Source: a bacterium (GTDB lineage Bacteria; Zixibacteria; MSB-5A5; GN15; FEB-12). From it: a stretch of 64,000 nucleotides of DNA. This document shows, one piece after another, positions 1 to 64,000 of the stretch (its first letter is position 1; every line of letters begins with the position of its first letter). Below the pieces are notes generated by a model. It saw nothing but the letters and a program-made list of their open reading frames with translations. It made no database searches and had not been told where the DNA came from. A program made the translations under genes and the position numbers. The stretch spans positions 3,281-67,280 of the forward strand of contig JBDRNJ010000057.1 in assembly GCA_043811375.1 (NCBI GenBank), in the 5' to 3' direction.

Positions 1-521
1 ATATCGCCGATAAAGCCGGATATTATGATACGATTCAGCCCCGAAGCCAGTTGACCGCCATGCAGCCGTATGTCAATATCACCGATACCGGACGATATCT
101 CGATATTTTCCAGACTGACCCCGCGGCAATCGACAAACAAATCACCCAGAGCCTTGCTATACTTGATTCCCCTGCTGTGACTGTCGGTCTGCGGAGAAGC
201 CGGCTGTTGGTCACCCACGCCGCTTGATTTGCCGGCAGTTTCCTGGAAGCCACCCGGTCGGACCGTTTCGGTGCTCTGTTGTCGCTGCCGGTCGGTGGCG
301 GCGGTAGTTGCGGAAGAACCGGATTCCATCTGAACCCGGAGCCTGTCTTCTTGCTGCTTCTTGCGCACGATCATCCAGATTCCGGCAACAATAAAGGCCA
401 GCGGGAGGAGTATCCGCATTAGGTCGCCGATACCGAAATAAAACAGATCCAGCGAGCGACCCAGAAGGAGCACTCCAATCAGCACCAGCACCAAGCCAAA
501 AACTATTTTTCTGTGACCCAT
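1..521 (-). CDS. LiaF-like cell-envelope stress membrane protein (partial, runs off window start)
   Basis: Not in ORF track. Translated by eye from ATG at 521: MGHRKIVFGLVLVLIGVLLL... (two TM helices), a polar linker, then a beta-rich LGDLFVD..SSGIGDIDIRL..SGFIGD region typical of the LiaF/DUF2154 C-terminus. Confidence 0.7.
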   Translation of the reverse strand, partial: MGHRKIVFGLVLVLIGVLLLGRSLDLFYFGIGDLMRILLPLAFIVAGIWMIVRKKQQEDRLRVQMESGSSATTAATDRQRQQSTETVRPGGFQETAGKSSGVGDQQPASPQTDSHSRGIKYSKALGDLFVDCRGVSLENIEISSGIGDIDIRLHGGQLASGLNRIIISGFIGD

Positions 522-861
522 AATTTTTGTCGTCCGAACATAAATGCTCTTTTCTCAATACGTAATATGTCGACTTTGGTTGCCTCCGACAAGAGATTCC
601 TGGTCGAAATCCGGTCTAATTGATTGTGCGTCAACATAGAATGACTCCCCGACTGCCTCCGGCTGATGGGTTGCCCGGACACTGTCGGTTGTTTTTAGGA
701 CGAAAAAAATAATCGCCGAGAACCGACATCATCCTCGCCTGCCCTCTGTCCGGCATCGAAGTATCGTCGAGCCGATCTCTCATCTTGACAACGTTGGCCC
801 GGCCATCTTAATTCCACGAAGTTTTGACCGGTAATAACCTCAATTATACTCAGGAGGACCA

Positions 862-1764
862 ATGCCCAGATCATTGTGTCAGATAACCGATCTCTCAGCA
901 GAGGAGTTGGGAAAGGTTTTCGAACTTTGTTCCAAAATGAAAAAAGGGGAAATTGCACCGCGCCCGCTGGAGGGTAAGTCGGTCGCCTGCATTTTCACCA
1001 AGCCGTCATTGCGGACCCGGGTCTCGTTCGAAGTCGGTATCAACCAGTTGGGCGGCCATGCGGTCTATATTACCGACAACGAAATCAAGCTCGGTCAGCG
1101 GGAGAGCGTGGCCGACGCCGCACAGGTGCTGTCACGCTACCTGGGGTTGATCATGATTCGGACTTTCAAGCAGTCAGATGTCGAAGAGCTGGCCCGGTTT
1201 GCTTCGGTTCCGGTCGTAAACGGTTTGACTGATCTGGTCCATCCCTGCCAGATTCTGGGCGACTACTTTACCATGCTGGAGCACCTTCCCCGAAAGGATC
1301 GCTACACCGTGGCCTATGTTGGCGATGCCAACAATATCACCAACAGCTGGCTCAACTTAGCCTCGCTGATACCGCTGGACTTTCGGATCGGCACCCTCGC
1401 TGACTGTCGGGTTGATGAACAGATACTGGCCCGCGCCGAGGCCAATTCCGATAGTTCAGTAATGAAGACCGATGATCCTAAAGAAGCCGTTGCCAATGCC
1501 GATGTAGTCTATACGGATGTTTGGGCCTCTATGGGGCAAAAGCATCTGGCAGAAGAAAAGGCAAATAAGCTGAAGAAATATCAATTGAACAGGACGCTAC
1601 TGGCCGCAGCCAGTCCTAACGCTATTGTGATGCACTGTTTACCTGCCGAGAGGGGTCGTGAGATTACCGATGCCGTCATGGACGGCCCGCAATCTGTCGT
1701 CTTCGATCAGGCAGAAAACAGACTGCACATCCAGAAGGCGATCATGACATTCCTCCTGCAGTGA
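862..1764 (+). CDS. argF: ornithine carbamoyltransferase
   Basis: SLRTR carbamoyl-phosphate motif, HPCQ, SMG, HCLP and QAENR motifs; AGGAGG RBS. Confidence 0.95.
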   Translation: MPRSLCQITDLSAEELGKVFELCSKMKKGEIAPRPLEGKSVACIFTKPSLRTRVSFEVGINQLGGHAVYITDNEIKLGQRESVADAAQVLSRYLGLIMIRTFKQSDVEELARFASVPVVNGLTDLVHPCQILGDYFTMLEHLPRKDRYTVAYVGDANNITNSWLNLASLIPLDFRIGTLADCRVDEQILARAEANSDSSVMKTDDPKEAVANADVVYTDVWASMGQKHLAEEKANKLKKYQLNRTLLAAASPNAIVMHCLPAERGREITDAVMDGPQSVVFDQAENRLHIQKAIMTFLLQ

Positions 1765-1824
1765 GGATTGAGTGAAGGGACCGGCAGCCCGGCAGCGGCT
1801 GTGATTCAGGAAAGGAGATCCATA

Positions 1825-2685
1825 ATGCGCTGGGATAAGGTTGCTTTTGCTCTGGCTGGTTCGCTCCTGGTCGGCTTGCTGGTTTTCTTTGCCGGCTGCG
1901 GTTCCGATGACAACACTACTACCGGCAGCTCCGTTGATTACAACAATCCGGAGTTCTTGCTGGTCCAGCAGAAAGTTAACGATTTTGTTGACTCCACTCT
2001 CAACAACCTCGAGAGCGGACTGGAGAACATTTATCAACTGGCTACGGATACTACTATCGACCCCGTTCAGTATGGTTCTCACCCGCCTGACTACGACTCC
2101 ACCAGGGACAGCGCCAGCGCCACATACGCTGACGGCTGGCACGTAGTCTATTTTGCTATCCACCGTAACGAGTACGATGCCCACCTGAGGGATTCCATTC
2201 GTTTTGTCAAAGCTGGTGTCCCGCAACAGGTGGCCAGCGGCCTGGACAGCTTGTTGTACAAACGTTTCTGGAGCTACGACGAGACCGATACCACCGTCAC
2301 CTGCCTTTCGTGCCTGGGTAATGCCGGATACTATTTCGGCGGGCTGGATACCGACCAGGCCACGATTTCGGGAAGCGACAGCTGGCAGGTACACTCCAAA
2401 TTCGTTTCACCGGATTCCACCGTCTGGCGTGATATCAGTTTGAACGCCACTGCTGCCGATATCAAGGTCAACAAGTCTATGATCGGCTGGGATCAGGGTT
2501 GCCCGGTAAGAGGCTCAATTTCTGCATCGATACAAATGATCTACCAGAAGGATTCTGCCGTGCCCGATACGTCCAACTGGACTATTGATCTGGGGTTTGT
2601 CGGCGGCAGTATGTCGGCGATCGTTAACGATGGTTCCTGTGTCTGGACGTATAATACCCAGTTGTGTTCACCGCCGACAAACTGA
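1825..2685 (+). CDS. hypothetical lipoprotein
   Basis: AAGGAG RBS before ATG 1825; signal peptide with FAGC lipobox; beta-rich mature part. Confidence 0.75.
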   Translation: MRWDKVAFALAGSLLVGLLVFFAGCGSDDNTTTGSSVDYNNPEFLLVQQKVNDFVDSTLNNLESGLENIYQLATDTTIDPVQYGSHPPDYDSTRDSASATYADGWHVVYFAIHRNEYDAHLRDSIRFVKAGVPQQVASGLDSLLYKRFWSYDETDTTVTCLSCLGNAGYYFGGLDTDQATISGSDSWQVHSKFVSPDSTVWRDISLNATAADIKVNKSMIGWDQGCPVRGSISASIQMIYQKDSAVPDTSNWTIDLGFVGGSMSAIVNDGSCVWTYNTQLCSPPTN

Positions 2686-2708
2686 TTTCAGAATACACAC
2701 AGCTTCTT

Positions 2709-2739
2709 AAAAGACCCGGTAATTACCGGGTCTTTTTTT
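2709..2739 (+). terminator. intrinsic terminator
   Basis: AAAAGACCCGGT-AATT-ACCGGGTCTTTT hairpin plus T-run after the lipoprotein gene. Confidence 0.85.
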
Positions 2740-2930
2740 GTTCTATCTCAGTTATTGCCTCTTGCGGCTGTTTTGGCAGTTCTGTTCATCCGGTTACAGT
2801 ATTATTGAAACCAGATTGCCGGAAATTGCCGGGTACACCCCATAACATCCATTAACCGCCTGCTATTCAATCAATTAAAAAGGTGCGACTACTCTAACCG
2901 AGCGGCACCGGGCTTGCTTTGTCTGTTGGT

Positions 2931-3443
2931 ATGAAAAAACCTGATTGGCCGATTAAGGGTTACACGGCTGCTTTTCACAATCATTCTATCGACCTCGCCC
3001 TTGAGCACAGGGGGTTTACTAAGGGAATGATTGTCTTTGCAGTGCCGGATTTCGGAGTGCTATTCCGGTGTCGGGCGCAGGGTTCGGTAATAGACCTGGA
3101 GTTTGGAGCCTTTTTTGCCCTGCTGAGATTCGTCAAAACCCGCTTCTCTGATGTCAATGTTGGGCCCCTGCAAGTATTTTCCTCCAACCCGGAGTTTGTT
3201 TTTTCATTTACGGGCAAATCCCGCCATCTGACACAGCAGGACGAGCGGGTACGTTTGCTGGCCGAATACAGCAAGCATTTCAAGCTCTCGGTGGTGTTTG
3301 TGGAAGCGATCGAGAACAAGGCACTGGTGTCTCCGGCTGATTACCCGTCGCTGCCGCGTGGTGCTGAGATTAATCTTAGACCCACCAAAGAAGACTTTGA
3401 AAAGAGCGCTTTCCGTCCTTTCCAGAAGGGGCTGGTACTTTAA
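2931..3443 (+). CDS. hypothetical protein, possibly degenerate RNase H-like fold
   Basis: DLEFGAFFALLRF...LQVFSSNPEFV resembles the RNase HI helix A (AEYxALIxGL) and the following VxSDSxLVV strand, without the acidic residues. Confidence 0.5.
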   Translation: MKKPDWPIKGYTAAFHNHSIDLALEHRGFTKGMIVFAVPDFGVLFRCRAQGSVIDLEFGAFFALLRFVKTRFSDVNVGPLQVFSSNPEFVFSFTGKSRHLTQQDERVRLLAEYSKHFKLSVVFVEAIENKALVSPADYPSLPRGAEINLRPTKEDFEKSAFRPFQKGLVL

Positions 3444-3611
3444 CCTGCCTGACCCCCTTGAAAGAGATGATATTCCCACATATCCGGTTATGGTGGTATT
3501 GCTGTTAACGTAAAGTTATTACGCGCGGTCAGGAATCCTTTCCTGACAGTACCATGTGCAAGCCGTCACGAATGGATTCGCGACGGTGTAAGAAAAACAC
3601 ACGTCAGATAA

Positions 3612-3684
3612 CACCCCCGACTTCGTCGCTCACCCCGACTTTGTCGCTCACCCCGACTTTGTCGGTTCACCCCGACTTTGTCGG
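3612..3684. repeat. four tandem 17-19 bp repeats, CACCCCGACTTTGTCG(C/G)T
   Basis: Units at 3612, 3631, 3649 and 3668; each has a CGAC-TT(T/C)-GTCG mini-palindrome; lies between convergent genes. Confidence 0.9.
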
Positions 3685-3743
3685 CGGCGAGACCTAACTA
3701 AACATTACTATGACACAACATCCGGGGAGGCTTCCTGCTGCCG

Positions 3744-5056
3744 CTAAACCTCAAAGACCACTCGTCCGCCAAGGATAGTACGGAACACTTTACCGGACAG
3801 TTTCATGCCGATAAAGGCTGAGTTCCGCGACCGGGAGTGGAAGCGATCGGCACGAACATTCCAACTATGATCGGGGTCGACAATAGTGATATCGGCCGGG
3901 GCACCAACAGCAAGTGTCCCACCCGGAAGGTTGAGAATGCGTGCCGGGTTGACGGTCATTTTCTTGACGGCGTCGGCCCAGTTCAGGTACCCGCGATCAA
4001 CGATGAATTTCTTGATCAGGCCCAGCGTGGTTTCAAGTCCGATGGTGCCGGGAGGAGCCCGGTCGAACTCGCAGTCCTTTTCTTCGGCAGAGTGCGGAGC
4101 ATGGTCGGAGGCGATACAGTCAATGGTGCCGTCCACCAGCCCTTCGATCAGGGCTTCCTGGTCTTCCCTGGTTCGGAGAGGTGGATTCACTCTCAGGTTG
4201 GTGTTAAACGCCTTACCGATTTCTTCGTCGGTAAGAACCAGGTGGTGCGGGGTAACTTCAGCGGTTATCCGGACACCTTCCTGCTTGGCCTGGCGGATAG
4301 CGGCCACCGCCCCCCGGGTGGAGATGTGCTGGAAGTGAAGGCGAGCGCCGGTTATTCGGCAAAGCGTAATGTCACGCAGGACGGCGATCTCCTCGGCCAC
4401 TGCCGGGGCGCCTTTCAAACCCAGCCGGGTAGACTGGTAGGATTCATTCATCACTGCTCCGGCGCATAGATACTGATCTTCGGCGTGCTGCATCACCGGG
4501 ATGTCAAACATCCGCGAGTACTCCAGTGCCCGGCGCATGATCTCGGGGTTTTGCACGTAGTTGCCGTCGTCGGTTATGGCTACCGCGCCCATCTTGACCA
4601 GGTCGCCGATTTCGGCCAGTTCCTTACCGGCAATATCCTTGGTGATGGCACCGACGACATAGACGTGTGCATCGGCATCCTGGCCGCGGTCCTGCACAAA
4701 CTTGACAGTTTCCTGGTTGTCGATCCGGGGGGTGGTGTTGGGCATACAGCAGACGGATGTAAACCCGCCGGCCGCTGCCGCCCGGCAACCGGAGGCGACG
4801 GTTTCTTCATCTTCGCGGCCGGGTTCCCGCAGGTGTACGTGCATGTCAATCAGCCCGGGGATCACGATTTTCCCGGTGGCATCGATTATCAGTGAGGCAT
4901 CGATCCCGGCCGGTTTCTTGCGGCCGGTTTTGGGTTGGGCGGTAATCTCGGCGATAACGCCGTTTTTGATAAAGACGTCAGCATCGATACCGAATCCCAG
5001 GGCCGGATCAATGACATGACCGCCCCTGACTACCAGTTGCAGTCGGCTATCGTCCG

Positions 5057-5060
<4 letters not shown>
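3744..5060 (-). CDS. pyrC: dihydroorotase
   Basis: DMHVHLREPG, VNPPLR and IASDHAPH motifs; follows pyrB. Confidence 0.95.
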
Positions 5061-6686
<1,626 letters not shown>

Positions 6687-6800
6687 TAGCCGGTTTGTCA
6701 CCTGTCGGCGAGTGACGATGATTTCACCGGTGGCCTACTGAGGGACAATGATAGTCGATCTGAACCGATAGTCAAGTACTATCGGGCCGAAAAGAGTTCT

Positions 6801-8309
6801 CTACGTCACCATATTCAGGTGGTGATCCGAAGGAGGTGACACTACTCCGACCCAGGTTTTATCACAGAAAAACTCGTCCGTCGATAGCCGGCTCCACCGA
6901 GAGTCATTGGTCAGAATGATCACTTTGTCGGTTAATAACTTAATGATATCACCATCGTGGGAAATAATAATCAGCCCGACTCCCCGCTCTTTGAGAACCC
7001 GCCCCAGCCTGATGAAGCGGCCTACTCCCTCCTGGTCCAGAGCGCAGGTCGGTTCATCGAAAACCACCACCCGGGGAAACATCGAAAGCACCGCCGCAAA
7101 GGCCAGCCGCCGTTTTTCACCTCCCGAAAGGATGAAGGGGTCTTTCCCTCGGAAGGCTGTCGGTTGCAGGCCAACCATGGCTAACAGGGCATCGACATGA
7201 GTCTGGTCGACCTGTTGATGCAGGTTTTTGGGTCCGAAGGCAACTTCCTCTGAACAAGACGGCAGAAAGAACTGCCGCTCCGGTTGCTGAAAAACCGCTG
7301 ACACCTGACCGATAGTCTGCTCCGGAGGTATCGGTTGCCGGTGGTCGTCGATGTATTCAATCGAACCGGAGTCAGGCTTGAGCAACCCACACAACAGTAA
7401 TCCCAGGCTGCTCTTGCCGGAACCGGACGGTCCCACCAGACCGATTGCCTCTCCCGCCTGAAGGTCGAAGCTGATGTTCCTCAACACATCGGACGCTGCG
7501 CCCGGATAGCGCAAACAGACCCGGCGCAGCACCAGCCCGGACAGGATTACCGGCGGTTCGGCCTGTGGGTGAGACAGTTGGGGGGGGATGGCTATCTGAC
7601 GGTGGTCGTTCAATGAAAACAAAAGCCCGGTCCTCAGGCAGAGGTCCAGGTCCCGGAATATCTCATCAGGTACCCCATCGGCTGCAATAGTTCCGGCATC
7701 GAGGACAACCAGGCGGCGATAACGTCGGGCCATAGAGGGGTATTGAGTAATGTGAATCTGGATCATAGAACGGTTTTCCGTCCGCAGCTTCTTAAGCTCT
7801 CTTTCCAGGTCGGCTTTTCCGCTCTCATCGAGGAATGAATCCGGCTCATCCAGTACCAGCACCGGCGGTCGGCAGACCATAACTCCGGCCAGAGCCACCC
7901 GCTGTTTTTCACCGCCGGACAATTCACCGGTCAGTCGCGTTCGCAGGTGTGAGATTGAGAATCTTTCGAGTGTTTCGTCGACCAGTTGTTCCATTTCGGG
8001 TGGCGGTACTCCGAGATTCTCCAGCGCAAAGGCGATTTCCTTCTCGACGGTAACCGAAACTATCTGGTTGTCGGGATTTTGAAAGAGAATGCCCACCGGC
8101 AGCGGCGAACGGCTGTCGACATCGATCTTCAGACGCCCCTGCCTGACTTCCAGCAGCCCGGCAATTATCCGGGCCAGGGTGGATTTGCCGGAACCGTTGG
8201 CGCCCATGATGCAGACCGACTCGCCGTCCCTGATCTCCAGACTCAGGTTGCGCAGCACCGGGGGGCCATCGTCCCGATAACGGCAGGTGACCTCTTCAAA
8301 GCGTATCAT
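6801..8309 (-). CDS. energy-coupling factor transporter ATPase (fused A/A' domains)
   Basis: Two Walker A motifs (GANGSGKS, GPSGSGKS), FQNPDNQ and FQQPERQ Q-loops, two LSGGEK signatures. Confidence 0.88.
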   Translation of the reverse strand: MIRFEEVTCRYRDDGPPVLRNLSLEIRDGESVCIMGANGSGKSTLARIIAGLLEVRQGRLKIDVDSRSPLPVGILFQNPDNQIVSVTVEKEIAFALENLGVPPPEMEQLVDETLERFSISHLRTRLTGELSGGEKQRVALAGVMVCRPPVLVLDEPDSFLDESGKADLERELKKLRTENRSMIQIHITQYPSMARRYRRLVVLDAGTIAADGVPDEIFRDLDLCLRTGLLFSLNDHRQIAIPPQLSHPQAEPPVILSGLVLRRVCLRYPGAASDVLRNISFDLQAGEAIGLVGPSGSGKSSLGLLLCGLLKPDSGSIEYIDDHRQPIPPEQTIGQVSAVFQQPERQFFLPSCSEEVAFGPKNLHQQVDQTHVDALLAMVGLQPTAFRGKDPFILSGGEKRRLAFAAVLSMFPRVVVFDEPTCALDQEGVGRFIRLGRVLKERGVGLIIISHDGDIIKLLTDKVIILTNDSRWSRLSTDEFFCDKTWVGVVSPPSDHHLNMVT

Positions 8310-8376
8310 ACAACAGAAAACAGCCCCCCCCAGCAACAGGGCAGGGGTGTCGGTAGTAAACCATCAGGATTATCGC

Positions 8377-9825
8377 TTAATCCACGCAGTTGACATCGAG
8401 TTTCCGGGCCGCCCCGACCTCGTCCAGTCGGCGCACCGGTGTGTCGTGCGGAGCGGTAGTGACTGTCTCAGGATCAGTGATGGCTTCCTGCGCGATCTGT
8501 TTCATCACCGAGGCAAAGTAGTCGAGTGTTTCCTTGCTTTCGGTTTCGGTCGGCTCGATCATCAGCGCTTCCGGAACGATAAGCGGGAAGTAATTGGTGG
8601 GCGGATGCATGTCAAAATCAAGCAGGCGTTTGGCGATGTCCAGGGCGCGGACGCCCTGTTTTTTCTGCCGCGATGCCGAAATGACAAACTCGTGCATGCA
8701 GGGGATGTCATAAGGCAGTTCGTAATCCCGGCGCAGCAGTTCTTTGAGATAGTTGGCATTCAGGACGGCGTGTTCCGAGGCTCGCCTCAGACCGGCTCCG
8801 CCCAGTGTCCTGATATAAACCCAGGCGCGCACTAAGTTGGCGAAATTGCCGTAGAAACTGTGCAACCGCCCGATGGAATGAGGGCGATCATAGTTGAAGT
8901 ACAGTTTTCCGTCGTTGTCCTCCTGCAGCAACGGCAACGGCAGGAATTTGTCCAATTCAGCGGTGACACCTAGAGCTCCGGCGCCCGGCCCGCCGCCACC
9001 GTGTGGGGTGGAGAATGTTTTGTGCAGATTGAAGTGCATGATGTCGAAACCGACGTCCCCGGGTCGAAAAATACCCATGTTGGCGTTGAGGTTGGCGCCG
9101 TCCATATAAAGCAGGCCGCCCCGCTGGTGCACGATGTCCGCAATTTCTTTGACGTGGGTTTCAAACAGGCCCAGGGTGTTGGGGTTGGTCATCATGATGC
9201 CGGCGACGTCTTCATCCATGACCTCGGCCACCGCCGATGGTGAAATAACGCCCTGCTCGTTGGAAGCGATCTGGATAGTGCTGAAACCTACCGACGCTAC
9301 CGATGCCGGGTTGGTGCCATGGGCCGAATCGGGGATAATGATATTACTCCGCGGTTGACCCCGGTCAATGTGACAGGCCCTCATGATCAGCAAACCGGCA
9401 AACTCGCCGTGGGCGCCGGCTACCGGTTGCAGTGAGATACCGGCAAAGCCTGAAATTTCCGACAGGAACTCCTGTAGTTCCCACATCAATTGCAGCAACC
9501 CCGGAGCCGAGCTGCATGGCGCCAGCGGGTGGTGACTGCGAAAGCCCGCCAGTGCCGCCGCGGCCTCGTTGGCCCGGGGGTTGTACTTCATGGTGCACGA
9601 CCCTAGCGGATAGAAACCCTTATCTATGTGATGGTTCTTGACCGACAACCCGATGAAGTGACGCATCGCTTCACCTTCCGTCACTTCCGGTAGCGCCGCC
9701 GGCTGCGAGCGCCGGTGTACCGCCGGAATAGCCGCCAGTATCTCCGATTCAGTTTTCATCGTTGACGGCAGTGTGTACCCGGTGCGACCACTTACCGACT
9801 TGTCGTATATCAATATCTTCTGCAT
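8377..9825 (-). CDS. gcvPB: glycine dehydrogenase (decarboxylating) subunit 2
   Basis: PLGSCTMKYNP, SAHGTNPAS and NLHKTFSTPHGGGGPG motifs. Confidence 0.96.
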   Translation of the reverse strand: MQKILIYDKSVSGRTGYTLPSTMKTESEILAAIPAVHRRSQPAALPEVTEGEAMRHFIGLSVKNHHIDKGFYPLGSCTMKYNPRANEAAAALAGFRSHHPLAPCSSAPGLLQLMWELQEFLSEISGFAGISLQPVAGAHGEFAGLLIMRACHIDRGQPRSNIIIPDSAHGTNPASVASVGFSTIQIASNEQGVISPSAVAEVMDEDVAGIMMTNPNTLGLFETHVKEIADIVHQRGGLLYMDGANLNANMGIFRPGDVGFDIMHFNLHKTFSTPHGGGGPGAGALGVTAELDKFLPLPLLQEDNDGKLYFNYDRPHSIGRLHSFYGNFANLVRAWVYIRTLGGAGLRRASEHAVLNANYLKELLRRDYELPYDIPCMHEFVISASRQKKQGVRALDIAKRLLDFDMHPPTNYFPLIVPEALMIEPTETESKETLDYFASVMKQIAQEAITDPETVTTAPHDTPVRRLDEVGAARKLDVNCVD

Positions 9826-9859
9826 TTCGTGCCTTGTTGCTGCCGGTGACGGCGACCGG

Positions 9860-10723
9860 CTACTTCTCCGCCTCGATTTCTCCCTTTAGTCCGGCTATCT
9901 GTTTCTGAGCGTACTCGACGTCTTCGGATTCAGGGTAGTGCTTTACGAACTGCTCGAAGGTCTCGATGGCCGCAGCGGTATCTCCCATCTGGCGGTAGAC
10001 TATAGCTTTCCAGACTTCGGCGTTTTCAGCAAACATGGAGCCCTCAAAATCAGTCATGACGGTAGTGAAAGTCTTAAGGGCGGCATCGTACTCTTTGTTG
10101 CGACGATGCACATCGGCTATGGCCAGAAGGCATTCACCGGACAGTGAATCATGTGGGTCACCGGCAGAAATAACTTTGTTATACCAGGCCGTCGCCTTCT
10201 CGGTGCCGCCGCGGTAGTGATACTTCTCTGCTATCCGGTATGCCAGAGAGCGATCATTGTTGGTCTCAGCCTGAGCCAGCAAGTCGACCAGAGTACCGAT
10301 CCCGTTCTTGTAATTGGTCAGTTCAATCAGCAGTGAATCGGGCGGCATATAACCGACCACCCGATCTACCTCGGCGCCCTGCGGATCAACCAGAACCAGT
10401 GTGGGGTAGCCCATGATATGGTAGGCGGCGGCCAGGGAGGTGTCCTGTTTGCCGTCTATTTTGGCCATAACCATTTCATTGGTGAAGAAGTCAATGACTT
10501 TCTGATCAGTCAACACGACCGTGTTGATCGTATCACACCACCTTCACGTCGGCGAATAAAAGTAGACTACGGCGTGCCGGTCATCGGCGGCCGCCTTGCT
10601 GATGGCCAGATTGGCGTCAGTTACGTATGGTGCCCTGGCGATGTCGTCCGTTACCCCGGCAGTAATTGTGACGGTAGCCGTCAGTACTACCACCATCATG
10701 ACAATAAGATGAACTTTGCTCAT
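9860..10723 (-). CDS. exported thioredoxin-fold selenoprotein (UxxC) with C-terminal TPR repeats
   Basis: From ATG 10723: signal peptide, then VVYFYSPT-TGA(codon 60)-RWC, in frame with the 9860..10516 ORF (GYPT cis-Pro motif, TPRs); SECIS-like hairpin follows. Confidence 0.88.
10510..10527 (-). promoter_or_regulatory. bacterial SECIS element
   Basis: mRNA UCAACAC-GGUC-GUGUUGA stem-loop starting 16 nt after the in-frame UGA at 10546-10544. Confidence 0.8.
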
Positions 10724-10747
10724 AACTGTTCCCTGTATACGTATTTT

Positions 10748-11140
10748 TTATAGTCCGTTACTTTCTTCCGGTTGAATCAACTCGTCACCCAGGACGGCTT
10801 CGAGAATCAATGCCGCCGCTTCGCGGTACTCACGGGGCACCATGATGATATTCCCGCCACCCGAGAGAGCGGCCAGGCCCAAATGATTATCGATTCCGCG
10901 GCCATAGGCGGAGAAACTCGAGGAGAGTATTACCGACGGGATATTGTTTGAGTCCAGCGAACCGCGTGCGATGTCGGACTTCATGTCACCGGCGACCTGA
11001 CCCACTATTGCCCATGAATCGTCCGGTGTCATCGCGGCAGTACCGGTTTCGGGAAGCCGGTCGACGAGTTCTTCGTCGCAGTCGGGGCAAACCCTGATGC
11101 CCGTTTCATATTCATATCGACAGGCGGGACAGAAGGACAC
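10748..11140 (-). CDS. zinc-ribbon + DUF2007-like (PII-like) protein
   Basis: CPAC...CPDC ribbon; IARGSLDSNNIP...IMVPRE pattern. Confidence 0.75.
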   Translation of the reverse strand: MSFCPACRYEYETGIRVCPDCDEELVDRLPETGTAAMTPDDSWAIVGQVAGDMKSDIARGSLDSNNIPSVILSSSFSAYGRGIDNHLGLAALSGGGNIIMVPREYREAAALILEAVLGDELIQPEESNGL

Positions 11141-11488
11141 TCAGTTTTCCTTTCTTCGCCACTTATCACCCACGGTCATATCCAGCACTTCGCAGGCTTC
11201 TTCGTGGAGGGCAGCCGGCACCAGTATTTCAAAAGGTGCTTCATCACCCCGGTAAAATGGCCGCAGCGGTAAACCGATATTGCCGAAAAAGCCGTTTTTG
11301 CATCGAAGCATCGCCGGGATGTTTGAGGAGACCAAGGCTTCGCGGGCCATGTCGGCGAATACTTTGTTTTCCAGTGTACCCAGCACGATCCACTCGTCTG
11401 TCGCAGCGTCGGGCAGTTTGTAGCCGCAGATGCAGCATTCACCGGAATCCCCCGGCAACTCATGTTTGCATTTGGGACAGAGTGCCAC
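11141..11488 (-). CDS. zinc-ribbon + DUF2007-like protein (paralog of neighbour)
   Basis: CPKC...CICG; MAREALVSSNIP...EILVP; overlaps the gcvPA end. Confidence 0.72.
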   Translation of the reverse strand: MALCPKCKHELPGDSGECCICGYKLPDAATDEWIVLGTLENKVFADMAREALVSSNIPAMLRCKNGFFGNIGLPLRPFYRGDEAPFEILVPAALHEEACEVLDMTVGDKWRRKEN

Positions 11489-12821
11489 CGGCTATTAACT
11501 CCCTGAGACCGTCGACCAAATCGCCGATCTCCTGTTCGGTTCGTTTCTCGGTGAGAGCCACAATCAGACAATCGTCCATGCCCGGATACCAGCGGCCGGC
11601 AGCGATGCCCGGCAGAACCCGGCGTTGAACCATGGTGCGGATCAGTTCCCGCGCCGATACCGGTATCCGCAGCGCAAACTCGCGGACAAACGGTTGGTCG
11701 AAATAAAGCCGGCAGCCCTCAAGTTCTTCAAGTGCTTTAGCTGCCTGCTGCGCCTTTTCGGCCGACAGCAGGGCTACCTGTCTGAGACCACTCCTGCCCA
11801 GTAGCGTCAGGTATACTGACGCTGCGGTTGCACACAGGGCCTGATTGGTGCAGATATTGGAGGTTGCTTTTTCACGCCGTATATGTTGTTCCCGCGTTTG
11901 CAACACCAGGACAAACCCGGTTTTGCCGTCGACATCGGTGGTCCGTCCGGCGATGCGTCCGGGCAGGCTGCGAACCAGTTCCCGGCGAGCGGCAAAGAAG
12001 CCCAGCAGCGGGCCGCCGAAGGAGAGCGGCAGACCCAGCGGTTGCCCTTCGCCGACCACGATGTCGGCTCCGTACTCGGCGGGAGTTTTCAGCAGAGCCC
12101 CAGCGATCGGGTCAATGGACACGATCAATTTGCCGCCGACGTTGTGAATGATCTCGGACGCCGCCGCCATATCTTCCAGGCAGCCGAAGAAGTTCGGTTG
12201 ACTCATCAACAGACAGGCCGTCCGGTCATCCACGGCCGCCTGCAGGCGATCCAAATCACACAGTCCCTCATCCATGGGAATTGTAATCAATGAAGCATCG
12301 CGACCGGAAAGATAGGTTGTAATCACCTCACGATAAAGGGGGCTGACTGTCTCGGCGACGATCACGTTGGGACGGCGCGTGCTCCTGGTTGCGATTACAG
12401 CCGCCTCGGCGGCGGCGGTGGCTCCGTCGTACATGGAAGCGTTGGCCACGTCCATGCCGGTAAGACGGCAGATGTGTGTTTGAAACTCGTAGATAACCTG
12501 CAACGTTCCCTGCGACACCTCCGGTTGATAAGGCGTGTAGGCTGTCATAAACTCCGGGCGGCTGATAACCGATCCGACAGCTGCCGGGATATAGTGATCG
12601 TAGACGCCGCCCCCGGCAAAACAGGCCAGGCCGCTCAGGTTGTTCTGCGACAGCTTTTCCGCTTCGCGCAACACTTCCATCTCGGAGTGTGCCGGTATAT
12701 CCAGCGGGCGTTGCAGCCGCAACTCGGTGGGTATGGAAGACAGCAGTTGTTCGATATCCGCCGCACCGATCTTTTGCAGCATGGTCAGGCGGTCGTTGTC
12801 GGTGTGGGGAACGTATGGCAT
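11460..12821 (-). CDS. gcvPA: glycine dehydrogenase (decarboxylating) subunit 1
   Basis: TAYTPYQPEVSQG, NASMYDGA and REQHIRREKATSNICTNQ motifs. Confidence 0.96.
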   Translation of the reverse strand: MPYVPHTDNDRLTMLQKIGAADIEQLLSSIPTELRLQRPLDIPAHSEMEVLREAEKLSQNNLSGLACFAGGGVYDHYIPAAVGSVISRPEFMTAYTPYQPEVSQGTLQVIYEFQTHICRLTGMDVANASMYDGATAAAEAAVIATRSTRRPNVIVAETVSPLYREVITTYLSGRDASLITIPMDEGLCDLDRLQAAVDDRTACLLMSQPNFFGCLEDMAAASEIIHNVGGKLIVSIDPIAGALLKTPAEYGADIVVGEGQPLGLPLSFGGPLLGFFAARRELVRSLPGRIAGRTTDVDGKTGFVLVLQTREQHIRREKATSNICTNQALCATAASVYLTLLGRSGLRQVALLSAEKAQQAAKALEELEGCRLYFDQPFVREFALRIPVSARELIRTMVQRRVLPGIAAGRWYPGMDDCLIVALTEKRTEQEIGDLVDGLRELIAGGTLSQMQT

Positions 12822-12874
12822 GACGTAATAACGGGTCCTTTTCGGCCTGCACCGCCGGGGCAGATCGAGGGGTG

Positions 12875-13255
12875 CTACTGCCCGATTATGCCCCTGTAGC
12901 CGGCGGCGTCGAGCAGTTCGTCGAGCTGGGACAGATCAGACATGTCAATCTTAATCATCCAGCCGTCGCCATACGGATCATGATTGATGATCATGGGGTC
13001 ATCCTCCAGTGCCGAGTTGACTGCGAAGACTTTTCCGCTCAGCGGCGAAAACATTTCCGAGACGGCTTTAACCGCTTCAATAGTCCCAAAAGCTTCCATT
13101 CTGGTCACCCGGTCGCTCTCGCCGGGCAGTTCCACGAAGACGATATCGCCGAGTTCACTCTGTGCATAGTCGGTGATACCGACTGTTGCGATATTGTCCT
13201 CAACCCTGACCCATTCGTGTTCTTCGGTATACTTCAGATCAGCCGGTACATTCAC
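12875..13255 (-). CDS. gcvH: glycine cleavage system H protein
   Basis: HEWV, GITDYAQSELGDIVFV, lipoyl EAVKA, DPYGDGW; GTG start behind GGAGG. Confidence 0.95.
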   Translation of the reverse strand: MNVPADLKYTEEHEWVRVEDNIATVGITDYAQSELGDIVFVELPGESDRVTRMEAFGTIEAVKAVSEMFSPLSGKVFAVNSALEDDPMIINHDPYGDGWMIKIDMSDLSQLDELLDAAGYRGIIGQ

Positions 13256-13270
13256 CTGCAACCTCCACAT

Positions 13271-14734
13271 TTACTCCTGACCGCTCTTTGCGGGTACGGC
13301 TTTTGCAACTCTATCCACAGTGTGTTCTTTTTCAGTTGTTTCACGATCCCTCTTGAGCACCAGGGTGGCCTTTGGCTGCGGGGCGGCGGGGGTGCCGCCA
13401 AAATGTTTCTCCACGAAAGCCAGGTCGTATTTCCCGGCCACGAAATCGGGGTGCCGGAAAATCTCCTGATGAAAAGGAATGGTCGTGGGTACGCCTTCGA
13501 CGATGAATTCGTCAAGGCTTTGTCGCATCCGTACGACAGCTTCCTGTCGCGTCCGGCCTTTGACCACCAGCTTGCCGATCATGGAATCGTAGTAAGGGGG
13601 GATGACATAGCCGGTGTAGACGGCGCGGTCAACTCGTACCCCCGGTCCGCCCGGTATGTGCAGGCCGGTAATAGTGCCCGGCGTGGGGCGAAAATCCCTG
13701 GTTACATCTTCTGCGTTTATGCGACACTCAATAGCCGCCCACCGTGGTTGCAGTTCTTCCTGCCGGTAGGTCAGCTTCTCGCCGAGAGCAACCTGCAACT
13801 GGTCCTTGACCAGATCAACCTCATAGGCTTCCTCGGTCACCGGGTGTTCCACCTGGATGCGAGTGTTCATTTCCATGAAATAATAATCAAGGTTGTTATC
13901 GACCAGAAATTCAATGGTCCCCACGCCGCGATAGTTAACCATTCGGGCGCCGCGGATAGCCGTCTCTCCCATCGTTCGACGCAGTTCGGGGGTCACCACG
14001 GGCGAGGGTGTTTCCTCAATGAGCTTCTGGTGTCGACGCTGAATGGAGCAGTCGCGCTCACCATAGTGAAAGAAATTACCCTGCTGGTCACCAACCAACT
14101 GAATCTCCACATGGTGGGGGTTGATGATGACTTTTTCCAGATAGAGATCGGGATTGCCAAATGCATTGCCGGCTTCGGCTGAAGCGATATGAAAACCGCG
14201 TTCCAGTTCGGCCAGATCACGACAGAGGCGCATCCCCTTACCGCCGCCACCGGACACGGCCTTGAGCATCACCGGGTAGCCAATTTCCTGTGCCAGCTGA
14301 CCGGCTTCTCGAAAGGATGAAACTACACTTTCAGAACCGGGAATGACCGGCACTCCGGCCTCTTTCATCAGGTGCTTGGCTGAGATCTTGTCTCCCATGC
14401 GACGAATCTGGTCCGGCGTGGGGCCGATAAAGACCAGCCCGCAGGATTCACAGACTTCAGCAAAGTCGGCGTTCTCGGCCAGGAAACCATAGCCGGGGTG
14501 TATGGCATCGGCGTTGGTAACTTCGGCGGCGGCTATGATGCGCTTGAAATCCAGGTACGATTCGCCGGGCGGTGCCGGGCCGATGCAGACATCTTCGTCG
14601 GCAAAGCGGACATGCAGCGCATCACGGTCGGCCTGCGAGTATACCGCCACCGTTTTCAAGTCCAGTTCGTGACAGGCGCGTATGATTCGCAGAGCTATTT
14701 CGCCACGGTTGGCTATCAGGACTTTGTTAAACAA
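13271..14734 (-). CDS. accC: acetyl-CoA carboxylase biotin carboxylase
   Basis: IANRGEIA, HPGYGFLAEN, GGGGKGMR and EMNTRIQVEH motifs. Confidence 0.95.
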   Translation of the reverse strand: MFNKVLIANRGEIALRIIRACHELDLKTVAVYSQADRDALHVRFADEDVCIGPAPPGESYLDFKRIIAAAEVTNADAIHPGYGFLAENADFAEVCESCGLVFIGPTPDQIRRMGDKISAKHLMKEAGVPVIPGSESVVSSFREAGQLAQEIGYPVMLKAVSGGGGKGMRLCRDLAELERGFHIASAEAGNAFGNPDLYLEKVIINPHHVEIQLVGDQQGNFFHYGERDCSIQRRHQKLIEETPSPVVTPELRRTMGETAIRGARMVNYRGVGTIEFLVDNNLDYYFMEMNTRIQVEHPVTEEAYEVDLVKDQLQVALGEKLTYRQEELQPRWAAIECRINAEDVTRDFRPTPGTITGLHIPGGPGVRVDRAVYTGYVIPPYYDSMIGKLVVKGRTRQEAVVRMRQSLDEFIVEGVPTTIPFHQEIFRHPDFVAGKYDLAFVEKHFGGTPAAPQPKATLVLKRDRETTEKEHTVDRVAKAVPAKSGQE

Positions 14735-14856
14735 CTATCATCCTTTCAGTGAGCCGGTATCCGAACACAATATTCGGTTCCGGGAAGTCTCACAAACAGT
14801 CCGGTAATATACAAGAAACAGCCGCCTATGACAACCCCAAAGACAACGCACATAAG

Positions 14857-14885
14857 AAAGTCGGAACCACAGGGGTTCCGACTTT
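14857..14885 (-). terminator. hairpin, probable terminator downstream of pilT
   Basis: AAAGTCGGAACC-N5-GGTTCCGACTTT 12-bp stem. Confidence 0.6.
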
Positions 14886-14896
14886 AGACTTGTTTT

Positions 14897-15036
14897 CGAC
14901 GGAGATATGCCTTGTCGTTACGCGGTTAAAGGCGGTTTGCCACCCGGCCACAGGGGCTTTTATGACAAGTTCCGTTGATCATTTCTCCTGGCAGAGACAA
15001 GCCCTGCCACTACGCGGTTAAATGCGGCTTGCCGCC
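14897..15036 (-). repeat. two GTAG-type REP-like palindromes in direct repeat (92 bp period)
   Basis: Minus strand GTAG-TGGCAGGGC-TTGT-CTCTGCCA (15013-14989) and GTAA-CGACAAGGC-ATAT-CTCCGTCG (14921-14897), both with the shared flank TACGCGGTTAAA. Confidence 0.6.
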
Positions 15037-15060
15037 AGTTGCGCCCGGGGACGGTCTTAT

Positions 15061-16212
15061 TCAGAATTTCGCAAGATCACCGGAAGCGTCCGATGGCTCC
15101 TGGTTGTCGGATTGGGTTGATTCGTCCTGCCACCTCTCCGAGCTGCCGGTAATACCTTTGGTGCGCAGGTCGAAATCATCCGGGTTGCTGGCGTTTTCCA
15201 TCGCCTCCTCGAACGAGATCATGCCCTGTTTATGCAGTTTCATGATGGCTTGATCGAATGTCTGCATACCGTACTGAACGCCGCCCTGTTCCATCAACTC
15301 GATGATATCAATCGTTTTATCCGGGTCCATGATGCACTCTTTGACGGCCCCGGAGCTGACCATAATTTCCAGCGCCGGCACTCGTCCGGGCATATCGCAG
15401 CGGGCCAGCAGTCGCTGGCAGACAATAGCTTTCAGTGTCCCGGCCAGCAACAGACGGATCTGCTGGTGCTGGTGCGGAGGGAAGAAGGAGATAATGCGGG
15501 TGACTGTCTCCACGACATTGAGAGTGTGCAGAGTGGTCAGCACCAAATGACCGGTGTCGGCCGCTGTCAACGCTATCGACATCGTTTCCAGGTCACGCAC
15601 TTCACCGATGAGAATTACATCGGGATCCTGTCGGAAGGCGTGACGCAACGCCGAGGCAAACGTCTCCGTATCGCCGCCCACCTCGCGCTGGGTGATTATC
15701 GATTTCTTGTCACGGTAGATATATTCGATGGGGTCTTCGACGGTAAGTATATTGTCCTGGCGGGTGGAGTTCAACTGCTCAATCATCGCCGCCAGTGTGG
15801 TCGATTTGCCGGATCCGGTTGTGCCGGTGATGACAACCAGGCCCCGGCGGGTTTTAGCCAGTTGCTGGATGGTGTCGGGCAGATTCAGTTCCTTAAACGA
15901 TGGTACCGTGGTGTTGACGGCGCGGATAGCGATACCCGAGGTTCCGCGCTGCCGGAAAAGATTGATACGGAAACGTCCCAGTTTGGCTACTGAAAGAGCC
16001 AGATCCATTTCGTTCTTGCGGAAAAAGCGTTCCCGCTGTTTTTCATTGAGTATCTGGGAGACAACCTGTTCCATGCGGTCAATTGTCATGGGATCGGTGG
16101 CGATCTGTTCCAACTGGCCGTTTACCCTCAAGTGTGGTCGTACGCCGACACGGATGTGCAAGTCTGAGGCCTTGCGGTCAAGCATCTCAACCAGCATTTG
16201 CTTCAGATTCAT
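15061..16212 (-). CDS. pilT: PilT/PilU-family type IV pilus retraction ATPase
   Basis: ASDLHI, GTTGSGKSTT, EDPIEY, RQDPDVILIGEVRD, TGHLV.TTLH and GMQTFDQ motifs. Confidence 0.85.
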   Translation of the reverse strand: MNLKQMLVEMLDRKASDLHIRVGVRPHLRVNGQLEQIATDPMTIDRMEQVVSQILNEKQRERFFRKNEMDLALSVAKLGRFRINLFRQRGTSGIAIRAVNTTVPSFKELNLPDTIQQLAKTRRGLVVITGTTGSGKSTTLAAMIEQLNSTRQDNILTVEDPIEYIYRDKKSIITQREVGGDTETFASALRHAFRQDPDVILIGEVRDLETMSIALTAADTGHLVLTTLHTLNVVETVTRIISFFPPHQHQQIRLLLAGTLKAIVCQRLLARCDMPGRVPALEIMVSSGAVKECIMDPDKTIDIIELMEQGGVQYGMQTFDQAIMKLHKQGMISFEEAMENASNPDDFDLRTKGITGSSERWQDESTQSDNQEPSDASGDLAKF

Positions 16213-16236
16213 TCAATTCCCTTTCCCGGCTTGGGG

Positions 16237-16722
16237 TTATTCAGGATCAATCAAAAAGATGGTCTGTCCAAACTCCACCGGCTCCGCGTTGCCGACGCAA
16301 ATCTTCGCCACCCGGCCACTGACTTCCGATTCAATCTCGTTCATCAATTTCATGGCTTCCACGATGCAGACGACCTGACCGACGGAAATCTTCTGGTTGA
16401 GCGAGACGTACGAATCGGCATCCGGCGCCGGGGCTGAGTAGAAGGTACCTACCATGGGTGATTTGATTTCAACCAGTCGGTCGGTCTCTTCGGCTGCGGC
16501 AGCCTCGACAGTGGATGTCGTTTGTCCAGCCGGCAGTGGCTGGACCGGTGCCGGGGGAGTAGAGCCCCGCGAAACAACTGTCGGCTGATCGCTGTGGCCG
16601 TTGGATGAGGTCGCAACGGGCTGCGTGATCTTGATCCGACGCCGCCAGGTGGAAATTTCCAGCGATTCTATTTTGGACTCTTCCACCAGCCGTATAAGTT
16701 GCCTGATATATTTTTCGTTCAT
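16237..16722 (-). CDS. accB: biotin carboxyl carrier protein
   Basis: SPMVGTFY and EAMKLMNEI biotinylation motif. Confidence 0.95.
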   Translation of the reverse strand: MNEKYIRQLIRLVEESKIESLEISTWRRRIKITQPVATSSNGHSDQPTVVSRGSTPPAPVQPLPAGQTTSTVEAAAAEETDRLVEIKSPMVGTFYSAPAPDADSYVSLNQKISVGQVVCIVEAMKLMNEIESEVSGRVAKICVGNAEPVEFGQTIFLIDPE

Positions 16723-16812
16723 GTTACTACCTCAGCGGCAATGCGTTCACCATTGAAAGACAGAAAACCCGCCTGCAGCCATGTCCTCTGAAAACAGTAT
16801 ACAGAAATCGGA

Positions 16813-17886
16813 TTACAGCACCAACAAGTTTTTTGGAGTCCTGTTGAGTACCTTACAGCTGTTGCGAGTGACAACTACGTCATCCTCTATCCGGACCCCG
16901 CCCCAGCCGGAAAGGTAGATGCCCGGCTCAATTGTTATGACATTGTTGATCTTCAGTTTATCCTCGGAGGCAGTCGATAGCCGTGGTCCCACGTGGATGA
17001 AAAACCCTATTCCATGACCGGTACCGTGGCCGAAGTTCTTGCCATACCCGGCCCTCTCAATAATATTCCGGGCGGCGGCATCGACTGCTTTGCCGCTGAC
17101 ACCGGCCTTGACCTTTCTAATGGCCGCTTTATGGGCTCTCAGAACAATCTGGTAGATTTTTTTCTGTTTTGATGTCGGTTTCCCGACAACGATAGTGCGC
17201 GTCATGTCTGAGACATAACCATCGACGGTGGCTCCGAAGTCAAAGGTGATGAATTCTCCCTTTTTTACTTTTTTGGCCGAGGCCGCTCCATGTGGCAACG
17301 CCGAACGGTAGCCGGAGGCCACAATGGTTTCAAAAGCCGGTTTCTCAGCGCCCAGCATCATCATCTGGTACTCGAGTTCCGCTGCCAGCTCTCTTTCCCG
17401 AACGCCCGGAGCTACCAGATTCAGGACTCGCTCGAAGGCCAGGTCCGAGACAGACACCGCTTTTTTAATGCTGGCGATCTCGCTTTTCTCCTTTACCCAG
17501 CCAAGATCAGCCATGAGCTTGTCCGCCGGTACCATTATGGCGTCAGGAAGAGCCTGGCCCAGTCTGTTTAGCCTGGCAACGGTCAGGTATTCGCTGTTGT
17601 ACCCATAACGGCATCGTCGAGCGTTGAGTCGCGGGAAATCCATCAGGCTGTCGACAGGATCTCGTTTGATGATCGACACTTTAGCTCCCTTTACCTGTTG
17701 TCGGGCCTGGTCGGCGTAACGGAAATCAGTGAAAAAATCGGTTCCACCCGGACCTGTCACCAGCAGACCGGCCGTGCCGGTGAAACCGGTCAGATAACGG
17801 ACATGGTCGAGATGGGAGACGATCATTCCGTCAAGATTGTCGGATTTGAGTTTCTTTTTCAGGTTATTGATTCTCAGAGTCGACAT
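16813..17886 (-). CDS. Xaa-Pro aminopeptidase (M24)
   Basis: YLTGFTG, DFGA..GYVSDMTRT, HGTGHGIG, EPGIY and GVRIEDD motifs. Confidence 0.93.
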   Translation of the reverse strand: MSTLRINNLKKKLKSDNLDGMIVSHLDHVRYLTGFTGTAGLLVTGPGGTDFFTDFRYADQARQQVKGAKVSIIKRDPVDSLMDFPRLNARRCRYGYNSEYLTVARLNRLGQALPDAIMVPADKLMADLGWVKEKSEIASIKKAVSVSDLAFERVLNLVAPGVRERELAAELEYQMMMLGAEKPAFETIVASGYRSALPHGAASAKKVKKGEFITFDFGATVDGYVSDMTRTIVVGKPTSKQKKIYQIVLRAHKAAIRKVKAGVSGKAVDAAARNIIERAGYGKNFGHGTGHGIGFFIHVGPRLSTASEDKLKINNVITIEPGIYLSGWGGVRIEDDVVVTRNSCKVLNRTPKNLLVL

Positions 17887-18523
17887 GGCTAAGTTCCTTA
17901 TTCTTGATTTTGCTTTCAGCTAAGGCGAGTTTTTCGCTCAGTCGGGGGGCATTGTTCTCGGCGCACACAACGCGGTAAACCTCTGCTGCCAGCCGGGCGT
18001 GCCCCTGTGCCAGGTAGAGGTCCCCAATGGTCTCGGTAAAAAAGGGAATCCTGTTTGGCCGGACAGGAACTTCGTTTTCAACGGGGGCTGCCGTCAACCG
18101 TGCCGGCGCAATTGTCTTCCGGGCGGTTCGGGTTGACCGTTTCACATCCGACTTCAGACCGCGACAGTGAGCGTCGATTTCGAGAATGCGGCTGTAATTG
18201 GCCAGGGCGCTGACCTGGTCGCCGCCGGCAAACCTGATATCACCGAGATACTTCAATGCCACCAGGTTATCGGGATCGATCGCCAGCACCCGGTAGTACT
18301 GCTCGGTCGCGGTTTCAATCTGTCCCGCCCGATGTAGAGCCAGGGCGTAGATGAGCCGACCGGAAACCGAATGCGGGTGCTGCCCCAGGTGCTCTTTGCA
18401 GCTTTCAACCGAGCCTGAGTACTTGCCCTCGTCGAGCAACCGGGCTGCCTGTGCCGGAAGGTAACCCTGGGACGACAATTCAGCGGTCAGATCTATCGGT
18501 CGCTTGTCAATCAATCGGAACAT
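17864..18523 (-). CDS. tetratricopeptide repeat protein
   Basis: TPR pattern (VLAIDPDNLVALKYLG); C-terminal TETIGDLYLAQGH motif; start uncertain. Confidence 0.75.
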   Translation of the reverse strand: MFRLIDKRPIDLTAELSSQGYLPAQAARLLDEGKYSGSVESCKEHLGQHPHSVSGRLIYALALHRAGQIETATEQYYRVLAIDPDNLVALKYLGDIRFAGGDQVSALANYSRILEIDAHCRGLKSDVKRSTRTARKTIAPARLTAAPVENEVPVRPNRIPFFTETIGDLYLAQGHARLAAEVYRVVCAENNAPRLSEKLALAESKIKNKELSHVDSENQ

Positions 18524-18603
18524 CAAGGCATAAATAAGGACGTCGGTGCCGAAAGGCAAGAACTCTTGCGCCGGTGCAGTCCGGGGTTTCACTGTATGGC
18601 ATG

Positions 18604-18640
18604 AAAAAACCGGTCGGCCACGGGGCACGGGGCCGACCGG
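18604..18640 (-). terminator. rpsA intrinsic terminator
   Basis: CCGGTCGGCC/GGCCGACCGG stem followed by U6 on the minus strand. Confidence 0.85.
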
Positions 18641-18694
18641 CGAAAACCGGATTGCTTACCGGTAGTACTTTCAGTCAGAGAGGGTGAGCCTTCT

Positions 18695-20854
18695 CTACTC
18701 CATCTTCGGTTCGTCCTCAGCCGGGGTATCCGGGGCAGGCGTTTCCTCCGGCGGGGACGTTTCACCAGCGTCAGCTTCGGATGCCGGTGCCGCCTCGGCT
18801 TCAGTCTCGGGTGGGACTTCGGCGGTTGGCGTTGCGGCTGCGGGAGCCTCAGGGTTCGGACTCTCGACCGGTTCCGCCGGCTGATCGGCTGCGGTTGTCT
18901 CCTGCTTGAGCTCCTCCGGCATCACGTCAGCCATTGATTGTGTGGTCTCTGACGGATGACTCTGAAGGAACTGATCAAGCTCGGTCCGTTCCCGTTTTTT
19001 ATAATAGGCTGCCACCGAAAGCACGATCTTGTGCTGGTTACGATCAAACTCAATCACCTGCAGTGGCAGTTGGTCATTCTCCTTAAAGATGCCGGTGGGA
19101 TCAGTAAGGTCCTTATGGCCCAGTTGTGAAACCGGGACAAACCCTTCCACGTCACCGTCGAGACTGACCACCACACCACGATCCAGGACCTTACACACGC
19201 TCCCCAGGCATTCCGTTCCGTTCGAGTATTTCTTGGCTATCTGGGGCCAGGGGTCTTCCTGGAGCTGCTTATAGCCAAGAGAGATGCGGCGGTTGTCGTG
19301 GTCGATCTTGATGATTTTAACGTCGACCCGGTCACCCTTCTTCAGTACCTCGGAAGGGTGCTGAATACGTTTGGTCCAGGACATATCCGAAATATGAACC
19401 AGACCATCAATTCCTTCTTCCAGTTCCACGAAGGCGCCAAAGGCAGTCAGATTACGGACTTTTCCGGTGACCACCATATTGACCGGATACTTTTCTTCGA
19501 TGGTCAACCAGGGATCGGGTTCCATCTGCTTTATTCCCAGCGAGATCTTCTCGTTTTCCTTATCTACCGACAGAACCACCGCTTCCACCCGATCGTCGAC
19601 ACTCATGATCTTCGACGGATGTTTTATGTGCTGGGTCCAGGACATTTCGGAGATGTGAATGAGTCCTTCAACACCCTTTTCCAGTTCCACGAAAGAGCCG
19701 TAGTCGGTGATGGAAACAACCCGGCCGGTTATTTTCTTGCCCAGTGGGTACTTTTGCTCGATGTTTTCCCAGGGGTAGGGAGTCATCTGTTTCAGGCCGA
19801 GGGAGATGCGGGAAGTCTTTTCGTCAAAGTCGAGAATTTTCACGTCGATCTTTTCGCTGAGAGAGGCCATTTCGGAGGGATGACGGATACGCCCCCAGGA
19901 CATATCGGTGATGTGCAGGAGTCCGTCAACACCGCCAAGGTCGATGAAGACACCGAAGTCGGTGATGTTCTTGACGACACCCTCGCGTACCTGGCCGACG
20001 GATATCTCGTTCAGCAGCGTATCGCGCATCTTCGACCGCTCTTCCTCCAGCACGATTCGTCGTGATACCACGATGTTGCGTCGATTCTTGTTGAGCTTGA
20101 TGATGCGTACATCCATTGCCTGCGAGATGAGGGCATCGAAATCCGGTACCTGGCGGAGCGCCACCTGCGATCCCGGCAGGAAGGCATCGACGCCCATGAT
20201 ATCCACCACCAGGCCACCCTTGATGCGGCGCACTACCTTGCCTTCAATGGTTCCTCCGGAGTCGTGCACCTCGCGGATCTTTTCCCAGACCCGCATGAAA
20301 TCGGCTTTCTGCTTGGATAGAATCAATTGACCGTGGGAGTCTTCGATCTGTTCCAGGTAGACTTCCAGTTCGTCGCCGATCTTGACATTGAGCGGCGTGC
20401 CGAATTCATCGATGTCGACAATCCCCTCCGACTTGAAGCCGACATCCACCAGCACATCGTTGCGGGTGACACCGACCACGTGGCCGGCAACGACTTCACC
20501 TTCCTTAATGTCCCGGATGGTGGAGTCGTACATATCGACCATGGCCTGGTACTCTTCGGGATCGTAGACGACACCGGCGACGTCGGTAATGCGTACTTTT
20601 CCGACGTCTTGTATAATTGGCTCGGGGACGCGGGTATCCCTGGTCAGGGCTTTCTCGGCGACACGTTTATGGCGGGTGGTAGTCACCCGTTCGCGTTGCA
20701 GTTGTTGGGGCTTTGCGGCCTCTTTTACTGCTGCTTCAGTCGCTGCCGATGAGGTAATCTTGGTTTTTACCTTTTTGGTTTTTCTGGCGGATGTCGCCTT
20801 GCGTTTGGAAAATGTTGTGGTTGGCCCGGTGGCCGTCTTTTTGGCTTCTGCCAT
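18695..20854 (-). CDS. rpsA: 30S ribosomal protein S1
   Basis: Six S1 domains (FLPGSQV, GLLHITDMSW, GLIHISEMSW...); long N- and C-terminal extensions. Confidence 0.96.
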   Translation of the reverse strand: MAEAKKTATGPTTTFSKRKATSARKTKKVKTKITSSAATEAAVKEAAKPQQLQRERVTTTRHKRVAEKALTRDTRVPEPIIQDVGKVRITDVAGVVYDPEEYQAMVDMYDSTIRDIKEGEVVAGHVVGVTRNDVLVDVGFKSEGIVDIDEFGTPLNVKIGDELEVYLEQIEDSHGQLILSKQKADFMRVWEKIREVHDSGGTIEGKVVRRIKGGLVVDIMGVDAFLPGSQVALRQVPDFDALISQAMDVRIIKLNKNRRNIVVSRRIVLEEERSKMRDTLLNEISVGQVREGVVKNITDFGVFIDLGGVDGLLHITDMSWGRIRHPSEMASLSEKIDVKILDFDEKTSRISLGLKQMTPYPWENIEQKYPLGKKITGRVVSITDYGSFVELEKGVEGLIHISEMSWTQHIKHPSKIMSVDDRVEAVVLSVDKENEKISLGIKQMEPDPWLTIEEKYPVNMVVTGKVRNLTAFGAFVELEEGIDGLVHISDMSWTKRIQHPSEVLKKGDRVDVKIIKIDHDNRRISLGYKQLQEDPWPQIAKKYSNGTECLGSVCKVLDRGVVVSLDGDVEGFVPVSQLGHKDLTDPTGIFKENDQLPLQVIEFDRNQHKIVLSVAAYYKKRERTELDQFLQSHPSETTQSMADVMPEELKQETTAADQPAEPVESPNPEAPAAATPTAEVPPETEAEAAPASEADAGETSPPEETPAPDTPAEDEPKME

Positions 20855-21019
20855 TAGGTTTTGAGAACCTCCTTATATAATCAATCCAATGGTTTGGATT
20901 TTTCCCGGTGGGAAACCATCAGATGCTTGCCGCCAAAAACCCCTCGGGGATTCAGCGGCGAATTTTATATATACAATATTGTCGGAAATTGGCAAGCGAA
21001 TTTTGCCCCCGGAGGAGCG

Positions 21020-21673
21020 TTATTTCAACGGTCTGCCGCCGGCCATGTCTGATTGTCGTTCGGCCATAATTGCTTCTTTCAGGCGAGCAATCTCGGTCAT
21101 GATGCCTCGGGCGATTCCCTGGTAGCCGTCTTTGCTGATCGGAAACGACTTTACCCATTGCGTCGGCAGCGGTTTGCCATATATCAAACGGAGTCGCTGA
21201 CGACCTTGTAAGCAGCGGCGAAGTTGGTCAGTCCCAGAAAGATAGGCGGGTACAATGGGGCACTCGGCCTGTCTGGCGATGATACCCACACCCGGTTTTG
21301 GGTTGAGCAGTTCCCCCCGGCGAGATCGGGTTCCTTCGGGGAAAACTGTCAGTCCGTTGCCCTCTTTGATGGTAGCGACAGCAGCCTTGAGAGCCCGACG
21401 GTCAATGGTGCCCCGACGCACCGGCAGTGCGTTTACCCGCTGCAAAAGGGCGGAGAAAACATGGTTTTCAAACAGTTCTTCCTTGGCAAAAAAATATATG
21501 TCACGCGGCACCCAGCAGCCGACAAAGAGGGGATCATAGTAGGCTACGTGGTTGCTGGCCAGTATGAAACCACCGGTCGGGGGAAGGTTTTCCCGACCCG
21601 AAACGCGAGCTCGCAATATCATTCCGGACAGGATACGTGATGCTTTCCAGCCAATATAGTAGGGGACGTTCAT
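21020..21673 (-). CDS. plsC: 1-acyl-sn-glycerol-3-phosphate acyltransferase
   Basis: NHVAYYD (HX4D), FPEGTRS and PIVP motifs. Confidence 0.9.
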   Translation of the reverse strand: MNVPYYIGWKASRILSGMILRARVSGRENLPPTGGFILASNHVAYYDPLFVGCWVPRDIYFFAKEELFENHVFSALLQRVNALPVRRGTIDRRALKAAVATIKEGNGLTVFPEGTRSRRGELLNPKPGVGIIARQAECPIVPAYLSGTDQLRRCLQGRQRLRLIYGKPLPTQWVKSFPISKDGYQGIARGIMTEIARLKEAIMAERQSDMAGGRPLK

Positions 21674-22377
21674 CGATCCCCGGCTGCTGCCTGTGCCAGT
21701 GATACGATTTTGTCGACCTGCTGTTCGATGGTGAGATCGGTTGTATCCAGCAAATGGGCATCTTCGGCCCTGGTCAACGGGGAATGGGCTCTATTGGAAT
21801 CAAACCCATCCCGTCGCCGGATTTCCGCAACCTGTTGCTCCAGCGTGCTTTCTATACCCAGTTCGGTAAGGTCGCTCAGGCGCCGGCGGGCACGTTCGCT
21901 GATCGAGGCCTGCAGGAAGATTTTGACTTGAGCCCCGGGGAACACAACGGTGGTCGTGTCTCGCCCTTCGGTTACCAGGGAACCGTCTTTTCCCAATTGT
22001 TGCTGCCTGGCCACCATTGCCCGGCGCACCAGCCGGTGCGCTGATACTTCCGAAACATGGGCCGTTACCTCAGGGGTGCGAATTTGCCGGGAGATGTCAA
22101 CGCCGTCAATCAAGACGTGGTTGTTGCCCTGGCGGTTGTCGAAATCGAGCTTCAACTCCGAAACAGCGGCCGCCAGGCGGCGCTCGTCGGTCGGGTCGAT
22201 ACCGTTGCTGAGGGCGTAGTATGTCAGAGCTCGATACATGGCGCCGGTGTCCAGATACCGGTAACCAAGCCGCCGGGCCACCAATAGGGCAGTTGTTGAT
22301 TTGCCGGATCCGGCCGGTCCATCGATGGCGATAATCATCCCGGTCGGAAAGGTGTGATTATTTCTGTCGGCGGTCAT
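21670..22377 (-). CDS. cmk: cytidylate kinase
   Basis: IAIDGPAGSGKST, LDTGAMYRA and EGRD motifs; start uncertain. Confidence 0.95.
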   Translation of the reverse strand: MTADRNNHTFPTGMIIAIDGPAGSGKSTTALLVARRLGYRYLDTGAMYRALTYYALSNGIDPTDERRLAAAVSELKLDFDNRQGNNHVLIDGVDISRQIRTPEVTAHVSEVSAHRLVRRAMVARQQQLGKDGSLVTEGRDTTTVVFPGAQVKIFLQASISERARRRLSDLTELGIESTLEQQVAEIRRRDGFDSNRAHSPLTRAEDAHLLDTTDLTIEQQVDKIVSLAQAAAGDR

Positions 22378-22457
22378 GCCAACGATACTACTCCATGCCG
22401 GGGCTGAAGGCAATCGGAAAATATCGGTCGCTGTCGGTTAGCCGGTAGCCTGCCGAG

Positions 22458-23261
22458 TCAGGGAGAACCGACAGAATCAGCGGTAACCGGTCTGGAAGGC
22501 GGAGAGCCAAACCACCGAGTATAGATACTGTCGAAGCGCCCGCTGTCTTTGATTTCTTTTAGTGCCTGGTTTATTTTCTGAAGTTTCTCTGTGTCGCCCT
22601 TGCGAACTGCCAGGCCGTACTGCTCCTCGGACATTATCTCTCCGACGATTTTGGCGGTGCCGAGCTGCTGGACCAGAGCCTTGGTGGTCGGAAAATCGTT
22701 CAGAACAACATCGAGATTGCCGGCGGCCAGATCGTCAAATGCCTGGCCGATGTTGTCATAGGAGTACACGTGCAGACCTTCCATATCTTGTGCCATCATC
22801 TCGCCGGTAGTGCCGAGCTGAACCCCCACTTTCTTTCCTGTCAGGTCCTGCGCGCCGCTGATGCTGCTGTCTTCCAGAGGCACTGCGATTGACTGACCGG
22901 CCGTAAAATAGGCGTCGCTAAAATCAACCAGTGCCGCCCGCTTCTGAGTGATGGTCATAGCCGAGATGATGATGTCGAAGTCACCGGCTTTCAGACCGTC
23001 CACGATCTTGTCAAACGGCGTTATTACAAACTCTATTTGCCAGTCGTTAAGTCGGCTGATTTCTTTTATGAGGTCGACATCGAAACCGGCCGGCTGATTG
23101 GTGGCCGGATTGATGCTCTCAAACGGCGGGTAAGTGGCGTCGGTACCCACTTGTACAACTGAGGCTGATGTCCGGGTCTGTGATTCTTGCTCTCCCGCGC
23201 AGGCGGCCAACAGCAGCACCGTCAACAGTGCTAACGGCAGAAATCGCATTGCTCTTATCAT
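22458..23261 (-). CDS. polar amino acid ABC transporter substrate-binding lipoprotein (orphan)
   Basis: LAAC lipobox; DATYPPFE, GFDVDL and GVQLGTTG motifs. Confidence 0.88.
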   Translation of the reverse strand: MIRAMRFLPLALLTVLLLAACAGEQESQTRTSASVVQVGTDATYPPFESINPATNQPAGFDVDLIKEISRLNDWQIEFVITPFDKIVDGLKAGDFDIIISAMTITQKRAALVDFSDAYFTAGQSIAVPLEDSSISGAQDLTGKKVGVQLGTTGEMMAQDMEGLHVYSYDNIGQAFDDLAAGNLDVVLNDFPTTKALVQQLGTAKIVGEIMSEEQYGLAVRKGDTEKLQKINQALKEIKDSGRFDSIYTRWFGSPPSRPVTADSVGSP

Positions 23262-23356
23262 AATCTCCCCATGACTGATCTGTATGTTGCTTTCTGCTTT
23301 CAAGGAAACCGGATCGGTACGGCTTGTCAACTTGTTTGTCGGACGCAACCACAATG

Positions 23357-23384
23357 AAAACGGGCGGCAGAAGCCGCCCGCTTT
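23357..23384. terminator. intrinsic terminator hairpin
   Basis: CGGGCGGC-AGAA-GCCGCCCG flanked by A and T runs. Confidence 0.75.
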
Positions 23385-23407
23385 GGAATTGTCCGCAAAA
23401 TCCGCAT

Positions 23408-24307
23408 TCAGAAAAAGTCGATTGAAAGCGATCCCAGCCGATCATCAAGGTTGATTTCTATGTGATTGCCGGCGGAATCAAAACCGCTGGTCATAAAGCC
23501 ATCATCATCGCTAACCAGTCCAATACGACTGAGATAGGAGCGGTAGTCCTGCCCCAGTACCTTCAGACCAACGCCGTGGGGTACGCGCAGCCGCAAGTTG
23601 GAATCTTCGCCGGCAATATCGATTTTCACATATGGCTCGAGATCACCCAGTTTGAGGTATACCCGAGCGTCATCAGCCATCAGTTTCAGTTTCTGCAGGG
23701 GGGTCGTTGAGAGGTTGAGGTGCAAATCAGCCCCATTGCCGGTACATTCCAGATTCAACGGAATCTTTTCCGGGAACCGCAGGTACCAATCCTGGGTGTC
23801 ATCGGTGTTGATTACTATCGCCCCGCCCAGAAGACTTTGAGAACGACTGATGAAAGTAACCGTAGCTTCATTGTCTCGAACTCGGTAAGTGATTTTGGGT
23901 TTACGAGTGAAACGATCAAATCGGGCATAGAGCCCGTCCTCACCGGAGTCACGGATAGTCAGGTCGGTTTCGTCCAGTTCCAATACGGCGTGCAGAGTTT
24001 CAACGGAGGGATCAAACTCCTGTTGGTAGGTCGATGCCGAGAAAAAGTTGCCTTCGGATCCGTTCAGACTGCCGGAAGCTGCAATGAACAAACCGCCCAG
24101 GAATAATCCGACCGATGTCAGATAGGAAATGAATCGGACTCTGGTTTTGGCGAAGATTTTCTCAATACCGACGGCTATCAGCACTACCGGGAACCAGATC
24201 AGCAGGTCGGGCCAGAAGTTGTCATTAAAAACGTTGGTATTACGCAGCAGCAGCAAAACTCCCAGCAGGATTAAAAACATTCCCCATCGAAAGCGCGCCG
24301 GAGTCAT
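23408..24307 (-). CDS. LiaF/DUF5668-like membrane protein with beta-solenoid C-terminus
   Basis: WGMFLILLGVLLLL..WPVVLIAVG-type TM motif; coupled to pspC. Confidence 0.7.
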   Translation of the reverse strand: MTPARFRWGMFLILLGVLLLLRNTNVFNDNFWPDLLIWFPVVLIAVGIEKIFAKTRVRFISYLTSVGLFLGGLFIAASGSLNGSEGNFFSASTYQQEFDPSVETLHAVLELDETDLTIRDSGEDGLYARFDRFTRKPKITYRVRDNEATVTFISRSQSLLGGAIVINTDDTQDWYLRFPEKIPLNLECTGNGADLHLNLSTTPLQKLKLMADDARVYLKLGDLEPYVKIDIAGEDSNLRLRVPHGVGLKVLGQDYRSYLSRIGLVSDDDGFMTSGFDSAGNHIEINLDDRLGSLSIDFF

Positions 24308-24753
24308 GATACACCACCGTTCTGAGTGTTATTCGGCTGCCGGCAGACATCTATGGCCGGTTCCGACTCTGTTTCAGGTCGGTGGCTACGCCGGAATATC
24401 AACAGCAGTCCCACGACAACCAGGATTACCGGCCAGAACTCATCCCAGTTGAACCAGAACCAGTTTTCGCGTACCAGCAGGATGACGCCGATAGCCATGA
24501 GGATGATTCCCGGCAGGTACTTGTTCCAGGGTGTGTACTCGCGGTCGATGGGAACCGGCGCCACTTCGGGTGGCCGCATGGGGATGATAATCCAGGCGAT
24601 AATGTAAGCCAGAATCCCAAAACCGGTAGCCAGGAATAACAGGACGGTTATGACTCGTACCAGGACGGGGTCGACGTCGAAATACTCGCCCAGTCCGCCA
24701 CAGACGCCGCCGATGATCTTGCTGGTGGTGGATCGGTATAGTCGTTTATGCAT
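24304..24753 (-). CDS. pspC: PspC domain protein
   Basis: KRLYRS..KIIGGVCGGLGEYFDVDPVLVR...AYIIAWIIIP. Confidence 0.9.
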   Translation of the reverse strand: MHKRLYRSTTSKIIGGVCGGLGEYFDVDPVLVRVITVLLFLATGFGILAYIIAWIIIPMRPPEVAPVPIDREYTPWNKYLPGIILMAIGVILLVRENWFWFNWDEFWPVILVVVGLLLIFRRSHRPETESEPAIDVCRQPNNTQNGGVS

Positions 24754-24845
24754 ACCAACTCCTTGCAGGTGGCTATTAGTCTTCTGGAGAAAATATACGG
24801 TTTAGCCGGGCAAAAGTTGTTTCAAAAATTCCGGCGCAGGTAGTC

Positions 24846-24905
24846 GACGGCTAAAAAAGCAGACGGCTAAAAAAGCATTGACAGTCACCTGAAAACAGAT
24901 ATACT
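24846..24905 (+). promoter_or_regulatory. sigma70 promoter of tRNA-Asn with duplicated upstream A-tract
   Basis: TTGACA (24878) - 16 bp - TATACT (24900); preceded by an exact tandem GACGGCTAAAAAAGCA x2. Confidence 0.75.
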
Positions 24906-24936
24906 GAAAGTTGTTTTTTAGAGGTTTCGACTGTAC

Positions 24937-25009
24937 TCCCGTGTAGCTCAGTTGGTAGAGCAGCTGACTGTTAATCAGCGGGTCGCTGGTTCAAGTCCAG
25001 CCGCGGGAG
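24937..25009 (+). tRNA. tRNA-Asn(GTT)
   Basis: Cloverleaf: TCCCGTG/CGCGGGA acceptor, GCTGA-CTGTTAA-TCAGC anticodon arm, GCTGG-TTCAAGT-CCAGC T arm; CCA not encoded (CTA follows). Confidence 0.97.
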
Positions 25010-25266
25010 CTATTTGATACTCTTTTCGAACTCCATTACCCAAGAACATATATCAGCGACTGGGACTCATCCCGATCCAGCCATGTAACCCGCCTTTTGG
25101 TTGCAGGTTAGCGGAGCGCCGCTTGACCCGACAAGTGGCCTGCATCCCTGGTCCTCGTCGCGTACTGGCCACGAACCGGTGGAAACCGCGCCTAAATGGC
25201 CAATGATCTCGATTCCTGTGACTTAGATCAAGATCTCAGAACGGACCCGAATGCGGTTGCTCTGCC

Positions 25267-25353
25267 TACCGTGCCTCAACAAAGTGGAATCAGGTCGCTG
25301 AAGTGTGACTTAACTTAAGCCACCCCACTGTCCACTTTGTTTGAAGACGTACA
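25267..25353. mobile_element. IS3-family end / miniature inverted-repeat remnant
   Basis: TGTACGTCTTCAAACAAAGTGGACA on the minus strand (25353-25329) nearly matches 56684-56708; a degenerate inverted copy ..CTCAACAAAGTGGA lies near 25275. Confidence 0.65.
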
Positions 25354-25437
25354 GTCAAACAACAATCGTCGTCCATTTGCCAGGTTCACAAGACACGTAT
25401 CCGCGTTACCGAGTGGATAGAATGTCATTTTATGCAT
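25315..25437 (-). pseudogene. truncated ComEC/MBL-fold hydrolase N-terminus
   Basis: GAGGAGG RBS, then MHKMTFYPLGNADTCLVNLANGRRLLFD (MBL strands 1-3), ending exactly at the IS inverted repeat. Confidence 0.7.
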
Positions 25438-25491
25438 AAGATTCCTCCTCAGAAATGAAGGACGTTTGCCTGATGAGGAAATGCGGTCTAA

Positions 25492-28400
25492 TCATTGCAG
25501 CTTGAACCCATCCTTCAGGTCTTCCAATAGCTTATTGATTTCTTTAGTCGCCTCTTCGGGCGGTACTTCCTTGCCGTCGCCAAATGTGATTTGAACCCGG
25601 AATTGCAGCGGTATATTGCTCTTGGTCTTGATCTCAAGCAGTTGCGGGATGATATCGCCTAAATCCTGAATCTGGGACGGTTCAAGCTCCGCAGCTGCCA
25701 CAAGGCTCTTGGAGGGCACGCCCGCTCTTCCAACACCGCCGGTGCCCCCGGCTCCTGCGCCGGCACCGGCTGCTACTTGGAGCTTAACGGATTGGGCGTT
25801 TGCGTAGTCACATGGCCATTCTGTGGAACCGTCGCCCAACTCTATCCAACGAGCGTTAATCGAAGCGGATATGACGTCCTTCACAGTCTTCCAGGGCAGA
25901 TTCTGGCCAATCTTCTGAGACACGGCTGTCGCGATGGAGAACGCTGTTGCTTTATTGTCCTTCCATCCGCCAGGTAAATTTTCAGGAAGGATTTCCGCGG
26001 CAGGGGGCGGACTTGGCGGCATATGGAGCTTGGCTTCCGCAGTCAGAATTCCAGACGGAATCTCTTCGGCGAGAATGCTCGCTGGTCCGTTTAGTAGCCA
26101 CAGGCTTCCAGCTTCTACTGCCGCGCTCACAGCCGATTCCACTGCCTCCTGGCTTGCTTTGGGAATGTGCATAGGCTCTTGGTAGCCATTACGCTGAACT
26201 TGAACCATATTCGAGCCACCAAAATAGTCTGTAACATCTCTAACTTGTATTTCATCAGTAGGCCAAAGGCCGGGCAGTTTATCCTTAATCAAAAGATATG
26301 AAGGTACATCTGCCAATTCAGCTGCCTCAGAGAGAACCAGCTCCAATGCCGGATCGGACAGCGCATTCTCGTCTGGTCGTACAAACCACCACGTCCGGAA
26401 TGATCCATCGGGGCGTGTTAGTCTCAAGACAAACGAACCCTGCTCACACCCGTCTACAAGCGTGTCGAGGATTGCTCGGGCTTGTAGCATCTTGGGAAGG
26501 TGGGGCAACTGTGCAAAGGCTCCGGAGAGATCCTTTACGCGCCGTGATGTTTCACCTTCCCGCCAGAGATCATATGGTCCATCCGGCAGTAAGGCTTCGG
26601 CGGTGATTGCGGAATCTTGCACTCGTGATCGTTGGTCGTTCTTGACGATAGAGAAGTGAAGTTCCTCTGTCACATTGATCTTGAATGCTTGGGTTTCATC
26701 CTTCTCCGAAACGGTTACAACAATGCAATACGCTTGTTTGATCGATTCCGGAACGCGGCCCTTTGCCTTCTGGATGTTTATCGTGAGGGACTGCATTCGC
26801 GCCGGATCAAGATCACCTTCCTTCTCCTGCTCTTTCAGCTCACCGTACACCTGCTCCCATGCCAAGTGCTCTCGGACCCTTAAAGAGGCAACATCAACGC
26901 CATCATGTGATGGTGTCAGAAGTAGCACTGCATTTCTGTAGACCCTCGGCTTGTCCGAACCGGTTGTTTCATCGAGGAATCGCTTTGCTTCTGGACTTGG
27001 TTTACCGGAGTCAGAAGCGGCGCTCGGCCCCAGTACAGCGTAATGAAAGTGTCCGTCATCTTCAATGTCGCGGGGGCGGGCGGGCAGATTGTGAACCTTC
27101 ACACCGGCGGCTGAGGCACCCGATACGAGTGACTTTGCCTTGCCGATTTCATCGAGCAGTCTCGCACGCACGATGTCGTCAGAAATACGACTCGCGGCAA
27201 CGTTGTGCATTTGCACTAGGTTTGGGCGATTACCAAGGCGCCAGGTGTTTGGAAGCTCATTCTCATTGACCCCTGTGTATCGATCATCAAGCCAATGGCT
27301 AACCTGTGCCCACCGTTTCAATCCTTTTTCCAACTCTATTTTATCCGGACGTGTCGGCCCGAGCAACAGGACAAGATCCCGCGTGCGCACACTCTGACCA
27401 ATCGGCTGTGAGTGCAAAAAGGTCGCCATGACCGCCTGTTCGATCTCACGGAAGGGAAGACCTACGGCTTCCTTTTGGATGTCTCTGGCTCTTAATAATT
27501 CGCCCTCAATAATTCCCGTCCACGCCTGCTTCTTGCCTTCATGTCCTTCTGTATCTGCAATCGTAACCAGCTCGCGAGTCGCCTCGGCAATACCTTCTCT
27601 GTCCGGTGCGTTCAGGAACACAGCGGGACCAACTATCGGACTCTGGTCCCACTTCTCTGCTCCCCTGAGTGCAAGGGCGAATGTGCGTAAAACACCGCGT
27701 GCCCGCTGGAACCGATCAAGCTGGGTCCACTTGGTGTAGAAAACTTCGGTAAGGTCAGGGTGGAATGGGTAGCTCTTTACGAATCTCTCTTCGGCCTCAG
27801 CACCCTGTTTAGCGGTCTGCTCGTCAACTGCAAATATGCCCTTGAGCGCTGCCTGCACGTGCTGCCGAAATACTTCTTTGTCTTTCAACGATTCCGGAGT
27901 GAAGAACCGTCTTCTGAGCAGTTCCGCGACATCTTCCTTTACAACGGGTTCAACAGCTTCCTCGCGCTGTCTTTGGAATATGTCGTATAGATCACCCTGC
28001 AGCTGACGCCCAAAAGCATCTGCTTTCTTTGGATCACTCGCTAGAAGTGATGCCACTATGCAGCAACGGTCAACTTTCGCCGCTGCCTGGGTCAGGTACT
28101 GGAAAAAGTTGACTATGCGGTCTTGCCACTGCCTGTCCATCCCGGCCTTTTCACGAACATAAACCAGAACTTCGTCGATCAAGATCAAAACGCCAAGGCC
28201 ATCCTTGGTGGGTATTTCGAGAAGTTCCAACAGCAGATTCTCAGCAGGCGCGCTTTCACGTTCCTCAGCCTTCTCTTCCGGATGAAGGAGCTTCAGGCCG
28301 TCATCGCCGGCTAGCTGATAAGCCAAAATACTCCACGGGTGTTTTAGCGTGCGAACCTTACCGTCCGAGCCTACAACAGACATACCCTTTTCAACATCCA

Positions 28401-28815
28401 GCTTATCAAAGCAGAGCGCGACCACCCTGGCCTTTGGAAGGGGCTGGCCAATCGCCTCTTTGAATTCAGCAACCGATGGCAAATCTGGAAGGTTGTCCGG
28501 ATCGTGCACAAGATGGCGAAGTGTGATAAGAGTATGAGTCTTACCACCGCCGTAAGTCAATTCGAGCTGGCGAATGGCTTTGTCGTTCTTGCCGGCTACC
28601 CGAAGAACAACATCTCGTACAAGCTGACGCAGATTATAAGTCGGGTATGTGAGGGCAAAGAACTCTTTTGGATCCTCATAGACCTTCCGCTTGCCACTCT
28701 GCATCATGACCTCGTAGAGATCAGCGGCAAACATATTCAGCGTGAGCTTGCCTGATCTCAGCTCATCCCGCAGCTTTACTACTTCGTGCCAACTTTTCCA
28801 AGGTAACTTTGCCAT
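25492..28815 (-). CDS. DUF499 family AAA+ ATPase
   Basis: MFAADL, FFALTYPT, Walker A YGGGKTH, Walker B ILIDE, SYPFHP and FQRARGVLR motifs. Confidence 0.9.
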   Translation of the reverse strand: MAKLPWKSWHEVVKLRDELRSGKLTLNMFAADLYEVMMQSGKRKVYEDPKEFFALTYPTYNLRQLVRDVVLRVAGKNDKAIRQLELTYGGGKTHTLITLRHLVHDPDNLPDLPSVAEFKEAIGQPLPKARVVALCFDKLDVEKGMSVVGSDGKVRTLKHPWSILAYQLAGDDGLKLLHPEEKAEERESAPAENLLLELLEIPTKDGLGVLILIDEVLVYVREKAGMDRQWQDRIVNFFQYLTQAAAKVDRCCIVASLLASDPKKADAFGRQLQGDLYDIFQRQREEAVEPVVKEDVAELLRRRFFTPESLKDKEVFRQHVQAALKGIFAVDEQTAKQGAEAEERFVKSYPFHPDLTEVFYTKWTQLDRFQRARGVLRTFALALRGAEKWDQSPIVGPAVFLNAPDREGIAEATRELVTIADTEGHEGKKQAWTGIIEGELLRARDIQKEAVGLPFREIEQAVMATFLHSQPIGQSVRTRDLVLLLGPTRPDKIELEKGLKRWAQVSHWLDDRYTGVNENELPNTWRLGNRPNLVQMHNVAASRISDDIVRARLLDEIGKAKSLVSGASAAGVKVHNLPARPRDIEDDGHFHYAVLGPSAASDSGKPSPEAKRFLDETTGSDKPRVYRNAVLLLTPSHDGVDVASLRVREHLAWEQVYGELKEQEKEGDLDPARMQSLTINIQKAKGRVPESIKQAYCIVVTVSEKDETQAFKINVTEELHFSIVKNDQRSRVQDSAITAEALLPDGPYDLWREGETSRRVKDLSGAFAQLPHLPKMLQARAILDTLVDGCEQGSFVLRLTRPDGSFRTWWFVRPDENALSDPALELVLSEAAELADVPSYLLIKDKLPGLWPTDEIQVRDVTDYFGGSNMVQVQRNGYQEPMHIPKASQEAVESAVSAAVEAGSLWLLNGPASILAEEIPSGILTAEAKLHMPPSPPPAAEILPENLPGGWKDNKATAFSIATAVSQKIGQNLPWKTVKDVISASINARWIELGDGSTEWPCDYANAQSVKLQVAAGAGAGAGGTGGVGRAGVPSKSLVAAAELEPSQIQDLGDIIPQLLEIKTKSNIPLQFRVQITFGDGKEVPPEEATKEINKLLEDLKDGFKLQ

Positions 28816-28816
28816 A

Positions 28817-31800
28817 TCAATTATCTCCTAAACCCATTGGGTAATGAATGTCTTTCGGTGCACCTTTTGCCTGAACATGGTTACTGAGGCTTTCCAGTAT
28901 CGAGCGTTCCGAAGAGCCTTCCGGTGAAAGTTCGATAAACGATTGGAGTAGTCGCTTGAAAAGCTCTTGCCTTCGAAGTCCATTGTCATCAATGTAGTCA
29001 TCTACTTTCTGAACATCCCCCGCCTTCCAAAGGTGCATGAGACGATGTATCCGATCTATTAGGGGCACAGGCTTCCCAGCGGGGGCCTCGTATCCCATTG
29101 TACGCCCCTTTCGATGTGCCCAAGTCTTCAGCTTTACAGTGCTTCCTGATCCGGATTCCGAATCAGACTCCGCATCGGGATCACTGTTCTCTTCATCATC
29201 ATTGGATGACGCTTTGCCACCAGTTCGTGCAAGTAAATCCCAAGTCGTTTCAAGATCGCGATCGGATAGTCCACAAGAGACTGCGTATAAGATACAGGTT
29301 CCGGATGGCGCCTCTTCCATACCAAAATCATGCCGATGCAAGAGATAATATGCAGTTGGTTCATCGAGTCTATCCACCGCGGCCATATCCGCCCCCTGGC
29401 TATCGCCAGCCAAAACTTGCCCGACGACAAAATCAACTACCATCCGGCGCACGTGATTTAAGAACTCGCCAACAGTCATTACCTCACCTGGTGAATTTGC
29501 TTTCTTAACAATGGGATGCTTACTATAAGCCTCCATCGCAGGCCCTGTTGCAGCCCAAACGAAGTCCGGGCCTCTGATTCCGGCATCCCAAAATTCACGG
29601 AGATTCTCAGTAATGTTGTATCGCATTTCCTCAAGCACTTTATTGTCCCAACCTGGTTTTGCCTCAATGGGTCTCTTTTTGCAGACAAGCCAAACCGACG
29701 ATGCAAGGGATGCTGTGGTAATTGCATTGGTCCTCACTCCACGCTCAGTCTGAATTGGCCAGCTTCCATTGACTACGAATCCCGCCTTGATAATTGACCC
29801 TGCCAACGCCTCCCACGCGTCAGGCTGCTTATGCGCAAACACGACAACCATTCTGCCATGTGCAGACAGAGCATTATTACAGACATTAAACGCTTTGGCC
29901 ATTCCTTCTTCATAGGCTCGTTTAGATTGCTTGCGATTGCCTTCATAAGCACCAGGATCGTCGATCAACTCTCCATCTGCTTCTGATGCATCCCAATTGG
30001 GACTTAGTTCAATATTGTTCTCAGATTCTGAATCATTGTCCCTGTGAGACGTCCGTTTCATCCAGACGTAAAAGAAATCCATCAAATCAGCGTATGGTAT
30101 GGCGTCGTAATAGGGTGGATCAGTGAATACGAAGTCGGCTTGTTTTTGATTACGATATTTTAGCACCGATCTACAATCGACATTACAAACTGAAGATTGT
30201 TTGGTTGCCTCGAGGATATTTGATAATGCCATTACGGTCCATTCAAGAGCTCCCAAGAAACATCCAGCAGAGTTACCGATGGGGTTTGTTTCACAGAAAT
30301 CCCAAGTCCATGAAAATGCAAACCTCGCAAATGTTCCTCGAATGGCTTCGAGACCAAGTATCCAAGTCGCCAAAGCACTTCCGTAGTCAGCTGTTTTGTC
30401 AATAATTAGAGTAAGGTATTTTTCTATTGCTTCGTTCCAGTCTTTCGAATAACCGCAATCGCTTCTTTCATTTTGTGAATCCCGGACGCTTTTCAATAGG
30501 GCAGCCAAAGCAAGAAGTTGCCGATTTGTAAATAGCTCTCGCCAAGTCTTAAGCCCGTAACCAGGTAATTGTGAACCTACCGCCCTATGTCGGTCTGCGC
30601 TTGGGAGCGGTTCGTCCGGGACTCCATACGGAATATGAGAGTAGGCATTTTCAATGTGCTGGTCACTTACAACAGCAACATCTATCTCGTGCTCCGTGAA
30701 CCGCCGATACTCCTTCCCATTATTACCATTCACAACTACCGCAAGGGGGATTGTACCCATAGCTTTGTTCCGACCAATTACCTTCATATCCTGAGTTGTC
30801 ATGATCGTGCCGCAGCAAGGACACTTAGTACCAGATCGCGACATTGTCCCCGACCCTATTCGCTTGTCATGTTCTCGCTTCTGAGCAGCATTACCGCCCT
30901 TTATTGGCACATTCTGATTGATGCTAAAGGTGACACCGGTGTTATCGTTGTTACGCTGCATTTCAAGCAATACCCGTTTCCTGTCCTTCTTGCAAAGCCA
31001 GAGTGTTTTGAGGAGTGGGATTTCTGCGCGACAGTTCTTACACGTCACTGTTCGAGCCCAAAGATACGCCACTGGCGGCTTAGACACCCATCTGGGATTT
31101 TTCTTATCCTCCAAGTACTTTTTGTCAAATCGTTCATTCAACGAGTCTATATCAGTCGTACCATCATCCTTTAGTGGGACCAGCTTCATGGACTGCTTTT
31201 CGTAGGGTTTGGCTTTCTTCTTATCCAACGGCTCGAAATCCGCATATGTCGGGTAATACTCTACGAGTTCCTGGCGCGCCTGGGACAACACCCAATGTCC
31301 CCATGCCCTCACATGCCAAGCCAAATCAGCCTTTGGTACACGTCCCGAATCTGGTCTGTCGAATAGACCAGGCTTGTTTTTTTCATTCTCGATCTGCTTT
31401 TTTGTCTTTCTTGTTCGATCTCGCAGGTGAGGATGAGCCCTGTAAAAGGCCTCCATAAAGTCATCATCTTCGAGGATGAAGACCGGTAAAGGGTGTGTTC
31501 TTCCGGCCAGTTTCTGGGGATATTCCAGAGTACACTTCAGGATGAACCACGCCACCGGATTTATATCTACAGCGGTCGCTTCGCACCCCAACCTCATCGC
31601 CTCAAGCGGAATCGCCCCACCACCAGCAAAGGGATCGAGCACCTTTGGTGCTCTGCCGTCATATGCTTCGCGTATCTTCTGCCTAAACCAAGCCAGATCC
31701 TCAGCATTCTCGGTCTCACGCTTCCAGTGAAGGATGCCGCCTTCGGTTTCTTCCTTGATCCTCTCAACGACACGCCCATTTGGCATGCGTTTCTTTTCGA

Positions 31801-32038
31801 CCTTCTTAACGACTTTACCACCGATCTTCTCACACAACTTCTGCCGTTCCTCTGGCGTTCCAGGATCAGGCAACAACGTAGCAATCAGAGCCGCCCGGCA
31901 AGCTGCCAATGGGCGGCGCGCAGGCCAGATATGAAGGGTTGATATGTGTCCGTGACGAACATTCTTTTCATGCACCGAATCAAGTGATGCCTGCTTCAGC
32001 GGAAAGGCATGCTCAATTAACCTTGGCTTATCTTCCAT
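28817..32038 (-). CDS. DUF1156 family DNA adenine methyltransferase
   Basis: LHIWPARRPLAACRA, VLDPFAGGGAIPLEA (motif I), FTDPPYYD (motif IV) and zinc-ribbon CxxC pairs. Confidence 0.9.
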   Translation of the reverse strand: MEDKPRLIEHAFPLKQASLDSVHEKNVRHGHISTLHIWPARRPLAACRAALIATLLPDPGTPEERQKLCEKIGGKVVKKVEKKRMPNGRVVERIKEETEGGILHWKRETENAEDLAWFRQKIREAYDGRAPKVLDPFAGGGAIPLEAMRLGCEATAVDINPVAWFILKCTLEYPQKLAGRTHPLPVFILEDDDFMEAFYRAHPHLRDRTRKTKKQIENEKNKPGLFDRPDSGRVPKADLAWHVRAWGHWVLSQARQELVEYYPTYADFEPLDKKKAKPYEKQSMKLVPLKDDGTTDIDSLNERFDKKYLEDKKNPRWVSKPPVAYLWARTVTCKNCRAEIPLLKTLWLCKKDRKRVLLEMQRNNDNTGVTFSINQNVPIKGGNAAQKREHDKRIGSGTMSRSGTKCPCCGTIMTTQDMKVIGRNKAMGTIPLAVVVNGNNGKEYRRFTEHEIDVAVVSDQHIENAYSHIPYGVPDEPLPSADRHRAVGSQLPGYGLKTWRELFTNRQLLALAALLKSVRDSQNERSDCGYSKDWNEAIEKYLTLIIDKTADYGSALATWILGLEAIRGTFARFAFSWTWDFCETNPIGNSAGCFLGALEWTVMALSNILEATKQSSVCNVDCRSVLKYRNQKQADFVFTDPPYYDAIPYADLMDFFYVWMKRTSHRDNDSESENNIELSPNWDASEADGELIDDPGAYEGNRKQSKRAYEEGMAKAFNVCNNALSAHGRMVVVFAHKQPDAWEALAGSIIKAGFVVNGSWPIQTERGVRTNAITTASLASSVWLVCKKRPIEAKPGWDNKVLEEMRYNITENLREFWDAGIRGPDFVWAATGPAMEAYSKHPIVKKANSPGEVMTVGEFLNHVRRMVVDFVVGQVLAGDSQGADMAAVDRLDEPTAYYLLHRHDFGMEEAPSGTCILYAVSCGLSDRDLETTWDLLARTGGKASSNDDEENSDPDAESDSESGSGSTVKLKTWAHRKGRTMGYEAPAGKPVPLIDRIHRLMHLWKAGDVQKVDDYIDDNGLRRQELFKRLLQSFIELSPEGSSERSILESLSNHVQAKGAPKDIHYPMGLGDN

Positions 32039-32054
32039 CTATAGTCTCCAGTTC

Positions 32055-35000
32055 CTATGATATTTCGCTTTCAGAAGCTTCCACAATCTGCTTTGCTCCG
32101 ATCAACATGCTTCCTTTGTTTTTGGCAAGTAGTCGATCAAAGGGGTCCTGCACCCGAAGAAGACGCGGATTGGAGGTTGCACAATCGTAAACGACATAGA
32201 GCCAGTAGTTCTCTTTAAGATTGCAGGCTTTAGCCCACTCATTTGCCTTCATTTCGATCTCTCCCGAAGCCAAACGCCCTTTTACCTCCACAGCGATCTT
32301 GTCACCTGCAGGCGGTATCAGTAAGAGGTCAAATCCCGGGTGCGCGGGAAGACCGCCAGCTAGCGCGAGGTCTGGGGTGTGAACATCTACGACCGTTGCA
32401 CCGGACGCTTCGGCATAGGCCCATGCCAACTGCATGGCAACTTTCTCTGTATTTGTATCAGACTGCTCGATGTCCCTCGGATCACTGGAAGGCACTACCA
32501 GAGCATGTGCGATGAACTCGAGATCACCGTGCATTATCAATTCTGGTTCGCGTCTGAGTACAGTAATGGCATTCTCTCGTCGCGACGACAGCTCTCTTTG
32601 TCGATCCTTGATCCGCGCGAGTTCTGTTGCGGCCGCCCGACTGCCACCTCGCGCTTTTTGGGACATTTTGGCTCTGGTGGTGGCAAGCTCCGACTCCTGG
32701 AAGTCAAAACCGCGAGCCATAAAGGCCTCGCGCTCGGGCAGTGATTCCAGCAACTTGTTTCGGTGTTCTACTGCCATACTTCGGCCAACCCGTTCGGCAA
32801 GATATGCCTGTGCTTGTTCTTTGAATTTCTCGGCCGTTGCCGCTAAACGCTGCCCTTCCGCAGGTAACCCGTTGCCACCTTTGAGAATCATAAGGTGTTC
32901 GACAGGGCAGAGAGTTATCTCCGAGCCTTCCGACTGTTTGACTCCGACAAGGCGGCATTCAATAGTCTCGAGCTGTGAAAGTTCGGCAAGATCAGGATCG
33001 GCTTGTCGAATGACACTGAGCCTGGCTAGATGAAAGAGATACGGCTTGATTGTCGTCGGATCGACGAATACCGCACCCCTGCTTGCATCCGAGCCAAGTT
33101 TCGCGTTCACAACTGTCCGAAACTGTTCAAACATTGGTTCGCCAGGATGCATCCAGATGCTTGACTTGCGATCCTTCGGACGAACGACAGTAAGACGATC
33201 TCTCTGTGACTCTGAATAAGCTTCTAATGCTGGCATGAGAGGATCAACGGCACCATGTTGAGCTGGACCTAGCGTAAAGGTTTTCGCTAGGTCTCCTTCT
33301 ACTTCCATATTGACTAGTGGCGCCGCAGATTGAATGAAGTTCCTGACGTAGCCGGGAAGCAATCTGTACAGAGTTTCCTGTCCCAAGTCCTCTCTCAGCC
33401 GGGGCAATTCCTTCTTTACATCACCACCGTCACCGTATATCTGCTTTTCCTTAAACGCCAACGCTATGACCTGTTCTTTAGTCAAACGGCCTTCGAGTTC
33501 CTCAGCAATACTATCAGCATCGCCAACCATAGCTCGTTCCATGTACTTCTTGATCGATATGTCCGAAAAAACCCGACCGATGCTGTCGAACACCTTGTCT
33601 GACTTTAGTTCTTTCCTAATCTTCTCCAGCTTATCCAAGAGCGTCTTGAGTACCTTACCCTCACGGGTCGACGGCGCGACGAGGTTCAAGATAATGACCG
33701 GATCGTGATCTTGACCATATCTGTGGATGCGTCCCATACGCTGTTCCAGGCGTGCTGGATTCCACGGCACATCATAATTGATCATGATCCAGCAGAACTG
33801 GAGGTTGATACCTTCACCAGCCGCATCCGTGCAGACCAGGAATCGGGCGCCACCCTCTTCCAGCGATGAGCGGAAACGCTCAACTTGTTCTTCGCGCTCT
33901 GCGTAATGCATGCCCCCATGAATTTGGGCTATCTGGCCAGTGTAGCCAAGGCCTTCGAGGCGACGCACAAGAAACTGAAGCGTATCTCTATGCTCAGTAA
34001 AAACGATCAGTTTCTCTTCACGGAATTTCTTGTCAGTAATGACCTCGCGTAGCCGATCAAACTTTGACTCCTGGCCTGCGTCGTACACTTGCTGAGCGAG
34101 ATCACGCAGCCGTTCTACTTCTTCTCTTTCAGCTTCCAGGTCTGCGAGAGATGCCGCCACCACTCCTCTCAGTAGTTTGTCCTCGGCAATCTCGTTTTCT
34201 TCCCGATCTTGATCCGTAGATTCATCGTCTGCCGTCTTGGATTCGAAAATGTCATCCGAATCTGACAACGCTCTTTGCATTTTAAGAAGCTCTTCAAAGG
34301 AGAACTTGCCCTGCTGAACATCACTAATGATGTTTTCAAGTTTCTCTTTTCTTCTTTCAAAGGAGCAGAGGAGCGCAAATGTAGAACTAGCCAATCGACG
34401 CTGGAAGACACCCATCGCTAGCTGAGCTGCTGACTGGTTTAACATCTGCGCGCGGTTGTATACATTGCGTAAGTACTCTGTAGTTTCATCATATAGCCGC
34501 TGCTCACTTACCTCACCCTGTGTTAGGTCGAACCCGAGTGTATCGGATATCCTCTTTGGATAAAGCGGCTTCCCATCTAGATGAACCATCTCCTCCTTCG
34601 TGCGACGAATGAAGTATATCTGCCTCCTATCAGGAGGAAATCGATCGAAAGCATCCATTGTGCCTAGTATGTCCGGCTCCAGGAGACGCCATAGGGCATA
34701 GTAGGGATACTCTTTACCCATATGGGGGGTGGCGGTCAGCAATAACAGGTGATGCGTATGCCAATGTAGCCGCCAATCAGGATCAGCGGTTTCAACGCCG
34801 GCAATGGCTTCGGCTAGTCTGTAGCGATCAGTTTTAGTAACACGAAGATCCTTACCTCGGCTGCTGGACAACTTATGGGCCTCGTCAAAAACGACCAAAT
34901 CGTAGGGCTGGGTATTGGATTCTTGCAATCGGGCAAAGACACGGTTACTGGTCATCGTGTCCACGCTGACGATCAGCCTCTCACTGCCATTGCCCATGAA

Positions 35001-35624
35001 TGGGTTGGCTTTTGCTGCATCCGAACCACTAATAATATTGAAATCCAGATTGAAGAGAGTGGAAAGCTCGCGCCGCCAGTTTCCAACTAAGCCGGCTGGT
35101 GGCACAATCAGTATCCGGCGTAAAAGGCGTCGAGTGAGCATCTCTCTGATGTACAAACCGGACATGATCGTCTTACCTGCGCCAGCGTCATCAGCAAGCA
35201 GAAAACGGAGGCGTGCCTGGTGCAACATGTGGTCATAGACGGCGATTCGCTGATGCGGCAAAGGATCTATATTTGCAATCTCAGTGGCAAAGGCAGGGTT
35301 GACCAAATGACCGAATGACAATCGTTCCCCCTCCACATACGCTTGAACCGCGTCAGGCTTCGCGGTAAAGTCTAGCCGGTCTTGAGCCTCTTGCGAATGG
35401 GGCTCTTCTATATACGGAGCTTCATCTTCTCCGCGTTCGTCGGCGAGCTTGAGTAGCTGACTCCAGGAAAGCTGCGAAGGGCGAGATTTGCCATTCTCCC
35501 ATCTATTGATCGTTGGGAAAGACACCCCAAGCTCTTCGGCCAGTGCCACCTGGGTGAAACCGAGCTTGGCCCGAATTTGCTTGACCTTGGTTGGATAATC
35601 ATCTCCTGGCAAAACTTCCGGCAT
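32055..35624 (-). CDS. XRE-HTH + SNF2 helicase + DUF3883 nuclease fusion
   Basis: N-terminal TQVALAEELGVSFPTINRWENG; LLADDAGAGKT, DEAH, TATPH, EGINLQ and QRMGRIHR; C-terminal GFDL...EVKG. Confidence 0.9.
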   Translation of the reverse strand: MPEVLPGDDYPTKVKQIRAKLGFTQVALAEELGVSFPTINRWENGKSRPSQLSWSQLLKLADERGEDEAPYIEEPHSQEAQDRLDFTAKPDAVQAYVEGERLSFGHLVNPAFATEIANIDPLPHQRIAVYDHMLHQARLRFLLADDAGAGKTIMSGLYIREMLTRRLLRRILIVPPAGLVGNWRRELSTLFNLDFNIISGSDAAKANPFMGNGSERLIVSVDTMTSNRVFARLQESNTQPYDLVVFDEAHKLSSSRGKDLRVTKTDRYRLAEAIAGVETADPDWRLHWHTHHLLLLTATPHMGKEYPYYALWRLLEPDILGTMDAFDRFPPDRRQIYFIRRTKEEMVHLDGKPLYPKRISDTLGFDLTQGEVSEQRLYDETTEYLRNVYNRAQMLNQSAAQLAMGVFQRRLASSTFALLCSFERRKEKLENIISDVQQGKFSFEELLKMQRALSDSDDIFESKTADDESTDQDREENEIAEDKLLRGVVAASLADLEAEREEVERLRDLAQQVYDAGQESKFDRLREVITDKKFREEKLIVFTEHRDTLQFLVRRLEGLGYTGQIAQIHGGMHYAEREEQVERFRSSLEEGGARFLVCTDAAGEGINLQFCWIMINYDVPWNPARLEQRMGRIHRYGQDHDPVIILNLVAPSTREGKVLKTLLDKLEKIRKELKSDKVFDSIGRVFSDISIKKYMERAMVGDADSIAEELEGRLTKEQVIALAFKEKQIYGDGGDVKKELPRLREDLGQETLYRLLPGYVRNFIQSAAPLVNMEVEGDLAKTFTLGPAQHGAVDPLMPALEAYSESQRDRLTVVRPKDRKSSIWMHPGEPMFEQFRTVVNAKLGSDASRGAVFVDPTTIKPYLFHLARLSVIRQADPDLAELSQLETIECRLVGVKQSEGSEITLCPVEHLMILKGGNGLPAEGQRLAATAEKFKEQAQAYLAERVGRSMAVEHRNKLLESLPEREAFMARGFDFQESELATTRAKMSQKARGGSRAAATELARIKDRQRELSSRRENAITVLRREPELIMHGDLEFIAHALVVPSSDPRDIEQSDTNTEKVAMQLAWAYAEASGATVVDVHTPDLALAGGLPAHPGFDLLLIPPAGDKIAVEVKGRLASGEIEMKANEWAKACNLKENYWLYVVYDCATSNPRLLRVQDPFDRLLAKNKGSMLIGAKQIVEASESEIS

Positions 35625-35685
35625 CCATATCTCCTAGGTTTATTTTTTCTTCTTATGACACATCGCGTGCTCATTTTGTTTTCAG

Positions 35686-35701
35686 TATATCATATGATAT
35701 A
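35686..35701. promoter_or_regulatory. candidate operator palindrome TATATCATATGATATA
   Basis: Perfect 16-bp inverted repeat about 60 bp upstream of the HTH-helicase start. Confidence 0.5.
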
Positions 35702-35812
35702 TTGGACGTAAAGCGCTTTTTTCGAGTTTCTGTCGTTTCCTGAGCTGAAATGCGAATGGATCACAAAGTGCGTCGTAAGGCATTGATATGTTATTACTTA
35801 ACGACATCCAGG

Positions 35813-35961
35813 TGGCCTGCCCCCCGAATATCGATCCAGTTTGAGAGGTAGTATGTTGGGCTGGATCGAGGAAGGAGGCGGTGACGGGTCGGAAGCGTTA
35901 CACCGTAGAATCTATTGTTTGGATGCTTCATGACGTCAGTGTAGCTTTGGCATGGCAGTAA
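35813..35961 (+). mobile_element. IS3-family left-end remnant (IRL + degenerate orfA)
   Basis: TGGCCTGCCCCCC end, AAGGAGG RBS, then MTGRKRYTVESIVWMLHDVSVALA resembling an IS3/IS407 OrfA N-terminus. Confidence 0.6.
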
Positions 35962-35982
35962 GGTTAACTGAAGTGGAGCGGG

Positions 35983-36750
35983 ATGTTACACTATCGAGAC
36001 AGTCATGTGAGAGATAAACTGGTCGAGAGGGGAAGCACCCTTTTCAAGGCACCTAAGCGACCCATACAGTTTACAAAGGTCGTTCCAGCCGATGAGCTTC
36101 TAAACGACTTAGTGAAGTTCCCTCATGCGTTCGTACTGGCCTGTATAATGGATCAGCAGGTCAAGGCGGAGAGGGCTTGGCTGGTTCCTTACAAGATCTC
36201 TTCACAACTTGGGGGCTTCACTTTGGACCTTCTGCGTCCACTTGATGAACCTGACATAAATAGGCTCATGCGAAAGCCGGAGATATTGCATCGGTTCGTT
36301 GACAGGATGAGTAGGTTCTTCTACTTAGCGATTCGCAGGATTGACTACCAATATGGAGGAGATGCTTCACAAGTCTGGAGCAGCAATCCGTCAAGCGCGG
36401 AAGTGGTCTATCGGTTCCTGCAATTTGATGGTGTAGGGCCGAAAATCGCTTGCATGGCAGCCAATATCCTCGCGCGAGAAATGAAAGTCCCTATGCACGA
36501 CTACTTCTCTATTGATATTTCAGCGGACATACACGTCCGAAGGGTGTTCTCACGACTTGGGCTGTGTCCTTCTGATTCGTCAGTAGAGCAGGTCATCTAT
36601 AAGGCTCGATCATTGTACCCTGAATTCCCGGGAATAATGGATCTGCCGAGTTGGGAGATCGGTCGGAATTGGTGCAAGTCCCGCCAGCCGCGTTGTGATG
36701 AATGTTATATGAGTGACATGTGCCCGACGGCAAACTCTGTACAGGCCTGA
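35983..36750 (+). CDS. HhH-GPD DNA glycosylase, endonuclease III-like, with 4Fe-4S cluster
   Basis: FDGVGPKIA HhH motif, DIHVRRV, C-X6-C-X2-C-X5-C. Confidence 0.88.
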   Translation: MLHYRDSHVRDKLVERGSTLFKAPKRPIQFTKVVPADELLNDLVKFPHAFVLACIMDQQVKAERAWLVPYKISSQLGGFTLDLLRPLDEPDINRLMRKPEILHRFVDRMSRFFYLAIRRIDYQYGGDASQVWSSNPSSAEVVYRFLQFDGVGPKIACMAANILAREMKVPMHDYFSIDISADIHVRRVFSRLGLCPSDSSVEQVIYKARSLYPEFPGIMDLPSWEIGRNWCKSRQPRCDECYMSDMCPTANSVQA

Positions 36751-37408
36751 GACGGTGTGCTGAGGTGGGAGTCTACTCATCTGGTCTGATGACCATAGAA
36801 CTGTGGGAACATCACCAATGTGAAACCATCAAACCTCTCAACGCCGAACACACGGACTTTCGCAGTCCGGTCTCGGTGGAACGACTAATCGTCCTCCCTT
36901 GGTTGCGTAATAACAAGTACTTCGGATTTACGGCGAACTCTTCTGCTGACGATTCGGACGATCCACTATTGATTCATCAGCACAGGCAGTTTGATATAAC
37001 CGGATTAATGGTGCACAAAACCGCCACCGCACCGCCAAGAACGTTATGCATTGTTGGCACTCCGCCCCGCGGTTTCCCTGGCTCGTTTCTCAGTGTCCCG
37101 ACAAATGCACCGGGAAAGATTCCAGTGGTGTTGGGGGATGTTATTGTGATATAGCACCTTACGCAACAAATCCGACTATTCGGTAGATTGCACTTTTAAT
37201 ACTTGCCAATGAGTATTCTGAGTACCATTATAGGTAAATGTTGGAGTTCTTGCATACTTCCGGCGGACTCGATTGCTGTCTTAGTCCGATCGGAAACGAG
37301 CGAGTATGCCTTGGAGAAACGCTCCCAACGTCTCTAGTGGCTGCTATGAGGAGTGGGGAGGCGTGCCCCAAGCTGCCGTGCAATGGAGCATTACAGGAGC
37401 CATAATGC

Positions 37409-39136
37409 ATGAAGCGTAGGAATTCGGATGGCGAGAAGCTGTGCACCAACCAGATCAAGGCGTTACAGGCAGTCGAATCCACTTATGGAAAATGGCTTAG
37501 CAGTCTCGGACGAACTTACCGGAATAAGCTTGAGACAGCCCTGGCTACGGCGCAGGAACGGATCATGGATCGGGTGTTTCGATCAACGACCCGACCGGGC
37601 GAGAGAATCGACTATGTTCACTTCTCTTATCGCTCGCTTGTTCTGGGTCATCGCTGGTACGATACCCATTATGCGGCCGCTCGGGATCCTGAGGAAGGCA
37701 GCCAAGTGAGTAAGGTCATCACAGTGTCGAACGGCGACAAAGTTGATAGAGCCTGTCTAAGTGAGTTCGCCCAAGAAGTGTACATGTATGAAGAGGCGTA
37801 CGAAATCCTGCCACCGATCGACTGTGAATTCTGTGCTGTCATGCTATGCACCGACACGCCATCGAAAGAAGAGTCCAGAGGGCTAATGAACGTGGGTGTA
37901 TATCCGCTCAGCCGCCTGGCCGTTGATTACGTAGTGAATCTCCTTATTAAATGCCAGCAGTGCCCATGGCGAATTCCAAGAGAGGCACTGATCGGCCACA
38001 CGAAGGAATTCATGCGGCTCGAAAGAAACCTAGTCTCAGACTGGGAGCGGATCAGAAAGAACACCAGGCGCAGAAGGATTCTGCCTTCAGCCGATCATGT
38101 CTTCGAGTTCATTTTGAAGTCGTCGATTATTACTTTGAATCTCCTCTCCGATCGATTGTTCGAAGAAACGGTGAAATACCGCGTGACCAAGGACCAACGG
38201 TCGTGGGAGCCGGGTATGCGAGTAAGTAAGCTGACCACACGGTCAGAGCTTCGCACTCTGCGGAAAAAAGCGCTCCAGGGGTTACCTCGCGGCGACCACC
38301 CGAGCTTGCGACGCTGCCTCTACTTCCTGCCCGTCAGACTAACCGCTGATCAGCGAGTTGTGGGACTTCTGGCCTTGGGCAGTGCCGATGCCCTTTCTTA
38401 CGAGATCGTTCCGTCTCTGGCCGTGGTGGAACGAGCGGCCTTTCTGATGTGTCGTGAATTCGAACTGACGTTGATCCAGAACCACCTCACAAGCGCCTTA
38501 GTGGAGTCGGAAGTCCAACGGTCCTTTGCCAAGCTCATGGCTCACGAACTATCCCATCCATTAATGCGCATCGACAATCTCGTTACGAGCGTTGGCGATG
38601 CCATTTCGACCGGACAAAGGACCCTGGAAGCCTTTACTCAAGGGATGTTTACTGAGTTGCTGGCCAAACCGGTCGACCTGCGGGCGGTCCTGCGCGATAT
38701 AGAACGGCGCCACCAACCGTTTACTGATGGTAAGGCGGCGATGTCGTTGGAGATCGACGTCTACCGGAAGACACTGGTCAGAGTCAACCGGCAAGTGCTG
38801 GAATACACGCTAGGAATTCTGGTGGGTAATGCTCTCGAGTACGGCTCGTCTCCTGCAAATCTCAGAGCGGAAGTTGATGAGGGACACAAGCAGGTCACCG
38901 TTTCGGTGAAAAACCCGGGTCCCCCTTTACCCAAACCAATCAGGAAAAGCCTTACTGTCAACGGCGCCTCGGGATCTGCGCGAGGCAGGCAACGGCGTGG
39001 GCAGGGTTTTGGCCGTGGACTGAAGTTGGTTACAGAGATATGTCGTCTGAACAGATGGGAACTGACCTATGAAGAAAGTGCCTTAAGCGAAATGGAAGTG
39101 TTGCACCGTTTCGATCTGGTGCTGCCAGGTGCATAG
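37409..39136 (+). CDS. soluble sensor histidine kinase
   Basis: H-box AHELSHPL, N-box VGNALEYG, VKNPGPP, G2 GFGRGL; GAF-like YFLPV..RVVGLLAL; no TM segment. Confidence 0.85.
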   Translation: MKRRNSDGEKLCTNQIKALQAVESTYGKWLSSLGRTYRNKLETALATAQERIMDRVFRSTTRPGERIDYVHFSYRSLVLGHRWYDTHYAAARDPEEGSQVSKVITVSNGDKVDRACLSEFAQEVYMYEEAYEILPPIDCEFCAVMLCTDTPSKEESRGLMNVGVYPLSRLAVDYVVNLLIKCQQCPWRIPREALIGHTKEFMRLERNLVSDWERIRKNTRRRRILPSADHVFEFILKSSIITLNLLSDRLFEETVKYRVTKDQRSWEPGMRVSKLTTRSELRTLRKKALQGLPRGDHPSLRRCLYFLPVRLTADQRVVGLLALGSADALSYEIVPSLAVVERAAFLMCREFELTLIQNHLTSALVESEVQRSFAKLMAHELSHPLMRIDNLVTSVGDAISTGQRTLEAFTQGMFTELLAKPVDLRAVLRDIERRHQPFTDGKAAMSLEIDVYRKTLVRVNRQVLEYTLGILVGNALEYGSSPANLRAEVDEGHKQVTVSVKNPGPPLPKPIRKSLTVNGASGSARGRQRRGQGFGRGLKLVTEICRLNRWELTYEESALSEMEVLHRFDLVLPGA

Positions 39137-39169
39137 AGCTGGGATTTTGTTGAGAAAGGGGCCATAGAA

Positions 39170-39580
39170 ATGACAAAGAACGATTCGCGGATGATAATCA
39201 TCGTGGTGGACGATACGGAGGCGTCATTCTCAAGAGTTAAGAAACTCCTTAAAGACTGCATCCCACATCTATATCTGAACCATATCAAATCTGCCCACGA
39301 GCTCGACGGACTACTTCGAACTTGCCAAAAACAAGGCGTAGTACCGCACGCATACATAGTTGACATAAGTTTGAGTGAGGACGCCGATGGTATCGACGTA
39401 ATAAGGAAGATCCGGGCGCAGTATCCCCAAAGCTTGATAGTTGCTAACACGAAGTTCGCCGAATACCGTGACGAAGCGATCAAGGCGGGGGCGGACAATT
39501 TTGTCGAGAAATTCACGCAAGACAACAGACTGGTGGAGATTCTAGTTGAAAACCTGTCAAGCGGTGAGGATTCAGTATGA
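39170..39580 (+). CDS. single-domain response regulator
   Basis: VVDD, IVDIS phospho-Asp, DG, T, GADNFVEK. Confidence 0.85.
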   Translation: MTKNDSRMIIIVVDDTEASFSRVKKLLKDCIPHLYLNHIKSAHELDGLLRTCQKQGVVPHAYIVDISLSEDADGIDVIRKIRAQYPQSLIVANTKFAEYRDEAIKAGADNFVEKFTQDNRLVEILVENLSSGEDSV

Positions 39581-39996
39581 ACGAAAAACAAGCAAGGGGT
39601 TCAGGGTACAACATCGCTGTTATGGTTGAGGATACCGATGCCTCATACGACCTGGTTCGGAGGTTGCTGAGCGAAGTCGCCCCCCCGGTGTACGTCAATC
39701 GGGCAAAGAATGTGGAGGCACTTGACTTACTCCTTGAGAAGCTGAAGTCGCACGGGACAACACCTTCTGTGTTTATCGTAGACGTGTCCATTAATGAAGA
39801 CACCGATGGCATCGTTCTGATTGATCGACTGCATACGAATTACCCGGAGGTGCCCATAATCGCCTATTCCAAGTTTCCGCAATACGAAAACGAGACGCTG
39901 GCGTCTGGTGCAGGATGGTTTGTGCATAAGTTCACAGAGAAAGCCCCAAGCAGGTTGGCAGAGATCGTCCAGAAGATTGTGCGGGAGGATAGTTGA
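39577..39996 (+). CDS. single-domain response regulator (paralog)
   Basis: MVED, IVDVS, DG, PIIAYS, GAGWFVHK; ATGA overlap. Confidence 0.85.
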   Translation: MNEKQARGSGYNIAVMVEDTDASYDLVRRLLSEVAPPVYVNRAKNVEALDLLLEKLKSHGTTPSVFIVDVSINEDTDGIVLIDRLHTNYPEVPIIAYSKFPQYENETLASGAGWFVHKFTEKAPSRLAEIVQKIVREDS

Positions 39997-41060
39997 GTAT
40001 GGAAGGCAGCACGCAAAACCCAAGGAAGAGTAAAAAGAGGGAGCGAATCATTGAGTACTTGTGGTTCAAAGCGACCAAGAAAAGGACTCTGCTTGTTTAT
40101 TGGCACCCGTCGCTGTGCTGGAGCCTTCTGCTGAACGCCCTAAAAATCCCAATCAGATGGTACCAGGAATACTATTATGCACCTTTCAATCTTACTGGGA
40201 CCTTTTACTTGCACACTGCTAGGAGAATCACCCAACTGATGTTCATAGTAATGTGCTACCTGACCTATCGGTATGGTTTGGGCGTTGGGTTTCTCTGGGT
40301 CGTCGGGCTGTTTTTTGTCCTTGTGCTAGTCGACTGTGTCGTGGCTCAGTGGACCGGGCTTCTGACGTTATCCTATGTGACCGATTCAACGCTGTTGGCG
40401 ATCATTGCGTCAAACTACAGGAATCTCAGGTCACTACGTAGCTTAAGGGATATAGTTGCTAACAACCTTCTTGGTGACCACCCCGCTATGAATACACCCG
40501 AGGGAATGGTGCAAGAAGATCAGGGTTTCAAGGAGGGTGTTGCCGAGATCTCTGAGGAGATTCTCATACGCCCGAATAAACAAAGAGTAGAAGTATTCAA
40601 GTTGGCCCTGCTTCCCCTGGGTCATGTGTTCAGTCTGCTGGTGTTCTGGGCGTTCATGGTGATTGCCATGCAAGCGGCGTGGGGCGGCTATGCCTTCAGG
40701 GGACTTCACCTGGCGAATGAGGATACCAGGTCGGTCAAGTCCTTTGGTCTCGATATGATCGACTGTGCCTACTTTTCTGCCGTCACGGTATCTACCATAG
40801 GCTACGGCCTGATCTTACCGGATGCTGCACCCGACGAGAAGGTGCGGACGGATTGTACACAGCGGATGCCCCAGACCACGTGGGTGCGATTCATAACTCT
40901 CGGCGTAATGTTGGTTGTGATTATTACGATTATTGGCACCTTCAACCTGACCTTTCAATCGGTGCAAGCGGTAACGCAGGCTCTCGGGGATTCAGATCGT
41001 GTCCAGCGAGTAGTGAGGCTCTATGCGATAGATGAAATCAAGTACCCGTTGGTGAGATAA
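39993..41060 (+). CDS. potassium-channel family (Ion_trans_2) membrane protein
   Basis: Pore helix and filter CAYFSAVTVSTIGYG between two TM helices; extra N-terminal TMs. Confidence 0.8.
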   Translation: MSMEGSTQNPRKSKKRERIIEYLWFKATKKRTLLVYWHPSLCWSLLLNALKIPIRWYQEYYYAPFNLTGTFYLHTARRITQLMFIVMCYLTYRYGLGVGFLWVVGLFFVLVLVDCVVAQWTGLLTLSYVTDSTLLAIIASNYRNLRSLRSLRDIVANNLLGDHPAMNTPEGMVQEDQGFKEGVAEISEEILIRPNKQRVEVFKLALLPLGHVFSLLVFWAFMVIAMQAAWGGYAFRGLHLANEDTRSVKSFGLDMIDCAYFSAVTVSTIGYGLILPDAAPDEKVRTDCTQRMPQTTWVRFITLGVMLVVIITIIGTFNLTFQSVQAVTQALGDSDRVQRVVRLYAIDEIKYPLVR

Positions 41061-41068
41061 CCAACATC

Positions 41069-42268
41069 ATGGAGGATTTGAAAATGTATTGTCGAATCAA
41101 AGCTATGTGGGTCCTCGTGGGGCTGGTGGCCGTTGTGGTCATGCTGGCCGGCTGCTCCAAGGAGGCCGGCAGGCAACAGGAGTATAAGATTGCAGCCATT
41201 CTCCCGATCAGCGGTCCTAACGCCGCACAGGGAATAGGAATGATGAACTCGTGCAAGGCAGCCATTGACGAGTTGAAGCGTACCGGCAAGCTAAAGGACA
41301 TACAGTTGAAACTGATGGAGCTTGACGACGAGTCTAAGCCGGAGGCAGCGGTGCGAGCCGCCGAACGTGCGGCTCAAGATCCGAAAGTTGTGGCCGTTAC
41401 TGCCCATTGGAACAGTGGCTGCGCTTTGGCGACCAATCCGGTGTTTCACAGCCATGGTCTGGCCAATCTGGTACCTGCCGCGATCAATTCGAAGATCACC
41501 CTTGAGCAGGAGGGTGATGAGATATTTCGCATCGATCCCCATGACCTGATCATCGTGGAGTACGCAGCCCGATTCGCCGTCACGAGAGAAGACTGGAAGC
41601 GGGTCTACGTCATCGATGACAACACTTTTTATGGCAAAGAGCTGGCGCGCAAGTTCCGCGGATTCTATGAACAGGATGGCCGAACTGTGATTGGCCAGGA
41701 CGCCGTCAACGTAGGGGAGCAGGACTTCACCGCACTGCTGACGCGGATCGACGGATCCTCGCCCGACGTAATCTTCTTCGGGGGCGTGGTGGCCGAGGCA
41801 GCCCTGATTCGTCGACAAATGAAGACAGTGGGTATGGAAGCTGATTTCATCAGCCTCACCGGGATATTCACGGAGTCGTTCATAAAGGCCGCCGGTCCCG
41901 CCGCGGAGGGTGCATTCTCGGTTACGGTGGTGCCACCGATCGATCTGCTCCCGGGATCGGATGAGTTTCTTGCCGCCTATGAGCGCGGCAAATACAGTCA
42001 TCCCCATGAGGCGTGGGGTGTCTATGCATACGCATCTATTCAAGTCTTGGCGGAGGCCATTAGTCGATCGCTGCCAAACCCGGACCGCCGTACCGTTATC
42101 GATCAGCTAAAGACAGGCGAGTTTGAGACTGTGCTGGGCGATATGCGCTTTGATAGCGACGGGCAAACGACTCTCGTCACTCTGTTCATATACGAAGTCA
42201 CAGATGGTCAATGGGTACCCAGATACTATGTTGCGGGATCTGGTGAGTTGGCTCCATTTGAGAGTTAG
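41069..42268 (+). CDS. livK: branched-chain amino acid-type ABC substrate-binding lipoprotein
   Basis: LAGC lipobox; PISGP, DDESKP, HWNSG, FRI and YGKELA motifs. Confidence 0.85.
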   Translation: MEDLKMYCRIKAMWVLVGLVAVVVMLAGCSKEAGRQQEYKIAAILPISGPNAAQGIGMMNSCKAAIDELKRTGKLKDIQLKLMELDDESKPEAAVRAAERAAQDPKVVAVTAHWNSGCALATNPVFHSHGLANLVPAAINSKITLEQEGDEIFRIDPHDLIIVEYAARFAVTREDWKRVYVIDDNTFYGKELARKFRGFYEQDGRTVIGQDAVNVGEQDFTALLTRIDGSSPDVIFFGGVVAEAALIRRQMKTVGMEADFISLTGIFTESFIKAAGPAAEGAFSVTVVPPIDLLPGSDEFLAAYERGKYSHPHEAWGVYAYASIQVLAEAISRSLPNPDRRTVIDQLKTGEFETVLGDMRFDSDGQTTLVTLFIYEVTDGQWVPRYYVAGSGELAPFES

Positions 42269-43180
42269 ATGGAACTTCAACAACTGTTAAACTTTCTCAC
42301 TCTGGGATGCGTCTATACCACCGTGGCCCTGGGTTTTACTCTGTACTTCGGAACCGTAAACCTGATAAACTTCGCTCACGGTGAGTTGTGTATGCTGGCC
42401 GCCTTCGGAGCCCTGATGGCCACTCGGCTTTTCGATCTGCATCTCGGCCAAATCGGCTGGGGCTGGATTCTGGTGACTACCGCCGCAGGTATGCTGTTGA
42501 CCATTGGTGTCGGCTGGCTGTCGTATTGGTCCATCTTCCGGAGAATCAGGGGGCGTCCGCTGATCGAAGGGCTCCTTGTATCCATCGCGCTTTCAATGCT
42601 GCTCCGTGAACTGATACTGCACCTGTATCCGAACGGGGGAAATCCGCAGCCGTTTCCGGACCCCTTTCACCTGGAGTATCTACAGATCGGTGATATTACG
42701 ATCTCCTACATGCGGTTGACCGCGCTTCTCATTTGTGGTGGTTTGACGGTGCTATTCTACTTCTTGGTCCTGCGAACGGATGTGGGCCGCGTCATGAGGG
42801 CCATTTCCCAGGACCCCGAAGCGGCCGTGATGATGGGTCTACCCGTCGAACGAATCATCGGCTGGTCATTCGTGATTGGGTCCGCTCTAGCCGGCATTGC
42901 CGGCATCATGACAGGAGCTCTTTACGGCAGCGTGAAATTCGATATGGGAATAATGCTGGGCGTAAAAGGTTTTGTGGCCGCCGTCGTCGGAGGGCTCGAC
43001 AACCCTAGGGGGGCGCTTATGGGGGGACTGATGGTTGCCGGCCTTGAGGTCTTTGTGGTGGGATCGTTTGCCGGTGGTTCGGCATATCGTGATATAGTGG
43101 TCTTCGCCGTCTTGATCGGATTGATCCTGATTCGCCCCCAGGGGCTTCTGGGAAGGAAAGTGGCCCTTGGCAGCAGCTAG
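42269..43180 (+). CDS. livH: branched-chain amino acid ABC permease
   Basis: INFAHGE, GRVMRAISQDPEAA, GFVAAVVGG and RPQGLLG motifs. Confidence 0.9.
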   Translation: MELQQLLNFLTLGCVYTTVALGFTLYFGTVNLINFAHGELCMLAAFGALMATRLFDLHLGQIGWGWILVTTAAGMLLTIGVGWLSYWSIFRRIRGRPLIEGLLVSIALSMLLRELILHLYPNGGNPQPFPDPFHLEYLQIGDITISYMRLTALLICGGLTVLFYFLVLRTDVGRVMRAISQDPEAAVMMGLPVERIIGWSFVIGSALAGIAGIMTGALYGSVKFDMGIMLGVKGFVAAVVGGLDNPRGALMGGLMVAGLEVFVVGSFAGGSAYRDIVVFAVLIGLILIRPQGLLGRKVALGSS

Positions 43181-44315
43181 GACTATTGCGGTCAACGTGA
43201 TCGGCGCGGCCGTCCTGGTGGGTGCGCTGGCCGTTATAATGGCCACCAAGGATACGTACGTTGGGTACGGCCTGATTGCCGTCGCTGTATTCCTGCTGGC
43301 TTCTTACCGACTTCGCCTCAAGACCGCAAGTGGTCAGAAGTCGATCTTACGGGTTAATCCCCGTTCTTCGGGGTTCGTCATTGCATTGGTGGCATCGCTG
43401 GCATTACTGCCGTTGCTGCAGGTTGATCAAACCTATTCCCTCTACATTGAAACCAGGATGTTGGTCTTGGCGGTCAGCCTGCTCGCCTTTTCGGCCACCC
43501 TCGGCATGACGGGAATGGTGGATATCGGAATCGGTGCCTACTTGGGTACCGGGGCATACATATCTGCCCGCTTGAGCATGAGCCTTGGCCTGCCCGTACC
43601 GGTTGCGGTCACCGTCGCCATACTAGCTTCTCTTCTGCTTGGTCTTCTACTGGGGCTGATAGTGGTGCGATCCCGCGGACACTATTTCGCCCTGGTCACT
43701 CTTGGGCTGGGACTAGTCTTCTATCATGTATTCGTTCAGGCTGAGGCGGTTACCCTGGGCGTGGATGGAATAGCGAATGTCCCCCGCTTCTCATCATCAA
43801 TCTTCCAAGCGATCGACGCTGCGGACTCAACCCAGCTGATCCGGCGCGATTACGCCCTCGACTTCTACACTGCCCTGGTCATCTTTGCATTGGTTCTCGT
43901 GTTTATCCTTCGGCTTGATGCCAGTCAGTTGGGACGAGATTTGAGAGCGACCAAAGATGATGAAACAGCAGCCACGAGCGTTGGATTGGATGTTTTGCGC
44001 CTTCGCGTTTTGGCCTACGCCGTCAGTGCGGGGATTGCCGGCCTAGCTGGGGCTATGCATGCCCATACCGTGGGTTACATTGCACCCGGCGATTTTGGCT
44101 TCAAACAGTCGGTCTTTCTGATCGCGATTGCAGTCCTCGGTGGTTCGGGCAGTCCGATGGCATCGGTTGGTGCCGCCTTTGGAATACTGATACTCGAGGA
44201 GAAGCTGAGGGGATTCGGCGATTTGCGTATTATTCTGATCGCCTGTTCCATCCTGGCTATCATTCTATACCGAGCGAGGATTCGCTCCGCAGGTCGATAT
44301 GAAACCCAAAGCTGA
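43167..44315 (+). CDS. livM: branched-chain amino acid ABC permease
   Basis: RGHYFALVTLG, GRDLRATKDDETAA and VLGGSG motifs. Confidence 0.88.
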   Translation: MAAARTIAVNVIGAAVLVGALAVIMATKDTYVGYGLIAVAVFLLASYRLRLKTASGQKSILRVNPRSSGFVIALVASLALLPLLQVDQTYSLYIETRMLVLAVSLLAFSATLGMTGMVDIGIGAYLGTGAYISARLSMSLGLPVPVAVTVAILASLLLGLLLGLIVVRSRGHYFALVTLGLGLVFYHVFVQAEAVTLGVDGIANVPRFSSSIFQAIDAADSTQLIRRDYALDFYTALVIFALVLVFILRLDASQLGRDLRATKDDETAATSVGLDVLRLRVLAYAVSAGIAGLAGAMHAHTVGYIAPGDFGFKQSVFLIAIAVLGGSGSPMASVGAAFGILILEEKLRGFGDLRIILIACSILAIILYRARIRSAGRYETQS

Positions 44316-45105
44316 CCAGCCTATGTTGTTGCGGGTATCGGGACTGGGAAAGTCCTTTGGCGGACTGATGGCTCTGAGGGACTTTCATCTGTCTGTTCCC
44401 CAGGGTGAGATCTGCGGTATCATGGGTCCCAACGGTTCGGGGAAAACGGTTTTTTTCGATCTTGTTTCCGGATTCATCACCCCCGATACGGGACGGATTT
44501 TCTTCGGCGAGGCGAACCGGGACATCACGAGATTGCCGTCCCACGCCCGAACCACCCAGGGGATCGCCAGGACCTTTCAACACCAACGGTTGTTCAGCAG
44601 TCTGACTACCGAAGAGAACGTAATAGCCGGTCTCGGATCTCGATCGGCCTGGGAAAACCTGAAGGAGATACTGCTGCCTCCAAACGCCAGGGCGTTGAGA
44701 GCAGTTCGAAGATCGAAGGCGGAAAGGATCATGCGCCGTTTTCCGGACCGCCTGATGCCACGTCGTCACGAGTCCTGCCTTGCCCTGTCATATGCCAATC
44801 GCCGGCGCTTGGAGATTGCGCGAGCCTTAGTCGGGCATCCGAGGCTGGTGCTTCTGGACGAGCCTACGGCGGGGATGAACCCTCGAGATACTTACGAACT
44901 GCAAACCCTGATTCACCACATGAAATCCGAAGGTGTTACCTTTGTGATTATCGAACACAAGCTGTTCTTCTTTGAGGACCTCGCCGATCGCATAGTCGTG
45001 CTGGATCAGGGCACCAAGATCGCTGAGGGACGAATACAGGACATCCGTCGTAACGCTGACGTTAGCGCAGCCTACCTGGGAGTGACCAATGCTTCTGACA
45101 GTTGA
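44299..45105 (+). CDS. livG: branched-chain amino acid ABC ATPase
   Basis: GPNGSGKT, GIARTFQ, LSYANRRRLEIARAL and DEPTAG motifs. Confidence 0.9.
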   Translation: MKPKADQPMLLRVSGLGKSFGGLMALRDFHLSVPQGEICGIMGPNGSGKTVFFDLVSGFITPDTGRIFFGEANRDITRLPSHARTTQGIARTFQHQRLFSSLTTEENVIAGLGSRSAWENLKEILLPPNARALRAVRRSKAERIMRRFPDRLMPRRHESCLALSYANRRRLEIARALVGHPRLVLLDEPTAGMNPRDTYELQTLIHHMKSEGVTFVIIEHKLFFFEDLADRIVVLDQGTKIAEGRIQDIRRNADVSAAYLGVTNASDS

Positions 45106-45808
45106 GGGACTATCGGTCAGTGTTGGTGGCTTTCCGGTCCTCAAGGAGGTCGACCTGGAAGTGGCCCAGGGCGAAATAGTAGCCCTGTTGGGGGCCAACG
45201 CATCAGGTAAGACCACGACCTTGAAGTCAATCTTGGGGATGTACAATCCGACGGCGGGGCGCATCCTATTCAACGGTGCCGTCATCACGCACCTTAGTAC
45301 GAAGGAACGAGTTGGATTGGGAATAGCCATCGTGCCTGAAAACAGGCGTCTGTTTCCGGCATTGACCGTACAGGAGAACCTCAGCCTGACTCGCCGGTAC
45401 CTGCCGGACTCCCGGCGTGACGAGGTTGAGTCGTTCTGCCGCGATCGGTTTCCGTTATTTCAGACCGAACGGAGAATGAGTCAATTGGCCGGAACGCTCA
45501 GCGGTGGCGAACAGCAACAGGTAGCCATGGCCCGAGCGCTCATGCTCAATCCGCGCCTGTTGCTGTTGGATGAACCGTCGATGGGGATGTCCGTGAAATT
45601 GGTGCATGAAAACTTCGCGATTCTTCAAGATGTGGCCGCCATGGGGATCGGCGTGCTGTTGGTCGAACAGAATGTGAGCATGTCTTTGAACATTTCAACG
45701 CGGGCTTACGTTCTCAGAGATGGTGCCGTGATACTTAGAGGCGCCTCTGGTAATCTGTTGAGTGATAGAATGATACAACGGTCATTCATGGGTGATTTCG
45801 TTTCGTGA
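45089..45808 (+). CDS. livF: branched-chain amino acid ABC ATPase
   Basis: GANASGKTT, LSGGEQQ, DEPSMG and LLVEQN motifs. Confidence 0.9.
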   Translation: MLLTVEGLSVSVGGFPVLKEVDLEVAQGEIVALLGANASGKTTTLKSILGMYNPTAGRILFNGAVITHLSTKERVGLGIAIVPENRRLFPALTVQENLSLTRRYLPDSRRDEVESFCRDRFPLFQTERRMSQLAGTLSGGEQQQVAMARALMLNPRLLLLDEPSMGMSVKLVHENFAILQDVAAMGIGVLLVEQNVSMSLNISTRAYVLRDGAVILRGASGNLLSDRMIQRSFMGDFVS

Positions 45809-45835
45809 AGTGGTATATTCAAGTTTTCCCCGGCC

Positions 45836-46684
45836 TTGACCGAAACAACATACAGAGGTGTATCAGTTATGAGAGTTGATGCGAGTAGACAGTATGACCA
45901 GGAGACAGCCGTGATGAAACCCATTCGCAGGGAAGAGCATCGACTACCATTGTTCTCGTGCCGAGGCTTGGCCACATACCGGGTTCATGATTTGGACATA
46001 CGTCTTCAAATGACTCCTGATAATGTGTTCCCACCGAGTGAGACGAGCCTTGTTCTTGCAGAGATCGTGGCACAAACGCCGGTCGAATCGGCGTTGGACA
46101 TCGGTACCGGATGCGGCGTCCTGGCGATTTCTCTGGCGTTGACAGGATGCCGCCAAGTGACGGCGATTGACTGCAACAGTACGGCCATAGCGTGCGCCAG
46201 AGAAAACGCCCGTTTAAACGGCTTGGAGAACCGGATTGAGTTCCTTGCCGAGGACGCTTATGCCTATCAGCCCGAATCTAGGTTTGATCTGGTTGTCACA
46301 AACCCTCCGTTTTTGCCGATTATTCCGGGTCGTCGGTTTAGGTCAGACAAGATCATGCAGGCCATAGATGGAGGGGCTGTGGGTGCCGACCATATCGTCG
46401 GATTTGCCCGGCGTGCAAAAGATCTTCTCGCACCCACCGGCAAATTCGTTGTAGCCGTTCCTCACTTCGTGTCGTTGGACCTGGTCTTAAGCAAATTGAA
46501 GGAACTGTACAGCCTTCGACTCCTAAGGCAGGAGCCGATCCGATTCTGGCTGGCCGAGTATGACCCTGACTATCGAAATCACATAATCGCTTTGGTAGCC
46601 AAGGGAGTGTCCGAAGCCTCGGAGTCACGTGAAGGTCTTGTGATGAGTAAGCTCTCCGTATTCGAGTGTTCACCTTATTCGTAG
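45836..46684 (+). CDS. class I SAM methyltransferase, HemK/PrmC-like (NPPF)
   Basis: VFPP.ET, LDIGTGCG, VTNPPF and DGG motifs; start uncertain. Confidence 0.85.
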   Translation: MTETTYRGVSVMRVDASRQYDQETAVMKPIRREEHRLPLFSCRGLATYRVHDLDIRLQMTPDNVFPPSETSLVLAEIVAQTPVESALDIGTGCGVLAISLALTGCRQVTAIDCNSTAIACARENARLNGLENRIEFLAEDAYAYQPESRFDLVVTNPPFLPIIPGRRFRSDKIMQAIDGGAVGADHIVGFARRAKDLLAPTGKFVVAVPHFVSLDLVLSKLKELYSLRLLRQEPIRFWLAEYDPDYRNHIIALVAKGVSEASESREGLVMSKLSVFECSPYS

Positions 46685-47064
46685 ACAGTCATGACACTAG
46701 GGACGAACATACCGTGTAACGGTGTGCGTCACAGAATCGTCACAGGTTTCTTTGAGACCCTTTCAACCCCTTGACGGAGTGAATATTGTCGGATGCATGC
46801 TTGTGCCGTGAATTCGAGTCACGTTTTTCATCGACTGCGGTACACTTCGTCAAGAGATTGACGGTAGGTTCGTACGTTGGGAAACCCCGCTCAGGACTGG
46901 CGATTTCGGGTCCGATCGATTAATGCGAACAAGAGGTGATGCGTATTTTGATCGACTTCGAGACTCGTGGTGGGAGTTCGCGTCCGCTGTCATAGATCGC
47001 TGTGACAGATTTGTGACACTCCGGGGTTGATAAGACTCGAACCCCCGCGAACCACAGACTTCAC

Positions 47065-48651
47065 TCAATTGGGCATACTAGCGTCTTTTACGCGAAAGGT
47101 CAGTACCACCTCCCTGCGCTCAGGATCATAGGAAATCGATTCGAGCAACTCACGTATCATTTTGGTCTTCTCGCGCTCTACCAGCACTTCCCACAACGAT
47201 CCAAACCGCGCCAGGGCATCGATCAAGTGATCCTTGTCGACAGTCTCTGATGCAACTTGATCACGTTCCATGTCGATTTCGTTGATCCTGTGATCCAAAC
47301 GGCCCAGGAGTTTTTCTGACTCTTTCAACCGTTCCCCAACCGTTGTAAGGGGCGTGTCGGAAGAGGCAATGGCCGCGACCAGACGTTCAATCTTCTCCTC
47401 GAGTCGGCACTTCTGCTCGGAGAGCCGCTCGCGATCCTGCTTCAGCTTTGTGGCATGGCGTTCTCTTCGCTTCACAGCTTCGGCAAACGCTTGCTCCCTT
47501 AGACCCGGATCTTCTCCGATACGTCCGATCATTGCCACCACATGGTTCTCGATCTCCTGTGCAGGCAGTGGCCGGGTATCACAGACTTCCCGACCTCGCT
47601 TCTGCTTTGTTGTGCAGAGGTAATAACGATAGAGCCTGTTCTGCTTCTTGGCATACGTGTGGGCCATAGCAGCACCGCAGTTTCCGCACTTCATTAGCCC
47701 CTTCAACAGTCCCATATGCGGGTAACGGGTGGCTTTCTTACCGGCATGCGTGTTCTTCCGGATCAGTGCTTGGACTTGATCGAAAACGGACATGTCAATG
47801 ATAGCCGAGTGTTCGCCCGGCAATATCTGACTCTTGTGGTTTACCTGACCGTTATAGGTCACATTAGTCAGGATTCGTTGGAGTCGGGCCTTGTCGAAAG
47901 GCACCCCCTTGCGCAGGGTACCTTTCTTGGTGAGATGAGATTTTGTCTTCCAGCCTCGACGATTAGCCTCTTGGGCCACTTTCAGCATCGATTTCTTCTC
48001 TAAGTACAGGTCAAACAGACCCCGCACTATCTTGACCTCCTCCGGGTTGAGCACCAGTCGCTTGCGGTCACGGTCGATGTCATATCCGAGCACCGGCGGC
48101 CCCCCCAGCCACTTCCCCTTGCGCCGCGCGGCACACATTTTGTCCGACGTCCTCTCCGATATTATTTCCCGCTCAAATTGAGCAAAGGACAGAAGGACGT
48201 TAAGAACCAGTCTCCCCATCGACGTTGCGGTATTGAACTGTTGTGTGATCGAGACAAACGAAACCTGGTTGACCTCGAAGACTTCCATCAATCGGGCGAA
48301 GTCCAGAAGCGACCGGGAAAGGCGGTCTACCTTGTAGACTAGAACGCAGTCGATCCGGCCGCTCTGAATATCAGCAAGCAATCTCAGGAGAGCCGGCCGG
48401 TCAGTATTACCACCCGTGAAGCCGCCATCATCGTACTGGTCCGACAATGGCAGCCATCCCTGTGACCGCTGGCTCTTGATGAACGCCTCACAGGCTTCTC
48501 GTTGGGCATCAAGCGTGGAGAAGTCGGAGTCCAACCCTTCGGTGGTCGACTTGCGAGTGTAGATGGCACAGCGAATTGTCTTCGCCGAAGTGAAGAGCCT
48601 CTCGATTTGCCCTCTGCCGTTATCGTGGCGTTGACTGGCAAGTGGGGTCAA
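47065..48651 (-). CDS. large serine recombinase (resolvase + recombinase + zinc ribbon)
   Basis: AIYTRKS catalytic Ser, DRLSRS, FAQFERE, CGNCG...YYLC. Confidence 0.93.
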   Translation of the reverse strand: MTPLASQRHDNGRGQIERLFTSAKTIRCAIYTRKSTTEGLDSDFSTLDAQREACEAFIKSQRSQGWLPLSDQYDDGGFTGGNTDRPALLRLLADIQSGRIDCVLVYKVDRLSRSLLDFARLMEVFEVNQVSFVSITQQFNTATSMGRLVLNVLLSFAQFEREIISERTSDKMCAARRKGKWLGGPPVLGYDIDRDRKRLVLNPEEVKIVRGLFDLYLEKKSMLKVAQEANRRGWKTKSHLTKKGTLRKGVPFDKARLQRILTNVTYNGQVNHKSQILPGEHSAIIDMSVFDQVQALIRKNTHAGKKATRYPHMGLLKGLMKCGNCGAAMAHTYAKKQNRLYRYYLCTTKQKRGREVCDTRPLPAQEIENHVVAMIGRIGEDPGLREQAFAEAVKRRERHATKLKQDRERLSEQKCRLEEKIERLVAAIASSDTPLTTVGERLKESEKLLGRLDHRINEIDMERDQVASETVDKDHLIDALARFGSLWEVLVEREKTKMIRELLESISYDPERREVVLTFRVKDASMPN

Positions 48652-48653
48652 CG

Positions 48654-49166
48654 CTACTTACTCCCTCTCTTTGTCAGTCCAAAGAACAGAAACCCATTCC
48701 AGATTGAGCCGGTGATATGTCTGGCCAGAGCCGACAGCGACCGGAACTGTTGACCGGCGTATTCAAATCCGTTCTCAAGGACCCGCACGTTGATTTTCTT
48801 GCCCTTATAAGTCTTGGTAATGGTGGTCCCGACCTTGGGCAGTCGGGGATCGGTGGCACCCAAAGGGCGAGATTGTCGCTTCCTGGGCTGCTTCGCACTG
48901 CCTTTGGCCTTCGTGGAATTACGCACCAGCCGCTTGCGCTTCGGATTGAACTTAGATGTCAGCGCCGAGTCGGATGACCCTTTTGACTCCGCCTGCCCGC
49001 TGGCCGCCTGTAGTTTTTTGGCTATGGCAGCGTAGAGATATTTACGGCTGCGAGATTTTGACTCCTTTCCGAAGATTTTGGCGTATTCTTCCCTCAATTC
49101 TTTCAGCCCCATCTTTTGCAGAGCAGAGATGCGCTGCCAATTCTGGTTCGTCTGGTCGTCCTTCAT
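48654..49166 (-). CDS. DUF2924 domain protein
   Basis: LPKVGTTITKTYKG..V.VLENGFEY.GQQFRSLSALARHITGSIWNGFLFFGL; typical partner upstream of a serine recombinase. Confidence 0.88.
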   Translation of the reverse strand: MKDDQTNQNWQRISALQKMGLKELREEYAKIFGKESKSRSRKYLYAAIAKKLQAASGQAESKGSSDSALTSKFNPKRKRLVRNSTKAKGSAKQPRKRQSRPLGATDPRLPKVGTTITKTYKGKKINVRVLENGFEYAGQQFRSLSALARHITGSIWNGFLFFGLTKRGSK

Positions 49167-49461
49167 GCGATAACTCCTTGTTATAAAGTCAGTTAAGTGT
49201 TGCTTGGACACCGTACTGAATCGCTGAGAATGAGGAGAAGTCAAGCGGAAAGATGGCCGATCGAGTACTTTCTGGACGCCAGAAACGGCACGTAATCCGT
49301 TGTTTATCAGGAACATGGGGCAGTCCTTGAGTGCTCGCATGTCACTAAACCAGACGGCGCCTGACCATCAGGCGGCAGGCGAACTTATACTATGTGGCAG
49401 GGAGGACTGCCGCCCGCAGGAGGTAGCAGGGACCGATCTCTATCCCGTCAAAAAAAAGCGC

Positions 49462-49490
49462 TTGACAAACGTTTTTACATTTTGTATTGT
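49462..49490 (+). promoter_or_regulatory. sigma70-like promoter
   Basis: TTGACA-17bp-TATTGT with an upstream A-tract. Confidence 0.55.
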
Positions 49491-49526
49491 ATCCAACAGA
49501 CAATTTACAAACGGAGCCCATGTATT

Positions 49527-50018
49527 ATGGATAACCTGAACAAGATTCGCGAACTCATCGATCAGATCGATGATGCCAAGCTGGTCGATCTCATCTCTTC
49601 CCAGCGGAAACGACTTCAGCTGGCCAGGCAGGAGGTGAAGGAGGCCAAGGCGGAACTGGACTTTCTGGAGCAAGTGTTCCAGTTCAGACATGCCCGCCGG
49701 GCCGGAGACCCCATCGTGAGAATCACTGATCCCAAGGATCCTTTGCAGAAGATCGAGGCTACCGAGTTCAAGCGTGACAACATGGTCACGGCCGTCGAGA
49801 GAATCCTGACTAAGGGAAACCGCACTCTAACTGTGGACGAGATCGTGCACTGCCTGAGATTGGGCGGTTTCCCCTTCCGGGTCAAGGATCCCGCCACTTC
49901 TGTGGAAGTCGTCCTCAATCGCAATAAGGACAAATTCTTCCGAGAAGAGCCACATGTTTTCAGGCTCAGGGATGATGGTAAGAGGGGCGAATCCACACCG
50001 GCGTCCCCTGATGAGTAG
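49527..50018 (+). CDS. coiled-coil + winged-helix hypothetical protein
   Basis: N-terminal coiled coil; AVERIL..GNRTLTVDEIV..L...SVEVVLNR wHTH-like C-terminus. Confidence 0.6.
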   Translation: MDNLNKIRELIDQIDDAKLVDLISSQRKRLQLARQEVKEAKAELDFLEQVFQFRHARRAGDPIVRITDPKDPLQKIEATEFKRDNMVTAVERILTKGNRTLTVDEIVHCLRLGGFPFRVKDPATSVEVVLNRNKDKFFREEPHVFRLRDDGKRGESTPASPDE

Positions 50019-50071
50019 GGGAGCAGGCATGTGGCAGACAGTGACATTGAAAACCAAGGAAGGATTTAACA

Positions 50072-51406
50072 ATGAAAAACAGTGCAAATGACGGCGCGGC
50101 ATCAGGGCGGGGCCGAAACCGCCCCAAGAAAGGTGGCCAGGAACCCGACCGAGCCCAGAACCCTGGTCTTTTCAAGGTCGAGCTGATACCGATCCAGCAA
50201 CTCCGCCCTAATCCAACTAATCCGCGGCACAATGATCACGCCGTAGATGCCGTGGCCAGATCCATTCAGGCGTTCGGGTGGAACTGTCCCATCATTACGG
50301 ATGCCGATTTGAATATCGCGGCTGGCCACACCCGGCTCAAGGCGGCCAAAAAACTCGGTTTCACAAAAGTCCCCGTGATTCGGGTGCCGGGGCTGGTCGG
50401 AGCGAAGCTGATCGGCTATGGCATCGCCGAAAACAAGGTCGCGGAAATAGCAGACTGGGACGAGGAGTCTCTCCAGCAGCTAATTGCTGAACTCAATGAG
50501 GACGTAGATTTTGACCTGAACGCCCTTGGTTATGATGATAACGAACTGACTAGGCTGCTGGACCAGGGATTCCCGGGCAGTTTAGAGAAGGAGGATGAAG
50601 CACCTCCTTTACCGGAGCAACCCATCACCAAAACCGGTGACCTCTGGCTGCTGGGACAACATCGATTGCTCTGCCGCGATGCTACGAAGATTGAGGATGT
50701 CCGGCAGTTAACAGATGGACAGCGCGTTGACTGCCTTCTGACCGATCCGCCATATGGTGTCAATTACAGCAGCCGAGGCCGAAAGAAACAAGCCTGGGGC
50801 GGAATCCAAAACGATAACTTGGATCCGGACCATCTGGAGAAATTCCTGGTGACAGCCTTCAAAAACGCGGCTGCAGTAAGCCGGCCGGGTGCGACTGGTT
50901 ATGTTTTTCACGGAATAAGTAAGGCCGGCATTCGGATAGCCTTCGAGCGGGCCTTCCTCGGTGCCGGGTTTCAACTGGGATCGACGATCATCTGGGTGAA
51001 GCCGTCAGCGTCCATGGGCTGGGGAGACTACCGTGAGCAGCACGAACCGATTCTATATGGCTGGCTGGGCAAAGATCATCGGAGGATCAAGGACCGTACC
51101 CAGACCACCGTTTGGCAAATCGGTCGGGATGGAGATTACCGTCATCCAACTCAGAAACCGGTGGCGCTAATATCTCGAGCTTTGAGAAACTCCACCATCC
51201 GTGGAGAAGTAGTACTTGACCCTTTTGTAGGCTCGGGCACCACCATCATAGCCTGCGAGCAGCTAGGCCGCCGCTGTTTTGCCATGGAGGTTGACCCTCG
51301 GTATTGCGATGTCGCGGTTCAACGGTGGGAATGTTGTATGGGGAGGAAGGCTAACATGATTAGCCCCAGCACAAAATCAGACACGGAGAACGGTAATCAT
51401 GAATAA
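50072..51406 (+). CDS. ParB-N domain + N6/N4 DNA methyltransferase (phage-type)
   Basis: NPR.N, SIQAFGW, AGHTRL; TDPPYG, HPTQKPV and VLDPFVGSGTT motifs. Confidence 0.92.
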   Translation: MKNSANDGAASGRGRNRPKKGGQEPDRAQNPGLFKVELIPIQQLRPNPTNPRHNDHAVDAVARSIQAFGWNCPIITDADLNIAAGHTRLKAAKKLGFTKVPVIRVPGLVGAKLIGYGIAENKVAEIADWDEESLQQLIAELNEDVDFDLNALGYDDNELTRLLDQGFPGSLEKEDEAPPLPEQPITKTGDLWLLGQHRLLCRDATKIEDVRQLTDGQRVDCLLTDPPYGVNYSSRGRKKQAWGGIQNDNLDPDHLEKFLVTAFKNAAAVSRPGATGYVFHGISKAGIRIAFERAFLGAGFQLGSTIIWVKPSASMGWGDYREQHEPILYGWLGKDHRRIKDRTQTTVWQIGRDGDYRHPTQKPVALISRALRNSTIRGEVVLDPFVGSGTTIIACEQLGRRCFAMEVDPRYCDVAVQRWECCMGRKANMISPSTKSDTENGNHE

Positions 51407-51824
51407 TCAGAATCGTTATGTGAATGAAACTGAACAGCAGAAGCAGGCCTTTGAACTCTACTACCGCCTGGGCCTGAAGCGGAAATATGCCACGGTAGGG
51501 GAGAAGTTCGGCAAATCGATCAGCACCATCAAGAACTGGTCGCGTGCCTTTAACTGGCGGCAAAGGATCGAAGAGCGCGAAGCCGAACGGATGCGAGTGG
51601 TGGGGGAATCGCCCGGCTCGGATAAGCTCCAGCTTGCGAAACGGTTGCTGGCCTTCGTACAGGGGGCCCAAGGCAGCACAATGAGGGATCTGGCTGAGGG
51701 TAAGACTAAGCCTGCCGGCAGCATGTTCTGTGATGCCCTGGAGGAGAGGATAGCTCTCGAGCCGGGTTTTGATGAAAACAATCCTCTGCCTGTCTTCCCG
51801 ATCATATACGACCCTGGCAAGTAA
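51399..51824 (+). CDS. terminase-small-subunit-like HTH protein
   Basis: AFELYYRLG.KR.Y..V....GKS.STIKNWSRAFNWRQR; follows the ParB-methylase as in phage packaging modules. Confidence 0.6.
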   Translation: MNNQNRYVNETEQQKQAFELYYRLGLKRKYATVGEKFGKSISTIKNWSRAFNWRQRIEEREAERMRVVGESPGSDKLQLAKRLLAFVQGAQGSTMRDLAEGKTKPAGSMFCDALEERIALEPGFDENNPLPVFPIIYDPGK

Positions 51825-51917
51825 GCGAGTCATCCAATTATATTGCGCCGCTGGCCACTGGATCATCGTTGCGCGGCGCACGGCATGTGAACAACAGCGT
51901 AGCTGGCGGGAAAACCA

Positions 51918-52550
51918 ATGAATGACAACCGACCGACAGATGACTTCGGCCTCGCTGAAGGAGAGTCGAGTAGACGGGGCAGACAGCCAACCGGCAGGGT
52001 CGAGCTCAGTCACCATAAGCGAGCCTTTCAGTTCTACTGTGGCATGGGATCAAGACGGTCCTATCGAGCTGTGGCCCACAAGCTTGCAGTGTCGCACAGC
52101 ACTATCAAGAACTGGTCGCGGTGGTTCCGATGGCGAGACCGCCTCCAGGAATGGGAAGCCGTGCAGACCCGGCAGATGATAGAGCAGACTGATCAACATG
52201 CACAGGACAGCCTCGATGCTAAACGAAAACTCCTCGATAGGCGGCTGGCCTGGCTGGTCAAGTGCCTGACGGAGGGCAAAATCCGCTTCTCAGCTAGCAA
52301 TTTGAGGCGACTGCAATCCCTTGCGAAGCAACTGCAGCCATTGGTTGACCACTTAGAGAATCCGAGTCTACACGGGACAGTTATCACGTTCGCCTTAATT
52401 CCTGACAACAAGCGCGACCCAAGTATAACGCCCATACCGGAATCGCAACTCGATGACTTTAAAGCCAGTGTCCTGAGAGATCCCACGCTTTATTATGATT
52501 ACAATGCCAAAAAGTGGAAAACAACGTGGAGAAGAAAGCGAGAAGAGTAA
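51918..52550 (+). CDS. terminase-small-subunit-like HTH protein (paralog)
   Basis: AFQFYCGMGSRRSYRAVAHKLAVSHSTIKNWSRWFRWRDR. Confidence 0.6.
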   Translation: MNDNRPTDDFGLAEGESSRRGRQPTGRVELSHHKRAFQFYCGMGSRRSYRAVAHKLAVSHSTIKNWSRWFRWRDRLQEWEAVQTRQMIEQTDQHAQDSLDAKRKLLDRRLAWLVKCLTEGKIRFSASNLRRLQSLAKQLQPLVDHLENPSLHGTVITFALIPDNKRDPSITPIPESQLDDFKASVLRDPTLYYDYNAKKWKTTWRRKREE

Positions 52551-52561
52551 GCCGCCCGGCT

Positions 52562-52923
52562 TCACCGCCGTTTACGCTTTTCAGCCAGCGCGTTCTCATA
52601 CAAGTGCAACGTCCTCAGGGTATCGTCAATGAAGTAGTGCTGCTGGCCGCGAAACTGTGAAGCGATTTCGGACATTAGATCCGGAAACCTCCAGATAACA
52701 ATGCCGGCTTCCTTAGCCTCTTTGAACACGCCATCTTCATATCCCCATGTCACTATGACCTTCTGGTAGTTCTTTCCCTTAAAGCCGTACTCCGCGAGTG
52801 TCAGGAGGACCTCGGGAGCACCGAACTTCCGGTCGGCAAAATAGCCCAGCGTATGTTGGGAATAGTCGCCCATTTCCTGACATATCGAACGTAGGCTTCA
52901 ACTATCTTTTCGGTGGTTTCCAT
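52562..52923 (-). pseudogene. frameshifted / internally deleted hypothetical (possible PD-(D/E)XK fold)
   Basis: ATG 52923 METTEKIVEAYVRYVRKWATIPNIR is out of frame with the downstream TLGYFADRKF...KVIVTWG ORF (span 362 bp, not a multiple of 3). Confidence 0.5.
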
Positions 52924-53059
52924 ATAATCCGTTTCTCCTGTCGTATCAGATCTATGATATGCCGTATCCCGTGATCCTGGTCGTTAGCTATTATAGCGTC
53001 CTTAGTAGAGCTTCGTAAGGGGTTTTTCCATGTTCCGATTGTCGGCGTCTCGGCTGACC

Positions 53060-53218
53060 TTGAGCCCTTCCAGCACAATGCGAATCTTCTCGGAAGAGTA
53101 TTCCCGCCTTGTGTGCCGACGAATCTCCTTGACCACTGACTCCGCTTTATGTATTTCTACATATATAGAGGCAAAACTAAAACGAAATAGTCGCTGTTGA
53201 CTTTGGCAGGGGCGTATA
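53060..53218 (-). mobile_element. IS3-family left-end remnant (degenerate IRL + orfA fragment)
   Basis: AESVVKEIRRHTRREYSSEKIRIVLEGL matches IS3 OrfA; TATACGCCCCTGCCAAAGTCAACAG resembles the IR at 25353. Confidence 0.75.
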
Positions 53219-53397
53219 CGCTATCTGCTGTCCTGTGAATCTCTTCTTCTTCGCTGCGCTGTCCTCCTTCCAGGAACTGCCTACAGTGAGATCCTTAAGC
53301 TCATATCGGTCGAGTTTTCTGGAAAGTAGTCTCCAGTTTCAGAGTATATACGTGTCGTCACAAAACCTACAGCAGCGATGCCCTCTCTCCGTCCTCT

Positions 53398-56300
53398 CTA
53401 TTTTGCCGGGAATTCACCCGACTTATCGAGATTCCACGCGTCATTCCCTGAACTAACAGGAAAGGCCGAACCGTTCACTTTAAGAAAGCCTACGTCATAG
53501 TCAACGACAGATGTCCCATCCATCTCATTGCTTTCATGTATCCACAGCTCGAGGATTTCAGCTATCGTAGGTGCAACATCAATGATGCGCACGTTGTCCA
53601 CAACGTAGTGGCTCTTGAGTAGGTGGCTGAACAGCACAAAAGTGTTGCGTGTCGTATAGAGAAATCCGTGGTGGCCAGCTTGCGGGTGAGCTTGGTTAAA
53701 GGGCTGCGGCAAATTGATCTCGGGAAGTTCAAAGAATGGTATATAGTCGACCCATTCTGGAAAGTAGTCACCGACATCGATTGGATAGGAATCCGGCTTT
53801 GGGGGACTTCCGAATTTCTCTTTGCCGTCTGCGGACGCAACCAGCAGAACGTCGGGAAACGATTCACTGTCTACGGCACCCTTGACGAGCATGCCCAGTC
53901 TCTTGTCGGGCACAGCGAGAGCATCCTGTACGACCGCATTGCCCCATTTGTCCAGCGTAATCAGTGAGACATTGGTTGTTTTCACCCATTTGTCCTGAAC
54001 TGTGACCCACTCACGACGCAATGCGAAGAGAATTCTGCCCTCGGCATACTCCATCAGACGCTCGACTGTTTCCTGTGAATACCACCCGTACAGGCACGCC
54101 GTCCCGCCGTCACGCTCCTGTCTGTAGTACGGCGAGCCTGTGAATCTCTCGAATTCAGCTCGTACTTGCGTCGGACTAGCTTCACTTACGTCTAACCCGA
54201 AATGCTGAGAGGGAAACCACACTTTGAATTGGTCGATTTTGTCTTGCCCCCCCAGGTACTGGCCCAAGTCCTCGAGCATCCTGTCGGGCCAGCCGGCCCA
54301 TTCCCAAATGTAGTCCCACTCTATATAGTTGCCGTCGGAGTAGGCTGCGGCATTACTGCCGGGATCAATCTCTGTCAGAGAGTGGTCGGATACAACCAGG
54401 ACGTTCAATCGTCTCCGGACGGATTCTGGGATCGCAAGGTATAGATCGTGAAGATCAGAGTCTATCTTGTTCAGGATGTCCCAGGGATTTACGTAGTTCC
54501 CGTGTTCACCGGAGGGGCCGCCGAGATGTGCTGCTGCGTCGATGGCAGAACAGTAGATTGTCATCAGGTTTGGAAGGCCTACCCCCTCTTTCCTCCATTC
54601 CCATATATCGGATTTGGCATTACTGAACGCCACTTCATCTAAGTGTTTGTAGTAGACAGCGGGGTTGTTGTTTCCGCCCACCAGCCTATAAGCGTAGTCG
54701 TCGATAGCCGGGACCGTCCATCCGTCGTACAGATCGTTGCTTGACCAGAATTCCTCGGGGTAGTCCGGTCCGGGGTGTCTTGCTCCGATACTGAAAAAGT
54801 GATTGTAGACATGGCTGCTCTTACGGTTGTTCAGAACGTGTTGGTAGATCGTCTTGACATCTCTCTTATGAAGGTAGTGGTCCAGCGTACCGCTACCGGA
54901 ACATATGTGTTGAGTGCCATTGATTGCACCGAACCACGGCGCTCCGTCGTCAAAGTGATCCCAGAATCCCATGATACCCAGCATTATTGCGGGATCGGCC
55001 CAATTGCGCGCTACCAGACCCGTATTATCTCCCACCTTAGGCCATTCATAGTACCGGGTCGAGATGATTCCGGTACGATCCTGCCACATGCCAGTGACGA
55101 GACTGGCCATGTTGGAAATTGTGTGGGAGGGGAAGACTCCCTGAGAGTTTCTTGCAACGATACGACCTCGTCCCTCGGACACGAGCCAGAAGCCACTTTT
55201 GTTGTTGTTCTGGTGTTTATCCAGATACTCCATGAAGTGGTCGGGATGCAGGCCGTCTATTATCAGCAATAAGAGGTATTCCTGGTGGCACACCCGTACC
55301 TCCAGTGCTTCCGCACCGAGACACCCGTTCAGGGATTGAGCGATGGTCAGAACGTCACCATTATTCAAGGACCGGATCAACCCCACTTCTGGAGGCCAAT
55401 AGGCACCAAGCAGTTCGCCACCCTCGTCGCGGACTATGATCCTTGCACCGGGAACTGACTTTGTGATGAAGATACGGTAGTCGCCCGGTTCGGGAAGCAT
55501 GATCTCAGGCGCCTTCATCTCCGAGCAATCCAGGGTCGTGAAGGTCAATGGGGGACCAGTGCTCCCGGGGCACAGCATCTGGTCAAGCTCGTAACTGCCT
55601 GTGACAAGGTCTGTGTTAGGGAACGTAAACCATGATTCGGTGGTTGACATTTGTGCCTTACTCACGAATTCGAGCTGTCCCGTCCCCGGATCGGCTCTCT
55701 TCAACGTGACCACTGCGCCGGGAACGAGACCAGATAGTCTTACCGCCGCCTGGCCCTCGTACACCTCTTCGTGTTCGAGAACTGGTTCCGGCAACTTGGG
55801 ATACGGGTATGGCACTATGTCGGCCCACTCCGTCTCCGGACCAGGGTCGCCGCATATCGTCGTGCGCACCTGAGAGCGCATCCCGAGTTGGTAGGACCAA
55901 TACACCTCATCGAACGGCGTCGACCAGGATTCGTTCCAATAGTGGACGTCCTGCTGGATAGTCTGCCTGTTTTCCTCGAAGTCCCCGTAATCGTCATGGG
56001 TCGCTTTCAGCCACCACTCGCGATCCGCATTGGGTGAACAGTTCTTGATTCTTGCAGCTTGACCGCATTCATAGAGTGGGTACTCGAACCTGGGCGTTGG
56101 GCGACCGTTTGGGTAGACTTCGGAAGTTGTGTTAACCTTCCCCCAATTCGACGTGAAGTTACCCGATTCAATCTGTACTTCCGCTCGAATCCACTGGCCC
56201 GGCACCAGCGGAGGAACCTCCAACCGGTGAAAACGCTGATACTGTACATCCGGTAGGGAGGACAAAATATCAAAAGCTGAACCATCTGGAGGTGGACTCT

Positions 56301-56631
56301 CACTGGTGGAAGAACTGCGCTGTACGAATACATCGGCACCAGGGATGGCACCTGAGACCAACACGTACCTCTGGCACTCCATCAAAGGTCCTATACGCAC
56401 CGACGGTTCTGATGTGAACGTCAAATCGTCCCGGAAGTCGTCGGGAAGTGGAATGGTGCGGATGAATTCCCCTTCAGGTTCACTGTTGGATGGGTCTTGT
56501 CCGTAGCAATCAAACCATGGAAAGGCGGCGGCCACAATGGCAACTGCCAGCAGAAGCCCTCGGCCTCGCAGGCGGATTGCGGACACTTGAATAGGATCAG
56601 ACAGACACTTGGAATGCACTTGGGATATCAT
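53398..56631 (-). CDS. secreted nucleotide pyrophosphatase/phosphodiesterase (alkaline phosphatase superfamily) with repeated Ig-like domains
   Basis: Signal peptide; repeated ..PGA.V.V modules; IIDGL, FPSHT nucleophile, DAAAH.GP, VSDHS, HHG and IIDVAPT motifs. Confidence 0.85.
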   Translation of the reverse strand: MISQVHSKCLSDPIQVSAIRLRGRGLLLAVAIVAAAFPWFDCYGQDPSNSEPEGEFIRTIPLPDDFRDDLTFTSEPSVRIGPLMECQRYVLVSGAIPGADVFVQRSSSTSESPPPDGSAFDILSSLPDVQYQRFHRLEVPPLVPGQWIRAEVQIESGNFTSNWGKVNTTSEVYPNGRPTPRFEYPLYECGQAARIKNCSPNADREWWLKATHDDYGDFEENRQTIQQDVHYWNESWSTPFDEVYWSYQLGMRSQVRTTICGDPGPETEWADIVPYPYPKLPEPVLEHEEVYEGQAAVRLSGLVPGAVVTLKRADPGTGQLEFVSKAQMSTTESWFTFPNTDLVTGSYELDQMLCPGSTGPPLTFTTLDCSEMKAPEIMLPEPGDYRIFITKSVPGARIIVRDEGGELLGAYWPPEVGLIRSLNNGDVLTIAQSLNGCLGAEALEVRVCHQEYLLLLIIDGLHPDHFMEYLDKHQNNNKSGFWLVSEGRGRIVARNSQGVFPSHTISNMASLVTGMWQDRTGIISTRYYEWPKVGDNTGLVARNWADPAIMLGIMGFWDHFDDGAPWFGAINGTQHICSGSGTLDHYLHKRDVKTIYQHVLNNRKSSHVYNHFFSIGARHPGPDYPEEFWSSNDLYDGWTVPAIDDYAYRLVGGNNNPAVYYKHLDEVAFSNAKSDIWEWRKEGVGLPNLMTIYCSAIDAAAHLGGPSGEHGNYVNPWDILNKIDSDLHDLYLAIPESVRRRLNVLVVSDHSLTEIDPGSNAAAYSDGNYIEWDYIWEWAGWPDRMLEDLGQYLGGQDKIDQFKVWFPSQHFGLDVSEASPTQVRAEFERFTGSPYYRQERDGGTACLYGWYSQETVERLMEYAEGRILFALRREWVTVQDKWVKTTNVSLITLDKWGNAVVQDALAVPDKRLGMLVKGAVDSESFPDVLLVASADGKEKFGSPPKPDSYPIDVGDYFPEWVDYIPFFELPEINLPQPFNQAHPQAGHHGFLYTTRNTFVLFSHLLKSHYVVDNVRIIDVAPTIAEILELWIHESNEMDGTSVVDYDVGFLKVNGSAFPVSSGNDAWNLDKSGEFPAK

Positions 56632-56683
56632 CTCTTCCTCCTCCAATTTGAGAGTACAATCTCTTAGGCTGAAATGACCTCAT

Positions 56684-56830
56684 TGTACGTCTTCAAACAA
56701 TCCGGACAATTGTAGCTAGAATCTAAGACACAGTTTGTCTGATGGCAAGGGCCTTTTTGTAGTCTCGTTTCCTCATTTTCATAGTTCATACTTTGATTCG
56801 ATTTCTTTCTTGAAGTATCCGCGCAGCAGT
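56684..56830 (-). mobile_element. IS3-family right-end remnant (OrfB C-terminus + IRR)
   Basis: Minus-strand ARILQERNRIKV*TMKMRKRDY, then IR TGTACGTCTTCAAACAATCCGGACA (56684-56708). Confidence 0.75.
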
Positions 56831-57493
56831 TGACCAATGTGGTAGATTGGTGTAGACATCACTGACAGTTTCTGTCAGTGACGCGCATATCTGATCTTGT
56901 TGACGCCACTGTCCCATAATGGCTTTTTCTCTTCCAGTATCAGGGTGAGGGTCTCAGTGAACATCGGAGGGCAAGTACCCGTTCGCCCCATGCATATTGT
57001 GGCGATGAGTCAAGTCTAACGCCCCCGCCAAGGGAAATCGAGCCGAAATATTGGGCCGGATCTATCTGAAATCACGACTACATAGATGCCCTTTGTTAGG
57101 GAAGATACGGCAGCGGGTGACAACGGAGAGGAGATCTGATTCCATTCGTATCTGATGTCGGCGATTACTTTTGCAGTATTCGGGAATATCGTGATCCAGA
57201 TTGTGCTTGACACACGCCGGGCAATGAAGTAGACTCCCTTAACTGTCATCATTGCACGACTTCTAGCAGGAAACACATGCAACCGGGGACCGAAGCAATC
57301 GCATAGTTGTGGGCGCGCGGTGCCTACGAGGAGTGGGAAAGGCTGCTATCCAAAACGATGCCAGGTCGCCTCAGACCTTGCATGGGGCAAGGCATGGCGC
57401 GCAGAGTGTACTCTATTTGAGGAGGGACTATTGTGGAGTCAGGATTATTCAGGGATAACCCTATTTTGACAGATCAATCTGCAGGGAGAACGT

Positions 57494-60400
57494 ATGGTGT
57501 GTAGTCTACCAAAGTTCGCAAATAGGTGTTCGATAGTGCCTATATGTACGGTGCTTCTGTTCCTTATTCTCTCGATATCTATAGCCTTCGCTGTTACTTC
57601 CGGGCCGGATGATCCGAACATACAATCGATATCTGCTGTGGATGTCGACCAGTATGTGGACCTGTACACTGGTGATCTGAACTACAAAATCCCTCTGTTT
57701 GATTTGCAGGGCCCAAATGGAAATTACCCCTTTGTGCTTACGTACAGTTCAAACATAACCATGGACCAGGAAGCTAGTTGGGTGGGTCTCGGCTGGAGCC
57801 TTAGTGCAGGTGCTATCAGCCGACAGATGCGTGGGCTTGCTGATGACTGGAATGGGGCACGAGTTAGGAAAGTGCGCGACGTCAAGCCCAACTACACGTG
57901 GGGCGTATCAGCGGGGGGGAGTCTAGAGTTAATCGGTGCGGACAACAAGAAAGGAGGCAAACTCTCGGGCAGTGCCGGCATCACGGCTTACTACAACAAC
58001 TACAAGGGTTGGGGGCAGAGCAGGGACATTGGATTCGGTTACAAAAATGTGGGAGGAACCTCGCTCACTGCGGGATTGGGGCTGAAGCTGGACACACAGG
58101 GCGGCTTGACTCTAAGCCCATCGTTGGGACTCGGCTGGTCACTGGAGCGCAAGGAATCTGAGTTCCAGGTCGGTGCAAGTGCCTCAGCTGCCTTCAATTC
58201 CCGACAAGGGTTGTCTTCTCTCTCTCTTGGCTACTCGGGGAAAGTCGTCAAGACAAAGCCAACAGGTGACCAAGGTAAACGCAGTCCAACTGACATTATG
58301 GGCCTTGCTGGACAAAGTACGCTTTCGTTTGCCCGATCCGCATATGTGCCGTACTACGAAATGCCCATGACTGGATGGAATGTATCGGCGACGTTCAAAT
58401 TGGGAGGCGAATTTCTCGGTGTTCACCCTAACCTCTACATCCGAGGATTCTACAACCGCCAGTGGCTGAAAAACCGAGCTAAGGTGACGGCCAAGAGCGC
58501 ATTTGGCTATCTGCATCTTGAGGGTTTCGGCACCTCTGAAACCAGTGGCAGAATCATGGATATCAATCGCGAGCACGATGGGATGATACGTAAGGAGTCC
58601 CCCAACCTGCCGATACCCTCTCTCACACACGACATTTACACCGTAACCGGAACAGGAATGAGCGGGGCTTTTCGACCGTACCGCAGAGAGATCGGAGTGG
58701 TCTATGACCCGGAAGTGAAGTCAAGCATAACCGGTGGCGGCCTAGGTGTGGAAATCGGTGGTGGAAATGCGGTTCACGTAGGGATTGACGGAAGCCTGAA
58801 TCACTCGGTGTCAGAAAGTAAGCCCTGGCTGGATCCCACACTCAGCGAAATATACAAGTTCAAAGGGGCAATGGGCGAGAGTGCCCAATTCAAACCCTAT
58901 TACTTCCGATTCCTCGGGGAGCACACGGCACAGGATACATCCGTTCTATCCCACGTAGGGGGAGAACGCGCGGTTCGTGCCGAGTTGGCCACGAGCGGTC
59001 TGAGCGAAATCGTTGATGAAGCAGTCGACCTTGACTTTGAACTCTTTTCCCCTACTGGACAGCTGACTGACGCTTACGGCATTGCCACACCAGCAGCCCA
59101 GACAGAGTCTGACGCAGCTGAACCGAGGTCACGGCTCATTCAGAGTTTCTCAAATGCGGACCTCATAGATGCTGATGCCTTCACCAACCAGCACCTGCAC
59201 GTCACATTCTACGACGTCAACGAAGACGCGCATGTTCTCGAACGATCTGGGAGAGACCATGATGATATTGCTGCTTTTGTCATTACGGGCACCGACGGTG
59301 TGCGTTATATCTATGCACTTCCGGTGTACAATAATGAACATGTGGAATACGTGTTTAGTGTCGAAGCTACCGGCCACGAATGTGAACCGACCTATCCACT
59401 CTCGCAACTCGGCGGATCACCTGGCTCCGAGTATTATAAGGTCAGCAACTCGGAGGAGTATTACCGCCGCACAGAACTTCCTCCGTACGTGTACTCCTAC
59501 CTTCTGACTGCAATAGTCGGACCAGACTATGTCGACGCTGATAATATTCCCGGGGCATCGGCAGGCGACTTCGGTCATTGGGTGAAATTCACATACACGA
59601 AGTGGGAAGAGGACTACAAATGGCGGGCACCGTTTGTGGACGCGAACTTCAATCCGGGGATGCAAACGCCGCGCGATGATAAAGCATCGTTTATGTATGG
59701 AAGCCGACAAGTATACTGTCTTCGAACAGCAGAAACAAAGACCCAGATCGCGCAGTTTTTTGTGAGCGAACGTCGAGACGCCCGAGGTGCGGTCGATTCA
59801 ATGCAAACTGCTAATAGTAGCAGTTGTTTAGGGGCATCGTTGTTTCAGCTTGACAAGGTATCCCTCTTTTCGCGAAATAGTCGGCTCATTCACTCAAGTG
59901 AAGATGAGGTCAATGAACTACCACTGAAAACAGTCCATTTTCGCTATAGAAATGAGTTGTGTCGCGAATTGCCAAATGGTCAGCCGTCGAGTGGATACAC
60001 CCAGGTGGATGACACAGTCTCGGGAAAGCTGACTCTCAAGAGGCTCTGGTTCACTCATGAAAGAAGCACGAGGGGGAGCTTATCGCCATATGTCTTTGAC
60101 TACGATTATGCAGATCCAGACAGGAATCCCAGGTACGAAAGTCATCACCAAGATGCATGGGGCAGCTATAAACCATGCCTTGACAACTACAAATGTTGGC
60201 AGATGGACGTCGCATCGCCGCATCAGATTGATGGCTCAGGCAGTTTTGATCTAGGGGCACTAAACGCTCATGCCACGGCGTGGCGTCTTCGTGCGATTCA
60301 TCTTCCGTCGGGTGGATCGCTCCATATCGACTACGAGTCGGATACTTACTCTCATGTGCAGAATAAGCCTGCAACGTATATGGCACGGATTATTGACCCT

Positions 60401-63400
60401 GACGGCAACGGAAAGATCGGGAGTTTTGAGGATTGGCAGGTAGTATTTCCTCTGGTTCAGCCAATTTCAAAATCTACCTCTCAGGAAGCACTCGCCGAGC
60501 TTCTGCAAAGATACGCACGGAAACATGAACAGGTGTACTTCAAGGCACACATGTATCTCAAGGATCACTCACAATCAATATCGGATATCGTAGCCGGGTT
60601 TGCTCGAGTGGATAATGTAGATGTTCTGGATGCACCCGGGCCTGGCCCGTACACGCATGGTGTTATTACGGTTAGATCTGATAATGGAAAGCGAGATCAC
60701 CACCCGATAACGGAGGCTGCGCTCCAACATCTATTACTGAACCGCCCTGAAGATATCTACACTCCACTGTCTTTTGATCCTGATGCAGGATGGGATGATC
60801 ACGCCCTGATGATCCCTTCGCTGGTCGGTTATGCACTAAGCGAGATCGTCAGCGCAATTGACGGGTACTATGACAACGCAACAAGAAAAGGCTGGGGTCA
60901 GGAGTTCGACCAGGATCGTTCCTGGATTAGACTGAGGTATCCCTACGGACGCAAATTCGGCGGTGGTTGTCGTGTTAGTCGATTGACGCTGGTGGACAAT
61001 TGGGGTGCTGCAACGGATAGCTCGGAGCCATCCTCCGAGTATGGCTTTGCTTACCTATACGATAACGAGGATGGTAGCAGCAGCGGCGTTACCACATTTG
61101 AGCCGATGGTAATGCATGAAGAAAACCCACTGCGCATGGCCAAAACCTACACCCAGTCAGTCCCGCTTGGTTCAGATTATAATCTGTTCTTCCCGTATCC
61201 AATCAATACAGGCTACATGCCTGGCCCGATGGTAGGCTATCAAAAGGTGAGGGTACGCTCCCTTGCAACACAAGGGGTAGTCGATGGGAGGATTCCGGCG
61301 AGTGTTCGCACTACGGGTGAGACGCGCCACCGCTTTTTCACATCGAGGGATTTCCCGGTACAGACGGAAGAGACAGCGATCCAGAAGAAATTCTTCGATC
61401 TGTGGGTGCCGTTATTGTTCTTCGGTGAAATTACGATCCACAATATGACAGCGAGTCAGGGGTATGCAATAACTCTCAATGATATGGCTGGCAAACTAAA
61501 GGAACTGTCACACTTTGGAGTGGACACTTCCGGTCAGGTAGAAACAAACGCAACAAGCTGGACCAGGTACAACTACAATGCTCGCCCGATTCGCCTCAAG
61601 AACAACGTAGTTATGTACCAGGTTGAGGATGCCCTGAACGTCTTCGATTCTATCGGTCCATCCTCAGAGAAGCGTGTTGGCTTAGACTATGAGTTCTTCT
61701 TGGATATGAGACATAGCAGGAGCGAGGCCATTCAGGGGGGTGTCAACCTCAACCTGGATTTTGGCATGGCTGGGCCAATCCCCATCGTTCTTGTTGGACC
61801 CTTCGCTAATATCGGGTGGTCTTTGAATCAGATGCAGACGGTAGTAGCCAACAAGATAATCCACAAAGCCGGTGTTTTGACTGGTGTTGAATCCTTCGAT
61901 GGACAGACACTCAGCCGCACCGATTACCACGCGTTTGATGCTATCACCGGTCAACCTCTGCTCACGTCGAGGAGCAACCGTTTTGGTGATCCAGTCTACA
62001 GTCTCACTATTCCTGCACATTGGCCGTATGCGGGTATGGGAAACCCAAATCGAAAGATAGATCTCCGATTTGAGGCTGATCTCGGGCCATGTAACGGTGA
62101 GGGCGAGTACTGTTTTGATCCACCTGCTGGCCTTGATCTTCTTGGAACCGGCGACGAGCTGATGGTAAGGGGCCAAGACGCGAGTGCCAGAGCAACAGTA
62201 GTGCAAGATGGAGATATACTGAAGGTAGTCAGTGGCTCAGGTGAGGCACCAACGGGCCGGGTTACAATCATCATGCTAAGGCCTGCAGAAAGAAACATGT
62301 TGTCCGCCAATGCTGGTGTGATTGAGGCTCTGGAAAATCCCGAAGTCGCTTTGAGACAGGGACGACAAGATATCTGCAGGGAGACAATCTATTATATGTG
62401 CGACTCCTGTGAAGTCTCACATTGGGTGCCATTTGTAACCCCTTGTGCCCACGCTGTTGTCAGACTGTTGGATAGTCTGTGCCGCACTGAAGCCGGCGGT
62501 AGAAGAGATCTGCGGCGCACCTTGGTAAACGATCCACTGGTGTCCATAAACGAGCTGTGCGGAAGACAAATCCAGGATATTCCCTGGGAGTACTGTGTTC
62601 CCTACAATCGCTCGACCTTGAGCGACACTGCAGTGCACTTATTCGTGCGGGGTGACGAACTCGAAAAATGCGGTGTAACTTTCTTAAGTGCCAGCGGAGA
62701 CCCTATTGCGATCCGGAGTATTGTGTCAGTTAGCAACCCGACATACTTGGAGCAGCATCCGGCAAAAATCCAATGCGATAACCGAACTGGCTATGACTTT
62801 GCCAATATCTCTGTAGATATCTGGCAAAAAGGTCAATACAAACCTGCCATTGCGTATCTCTTCTCCTCCTGTGGCTTCTGGACGGCGGAGTGTTTGAGCA
62901 CTGAGTGGGTTTACCAAGAGTGCCGTTGGGATACAAGTTATGTTCTCCAGCTGTTTGACAAGGTCTTGAACATGAGTGCAACGACCTACAACCAATCATG
63001 GCTGCATGATATGGCGAACGTCAGATTTCCCGGATCGGCCGAGTATGCAGAGGAAACGTGGAACCGACTATTGGGTCTCCACCCATACTACCGCGGGGAC
63101 CTGGGTATATGGCGGCCCGCCGCCTCATACGAATTCCTGGAAGAACGTAAACAGAGCTTCTCCGATCCCAATCTCAGGGTCGACGGTACTGTCGACAACG
63201 CGGTTATGTTCCAGTGGAACAACGCGGCCTTCTTGGATTGTGCGCCACAGTGGCTACGTGTCGATACGACAACACAATATAGCCCATGCAACTTTGCTAT
63301 TGAGAGCCGTGACATTCTGGATATCCCGTCGTCGGCTCTGTTTGGCCACAACAATTCACTGCTCACAGCCCTTGCTGTCGATGCTGAGTCCGAGGAAATA

Positions 63401-64000
63401 CTCTCAGAATCGTTTGAAGAATATTATGCTGGTGACTCGGTAACTCCCTGGACAACCAGCGGCGGCAATTTCGATTTCTGCACCAAGAGCGTATGGGTGT
63501 TCAATTGGCCGCGCGATCTGGTCTGGAGCGGAAGATTGGAGGATCGTCGTTTTGGAGTAATCGACCAACCTGTGCTAATGACGGCTGATCGATCAGTAGA
63601 AGTGTTTTTCCCGGAAGGGTATGGGATGGCCAGCTCCACACAGTCAGGGATGTACAGCGTTCGTGTACATGGCACTATCGATGACGGAGCAAGCGTTTTG
63701 ATGTTTGAGGACATCGATGCCCCACTTCATCCTTCTGTGCCGATCGATGTTCGGACTCCAGTTGCTGATCAGGTGCACTATGTTGTCGAGCCGGTGCGTC
63801 ATTCAAAGACCCGTTCGGCTATCACGAAGAGGTATGCGCACACTGGGGTCCGTAGTCTGCTGATTGGTGACACCATATCATTCGAGCAGAATCGACTGCA
63901 ACTGAAGCCTGACAAAGCTTACGTGTTGACGGCGTGGATGCGCAAAGCCGATGACGACGTTCACACGTACAAAACAGATCACTCTGATTCCGAGCACAAC
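57494..64000 (+). CDS. very large secreted RHS/YD-like protein (partial, >2169 aa)
   Basis: Not in ORF track because there is no stop in the window. Signal peptide, VDLYTGDLNYKIPL, MDQEASWVGLGWSL, GGGCRV and HTGVRSL...YVLTAWMR; the same frame reads sensibly at both ends. Confidence 0.82.
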   Translation, partial: MVCSLPKFANRCSIVPICTVLLFLILSISIAFAVTSGPDDPNIQSISAVDVDQYVDLYTGDLNYKIPLFDLQGPNGNYPFVLTYSSNITMDQEASWVGLGWSLSAGAISRQMRGLADDWNGARVRKVRDVKPNYTWGVSAGGSLELIGADNKKGGKLSGSAGITAYYNNYKGWGQSRDIGFGYKNVGGTSLTAGLGLKLDTQGGLTLSPSLGLGWSLERKESEFQVGASASAAFNSRQGLSSLSLGYSGKVVKTKPTGDQGKRSPTDIMGLAGQSTLSFARSAYVPYYEMPMTGWNVSATFKLGGEFLGVHPNLYIRGFYNRQWLKNRAKVTAKSAFGYLHLEGFGTSETSGRIMDINREHDGMIRKESPNLPIPSLTHDIYTVTGTGMSGAFRPYRREIGVVYDPEVKSSITGGGLGVEIGGGNAVHVGIDGSLNHSVSESKPWLDPTLSEIYKFKGAMGESAQFKPYYFRFLGEHTAQDTSVLSHVGGERAVRAELATSGLSEIVDEAVDLDFELFSPTGQLTDAYGIATPAAQTESDAAEPRSRLIQSFSNADLIDADAFTNQHLHVTFYDVNEDAHVLERSGRDHDDIAAFVITGTDGVRYIYALPVYNNEHVEYVFSVEATGHECEPTYPLSQLGGSPGSEYYKVSNSEEYYRRTELPPYVYSYLLTAIVGPDYVDADNIPGASAGDFGHWVKFTYTKWEEDYKWRAPFVDANFNPGMQTPRDDKASFMYGSRQVYCLRTAETKTQIAQFFVSERRDARGAVDSMQTANSSSCLGASLFQLDKVSLFSRNSRLIHSSEDEVNELPLKTVHFRYRNELCRELPNGQPSSGYTQVDDTVSGKLTLKRLWFTHERSTRGSLSPYVFDYDYADPDRNPRYESHHQDAWGSYKPCLDNYKCWQMDVASPHQIDGSGSFDLGALNAHATAWRLRAIHLPSGGSLHIDYESDTYSHVQNKPATYMARIIDPDGNGKIGSFEDWQVVFPLVQPISKSTSQEALAELLQRYARKHEQVYFKAHMYLKDHSQSISDIVAGFARVDNVDVLDAPGPGPYTHGVITVRSDNGKRDHHPITEAALQHLLLNRPEDIYTPLSFDPDAGWDDHALMIPSLVGYALSEIVSAIDGYYDNATRKGWGQEFDQDRSWIRLRYPYGRKFGGGCRVSRLTLVDNWGAATDSSEPSSEYGFAYLYDNEDGSSSGVTTFEPMVMHEENPLRMAKTYTQSVPLGSDYNLFFPYPINTGYMPGPMVGYQKVRVRSLATQGVVDGRIPASVRTTGETRHRFFTSRDFPVQTEETAIQKKFFDLWVPLLFFGEITIHNMTASQGYAITLNDMAGKLKELSHFGVDTSGQVETNATSWTRYNYNARPIRLKNNVVMYQVEDALNVFDSIGPSSEKRVGLDYEFFLDMRHSRSEAIQGGVNLNLDFGMAGPIPIVLVGPFANIGWSLNQMQTVVANKIIHKAGVLTGVESFDGQTLSRTDYHAFDAITGQPLLTSRSNRFGDPVYSLTIPAHWPYAGMGNPNRKIDLRFEADLGPCNGEGEYCFDPPAGLDLLGTGDELMVRGQDASARATVVQDGDILKVVSGSGEAPTGRVTIIMLRPAERNMLSANAGVIEALENPEVALRQGRQDICRETIYYMCDSCEVSHWVPFVTPCAHAVVRLLDSLCRTEAGGRRDLRRTLVNDPLVSINELCGRQIQDIPWEYCVPYNRSTLSDTAVHLFVRGDELEKCGVTFLSASGDPIAIRSIVSVSNPTYLEQHPAKIQCDNRTGYDFANISVDIWQKGQYKPAIAYLFSSCGFWTAECLSTEWVYQECRWDTSYVLQLFDKVLNMSATTYNQSWLHDMANVRFPGSAEYAEETWNRLLGLHPYYRGDLGIWRPAASYEFLEERKQSFSDPNLRVDGTVDNAVMFQWNNAAFLDCAPQWLRVDTTTQYSPCNFAIESRDILDIPSSALFGHNNSLLTALAVDAESEEILSESFEEYYAGDSVTPWTTSGGNFDFCTKSVWVFNWPRDLVWSGRLEDRRFGVIDQPVLMTADRSVEVFFPEGYGMASSTQSGMYSVRVHGTIDDGASVLMFEDIDAPLHPSVPIDVRTPVADQVHYVVEPVRHSKTRSAITKRYAHTGVRSLLIGDTISFEQNRLQLKPDKAYVLTAWMRKADDDVHTYKTDHSDSEHN

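Follow-up and report, generated by a model that had tools for sequence, protein, structure and literature searches.

The window analysed here, a stretch of bacterial DNA of 64,000 nucleotides, contains on its minus strand, where all of the features described below are located, two open reading frames (genetic code table 11) that share the same frame, viz. an ATG-initiated frame of 59 aa (10544..10723) that terminates at a TGA codon, and downstream of it a GTG-initiated frame of 218 aa (9860..10516). The question raised by this locus is whether these are the remains of a broken gene, two separate genes, or a single gene in which the TGA codon specifies selenocysteine (Sec). Based on the results presented below, we consider, with a probability of roughly 0.88 for the statement taken as a whole, that positions 9860-10723 hold one gene for a Sec-containing protein of 287 aa, that its UGA codon 60 is decoded by means of a SECIS element, and that the product is an exported thiol:disulfide oxidoreductase. 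What the initial annotation had described is correct in all its details, and its reading of the gene as that of a selenoprotein is strongly supported.

A coding sequence interrupted by a single TGA codon

If the TGA codon is translated as U, then the region 9860-10723 yields one product of 287 residues, in which U60 is the only residue whose codon departs from table 11. The full coding sequence (9860..10723) consists of 287 codons followed by a TAG stop and contains just this one in-frame TGA. The initial annotation had stated that, although the called reading frame begins at 10516, the frame runs on upstream through a single TGA (10546-10544) to an ATG codon, and both the list of open reading frames and the read-through translation agree with this. 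The ATG codon (10723-10721) is preceded, 6 nt to its 5' side, by the sequence AGGGA (10730..10734), which resembles a Shine-Dalgarno motif and may function as one. Based on the frame and on the comparison with homologues, codon 60 (TGA, 10544..10546) is read as Sec in the first, attacking position of a UxxC motif, its residue context being FYSPT-U-RW-C, and codon 63 (TGT, 10535..10537), which specifies the resolving Cys of U-R-W-C, is invariant in all 28 aligned sequences. Contigs from the sequencing runs of three studies extend over the TGA region, and nothing in the present reading is based on them. A scan of the 64-kb window for other reading frames split by a TGA and bearing Cys/Sec motifs returned 15 candidates, most of which were judged by their position only; one of them, a possible Sec codon at 41033-41035, was rejected because it overlaps a gene in a different frame.

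Domains of the read-through product and its predicted function

Three parts can be distinguished in the 287-residue product. The first (about residues 1-22; 10658..10723) has the character of a signal peptide, with a basic N-terminus, a hydrophobic core and the residues TITA ahead of the likely cleavage site. That a signal peptide lies at the ATG end had been claimed at the outset, and the basic start followed by a hydrophobic run of 18 residues is indeed read in the translation. A signal-like N-terminus of this kind (K/R start plus hydrophobic core) is present in 28 of 28 aligned family members; 11 of the 28 also match a lipoprotein-box pattern, while the protein from the window has no lipobox Cys. 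Judging from these sequences, the window's protein probably carries a type I signal ending in TITA and would be exported by way of this N-terminal signal peptide, many of its homologues apparently possessing a lipoprotein signal instead.

The second part (about residues 36-139; 10307..10618) is a thioredoxin-fold domain, as indicated by Pfam, an AlphaFold2 (AF2) model and Foldseek. Over residues 45-132 the Pfam families Thioredoxin_2 (PF13098; 46 bits, the best hit) and Thioredoxin (PF00085; 40.6 bits) both score above their cut-offs, and the domain includes a loop in which P107 and T108 are invariant in the homologue alignment, P107 being the likely cis-Pro. The third part (about residues 145-280, some 140 aa; 9884..10291) is a C-terminal TPR-like helical domain, within which (residues 161-271) the Pfam families TPR_6, TPR_14, TPR_2 and TPR_12 exceed their cut-offs. 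In the AF2 model, built from a 28-sequence alignment (pLDDT 91.7, pTM 0.82), a strand at residues 50-56 is followed by residue 60 directly ahead of a helix (61-70), which is the classic position of a CxxC motif, and eight helices spanning residues 145-279 lie C-terminal to the thioredoxin fold. When the domains were compared separately by Foldseek, the matches were to thioredoxins, DsbD-gamma and DsbH (TMt 0.65-0.82) and to BamD, and a profile search of the PDB concurs. The NCBIfam models of YbgF and BamD likewise match domain-wise, with scores far under their cut-offs, and the NCBIfam library holds no curated selenoprotein model that covers the thioredoxin-TPR family. As modelled, the CxxC-type motif at the start of the first long helix and the Pro loop point to a thioredoxin-fold oxidoreductase.

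A protein of this organization would be expected to act as a thiol:disulfide oxidoreductase of the cell envelope, in which the U60 selenolate is the nucleophile towards the disulfide (or sulfenic acid) of a substrate and C63 resolves the mixed selenenylsulfide, while the BamD/YbgF-like TPR domain may hold a client or partner protein. Since the genome contains an open frame of 646 aa with a DsbD transmembrane domain, and, at a completeness of 95%, yielded neither DsbB nor VKOR, a DsbD-type membrane electron transporter probably keeps the enzyme reduced, and we infer from the presence and absence of these genes in an incomplete genome that the enzyme works as a reductase or isomerase rather than as an oxidase. 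It could also be considered that the protein is a genuine selenoprotein that acts as a DsbA-like oxidant or as a scavenger of the peroxidase type, as DsbA, too, is exported and combines a thioredoxin fold with a motif of the CxxC type. However, besides the lack of a detectable DsbB or VKOR recycler and the presence of the DsbD-type transporter, the nearest relatives of the domain in both sequence and fold are DsbD-gamma, DsbH, thioredoxins and PDI a-domains and not DsbA, and such a role is regarded as unlikely.

The domain boundaries also bear on the possibility that translation stops at the UGA and is initiated anew from the GTG codon at 10516, in which case the locus would encode an exported peptide of 59 aa and a TPR protein of 218 aa, neither of them containing Sec. 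A GTG start is present at this position and it is the one that gene callers use. However, a start at this codon splits the thioredoxin fold just past the active-site helix and strips the signal peptide from the TPR part. Further, the Cys forms of the protein described in the next section are single polypeptides, the GTG codon sits in the 3' arm of a conserved hairpin and the genome possesses a complete Sec machinery, so that a restart of this kind appears highly improbable.

Selenocysteine and cysteine at codon 60 in homologous genes

A search of a large protein collection recovered 153 relatives of the read-through product, and among the 120 matches listed their lengths are bimodal, with one class of about 212-225 aa and another of about 285-320 aa. 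The short class holds the window's own called protein (222 aa) as well as a relative of 218 aa that is 89% identical over the aligned part, and some of the short entries are named merely "tetratricopeptide repeat protein". The presence of entries of 212-225 aa for this gene and its relatives bears out the expectation of the initial annotation that standard pipelines would mis-annotate the gene. The organism names attached to the homologues are Candidatus Zixiibacteriota and FCB group. In the alignment of the read-through product with 27 full-length relatives, which spans the entire length of the protein, Cys is present at positions 60 and 63 in all 27, and the claim that the TGA takes the place of the first Cys of the thioredoxin motif (FYSPT-U-RW-C) is in accordance with this result.

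Relatives carrying a TGA codon were seen when the genomes themselves were searched. A search of contigs with the single protein as query gave no confirmed relative, whereas 269 of 285 genomes of the phylum gave matches when searched in all six frames. Among the 150 matches listed, 74 (by hand count) have exactly one TGA and no other stop, and four of the listed matches fail to cover position 60. From these, 70 loci were sampled, comprising the 30 best, 20 further TGA-bearing loci (10 of these from distant families) and 20 further stop-free loci, this sample being chosen and not random. In all 43 TGA-bearing loci examined, the TGA codon corresponds to the U of the UxxC motif, and the remaining 27 of the 70 loci have TGC or TGT at codon 60; as these loci come from related organisms, the counts are not independent of each other. 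The TGA-bearing loci span several families of the phylum and their proteins show 30-57% identity to that of the window gene.

If the TGA were a true stop, arising from a nonsense mutation, pseudogene formation or an assembly error, then the gene would be dead or truncated, as indeed it appears under table 11, which breaks the frame, and in the public gene calls, which treat the TGA as a stop. However, all 43 of the TGA-bearing loci examined have their TGA at this one codon, which excludes a sequencing error, a strain-specific nonsense mutation or a pseudogene, the first two of which the initial annotation had named as the case against its own reading. Additionally, both halves of the protein are conserved and fold as one domain, and the hairpin downstream of the TGA is under selection, and a true stop is accordingly given only the slightest credence. 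The pairing of Cys and TGA at codon 60, which had been proposed as a check, is thus observed from both sides, i.e. Cys in 27/27 full-length homologues and TGA in 43/43 TGA-bearing loci, and on the strength of these sequence comparisons the in-frame TGA can be regarded, almost with certainty, as a genuine Sec codon.

A SECIS-like hairpin downstream of the TGA codon

The RNA element expected to accompany a Sec codon was described in the initial annotation as a 7-bp stem with a GGUC loop beginning 16 nt after the TGA, and this description is confirmed here. The hairpin (10510..10527), identified by sequence and comparison, is made up of a 5' arm TCAACAC (10527-10521), a GGTC loop (10520-10517) and a 3' arm GTGTTGA (10516-10510), which together form 7 bp; the spacer between the TGA and the stem is 16 nt long (10543-10528) and the distance from the UGA to the loop is 23 nt. 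The GTG start of the gene callers (10516) is the first base of the 3' arm. In the published model of bacterial SECIS elements (bSECIS), as given in a 2026 review (PMC13188914), the loop has 3-9 nt with a G in its first two positions, the stem has 4-16 bp, the UGA-to-loop distance is 16-37 nt and the energy is at most -7.5 kcal/mol. The hairpin described here, with a GGUC loop of 4 nt, 7 bp, a distance of 23 nt and an energy of -7.9 kcal/mol in context, agrees with that model in every one of these respects.

On the sequence of the window alone, the hairpin is weak evidence. Its energy as an isolated hairpin of 18 nt is -7.3 kcal/mol, the single-sequence fold of 71 nt gives z = -0.86, and the minimum-energy structure of this fold favours a competing hairpin of 9 bp. 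When folding is begun at the UGA, the GGUC hairpin forms the tip of the minimum-energy structure. The competing 9-bp hairpin was rejected because it is not conserved in the relatives. An Rfam scan of the whole window at the gathering threshold detected one tRNA only and no SECIS family.

Each of the 33 same-family Sec forms has the 7 pairs together with the GGTC loop, at an unchanged offset, whereas of the 27 Cys forms, 7 have kept the 7 pairs and just 4 have the GGTC loop in addition, the rest being at varied degrees of decay. In the alignment of the 33 Sec forms (32 distinct rows), the pairs 26-32/37-43 are formed in every row, and two of them show changes on both sides, viz. pair 27:42 (GC in 21, CG in 10 and UG in one of the 32 rows) and pair 30:39 (CG in 29, UA in two and UG in one). 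The switch at 27:42 corresponds to a synonymous change of a Leu codon (CTC/CTG) coupled with a Leu/Phe replacement five codons further on. The covariation score of the hairpin was attained by none of 500 shuffles, and in slid controls, where the pairing partner was moved by 1-3 columns, pairing falls to 27-50% of cells. An eighth pair (25:44) was also tried and it is not conserved in the 33-sequence alignment.

Selection on the nucleotides is likewise suggested by the synonymous sites. Third-base entropy was determined for 25 conserved four-fold-degenerate codons in the 33 same-family Sec genes; it amounts to 0, 0 and 0.33 bits in the hairpin codons T68, V69 and V70, against 1.06-1.95 bits in the other 22. 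The protein motif LDTVV[LF] is conserved and partly constrains the nucleotides of the hairpin; due to this, and because the full stem is found in 7 of 27 Cys forms, some of the hairpin conservation reflects coding constraint or recent ancestry. Taken over the aligned sequences, the comparative evidence nonetheless appears decisive in lifting the hairpin far above chance.

A scanner of our own, modelled on the bSECIS description, was also applied; only perfect stems pass it, bulged hairpins being beyond so crude a tool, and it is no substitute for bSECISearch. At a cut-off of -7.5 kcal/mol it detected a hairpin in 7 of 33 same-family Sec forms, 3 of 10 distant Sec forms, 1 of 27 Cys forms and 56 of 3500 shuffles, and at -6.0 kcal/mol in 32/33, 3/10, 3/27 and 141/3500 (4%), respectively. 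The GGUC hairpin is absent from all 10 Sec forms of the distant families, which have other hairpins in its stead, and only 3-4 of these 10 have a simple SECIS-like hairpin that this crude scanner recognizes. By eye, bulged hairpins with GGCC or GGCA loops can be seen in the other distant Sec forms, at about 41 nt from the UGA, i.e. beyond the 16-37 nt of the model.

Changes between the Sec and Cys forms

A maximum-likelihood tree was constructed for the 70 genes of the sample, the Sec/Cys site being masked. Most parsimoniously, 13 changes between Sec and Cys are required on this tree, and at least 5 of them are forced by the well-supported branches alone. The distant families were sampled as Sec forms only, and hence these numbers should not be interpreted as indicating which state was ancestral. 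One example of such a change is provided by a pair of loci (L040 with TGT and L045 with TGA) whose proteins are almost identical, and since the hairpin of L040 is still intact, this looks like a very recent switch between Sec and Cys.

Selenocysteine machinery in the genome

The genome that holds the window (3.56 Mb, 95% complete) contains all four of the genes selA, selB, selC and selD, for which the initial annotation had advised looking, each detected above its cut-off. The selA (503 bits) and selB (324 bits) genes are adjacent on contig 68; selD (389 bits) is located on contig 27 and carries a single in-frame TGA of its own; and a tRNA-Sec (68.5 bits) is located on contig 9, where ARAGORN also reports a tRNA-SeC with the anticodon tca. 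The selA gene occurs in 103 of the 108 genomes belonging to the same family. With this machinery, UGA60 would be decoded as Sec by SelB and Sec-tRNA(Sec), recruited by the 7-bp GGUC hairpin within the coding sequence. Reading of the UGA as a standard amino acid, either under a reassigned code or by near-cognate Trp or Cys, would likewise yield the full-length protein, but a reassigned code would scatter TGA codons whereas each homologue has a single one, always at the Cys position, the neighbouring table-11 reading frames match Pfam families over most or all of the model length, and the SECIS element and selABCD are present, which leaves this explanation with a negligible likelihood.

Location within the glycine-cleavage gene cluster

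The gene encoding the predicted selenoprotein is part of a co-directional array in the order gcvH, gcvPA, two zinc-ribbon genes, the selenoprotein gene and gcvPB, the gaps on the two sides of the selenoprotein gene being 24 and 34 nt. The identification of these neighbours is based on Pfam and synteny. The gcvPB gene, for subunit 2 of the glycine cleavage P-protein, is the next gene downstream, after the 34-nt gap (8377..9825); gcvPA and gcvH are located at 11460-12821 and 12875-13270; and directly upstream of the selenoprotein gene are genes for two small paralogous zinc-ribbon proteins of 130 and 115 aa (10748..11488). The last assignment relies on synteny and on weak Pfam matches below the cut-off, viz. 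DZR for both proteins and DUF2007 for the 115-aa protein only. The genes gcvT and lpd are located elsewhere in the genome.

This arrangement is widely shared. Wherever the locus extends far enough, each of the 30 best has gcvPA, gcvPB and one or more of the zinc-ribbon genes, with the exception of a single locus (L031), in which gcvPA was not found. Six other families (30-40% identity) contributed 10 longer loci, of which 9 have gcvPA directly upstream, and 6 of these 9 also have gcvPB directly downstream; one of the 10 has neither. The selenoprotein gene and the two zinc-ribbon genes make up a conserved module, inserted between the genes for the two P-protein subunits, and across the phylum this module keeps its place in loci whose proteins range from 30% to 57% in identity. 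The envelope function proposed above does not account for the placement, almost phylum-wide, of a selenoprotein gene between gcvPA and gcvPB. The module might be coupled in its function to glycine cleavage or to glycine synthase, in which case it could perhaps serve as a redox link or sensor that depends on selenium and connects the envelope of the cell with the lipoyl-dependent glycine system; however, such coupling is considered unlikely, and alternatively the module merely rides along in the gcv operon with no functional tie to it. A replacement of the L-protein of the glycine cleavage system by the selenoprotein is not favoured, since lpd is present elsewhere in the genome and the protein would be exported.

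Significance and relationship to known selenoproteins and thioredoxin-fold proteins

If the reading of this gene as that of an exported selenoprotein is correct, then a whole family of proteins is shortened or mis-named in the public databases, its entries having lost both the catalytic residue and the export signal, and about half of the listed matches in the search of 285 genomes of the phylum carry the TGA concerned. The correction would alter the inferred selenoproteome and the envelope redox biology of an uncultured sediment phylum. The family would also represent a clean natural data set for SECIS elements, with a hairpin whose synonymous sites are nearly frozen across all 33 same-family Sec forms and with stages of its decay in the Cys forms.

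Proteins with a thioredoxin fold and a UxxC motif are the commonest class of bacterial selenoproteins, and the protein described here would be a further member of this class. In the texts of two reviews (PMC9312934, PMC13188914), selenoprotein families are classified by their domain together with the Sec motif, and "Thioredoxin (PF00085, UxxC)" and [quoted passage not shown] are both listed; by this rule, the best hit to PF13098 in combination with the UxxC motif would assign the gene to a known class. As these reviews describe the class, our protein has in common with it the fold, the Pfam families, Sec as the first residue of the motif and the existence of Sec/Cys pairs of homologues. Unlike the reviewed class, the window's family adds a signal peptide or lipoprotein signal and a TPR domain, this distinction being drawn from the descriptions in the reviews. 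The words "TPR" and "tetratricopeptide" do not appear in the main texts of either review, nor does "Zixibacter" in the main text of PMC13188914, and the main text of the deep-Sep paper mentions neither TPR, tetratricopeptide nor Zixibacter. In literature searches at the level of listings and abstracts, no paper on a thioredoxin-TPR selenoprotein, and none reporting a thioredoxin gene between gcvPA and gcvPB, was encountered, and nothing relevant emerged when full texts were searched for selenoproteins in connection with Zixibacteria or for selenocysteine in connection with tetratricopeptide and thioredoxin. The fusion to TPR was thus found in no paper, although the supplements of the surveys may already list the thioredoxin-TPR family under a generic name.

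Several proteins resemble the predicted product in part. CnoX (YbbN) of E. coli (3qou) has the same plan, viz. an N-terminal thioredoxin fold and a C-terminal TPR domain, at a similar length, and it is the top full-length Foldseek hit (E 1.7e-8). However, the identity is 13%, the TM-score 0.31 and the rmsd 22 A, and 3qou is not among the best 60 of 287 sequence-profile matches. The low TM-score and large rmsd indicate that the domains are oriented differently in 3qou, and in conjunction with the low identity they limit the likeness to CnoX to one of architecture; these values, and the signal peptides in 28 of 28 family members, place our protein outside the CnoX/YbbN family. CnoX is reportedly cytoplasmic and in E. 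coli is said to lack the first Cys of the motif, whereas the window's protein has a signal peptide and Sec.

The thioredoxin domain aligns with the C-terminal (gamma) domains of DsbD (E ~1e-15, TMt 0.74-0.77) and also with DsbH of Chlamydia, and with both of these proteins it would share the envelope location; the motif of C-x-W-C type presumably resembles that of DsbH/DUF255. In contrast to DsbD and DsbH, the window's protein is without a membrane domain and has Sec and a TPR domain in addition. None of the corresponding NCBIfam models includes it, the scores being 50.1 against a required 805 for seleno_TsoB, 37.1 against 330 for DsbD and 33.1 against 190 for DsbH, and even the best of these matches extends no further than the thioredoxin domain at the C-terminus of the selenoprotein TsoB.

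Lastly, the hairpin is comparable to the SECIS element of E. coli fdhF, which is likewise a hairpin within the coding sequence just past the UGA, with a small apical loop starting with GG. The loop of the fdhF minihelix is reportedly also GGUC and its stem is said to contain a bulged U, whereas the stem described here is perfect, with no bulged U, and places the loop 23 nt from the UGA.

Gene neighbourhood within the gcv operon

The gene for the predicted selenoprotein is located, together with the genes for two small zinc-ribbon proteins, in an insert between gcvPA and gcvPB, the genes for the P-protein subunits of the glycine cleavage system (window 9860-11488, minus strand). The two small proteins form a paralogous pair of 130 aa (10748-11140, minus strand) and 115 aa (11141-11488, minus strand), and both of them contain an N-terminal CxxC...CxxC zinc-ribbon. 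When they were scanned against Pfam, neither protein gave a match over the cut-off, the 115-aa paralogue showing a weak, below cut-off match to DUF2007. The flanking genes are present in the 30 best homologue loci wherever the locus extends far enough, the sole exception being the locus L031, which is lacking gcvPA. Further, of the 10 longer loci examined that represent six other families in the phylum, 9 again have gcvPA adjoining.

In-frame TGA codons in Sec machinery genes

The selD gene of the genome holding the window (locus L007; contig 27, 74133-75059) contains one in-frame TGA, and therefore this selD is probably itself a selenoprotein. One in-frame TGA is also seen in the selA match from the related genome G129 (contig 64, 9741-11075).

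The SECIS hairpin and its apparent replacement

The 71-nt stretch at the SECIS folds preferentially not into this element, but into a competing 9-bp hairpin, GAUACGAUC / AACAC / GGUCGUGUU, which overlaps it (window 10510-10534, minus strand). This competing hairpin was considered and set aside, its 5' arm showing no conservation among the relatives. A scan of the whole window against Rfam at the gathering threshold identified nothing beyond an ordinary tRNA gene (24937-25009, plus strand). The GGUC hairpin is absent from the Sec forms of distant families (L049-L058), where other hairpins are found instead, e.g. AGGUUG/GAGGAUU/CAACCU, 18 nt past the UGA, or, about 41 nt past it, stems interrupted by bulges and capped by a GGCC or GGCA loop. 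Replacement of the SECIS seems to have taken place on more than one occasion.

Sec/Cys switching and gene copies

Among the matches listed in the phylum search, some genomes contain two adjacent copies of the gene, viz. G038 (contig 3), G043 (contig 4) and G044 (contig 22). A TGA is present in one copy and absent in the other in both G038 and G043, and neither copy contains a stop in G044. The proteins from the loci L040 and L045 are nearly identical; codon 60 is TGT in one of the two genes and TGA in the other, and an intact GGTC hairpin is present in both. This pair looks like a very recent switch between Sec and Cys.

Follow-up and report, generated by a model that had tools for sequence, protein, structure and literature searches.

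An operon on acquired DNA of a Zixibacteria bacterium that may join a LivK/HAAT-type importer to a two-component system of its own

Transporter-linked two-component systems are familiar from PstSCAB-PhoU-PhoR and BceAB-BceRS, in which the kinases are membrane-anchored and a DNA-binding regulator is the end point. The window analysed here, a stretch of 64,000 nucleotides from a bacterium of the Zixibacteria (contig JBDRNJ010000057.1, positions 3,281 to 67,280), carries ten forward-strand genes that abut or overlap between positions 37409 and 46684 in the ORF list read from the sequence. They code, in this order, for a histidine kinase, two receivers (RR1 and RR2), a K+ channel, a five-gene importer of LivKHMGF type and a methyltransferase, as assigned with Pfam and NCBIfam (Table 1). 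As in the two known systems, the genes of an ABC transporter are accompanied by that of a kinase lacking a periplasmic sensor, and the presumed signal is the transport state or the imported solute; unlike in them, the kinase is soluble, both receivers are output-less and the transporter is an importer of the LivK/HAAT type. The locus raises the question of whether these genes form a single functional unit and, if so, on what its receivers act.

Table 1. Features of the operon and its borders (positions in the window)
Feature	Position	Strand	Evidence
Promoter-like site TTGCCA-17-CATTAT	37203..37231	+	Consensus match only; in 254-bp gap upstream of kinase gene
Soluble histidine kinase, 575 aa	37409..39136	+	HATPase_c, H-box; sensor region of ~357 aa, N-terminal
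Stand-alone receiver RR1, 136 aa	39170..39580	+	Response_reg E 3.3e-13, 50.2 bits vs 30.2 cutoff
Stand-alone receiver RR2, 139 aa	39577..39996	+	Response_reg E 1.8e-07, 31.7 bits vs 30.2 cutoff
K+ channel, filter TVSTIGYG	39993..41060	+	Ion_trans_2 26.5 bits vs 22.5 cutoff
LivK-family substrate-binding lipoprotein, LAGC lipobox	41069..42268	+	Peripla_BP_6 E 3.1e-54
LivH/UrtB-type permease	42269..43180	+	BPD_transp_2 E 2.6e-42; below NCBIfam equivalog cutoffs
LivM/UrtC-type permease	43167..44315	+	BPD_transp_2 E 3.9e-38
LivG-type ATPase	44299..45105	+	ABC_tran E 1.3e-27; LivG model 196.6 bits vs 362 cutoff
LivF/UrtE-type ATPase	45089..45808	+	ABC_tran E 1.1e-33
SAM-dependent methyltransferase, MTS/HemK-like, NPPF motif	45836..46684	+	MTS E 4.1e-19
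Terminator-like hairpin with T run	46807..46823	+	Consensus match only; 123 bp past last stop codon

The gaps between the genes measure 33, 8, 0 and 27 bp and the overlaps 4, 4, 14, 17 and 17 bp, and two of the overlaps can be read directly as the ATGA at 39577, where the start of RR2 overlaps the stop of RR1, and the TTGA at 39993. The gene arrangement given in a preliminary description of this DNA is borne out by these coordinates, and so is its statement that no DNA-binding regulator is present, a DNA-binding domain being found by Pfam and NCBIfam in none of the ten proteins. Since neither promoter-like sites (8 against 9.4 expected from shuffles) nor terminator-like sites (6 against 9.6 expected) are enriched, it is from gene spacing alone that we infer one co-transcribed operon. 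Three of the starts, those of the channel, the methyltransferase and the binding protein, are uncertain. The channel may begin at 39993 (TTG), 39999 (ATG) or 40239; the first two are preceded by GGGAGG, and the third, chosen in the public gene call (273 aa), would leave a 243-bp gap after RR2, whereas a start at 39993 overlaps the RR2 stop. The methyltransferase may begin at TTG 45836, ATG 45869 or ATG 45914. For the binding protein the public call gives 394 aa against the 399 aa of the ORF at 41069, and we estimate that it starts a few codons downstream, at about 41084.

A Kyte-Doolittle scan found no hydrophobic segment in the kinase, as expected from the earlier report that it has no transmembrane segment. 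Its HATPase_c domain scores 31.8 bits against a Pfam cutoff of 26.4, and its H-box AHELSHP, with the phospho-accepting H379, can be aligned with the HEL motif of a kinase of known structure. H379, N474 and N502-x-G504 are invariant in all five members of the family, the CA domain superposes on that of VanS (Z 18.6, rmsd 1.8, 129 aligned), and the Asn that stands in place of Asp in the G1 box also occupies the aligned position of the solved kinase ThkA, so that the kinase core looks genuine. The sensor region in front of it matches no Pfam family, GAF included; its resemblance to GAF domains is weak (Z 5.3 and 5.1), with no Foldseek match at E <= 0.001. Residues C139, C142, C348 and H71 are invariant in this region, which represents a novel sensor-domain family with three invariant cysteines. 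Among 1.84 billion representatives the kinase has four full-length relatives, each a singleton, which makes it nearly an orphan with five known members in all, and a search of 284 other genomes of the same phylum did not recover the sensor region.

Both receivers consist of the receiver domain only, without output or fused effector domain, and their catalytic residues are intact (D14-D15, acceptor D65, T94 and K114 in RR1; E18-D19, acceptor D69, S98 and K118 in RR2). Residues and Pfam matches together uphold what the preliminary description had said of them. They are tandem paralogues, 40% identical (E 2e-33). Single-domain receivers are well established as shuttles or sinks, as in Spo0F and the CheY-type sinks, some GAF-containing phytochrome kinases pair with output-less receivers, and in Cph1-Rcp1 a phytochrome-type GAF-histidine kinase is paired with a single-domain receiver. 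The present system is like Cph1-Rcp1 in its soluble kinase, a GAF-like module ahead of the DHp helix and an output-less receiver, and unlike it in that the GAF resemblance is weak by the measures given above. RR1 and RR2 might accordingly be phosphorelay intermediates or sinks whose true output, for example an Hpt protein or a DNA-binding regulator, is encoded unlinked elsewhere in the genome, the channel, importer and methyltransferase being regulated, if at all, by transcription. Such an arrangement would suit an operon without an encoded output domain and with tandem paralogues for receivers, a relationship to be expected where one serves as a buffer for the other, and the best Foldseek matches of the whole kinase model do include GAF-containing phytochrome kinases. 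We nevertheless consider it unlikely, because neither the operon nor the adjoining DNA yielded an Hpt protein or a regulator, and because a module that moves between 0.69-GC and 0.54-GC hosts would lose an unlinked partner.

The K+ channel has at least three hydrophobic segments, two of which (206-224 and 301-319) flank the selectivity filter, and an insertion of ~17 aa follows the filter. Over the pore helix and the filter it can be aligned to 3tcu and 3ouf, chains of a bacterial 'potassium channel protein'. A word-based search with the channel found only the channel itself, by a method that also missed real relatives of the kinase.

The importer has the complete LivKHMGF/HAAT layout, a single operon coding for a binding protein, a pair of BPD_transp_2 permeases and a pair of ATPases. 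All of its scores lie below the NCBIfam equivalog cutoffs, which places it in the family but not among the orthologues of E. coli Liv. The best solved relative of the binding protein is 3ip5 (E 8.1e-40), with 1usg at 2.6e-31, and the importer has the fold family and the five-gene layout in common with LivJ/LivK and Atu2422 with LivHMGF (1usg, 1z15, 3ip5). An eight-residue motif for the recognition of alpha-amino acids by such proteins is attributed to Acher and Bertrand in PMC12965686. By this motif, as quoted there, the binding protein keeps five of the eight positions (S, R, D, Y and G), which in LivJ/LivK are Ser79, Arg, Asp and Tyr150-Gly. The other three are changed, T/S to Ile, Q to Ile and E/D to Thr; by our own count in 1usg chain numbering, Thr102, Gln124 and Glu226 of LivJ/LivK correspond to Ile, Ile and Thr here. 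The same five-of-eight pattern is seen in 8/8 of the closest clade members, and the replacements of Thr/Ser by Ile/Val and of Glu/Asp by Thr/Ser occur in 22/22 clade members and in 0/4 outgroup proteins. The pocket of this clade, which is without two to three of the eight residues that recognise alpha-amino acids, is remodelled, so that something other than a standard alpha-amino acid is probably imported and the name "Liv" probably misnames the substrate. The amino-acid-like signal proposed earlier for this operon consequently needs revising.

The methyltransferase is like HemK/PrmC, HemK2/N6AMT1 and the MTS-type (RsmC-like) enzymes in its Rossmann methyltransferase fold and in the NPPF at the NPPY/F position, and it aligns to N6AMT1/HemK chains at E ~6e-09. 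Unlike them, it scores below every equivalog cutoff, PRK14968.1-3 included (99.2 bits, cutoff 162), and carries an extension of 55 aa at its N-terminus whose reality is uncertain. An assignment as the release-factor methyltransferase PrmC/HemK was not supported, the cutoffs being missed for TIGR03534 (PrmC; 83.9 against 199.1) and for hemK_fam (70.6 against 115.5). The PADLOC model mad2, from the MADS defence system, matches the protein as well (E 2.9e-26, 90.3 bits), over the methyltransferase domain of the model only (271-449 of 492); none of the other 16 proteins scanned has a mad model as its best match. The substrate may be protein Gln, rRNA, DNA or a small molecule.

The setting of the operon, described beforehand as between a restriction-like system and a serine recombinase, can now be named. 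Upstream lies an Hma defence system, with HmaC, HmaB and HmaA at 25492-35624 (E 1.9e-72, 6.8e-115 and 3.2e-152), and downstream a phage-type serine integrase at 47065-48651 (phrog_95, E 6e-127). HmaB is itself a weak secondary match of mad2. The defence and conflict genes around the operon comprise Hma, the integrase, a ParB-methylase and an RHS toxin with Imm44, and several unrelated blocks of mobile and defence genes follow the tRNA-Asn. The tetranucleotide signature of the operon is ordinary for the host genome (68th to 81st percentile). The closest match to the binding protein among other genomes of the phylum is 30-34% identical. On the contig of one kinase relative (L011), the kinase is followed by a same-strand receiver with the same VVDLxL...GIDLI pattern, and the GC content drops from 0.68-0.71 to about 0.50-0.54 at the border between MutS2 and the kinase, the pair lying in a patch of 0.52 GC next to MutS2 at 0.69 GC. 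The absence of the sensor region from the 284 other genomes of the phylum, the distant match of the binding protein and this drop in GC make the module look foreign to its hosts, and the island-borne operon of the preliminary description has held up as a real operon lying on acquired DNA.

Metadata point to two further loci. The closest relatives of the binding protein are 62-66% identical to it. One that is 66% identical (P0010) and the kinase relative P0005 both come from Logan with 22683 nt, and a second that is 62% identical (P0013) and the kinase relative P0003 both come from JGI with 13484 nt; from these matching sources and nucleotide totals we infer that kinase and binding protein share a contig twice more. 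The co-occurrence of parts that had been proposed as a check on the module is in this way recovered in part, for kinase and receiver by adjacency in L011 and for kinase and binding protein by the two contig matches from metadata. These observations bear on the possibility that the operon is a chance mosaic, in which unrelated cargo (a two-component pair, a channel, an importer and an orphan methylase) was packed into an integration hotspot and has no common function. The mixed blocks after the tRNA-Asn are what such a hotspot would contain, and the methyltransferase, which scores similarly with mad2 (90.3 bits) and with HemK-type models (99.2 and 83.9), could for that reason be an orphan DNA methylase. 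However, the kinase and the binding protein, both very rare, coincide on three contigs (two of them from metadata), and random juxtaposition would hardly yield gaps of 0-33 bp with five overlaps across 9.3 kb, so that we regard a mosaic as decidedly unlikely.

Across the same three contigs the kinases are 31-39% identical in pairwise comparisons and the binding proteins 61-64%. The kinase thus diverges at about twice the rate of the binding protein, a pattern that is uncommon among dedicated regulators and characteristic of conflict genes. The Detocs system (bioRxiv 10.1101/2023.01.24.525353) comprises a soluble kinase, a buffer protein made up of a receiver alone and a second receiver that carries an effector, some effectors being transmembrane, and is found in defence islands. 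The present operon is like Detocs in its soluble kinase, its receiver-only protein, its second receiver protein and its defence-island setting; in Detocs the effector is fused to the second receiver (DtcC), whereas here the receivers are unfused and the channel has a gene of its own. The V. alginolyticus Detocs depicted there is drawn with TPR repeats, which from the legend we take to be those of DtcA, and Pfam (E <= 0.01) found no TPR family in the kinase described here. A defence of this type would have the fast-evolving kinase sense phage infection, one receiver buffer stray phosphate and the other open the co-translated K+ channel, the depolarisation then aborting infection, with importer and methyltransferase as passengers. 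The rapid divergence of the kinase, the neighbouring Hma and other conflict genes, and the order of the genes, the membrane channel following the soluble kinase and both receivers and overlapping the stop of RR2 with its start, would all agree with it. Neither the missing effector fusion nor the missing TPR repeats do, and PADLOC gave no match for kinase, receivers or channel at E <= 0.001, in a release that may lack Detocs models. Furthermore, the kinase-receiver pair of L011 adjoins MutS2 and not defence genes, and what seems to be conserved along with the kinase is an importer of five genes, which to our knowledge is not required by any described defence system. We consider such a defence very unlikely, and the defence or cell-cell signalling role suggested in the preliminary description finds no support in the present results. 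The same low probability attaches to a mobile 'sense and depolarise' module, in which a diversifying soluble kinase would detect phage infection or an imported foreign signal and gate the K+ channel post-translationally through the receivers, one of them a phosphate buffer, by a Detocs-like logic with a split ion-channel effector and an importer for a non-amino-acid ligand.

We favour, with a probability of roughly 0.4, a mobile accessory operon built around a LivK/HAAT-type importer that acquired its own two-component sensor. Among the matches listed, the binding-protein clade contains 27 proteins at 44-50% identity against four kinase relatives, so that the importer clade mostly exists without this kinase; with the Liv-type clade the broader of the two, the transporter suggests itself as the core of the module and the two-component system as an add-on. 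Weighing against the favoured reading are the faster divergence of the kinase, the frequency of the importer clade without this kinase, the surrounding defence and conflict genes, the ordinary tetranucleotide signature, the uncertain channel start and the lack of enrichment of promoter- and terminator-like sites. The favoured reading starts from what is directly observed (gene layout, intact catalytic residues, rarity, mobility and one kinase-receiver adjacency), and the membership of the channel and the methyltransferase is purely conjectural. In this importer-centred operon, the importer would bring in its solute, and the soluble kinase might sense that solute or a cytoplasmic consequence of it, autophosphorylate on H379 and in turn phosphorylate RR1 on D65 and RR2 on D69. 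Having no output domains, the receivers would act through protein contact, or one of them would be a phosphate sink. The nearest candidate targets would be the ABC ATPases and the K+ channel, the latter with its start overlapping the stop of RR2.

With only five such kinases known, the ecological weight of the operon is low until more loci are seen. For the binding-protein clade, annotations as "branched-chain amino acid transporter" are probably wrong; it forms a distinct LivK-like group that has lost the alpha-amino-acid contacts and would import another class of ligand. If kinase, receivers and importer are one unit, they would constitute a transporter-coupled two-component system with a non-transcriptional output, and a block that moves between distant hosts. 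The operon is in this respect a candidate case of receivers that act on a channel or a transporter.

The ten-gene operon proposed in the preliminary description is real: in the ORF listing all ten genes lie on one strand (see the table), with intergenic gaps of 33, 8, 0 and 27 bp and five overlaps, including the ATGA at 39577 and the TTGA at 39993. The 575-aa kinase has no hydrophobic segment, in agreement with the lack of a transmembrane segment noted before, and HATPase_c (residues 464-558) is the sole family found in it by Pfam and NCBIfam. RR1 (136 aa) and RR2 (139 aa) are indeed composed of a receiver domain only, with all phosphorylation residues kept; they are paralogues (40% identical, E 2e-33). 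The channel is an Ion_trans_2 protein with TVSTIGYG (Pfam/NCBIfam and sequence), the importer genes code for a Peripla_BP_6 lipoprotein, two BPD_transp_2 permeases and two ABC ATPases (Pfam, NCBIfam), and the methyltransferase is MTS/HemK-like with NPPF. No DNA-binding domain was found by Pfam or NCBIfam in any of the ten proteins, in agreement with the initial claim. Some gene starts are uncertain, that of the channel being at 39993, 39999 or 40239 (public annotation has the 273-aa form) and that of the methyltransferase at 45836, 45869 or 45914, and the binding protein has 394 aa in the public call versus 399 in the ORF, so that its start would lie a few codons past 41069. Promoter-like and terminator-like sites showed no enrichment, and Rfam returned nothing at E <= 1 over 35500-47200; hence it is from gene spacing only that we infer a single transcript for the ten genes.

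Features of the operon and its surroundings (positions in the window unless stated)
Feature	Position	Strand	Match
tRNA-Asn	24937-25010		
Hma system, complete: HmaC, HmaB, HmaA	25492-35624	-	E 1.9e-72, 6.8e-115, 3.2e-152
HhH-GPD glycosylase-like ORF (255 aa) overlapping family-less 144-aa ORF	35983-37154	+	
Ten-gene operon	37409-46684	+	
Kinase	37409-39136	+	
Receiver RR1	39170-39580	+	
Receiver RR2	39577-39996	+	
K+ channel	39993-41060	+	
LivK-type binding protein	41069-42268	+	
Methyltransferase	45836-46684	+	
Serine integrase (large, phage-type), DUF2924, 208-aa ORF, ParB-N6/N4 methylase, small-terminase-like protein	47065-52550		
1082-aa protein	53398-56646	-	type I phosphodiesterase/alkaline-phosphatase fold, E 4.7e-16
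2310-aa ORF, 238-aa ORF, 2479-aa RHS-repeat/DUF6443 protein, Imm44 immunity-like gene, in this order	57494-64000, continuing on host contig L018, 775-16155		

The Hma block directly follows the tRNA-Asn gene, and in its HmaA component HTH_3 is located at the N terminus and NOV_C at the C terminus. Measured against the genome, the composition of this block is atypical (about the 96th percentile) and that of the operon is ordinary (68th-81st). Between them, the glycosylase-like ORF and the 144-aa ORF precede the kinase gene on its own strand, at a distance of 254 bp. Downstream, the serine integrase corresponds to phrog_95 (E 6e-127), and its block, which directly adjoins the operon, resembles what is left of a prophage or satellite. 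The 1082-aa protein matched the phosphodiesterase fold only, PADLOC and PHROG being blank, and the 2310-aa ORF has no family in Pfam, PADLOC or PHROG; the stretch from this ORF through the RHS protein to Imm44 is a polymorphic-toxin locus adjoining the island. The 3' end of the tRNA-Asn gene (14-20 nt) is not repeated anywhere in the contig, and the island ends are therefore undefined. We also observed an intergenic 25-nt inverted repeat (25329-25353 and 56684-56708; 88% complementary, with a 17-nt perfect core, similarity ending at about 25 nt) that brackets 31 kb containing the operon together with the Hma and integrase blocks, and that may have arisen by chance or mark the end of an element.

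The best fit to the data, to which we assign a probability of about 0.42, is a mobile importer module with its own soluble two-component sensor and a non-transcriptional output. A phosphorelay feeding an output unlinked to the operon is a less probable alternative. A complex prediction of RR1 and RR2 with the channel, whose modelled fold was uncertain, scored 0.00 and, with no controls, counts neither for nor against a contact. Defence had also been suggested, and a Detocs-like system in which the channel would serve as a split effector is the least likely of the readings considered: the Detocs architecture depicted in bioRxiv 10.1101/2023.01.24.525353 has an effector fused to a receiver and what appears to be a sensor with TPR repeats, and Pfam finds neither in the operon. 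Literature searches on single-domain receivers with a K+ channel and a histidine kinase, and on defence (the latter judged by title and abstract), yielded no description of such a combination.

The kinase belongs to a rare family. When its first 370 residues were run by full HMMER against a library of 1.84 billion representative proteins, four relatives of full length emerged (P0003-P0006, E 2.4e-51 to 2.4e-26), each forming a singleton cluster. Two further matches, P0007 (7950 aa) and P0008 (381 aa; 7 stretches), aligned only with query residues 142-212 and were set aside as short repeated-motif matches, and those in 10 of 40 related genomes were generic kinases, aligned over the C-terminal core only (query residues 306 onward) at 21-30% identity. 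Searching a further 284 genomes of the phylum with a sensor-region profile returned nothing; no relative was found in the genome-contig collection (with the kinase or alignment A1 as query), in the viral-contig collection (with A1 or P0003) or, by tblastn with the kinase, in the plasmid collection. The metagenome-contig collection yielded a single locus with a kinase relative, L011. All five kinases have in common H71, C139, C142, C348, the H-box His (H379), N474 and an N-x-G G1 box, whose Asn is also found at the aligned position of the solved kinase ThkA. The modelled CA domain resembles that of VanS (Z 18.6). Pfam assigns no family to the sensor region, which, modelled alone, reached a mean pLDDT of 57.3 with a confident stretch only at residues ~112-292; Foldseek found nothing for this model at E <= 0.001. 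Its best VIA-align matches were GAF domains, weak at Z 5.3 and 5.1 and below the level that goes beyond a common arrangement, and the Atlas GAF leads scored 0.84-0.87 against a bar of 0.9.

The L011 contig runs from the end of a MutS2-like gene to the kinase and then to a same-strand receiver, with the pattern of RR1 and RR2, that is cut off by the contig end; neither the glycosylase-like ORF nor the 144-aa ORF is found upstream of that kinase. Within 1000-1200 its GC content falls sharply, from 0.68-0.71 (about 0.69) in the MutS2-like gene to roughly 0.50-0.54 (about 0.52) in the kinase-receiver pair, which is therefore on acquired DNA there too; this interval is the edge of an insertion into an unrelated host of high GC. 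The importer can be followed through its binding protein, whose best matches among 5.8 billion proteins were seven at 61-66% identity. One of these relatives, P0010 (Logan, one contig, 22683 nt), has the same source and contig size as the kinase relative P0005, and another, P0013 (JGI, 13484-nt contig), those of the kinase relative P0003; the kinase, channel and binding protein of the window are likewise all recorded at 76451. Matching source and contig size are thus strong indirect evidence that kinase and importer share a contig in three cases (window, P0010/P0005 and P0013/P0003). On these contigs pairwise identity is 31-39% between kinases versus 61-64% between binding proteins. P0011, on a contig of 665,527 nt, shares 88.8% identity with P0010; the kinase library was clustered at 50%, and any kinase on the P0011 contig would be masked. 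The interpretation given in the preliminary description is upheld in part, its observations standing and co-occurrence of the partners being found for kinase and receiver (L011) and, by inference, for kinase and importer. That the cluster, or at any rate its channel and methyltransferase, came together by chance is a further reading, of low probability. The blank result of a word-based search with the channel says little, because the same method, with the kinase, recovered the query alone among 7999 scored candidates and overlooked the real relatives found by full HMMER.

A second tier of binding proteins, 27 among the matches listed, lies at 44-50% identity, and the next drop is to 29%, which marks off a discrete clade, larger than the kinase family; the best identity inside the phylum is 30-34%, and in the 40 related genomes 23-28%. 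Sources name several members (within P0010-P0043) 'branched-chain amino acid transport system substrate-binding protein'. The binding pocket was compared through alignments to 1usg and 3ip5 and an alignment of 26 sequences (22 clade members, 4 outgroup), LivK residue numbers being our own count from the 1usg alignment. The alpha-amino-acid recognition motif has eight residues, as quoted in a passage of PMC12965686. Only five of the eight are kept. The Thr/Ser position is occupied by Ile or Val in 22/22 clade members and by Thr in 4/4 outgroup proteins, the Glu/Asp position by Thr or Ser in 22/22 and by Asp in 4/4, and the eight clade members nearest to this protein have Ile at the Gln position as well. 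With five motif residues kept, the substrate of the importer is probably not a standard alpha-amino acid and, since the Thr/Ser and Glu/Asp residues are absent from all 22 aligned members, the branched-chain name is probably wrong for the whole binding-protein clade.
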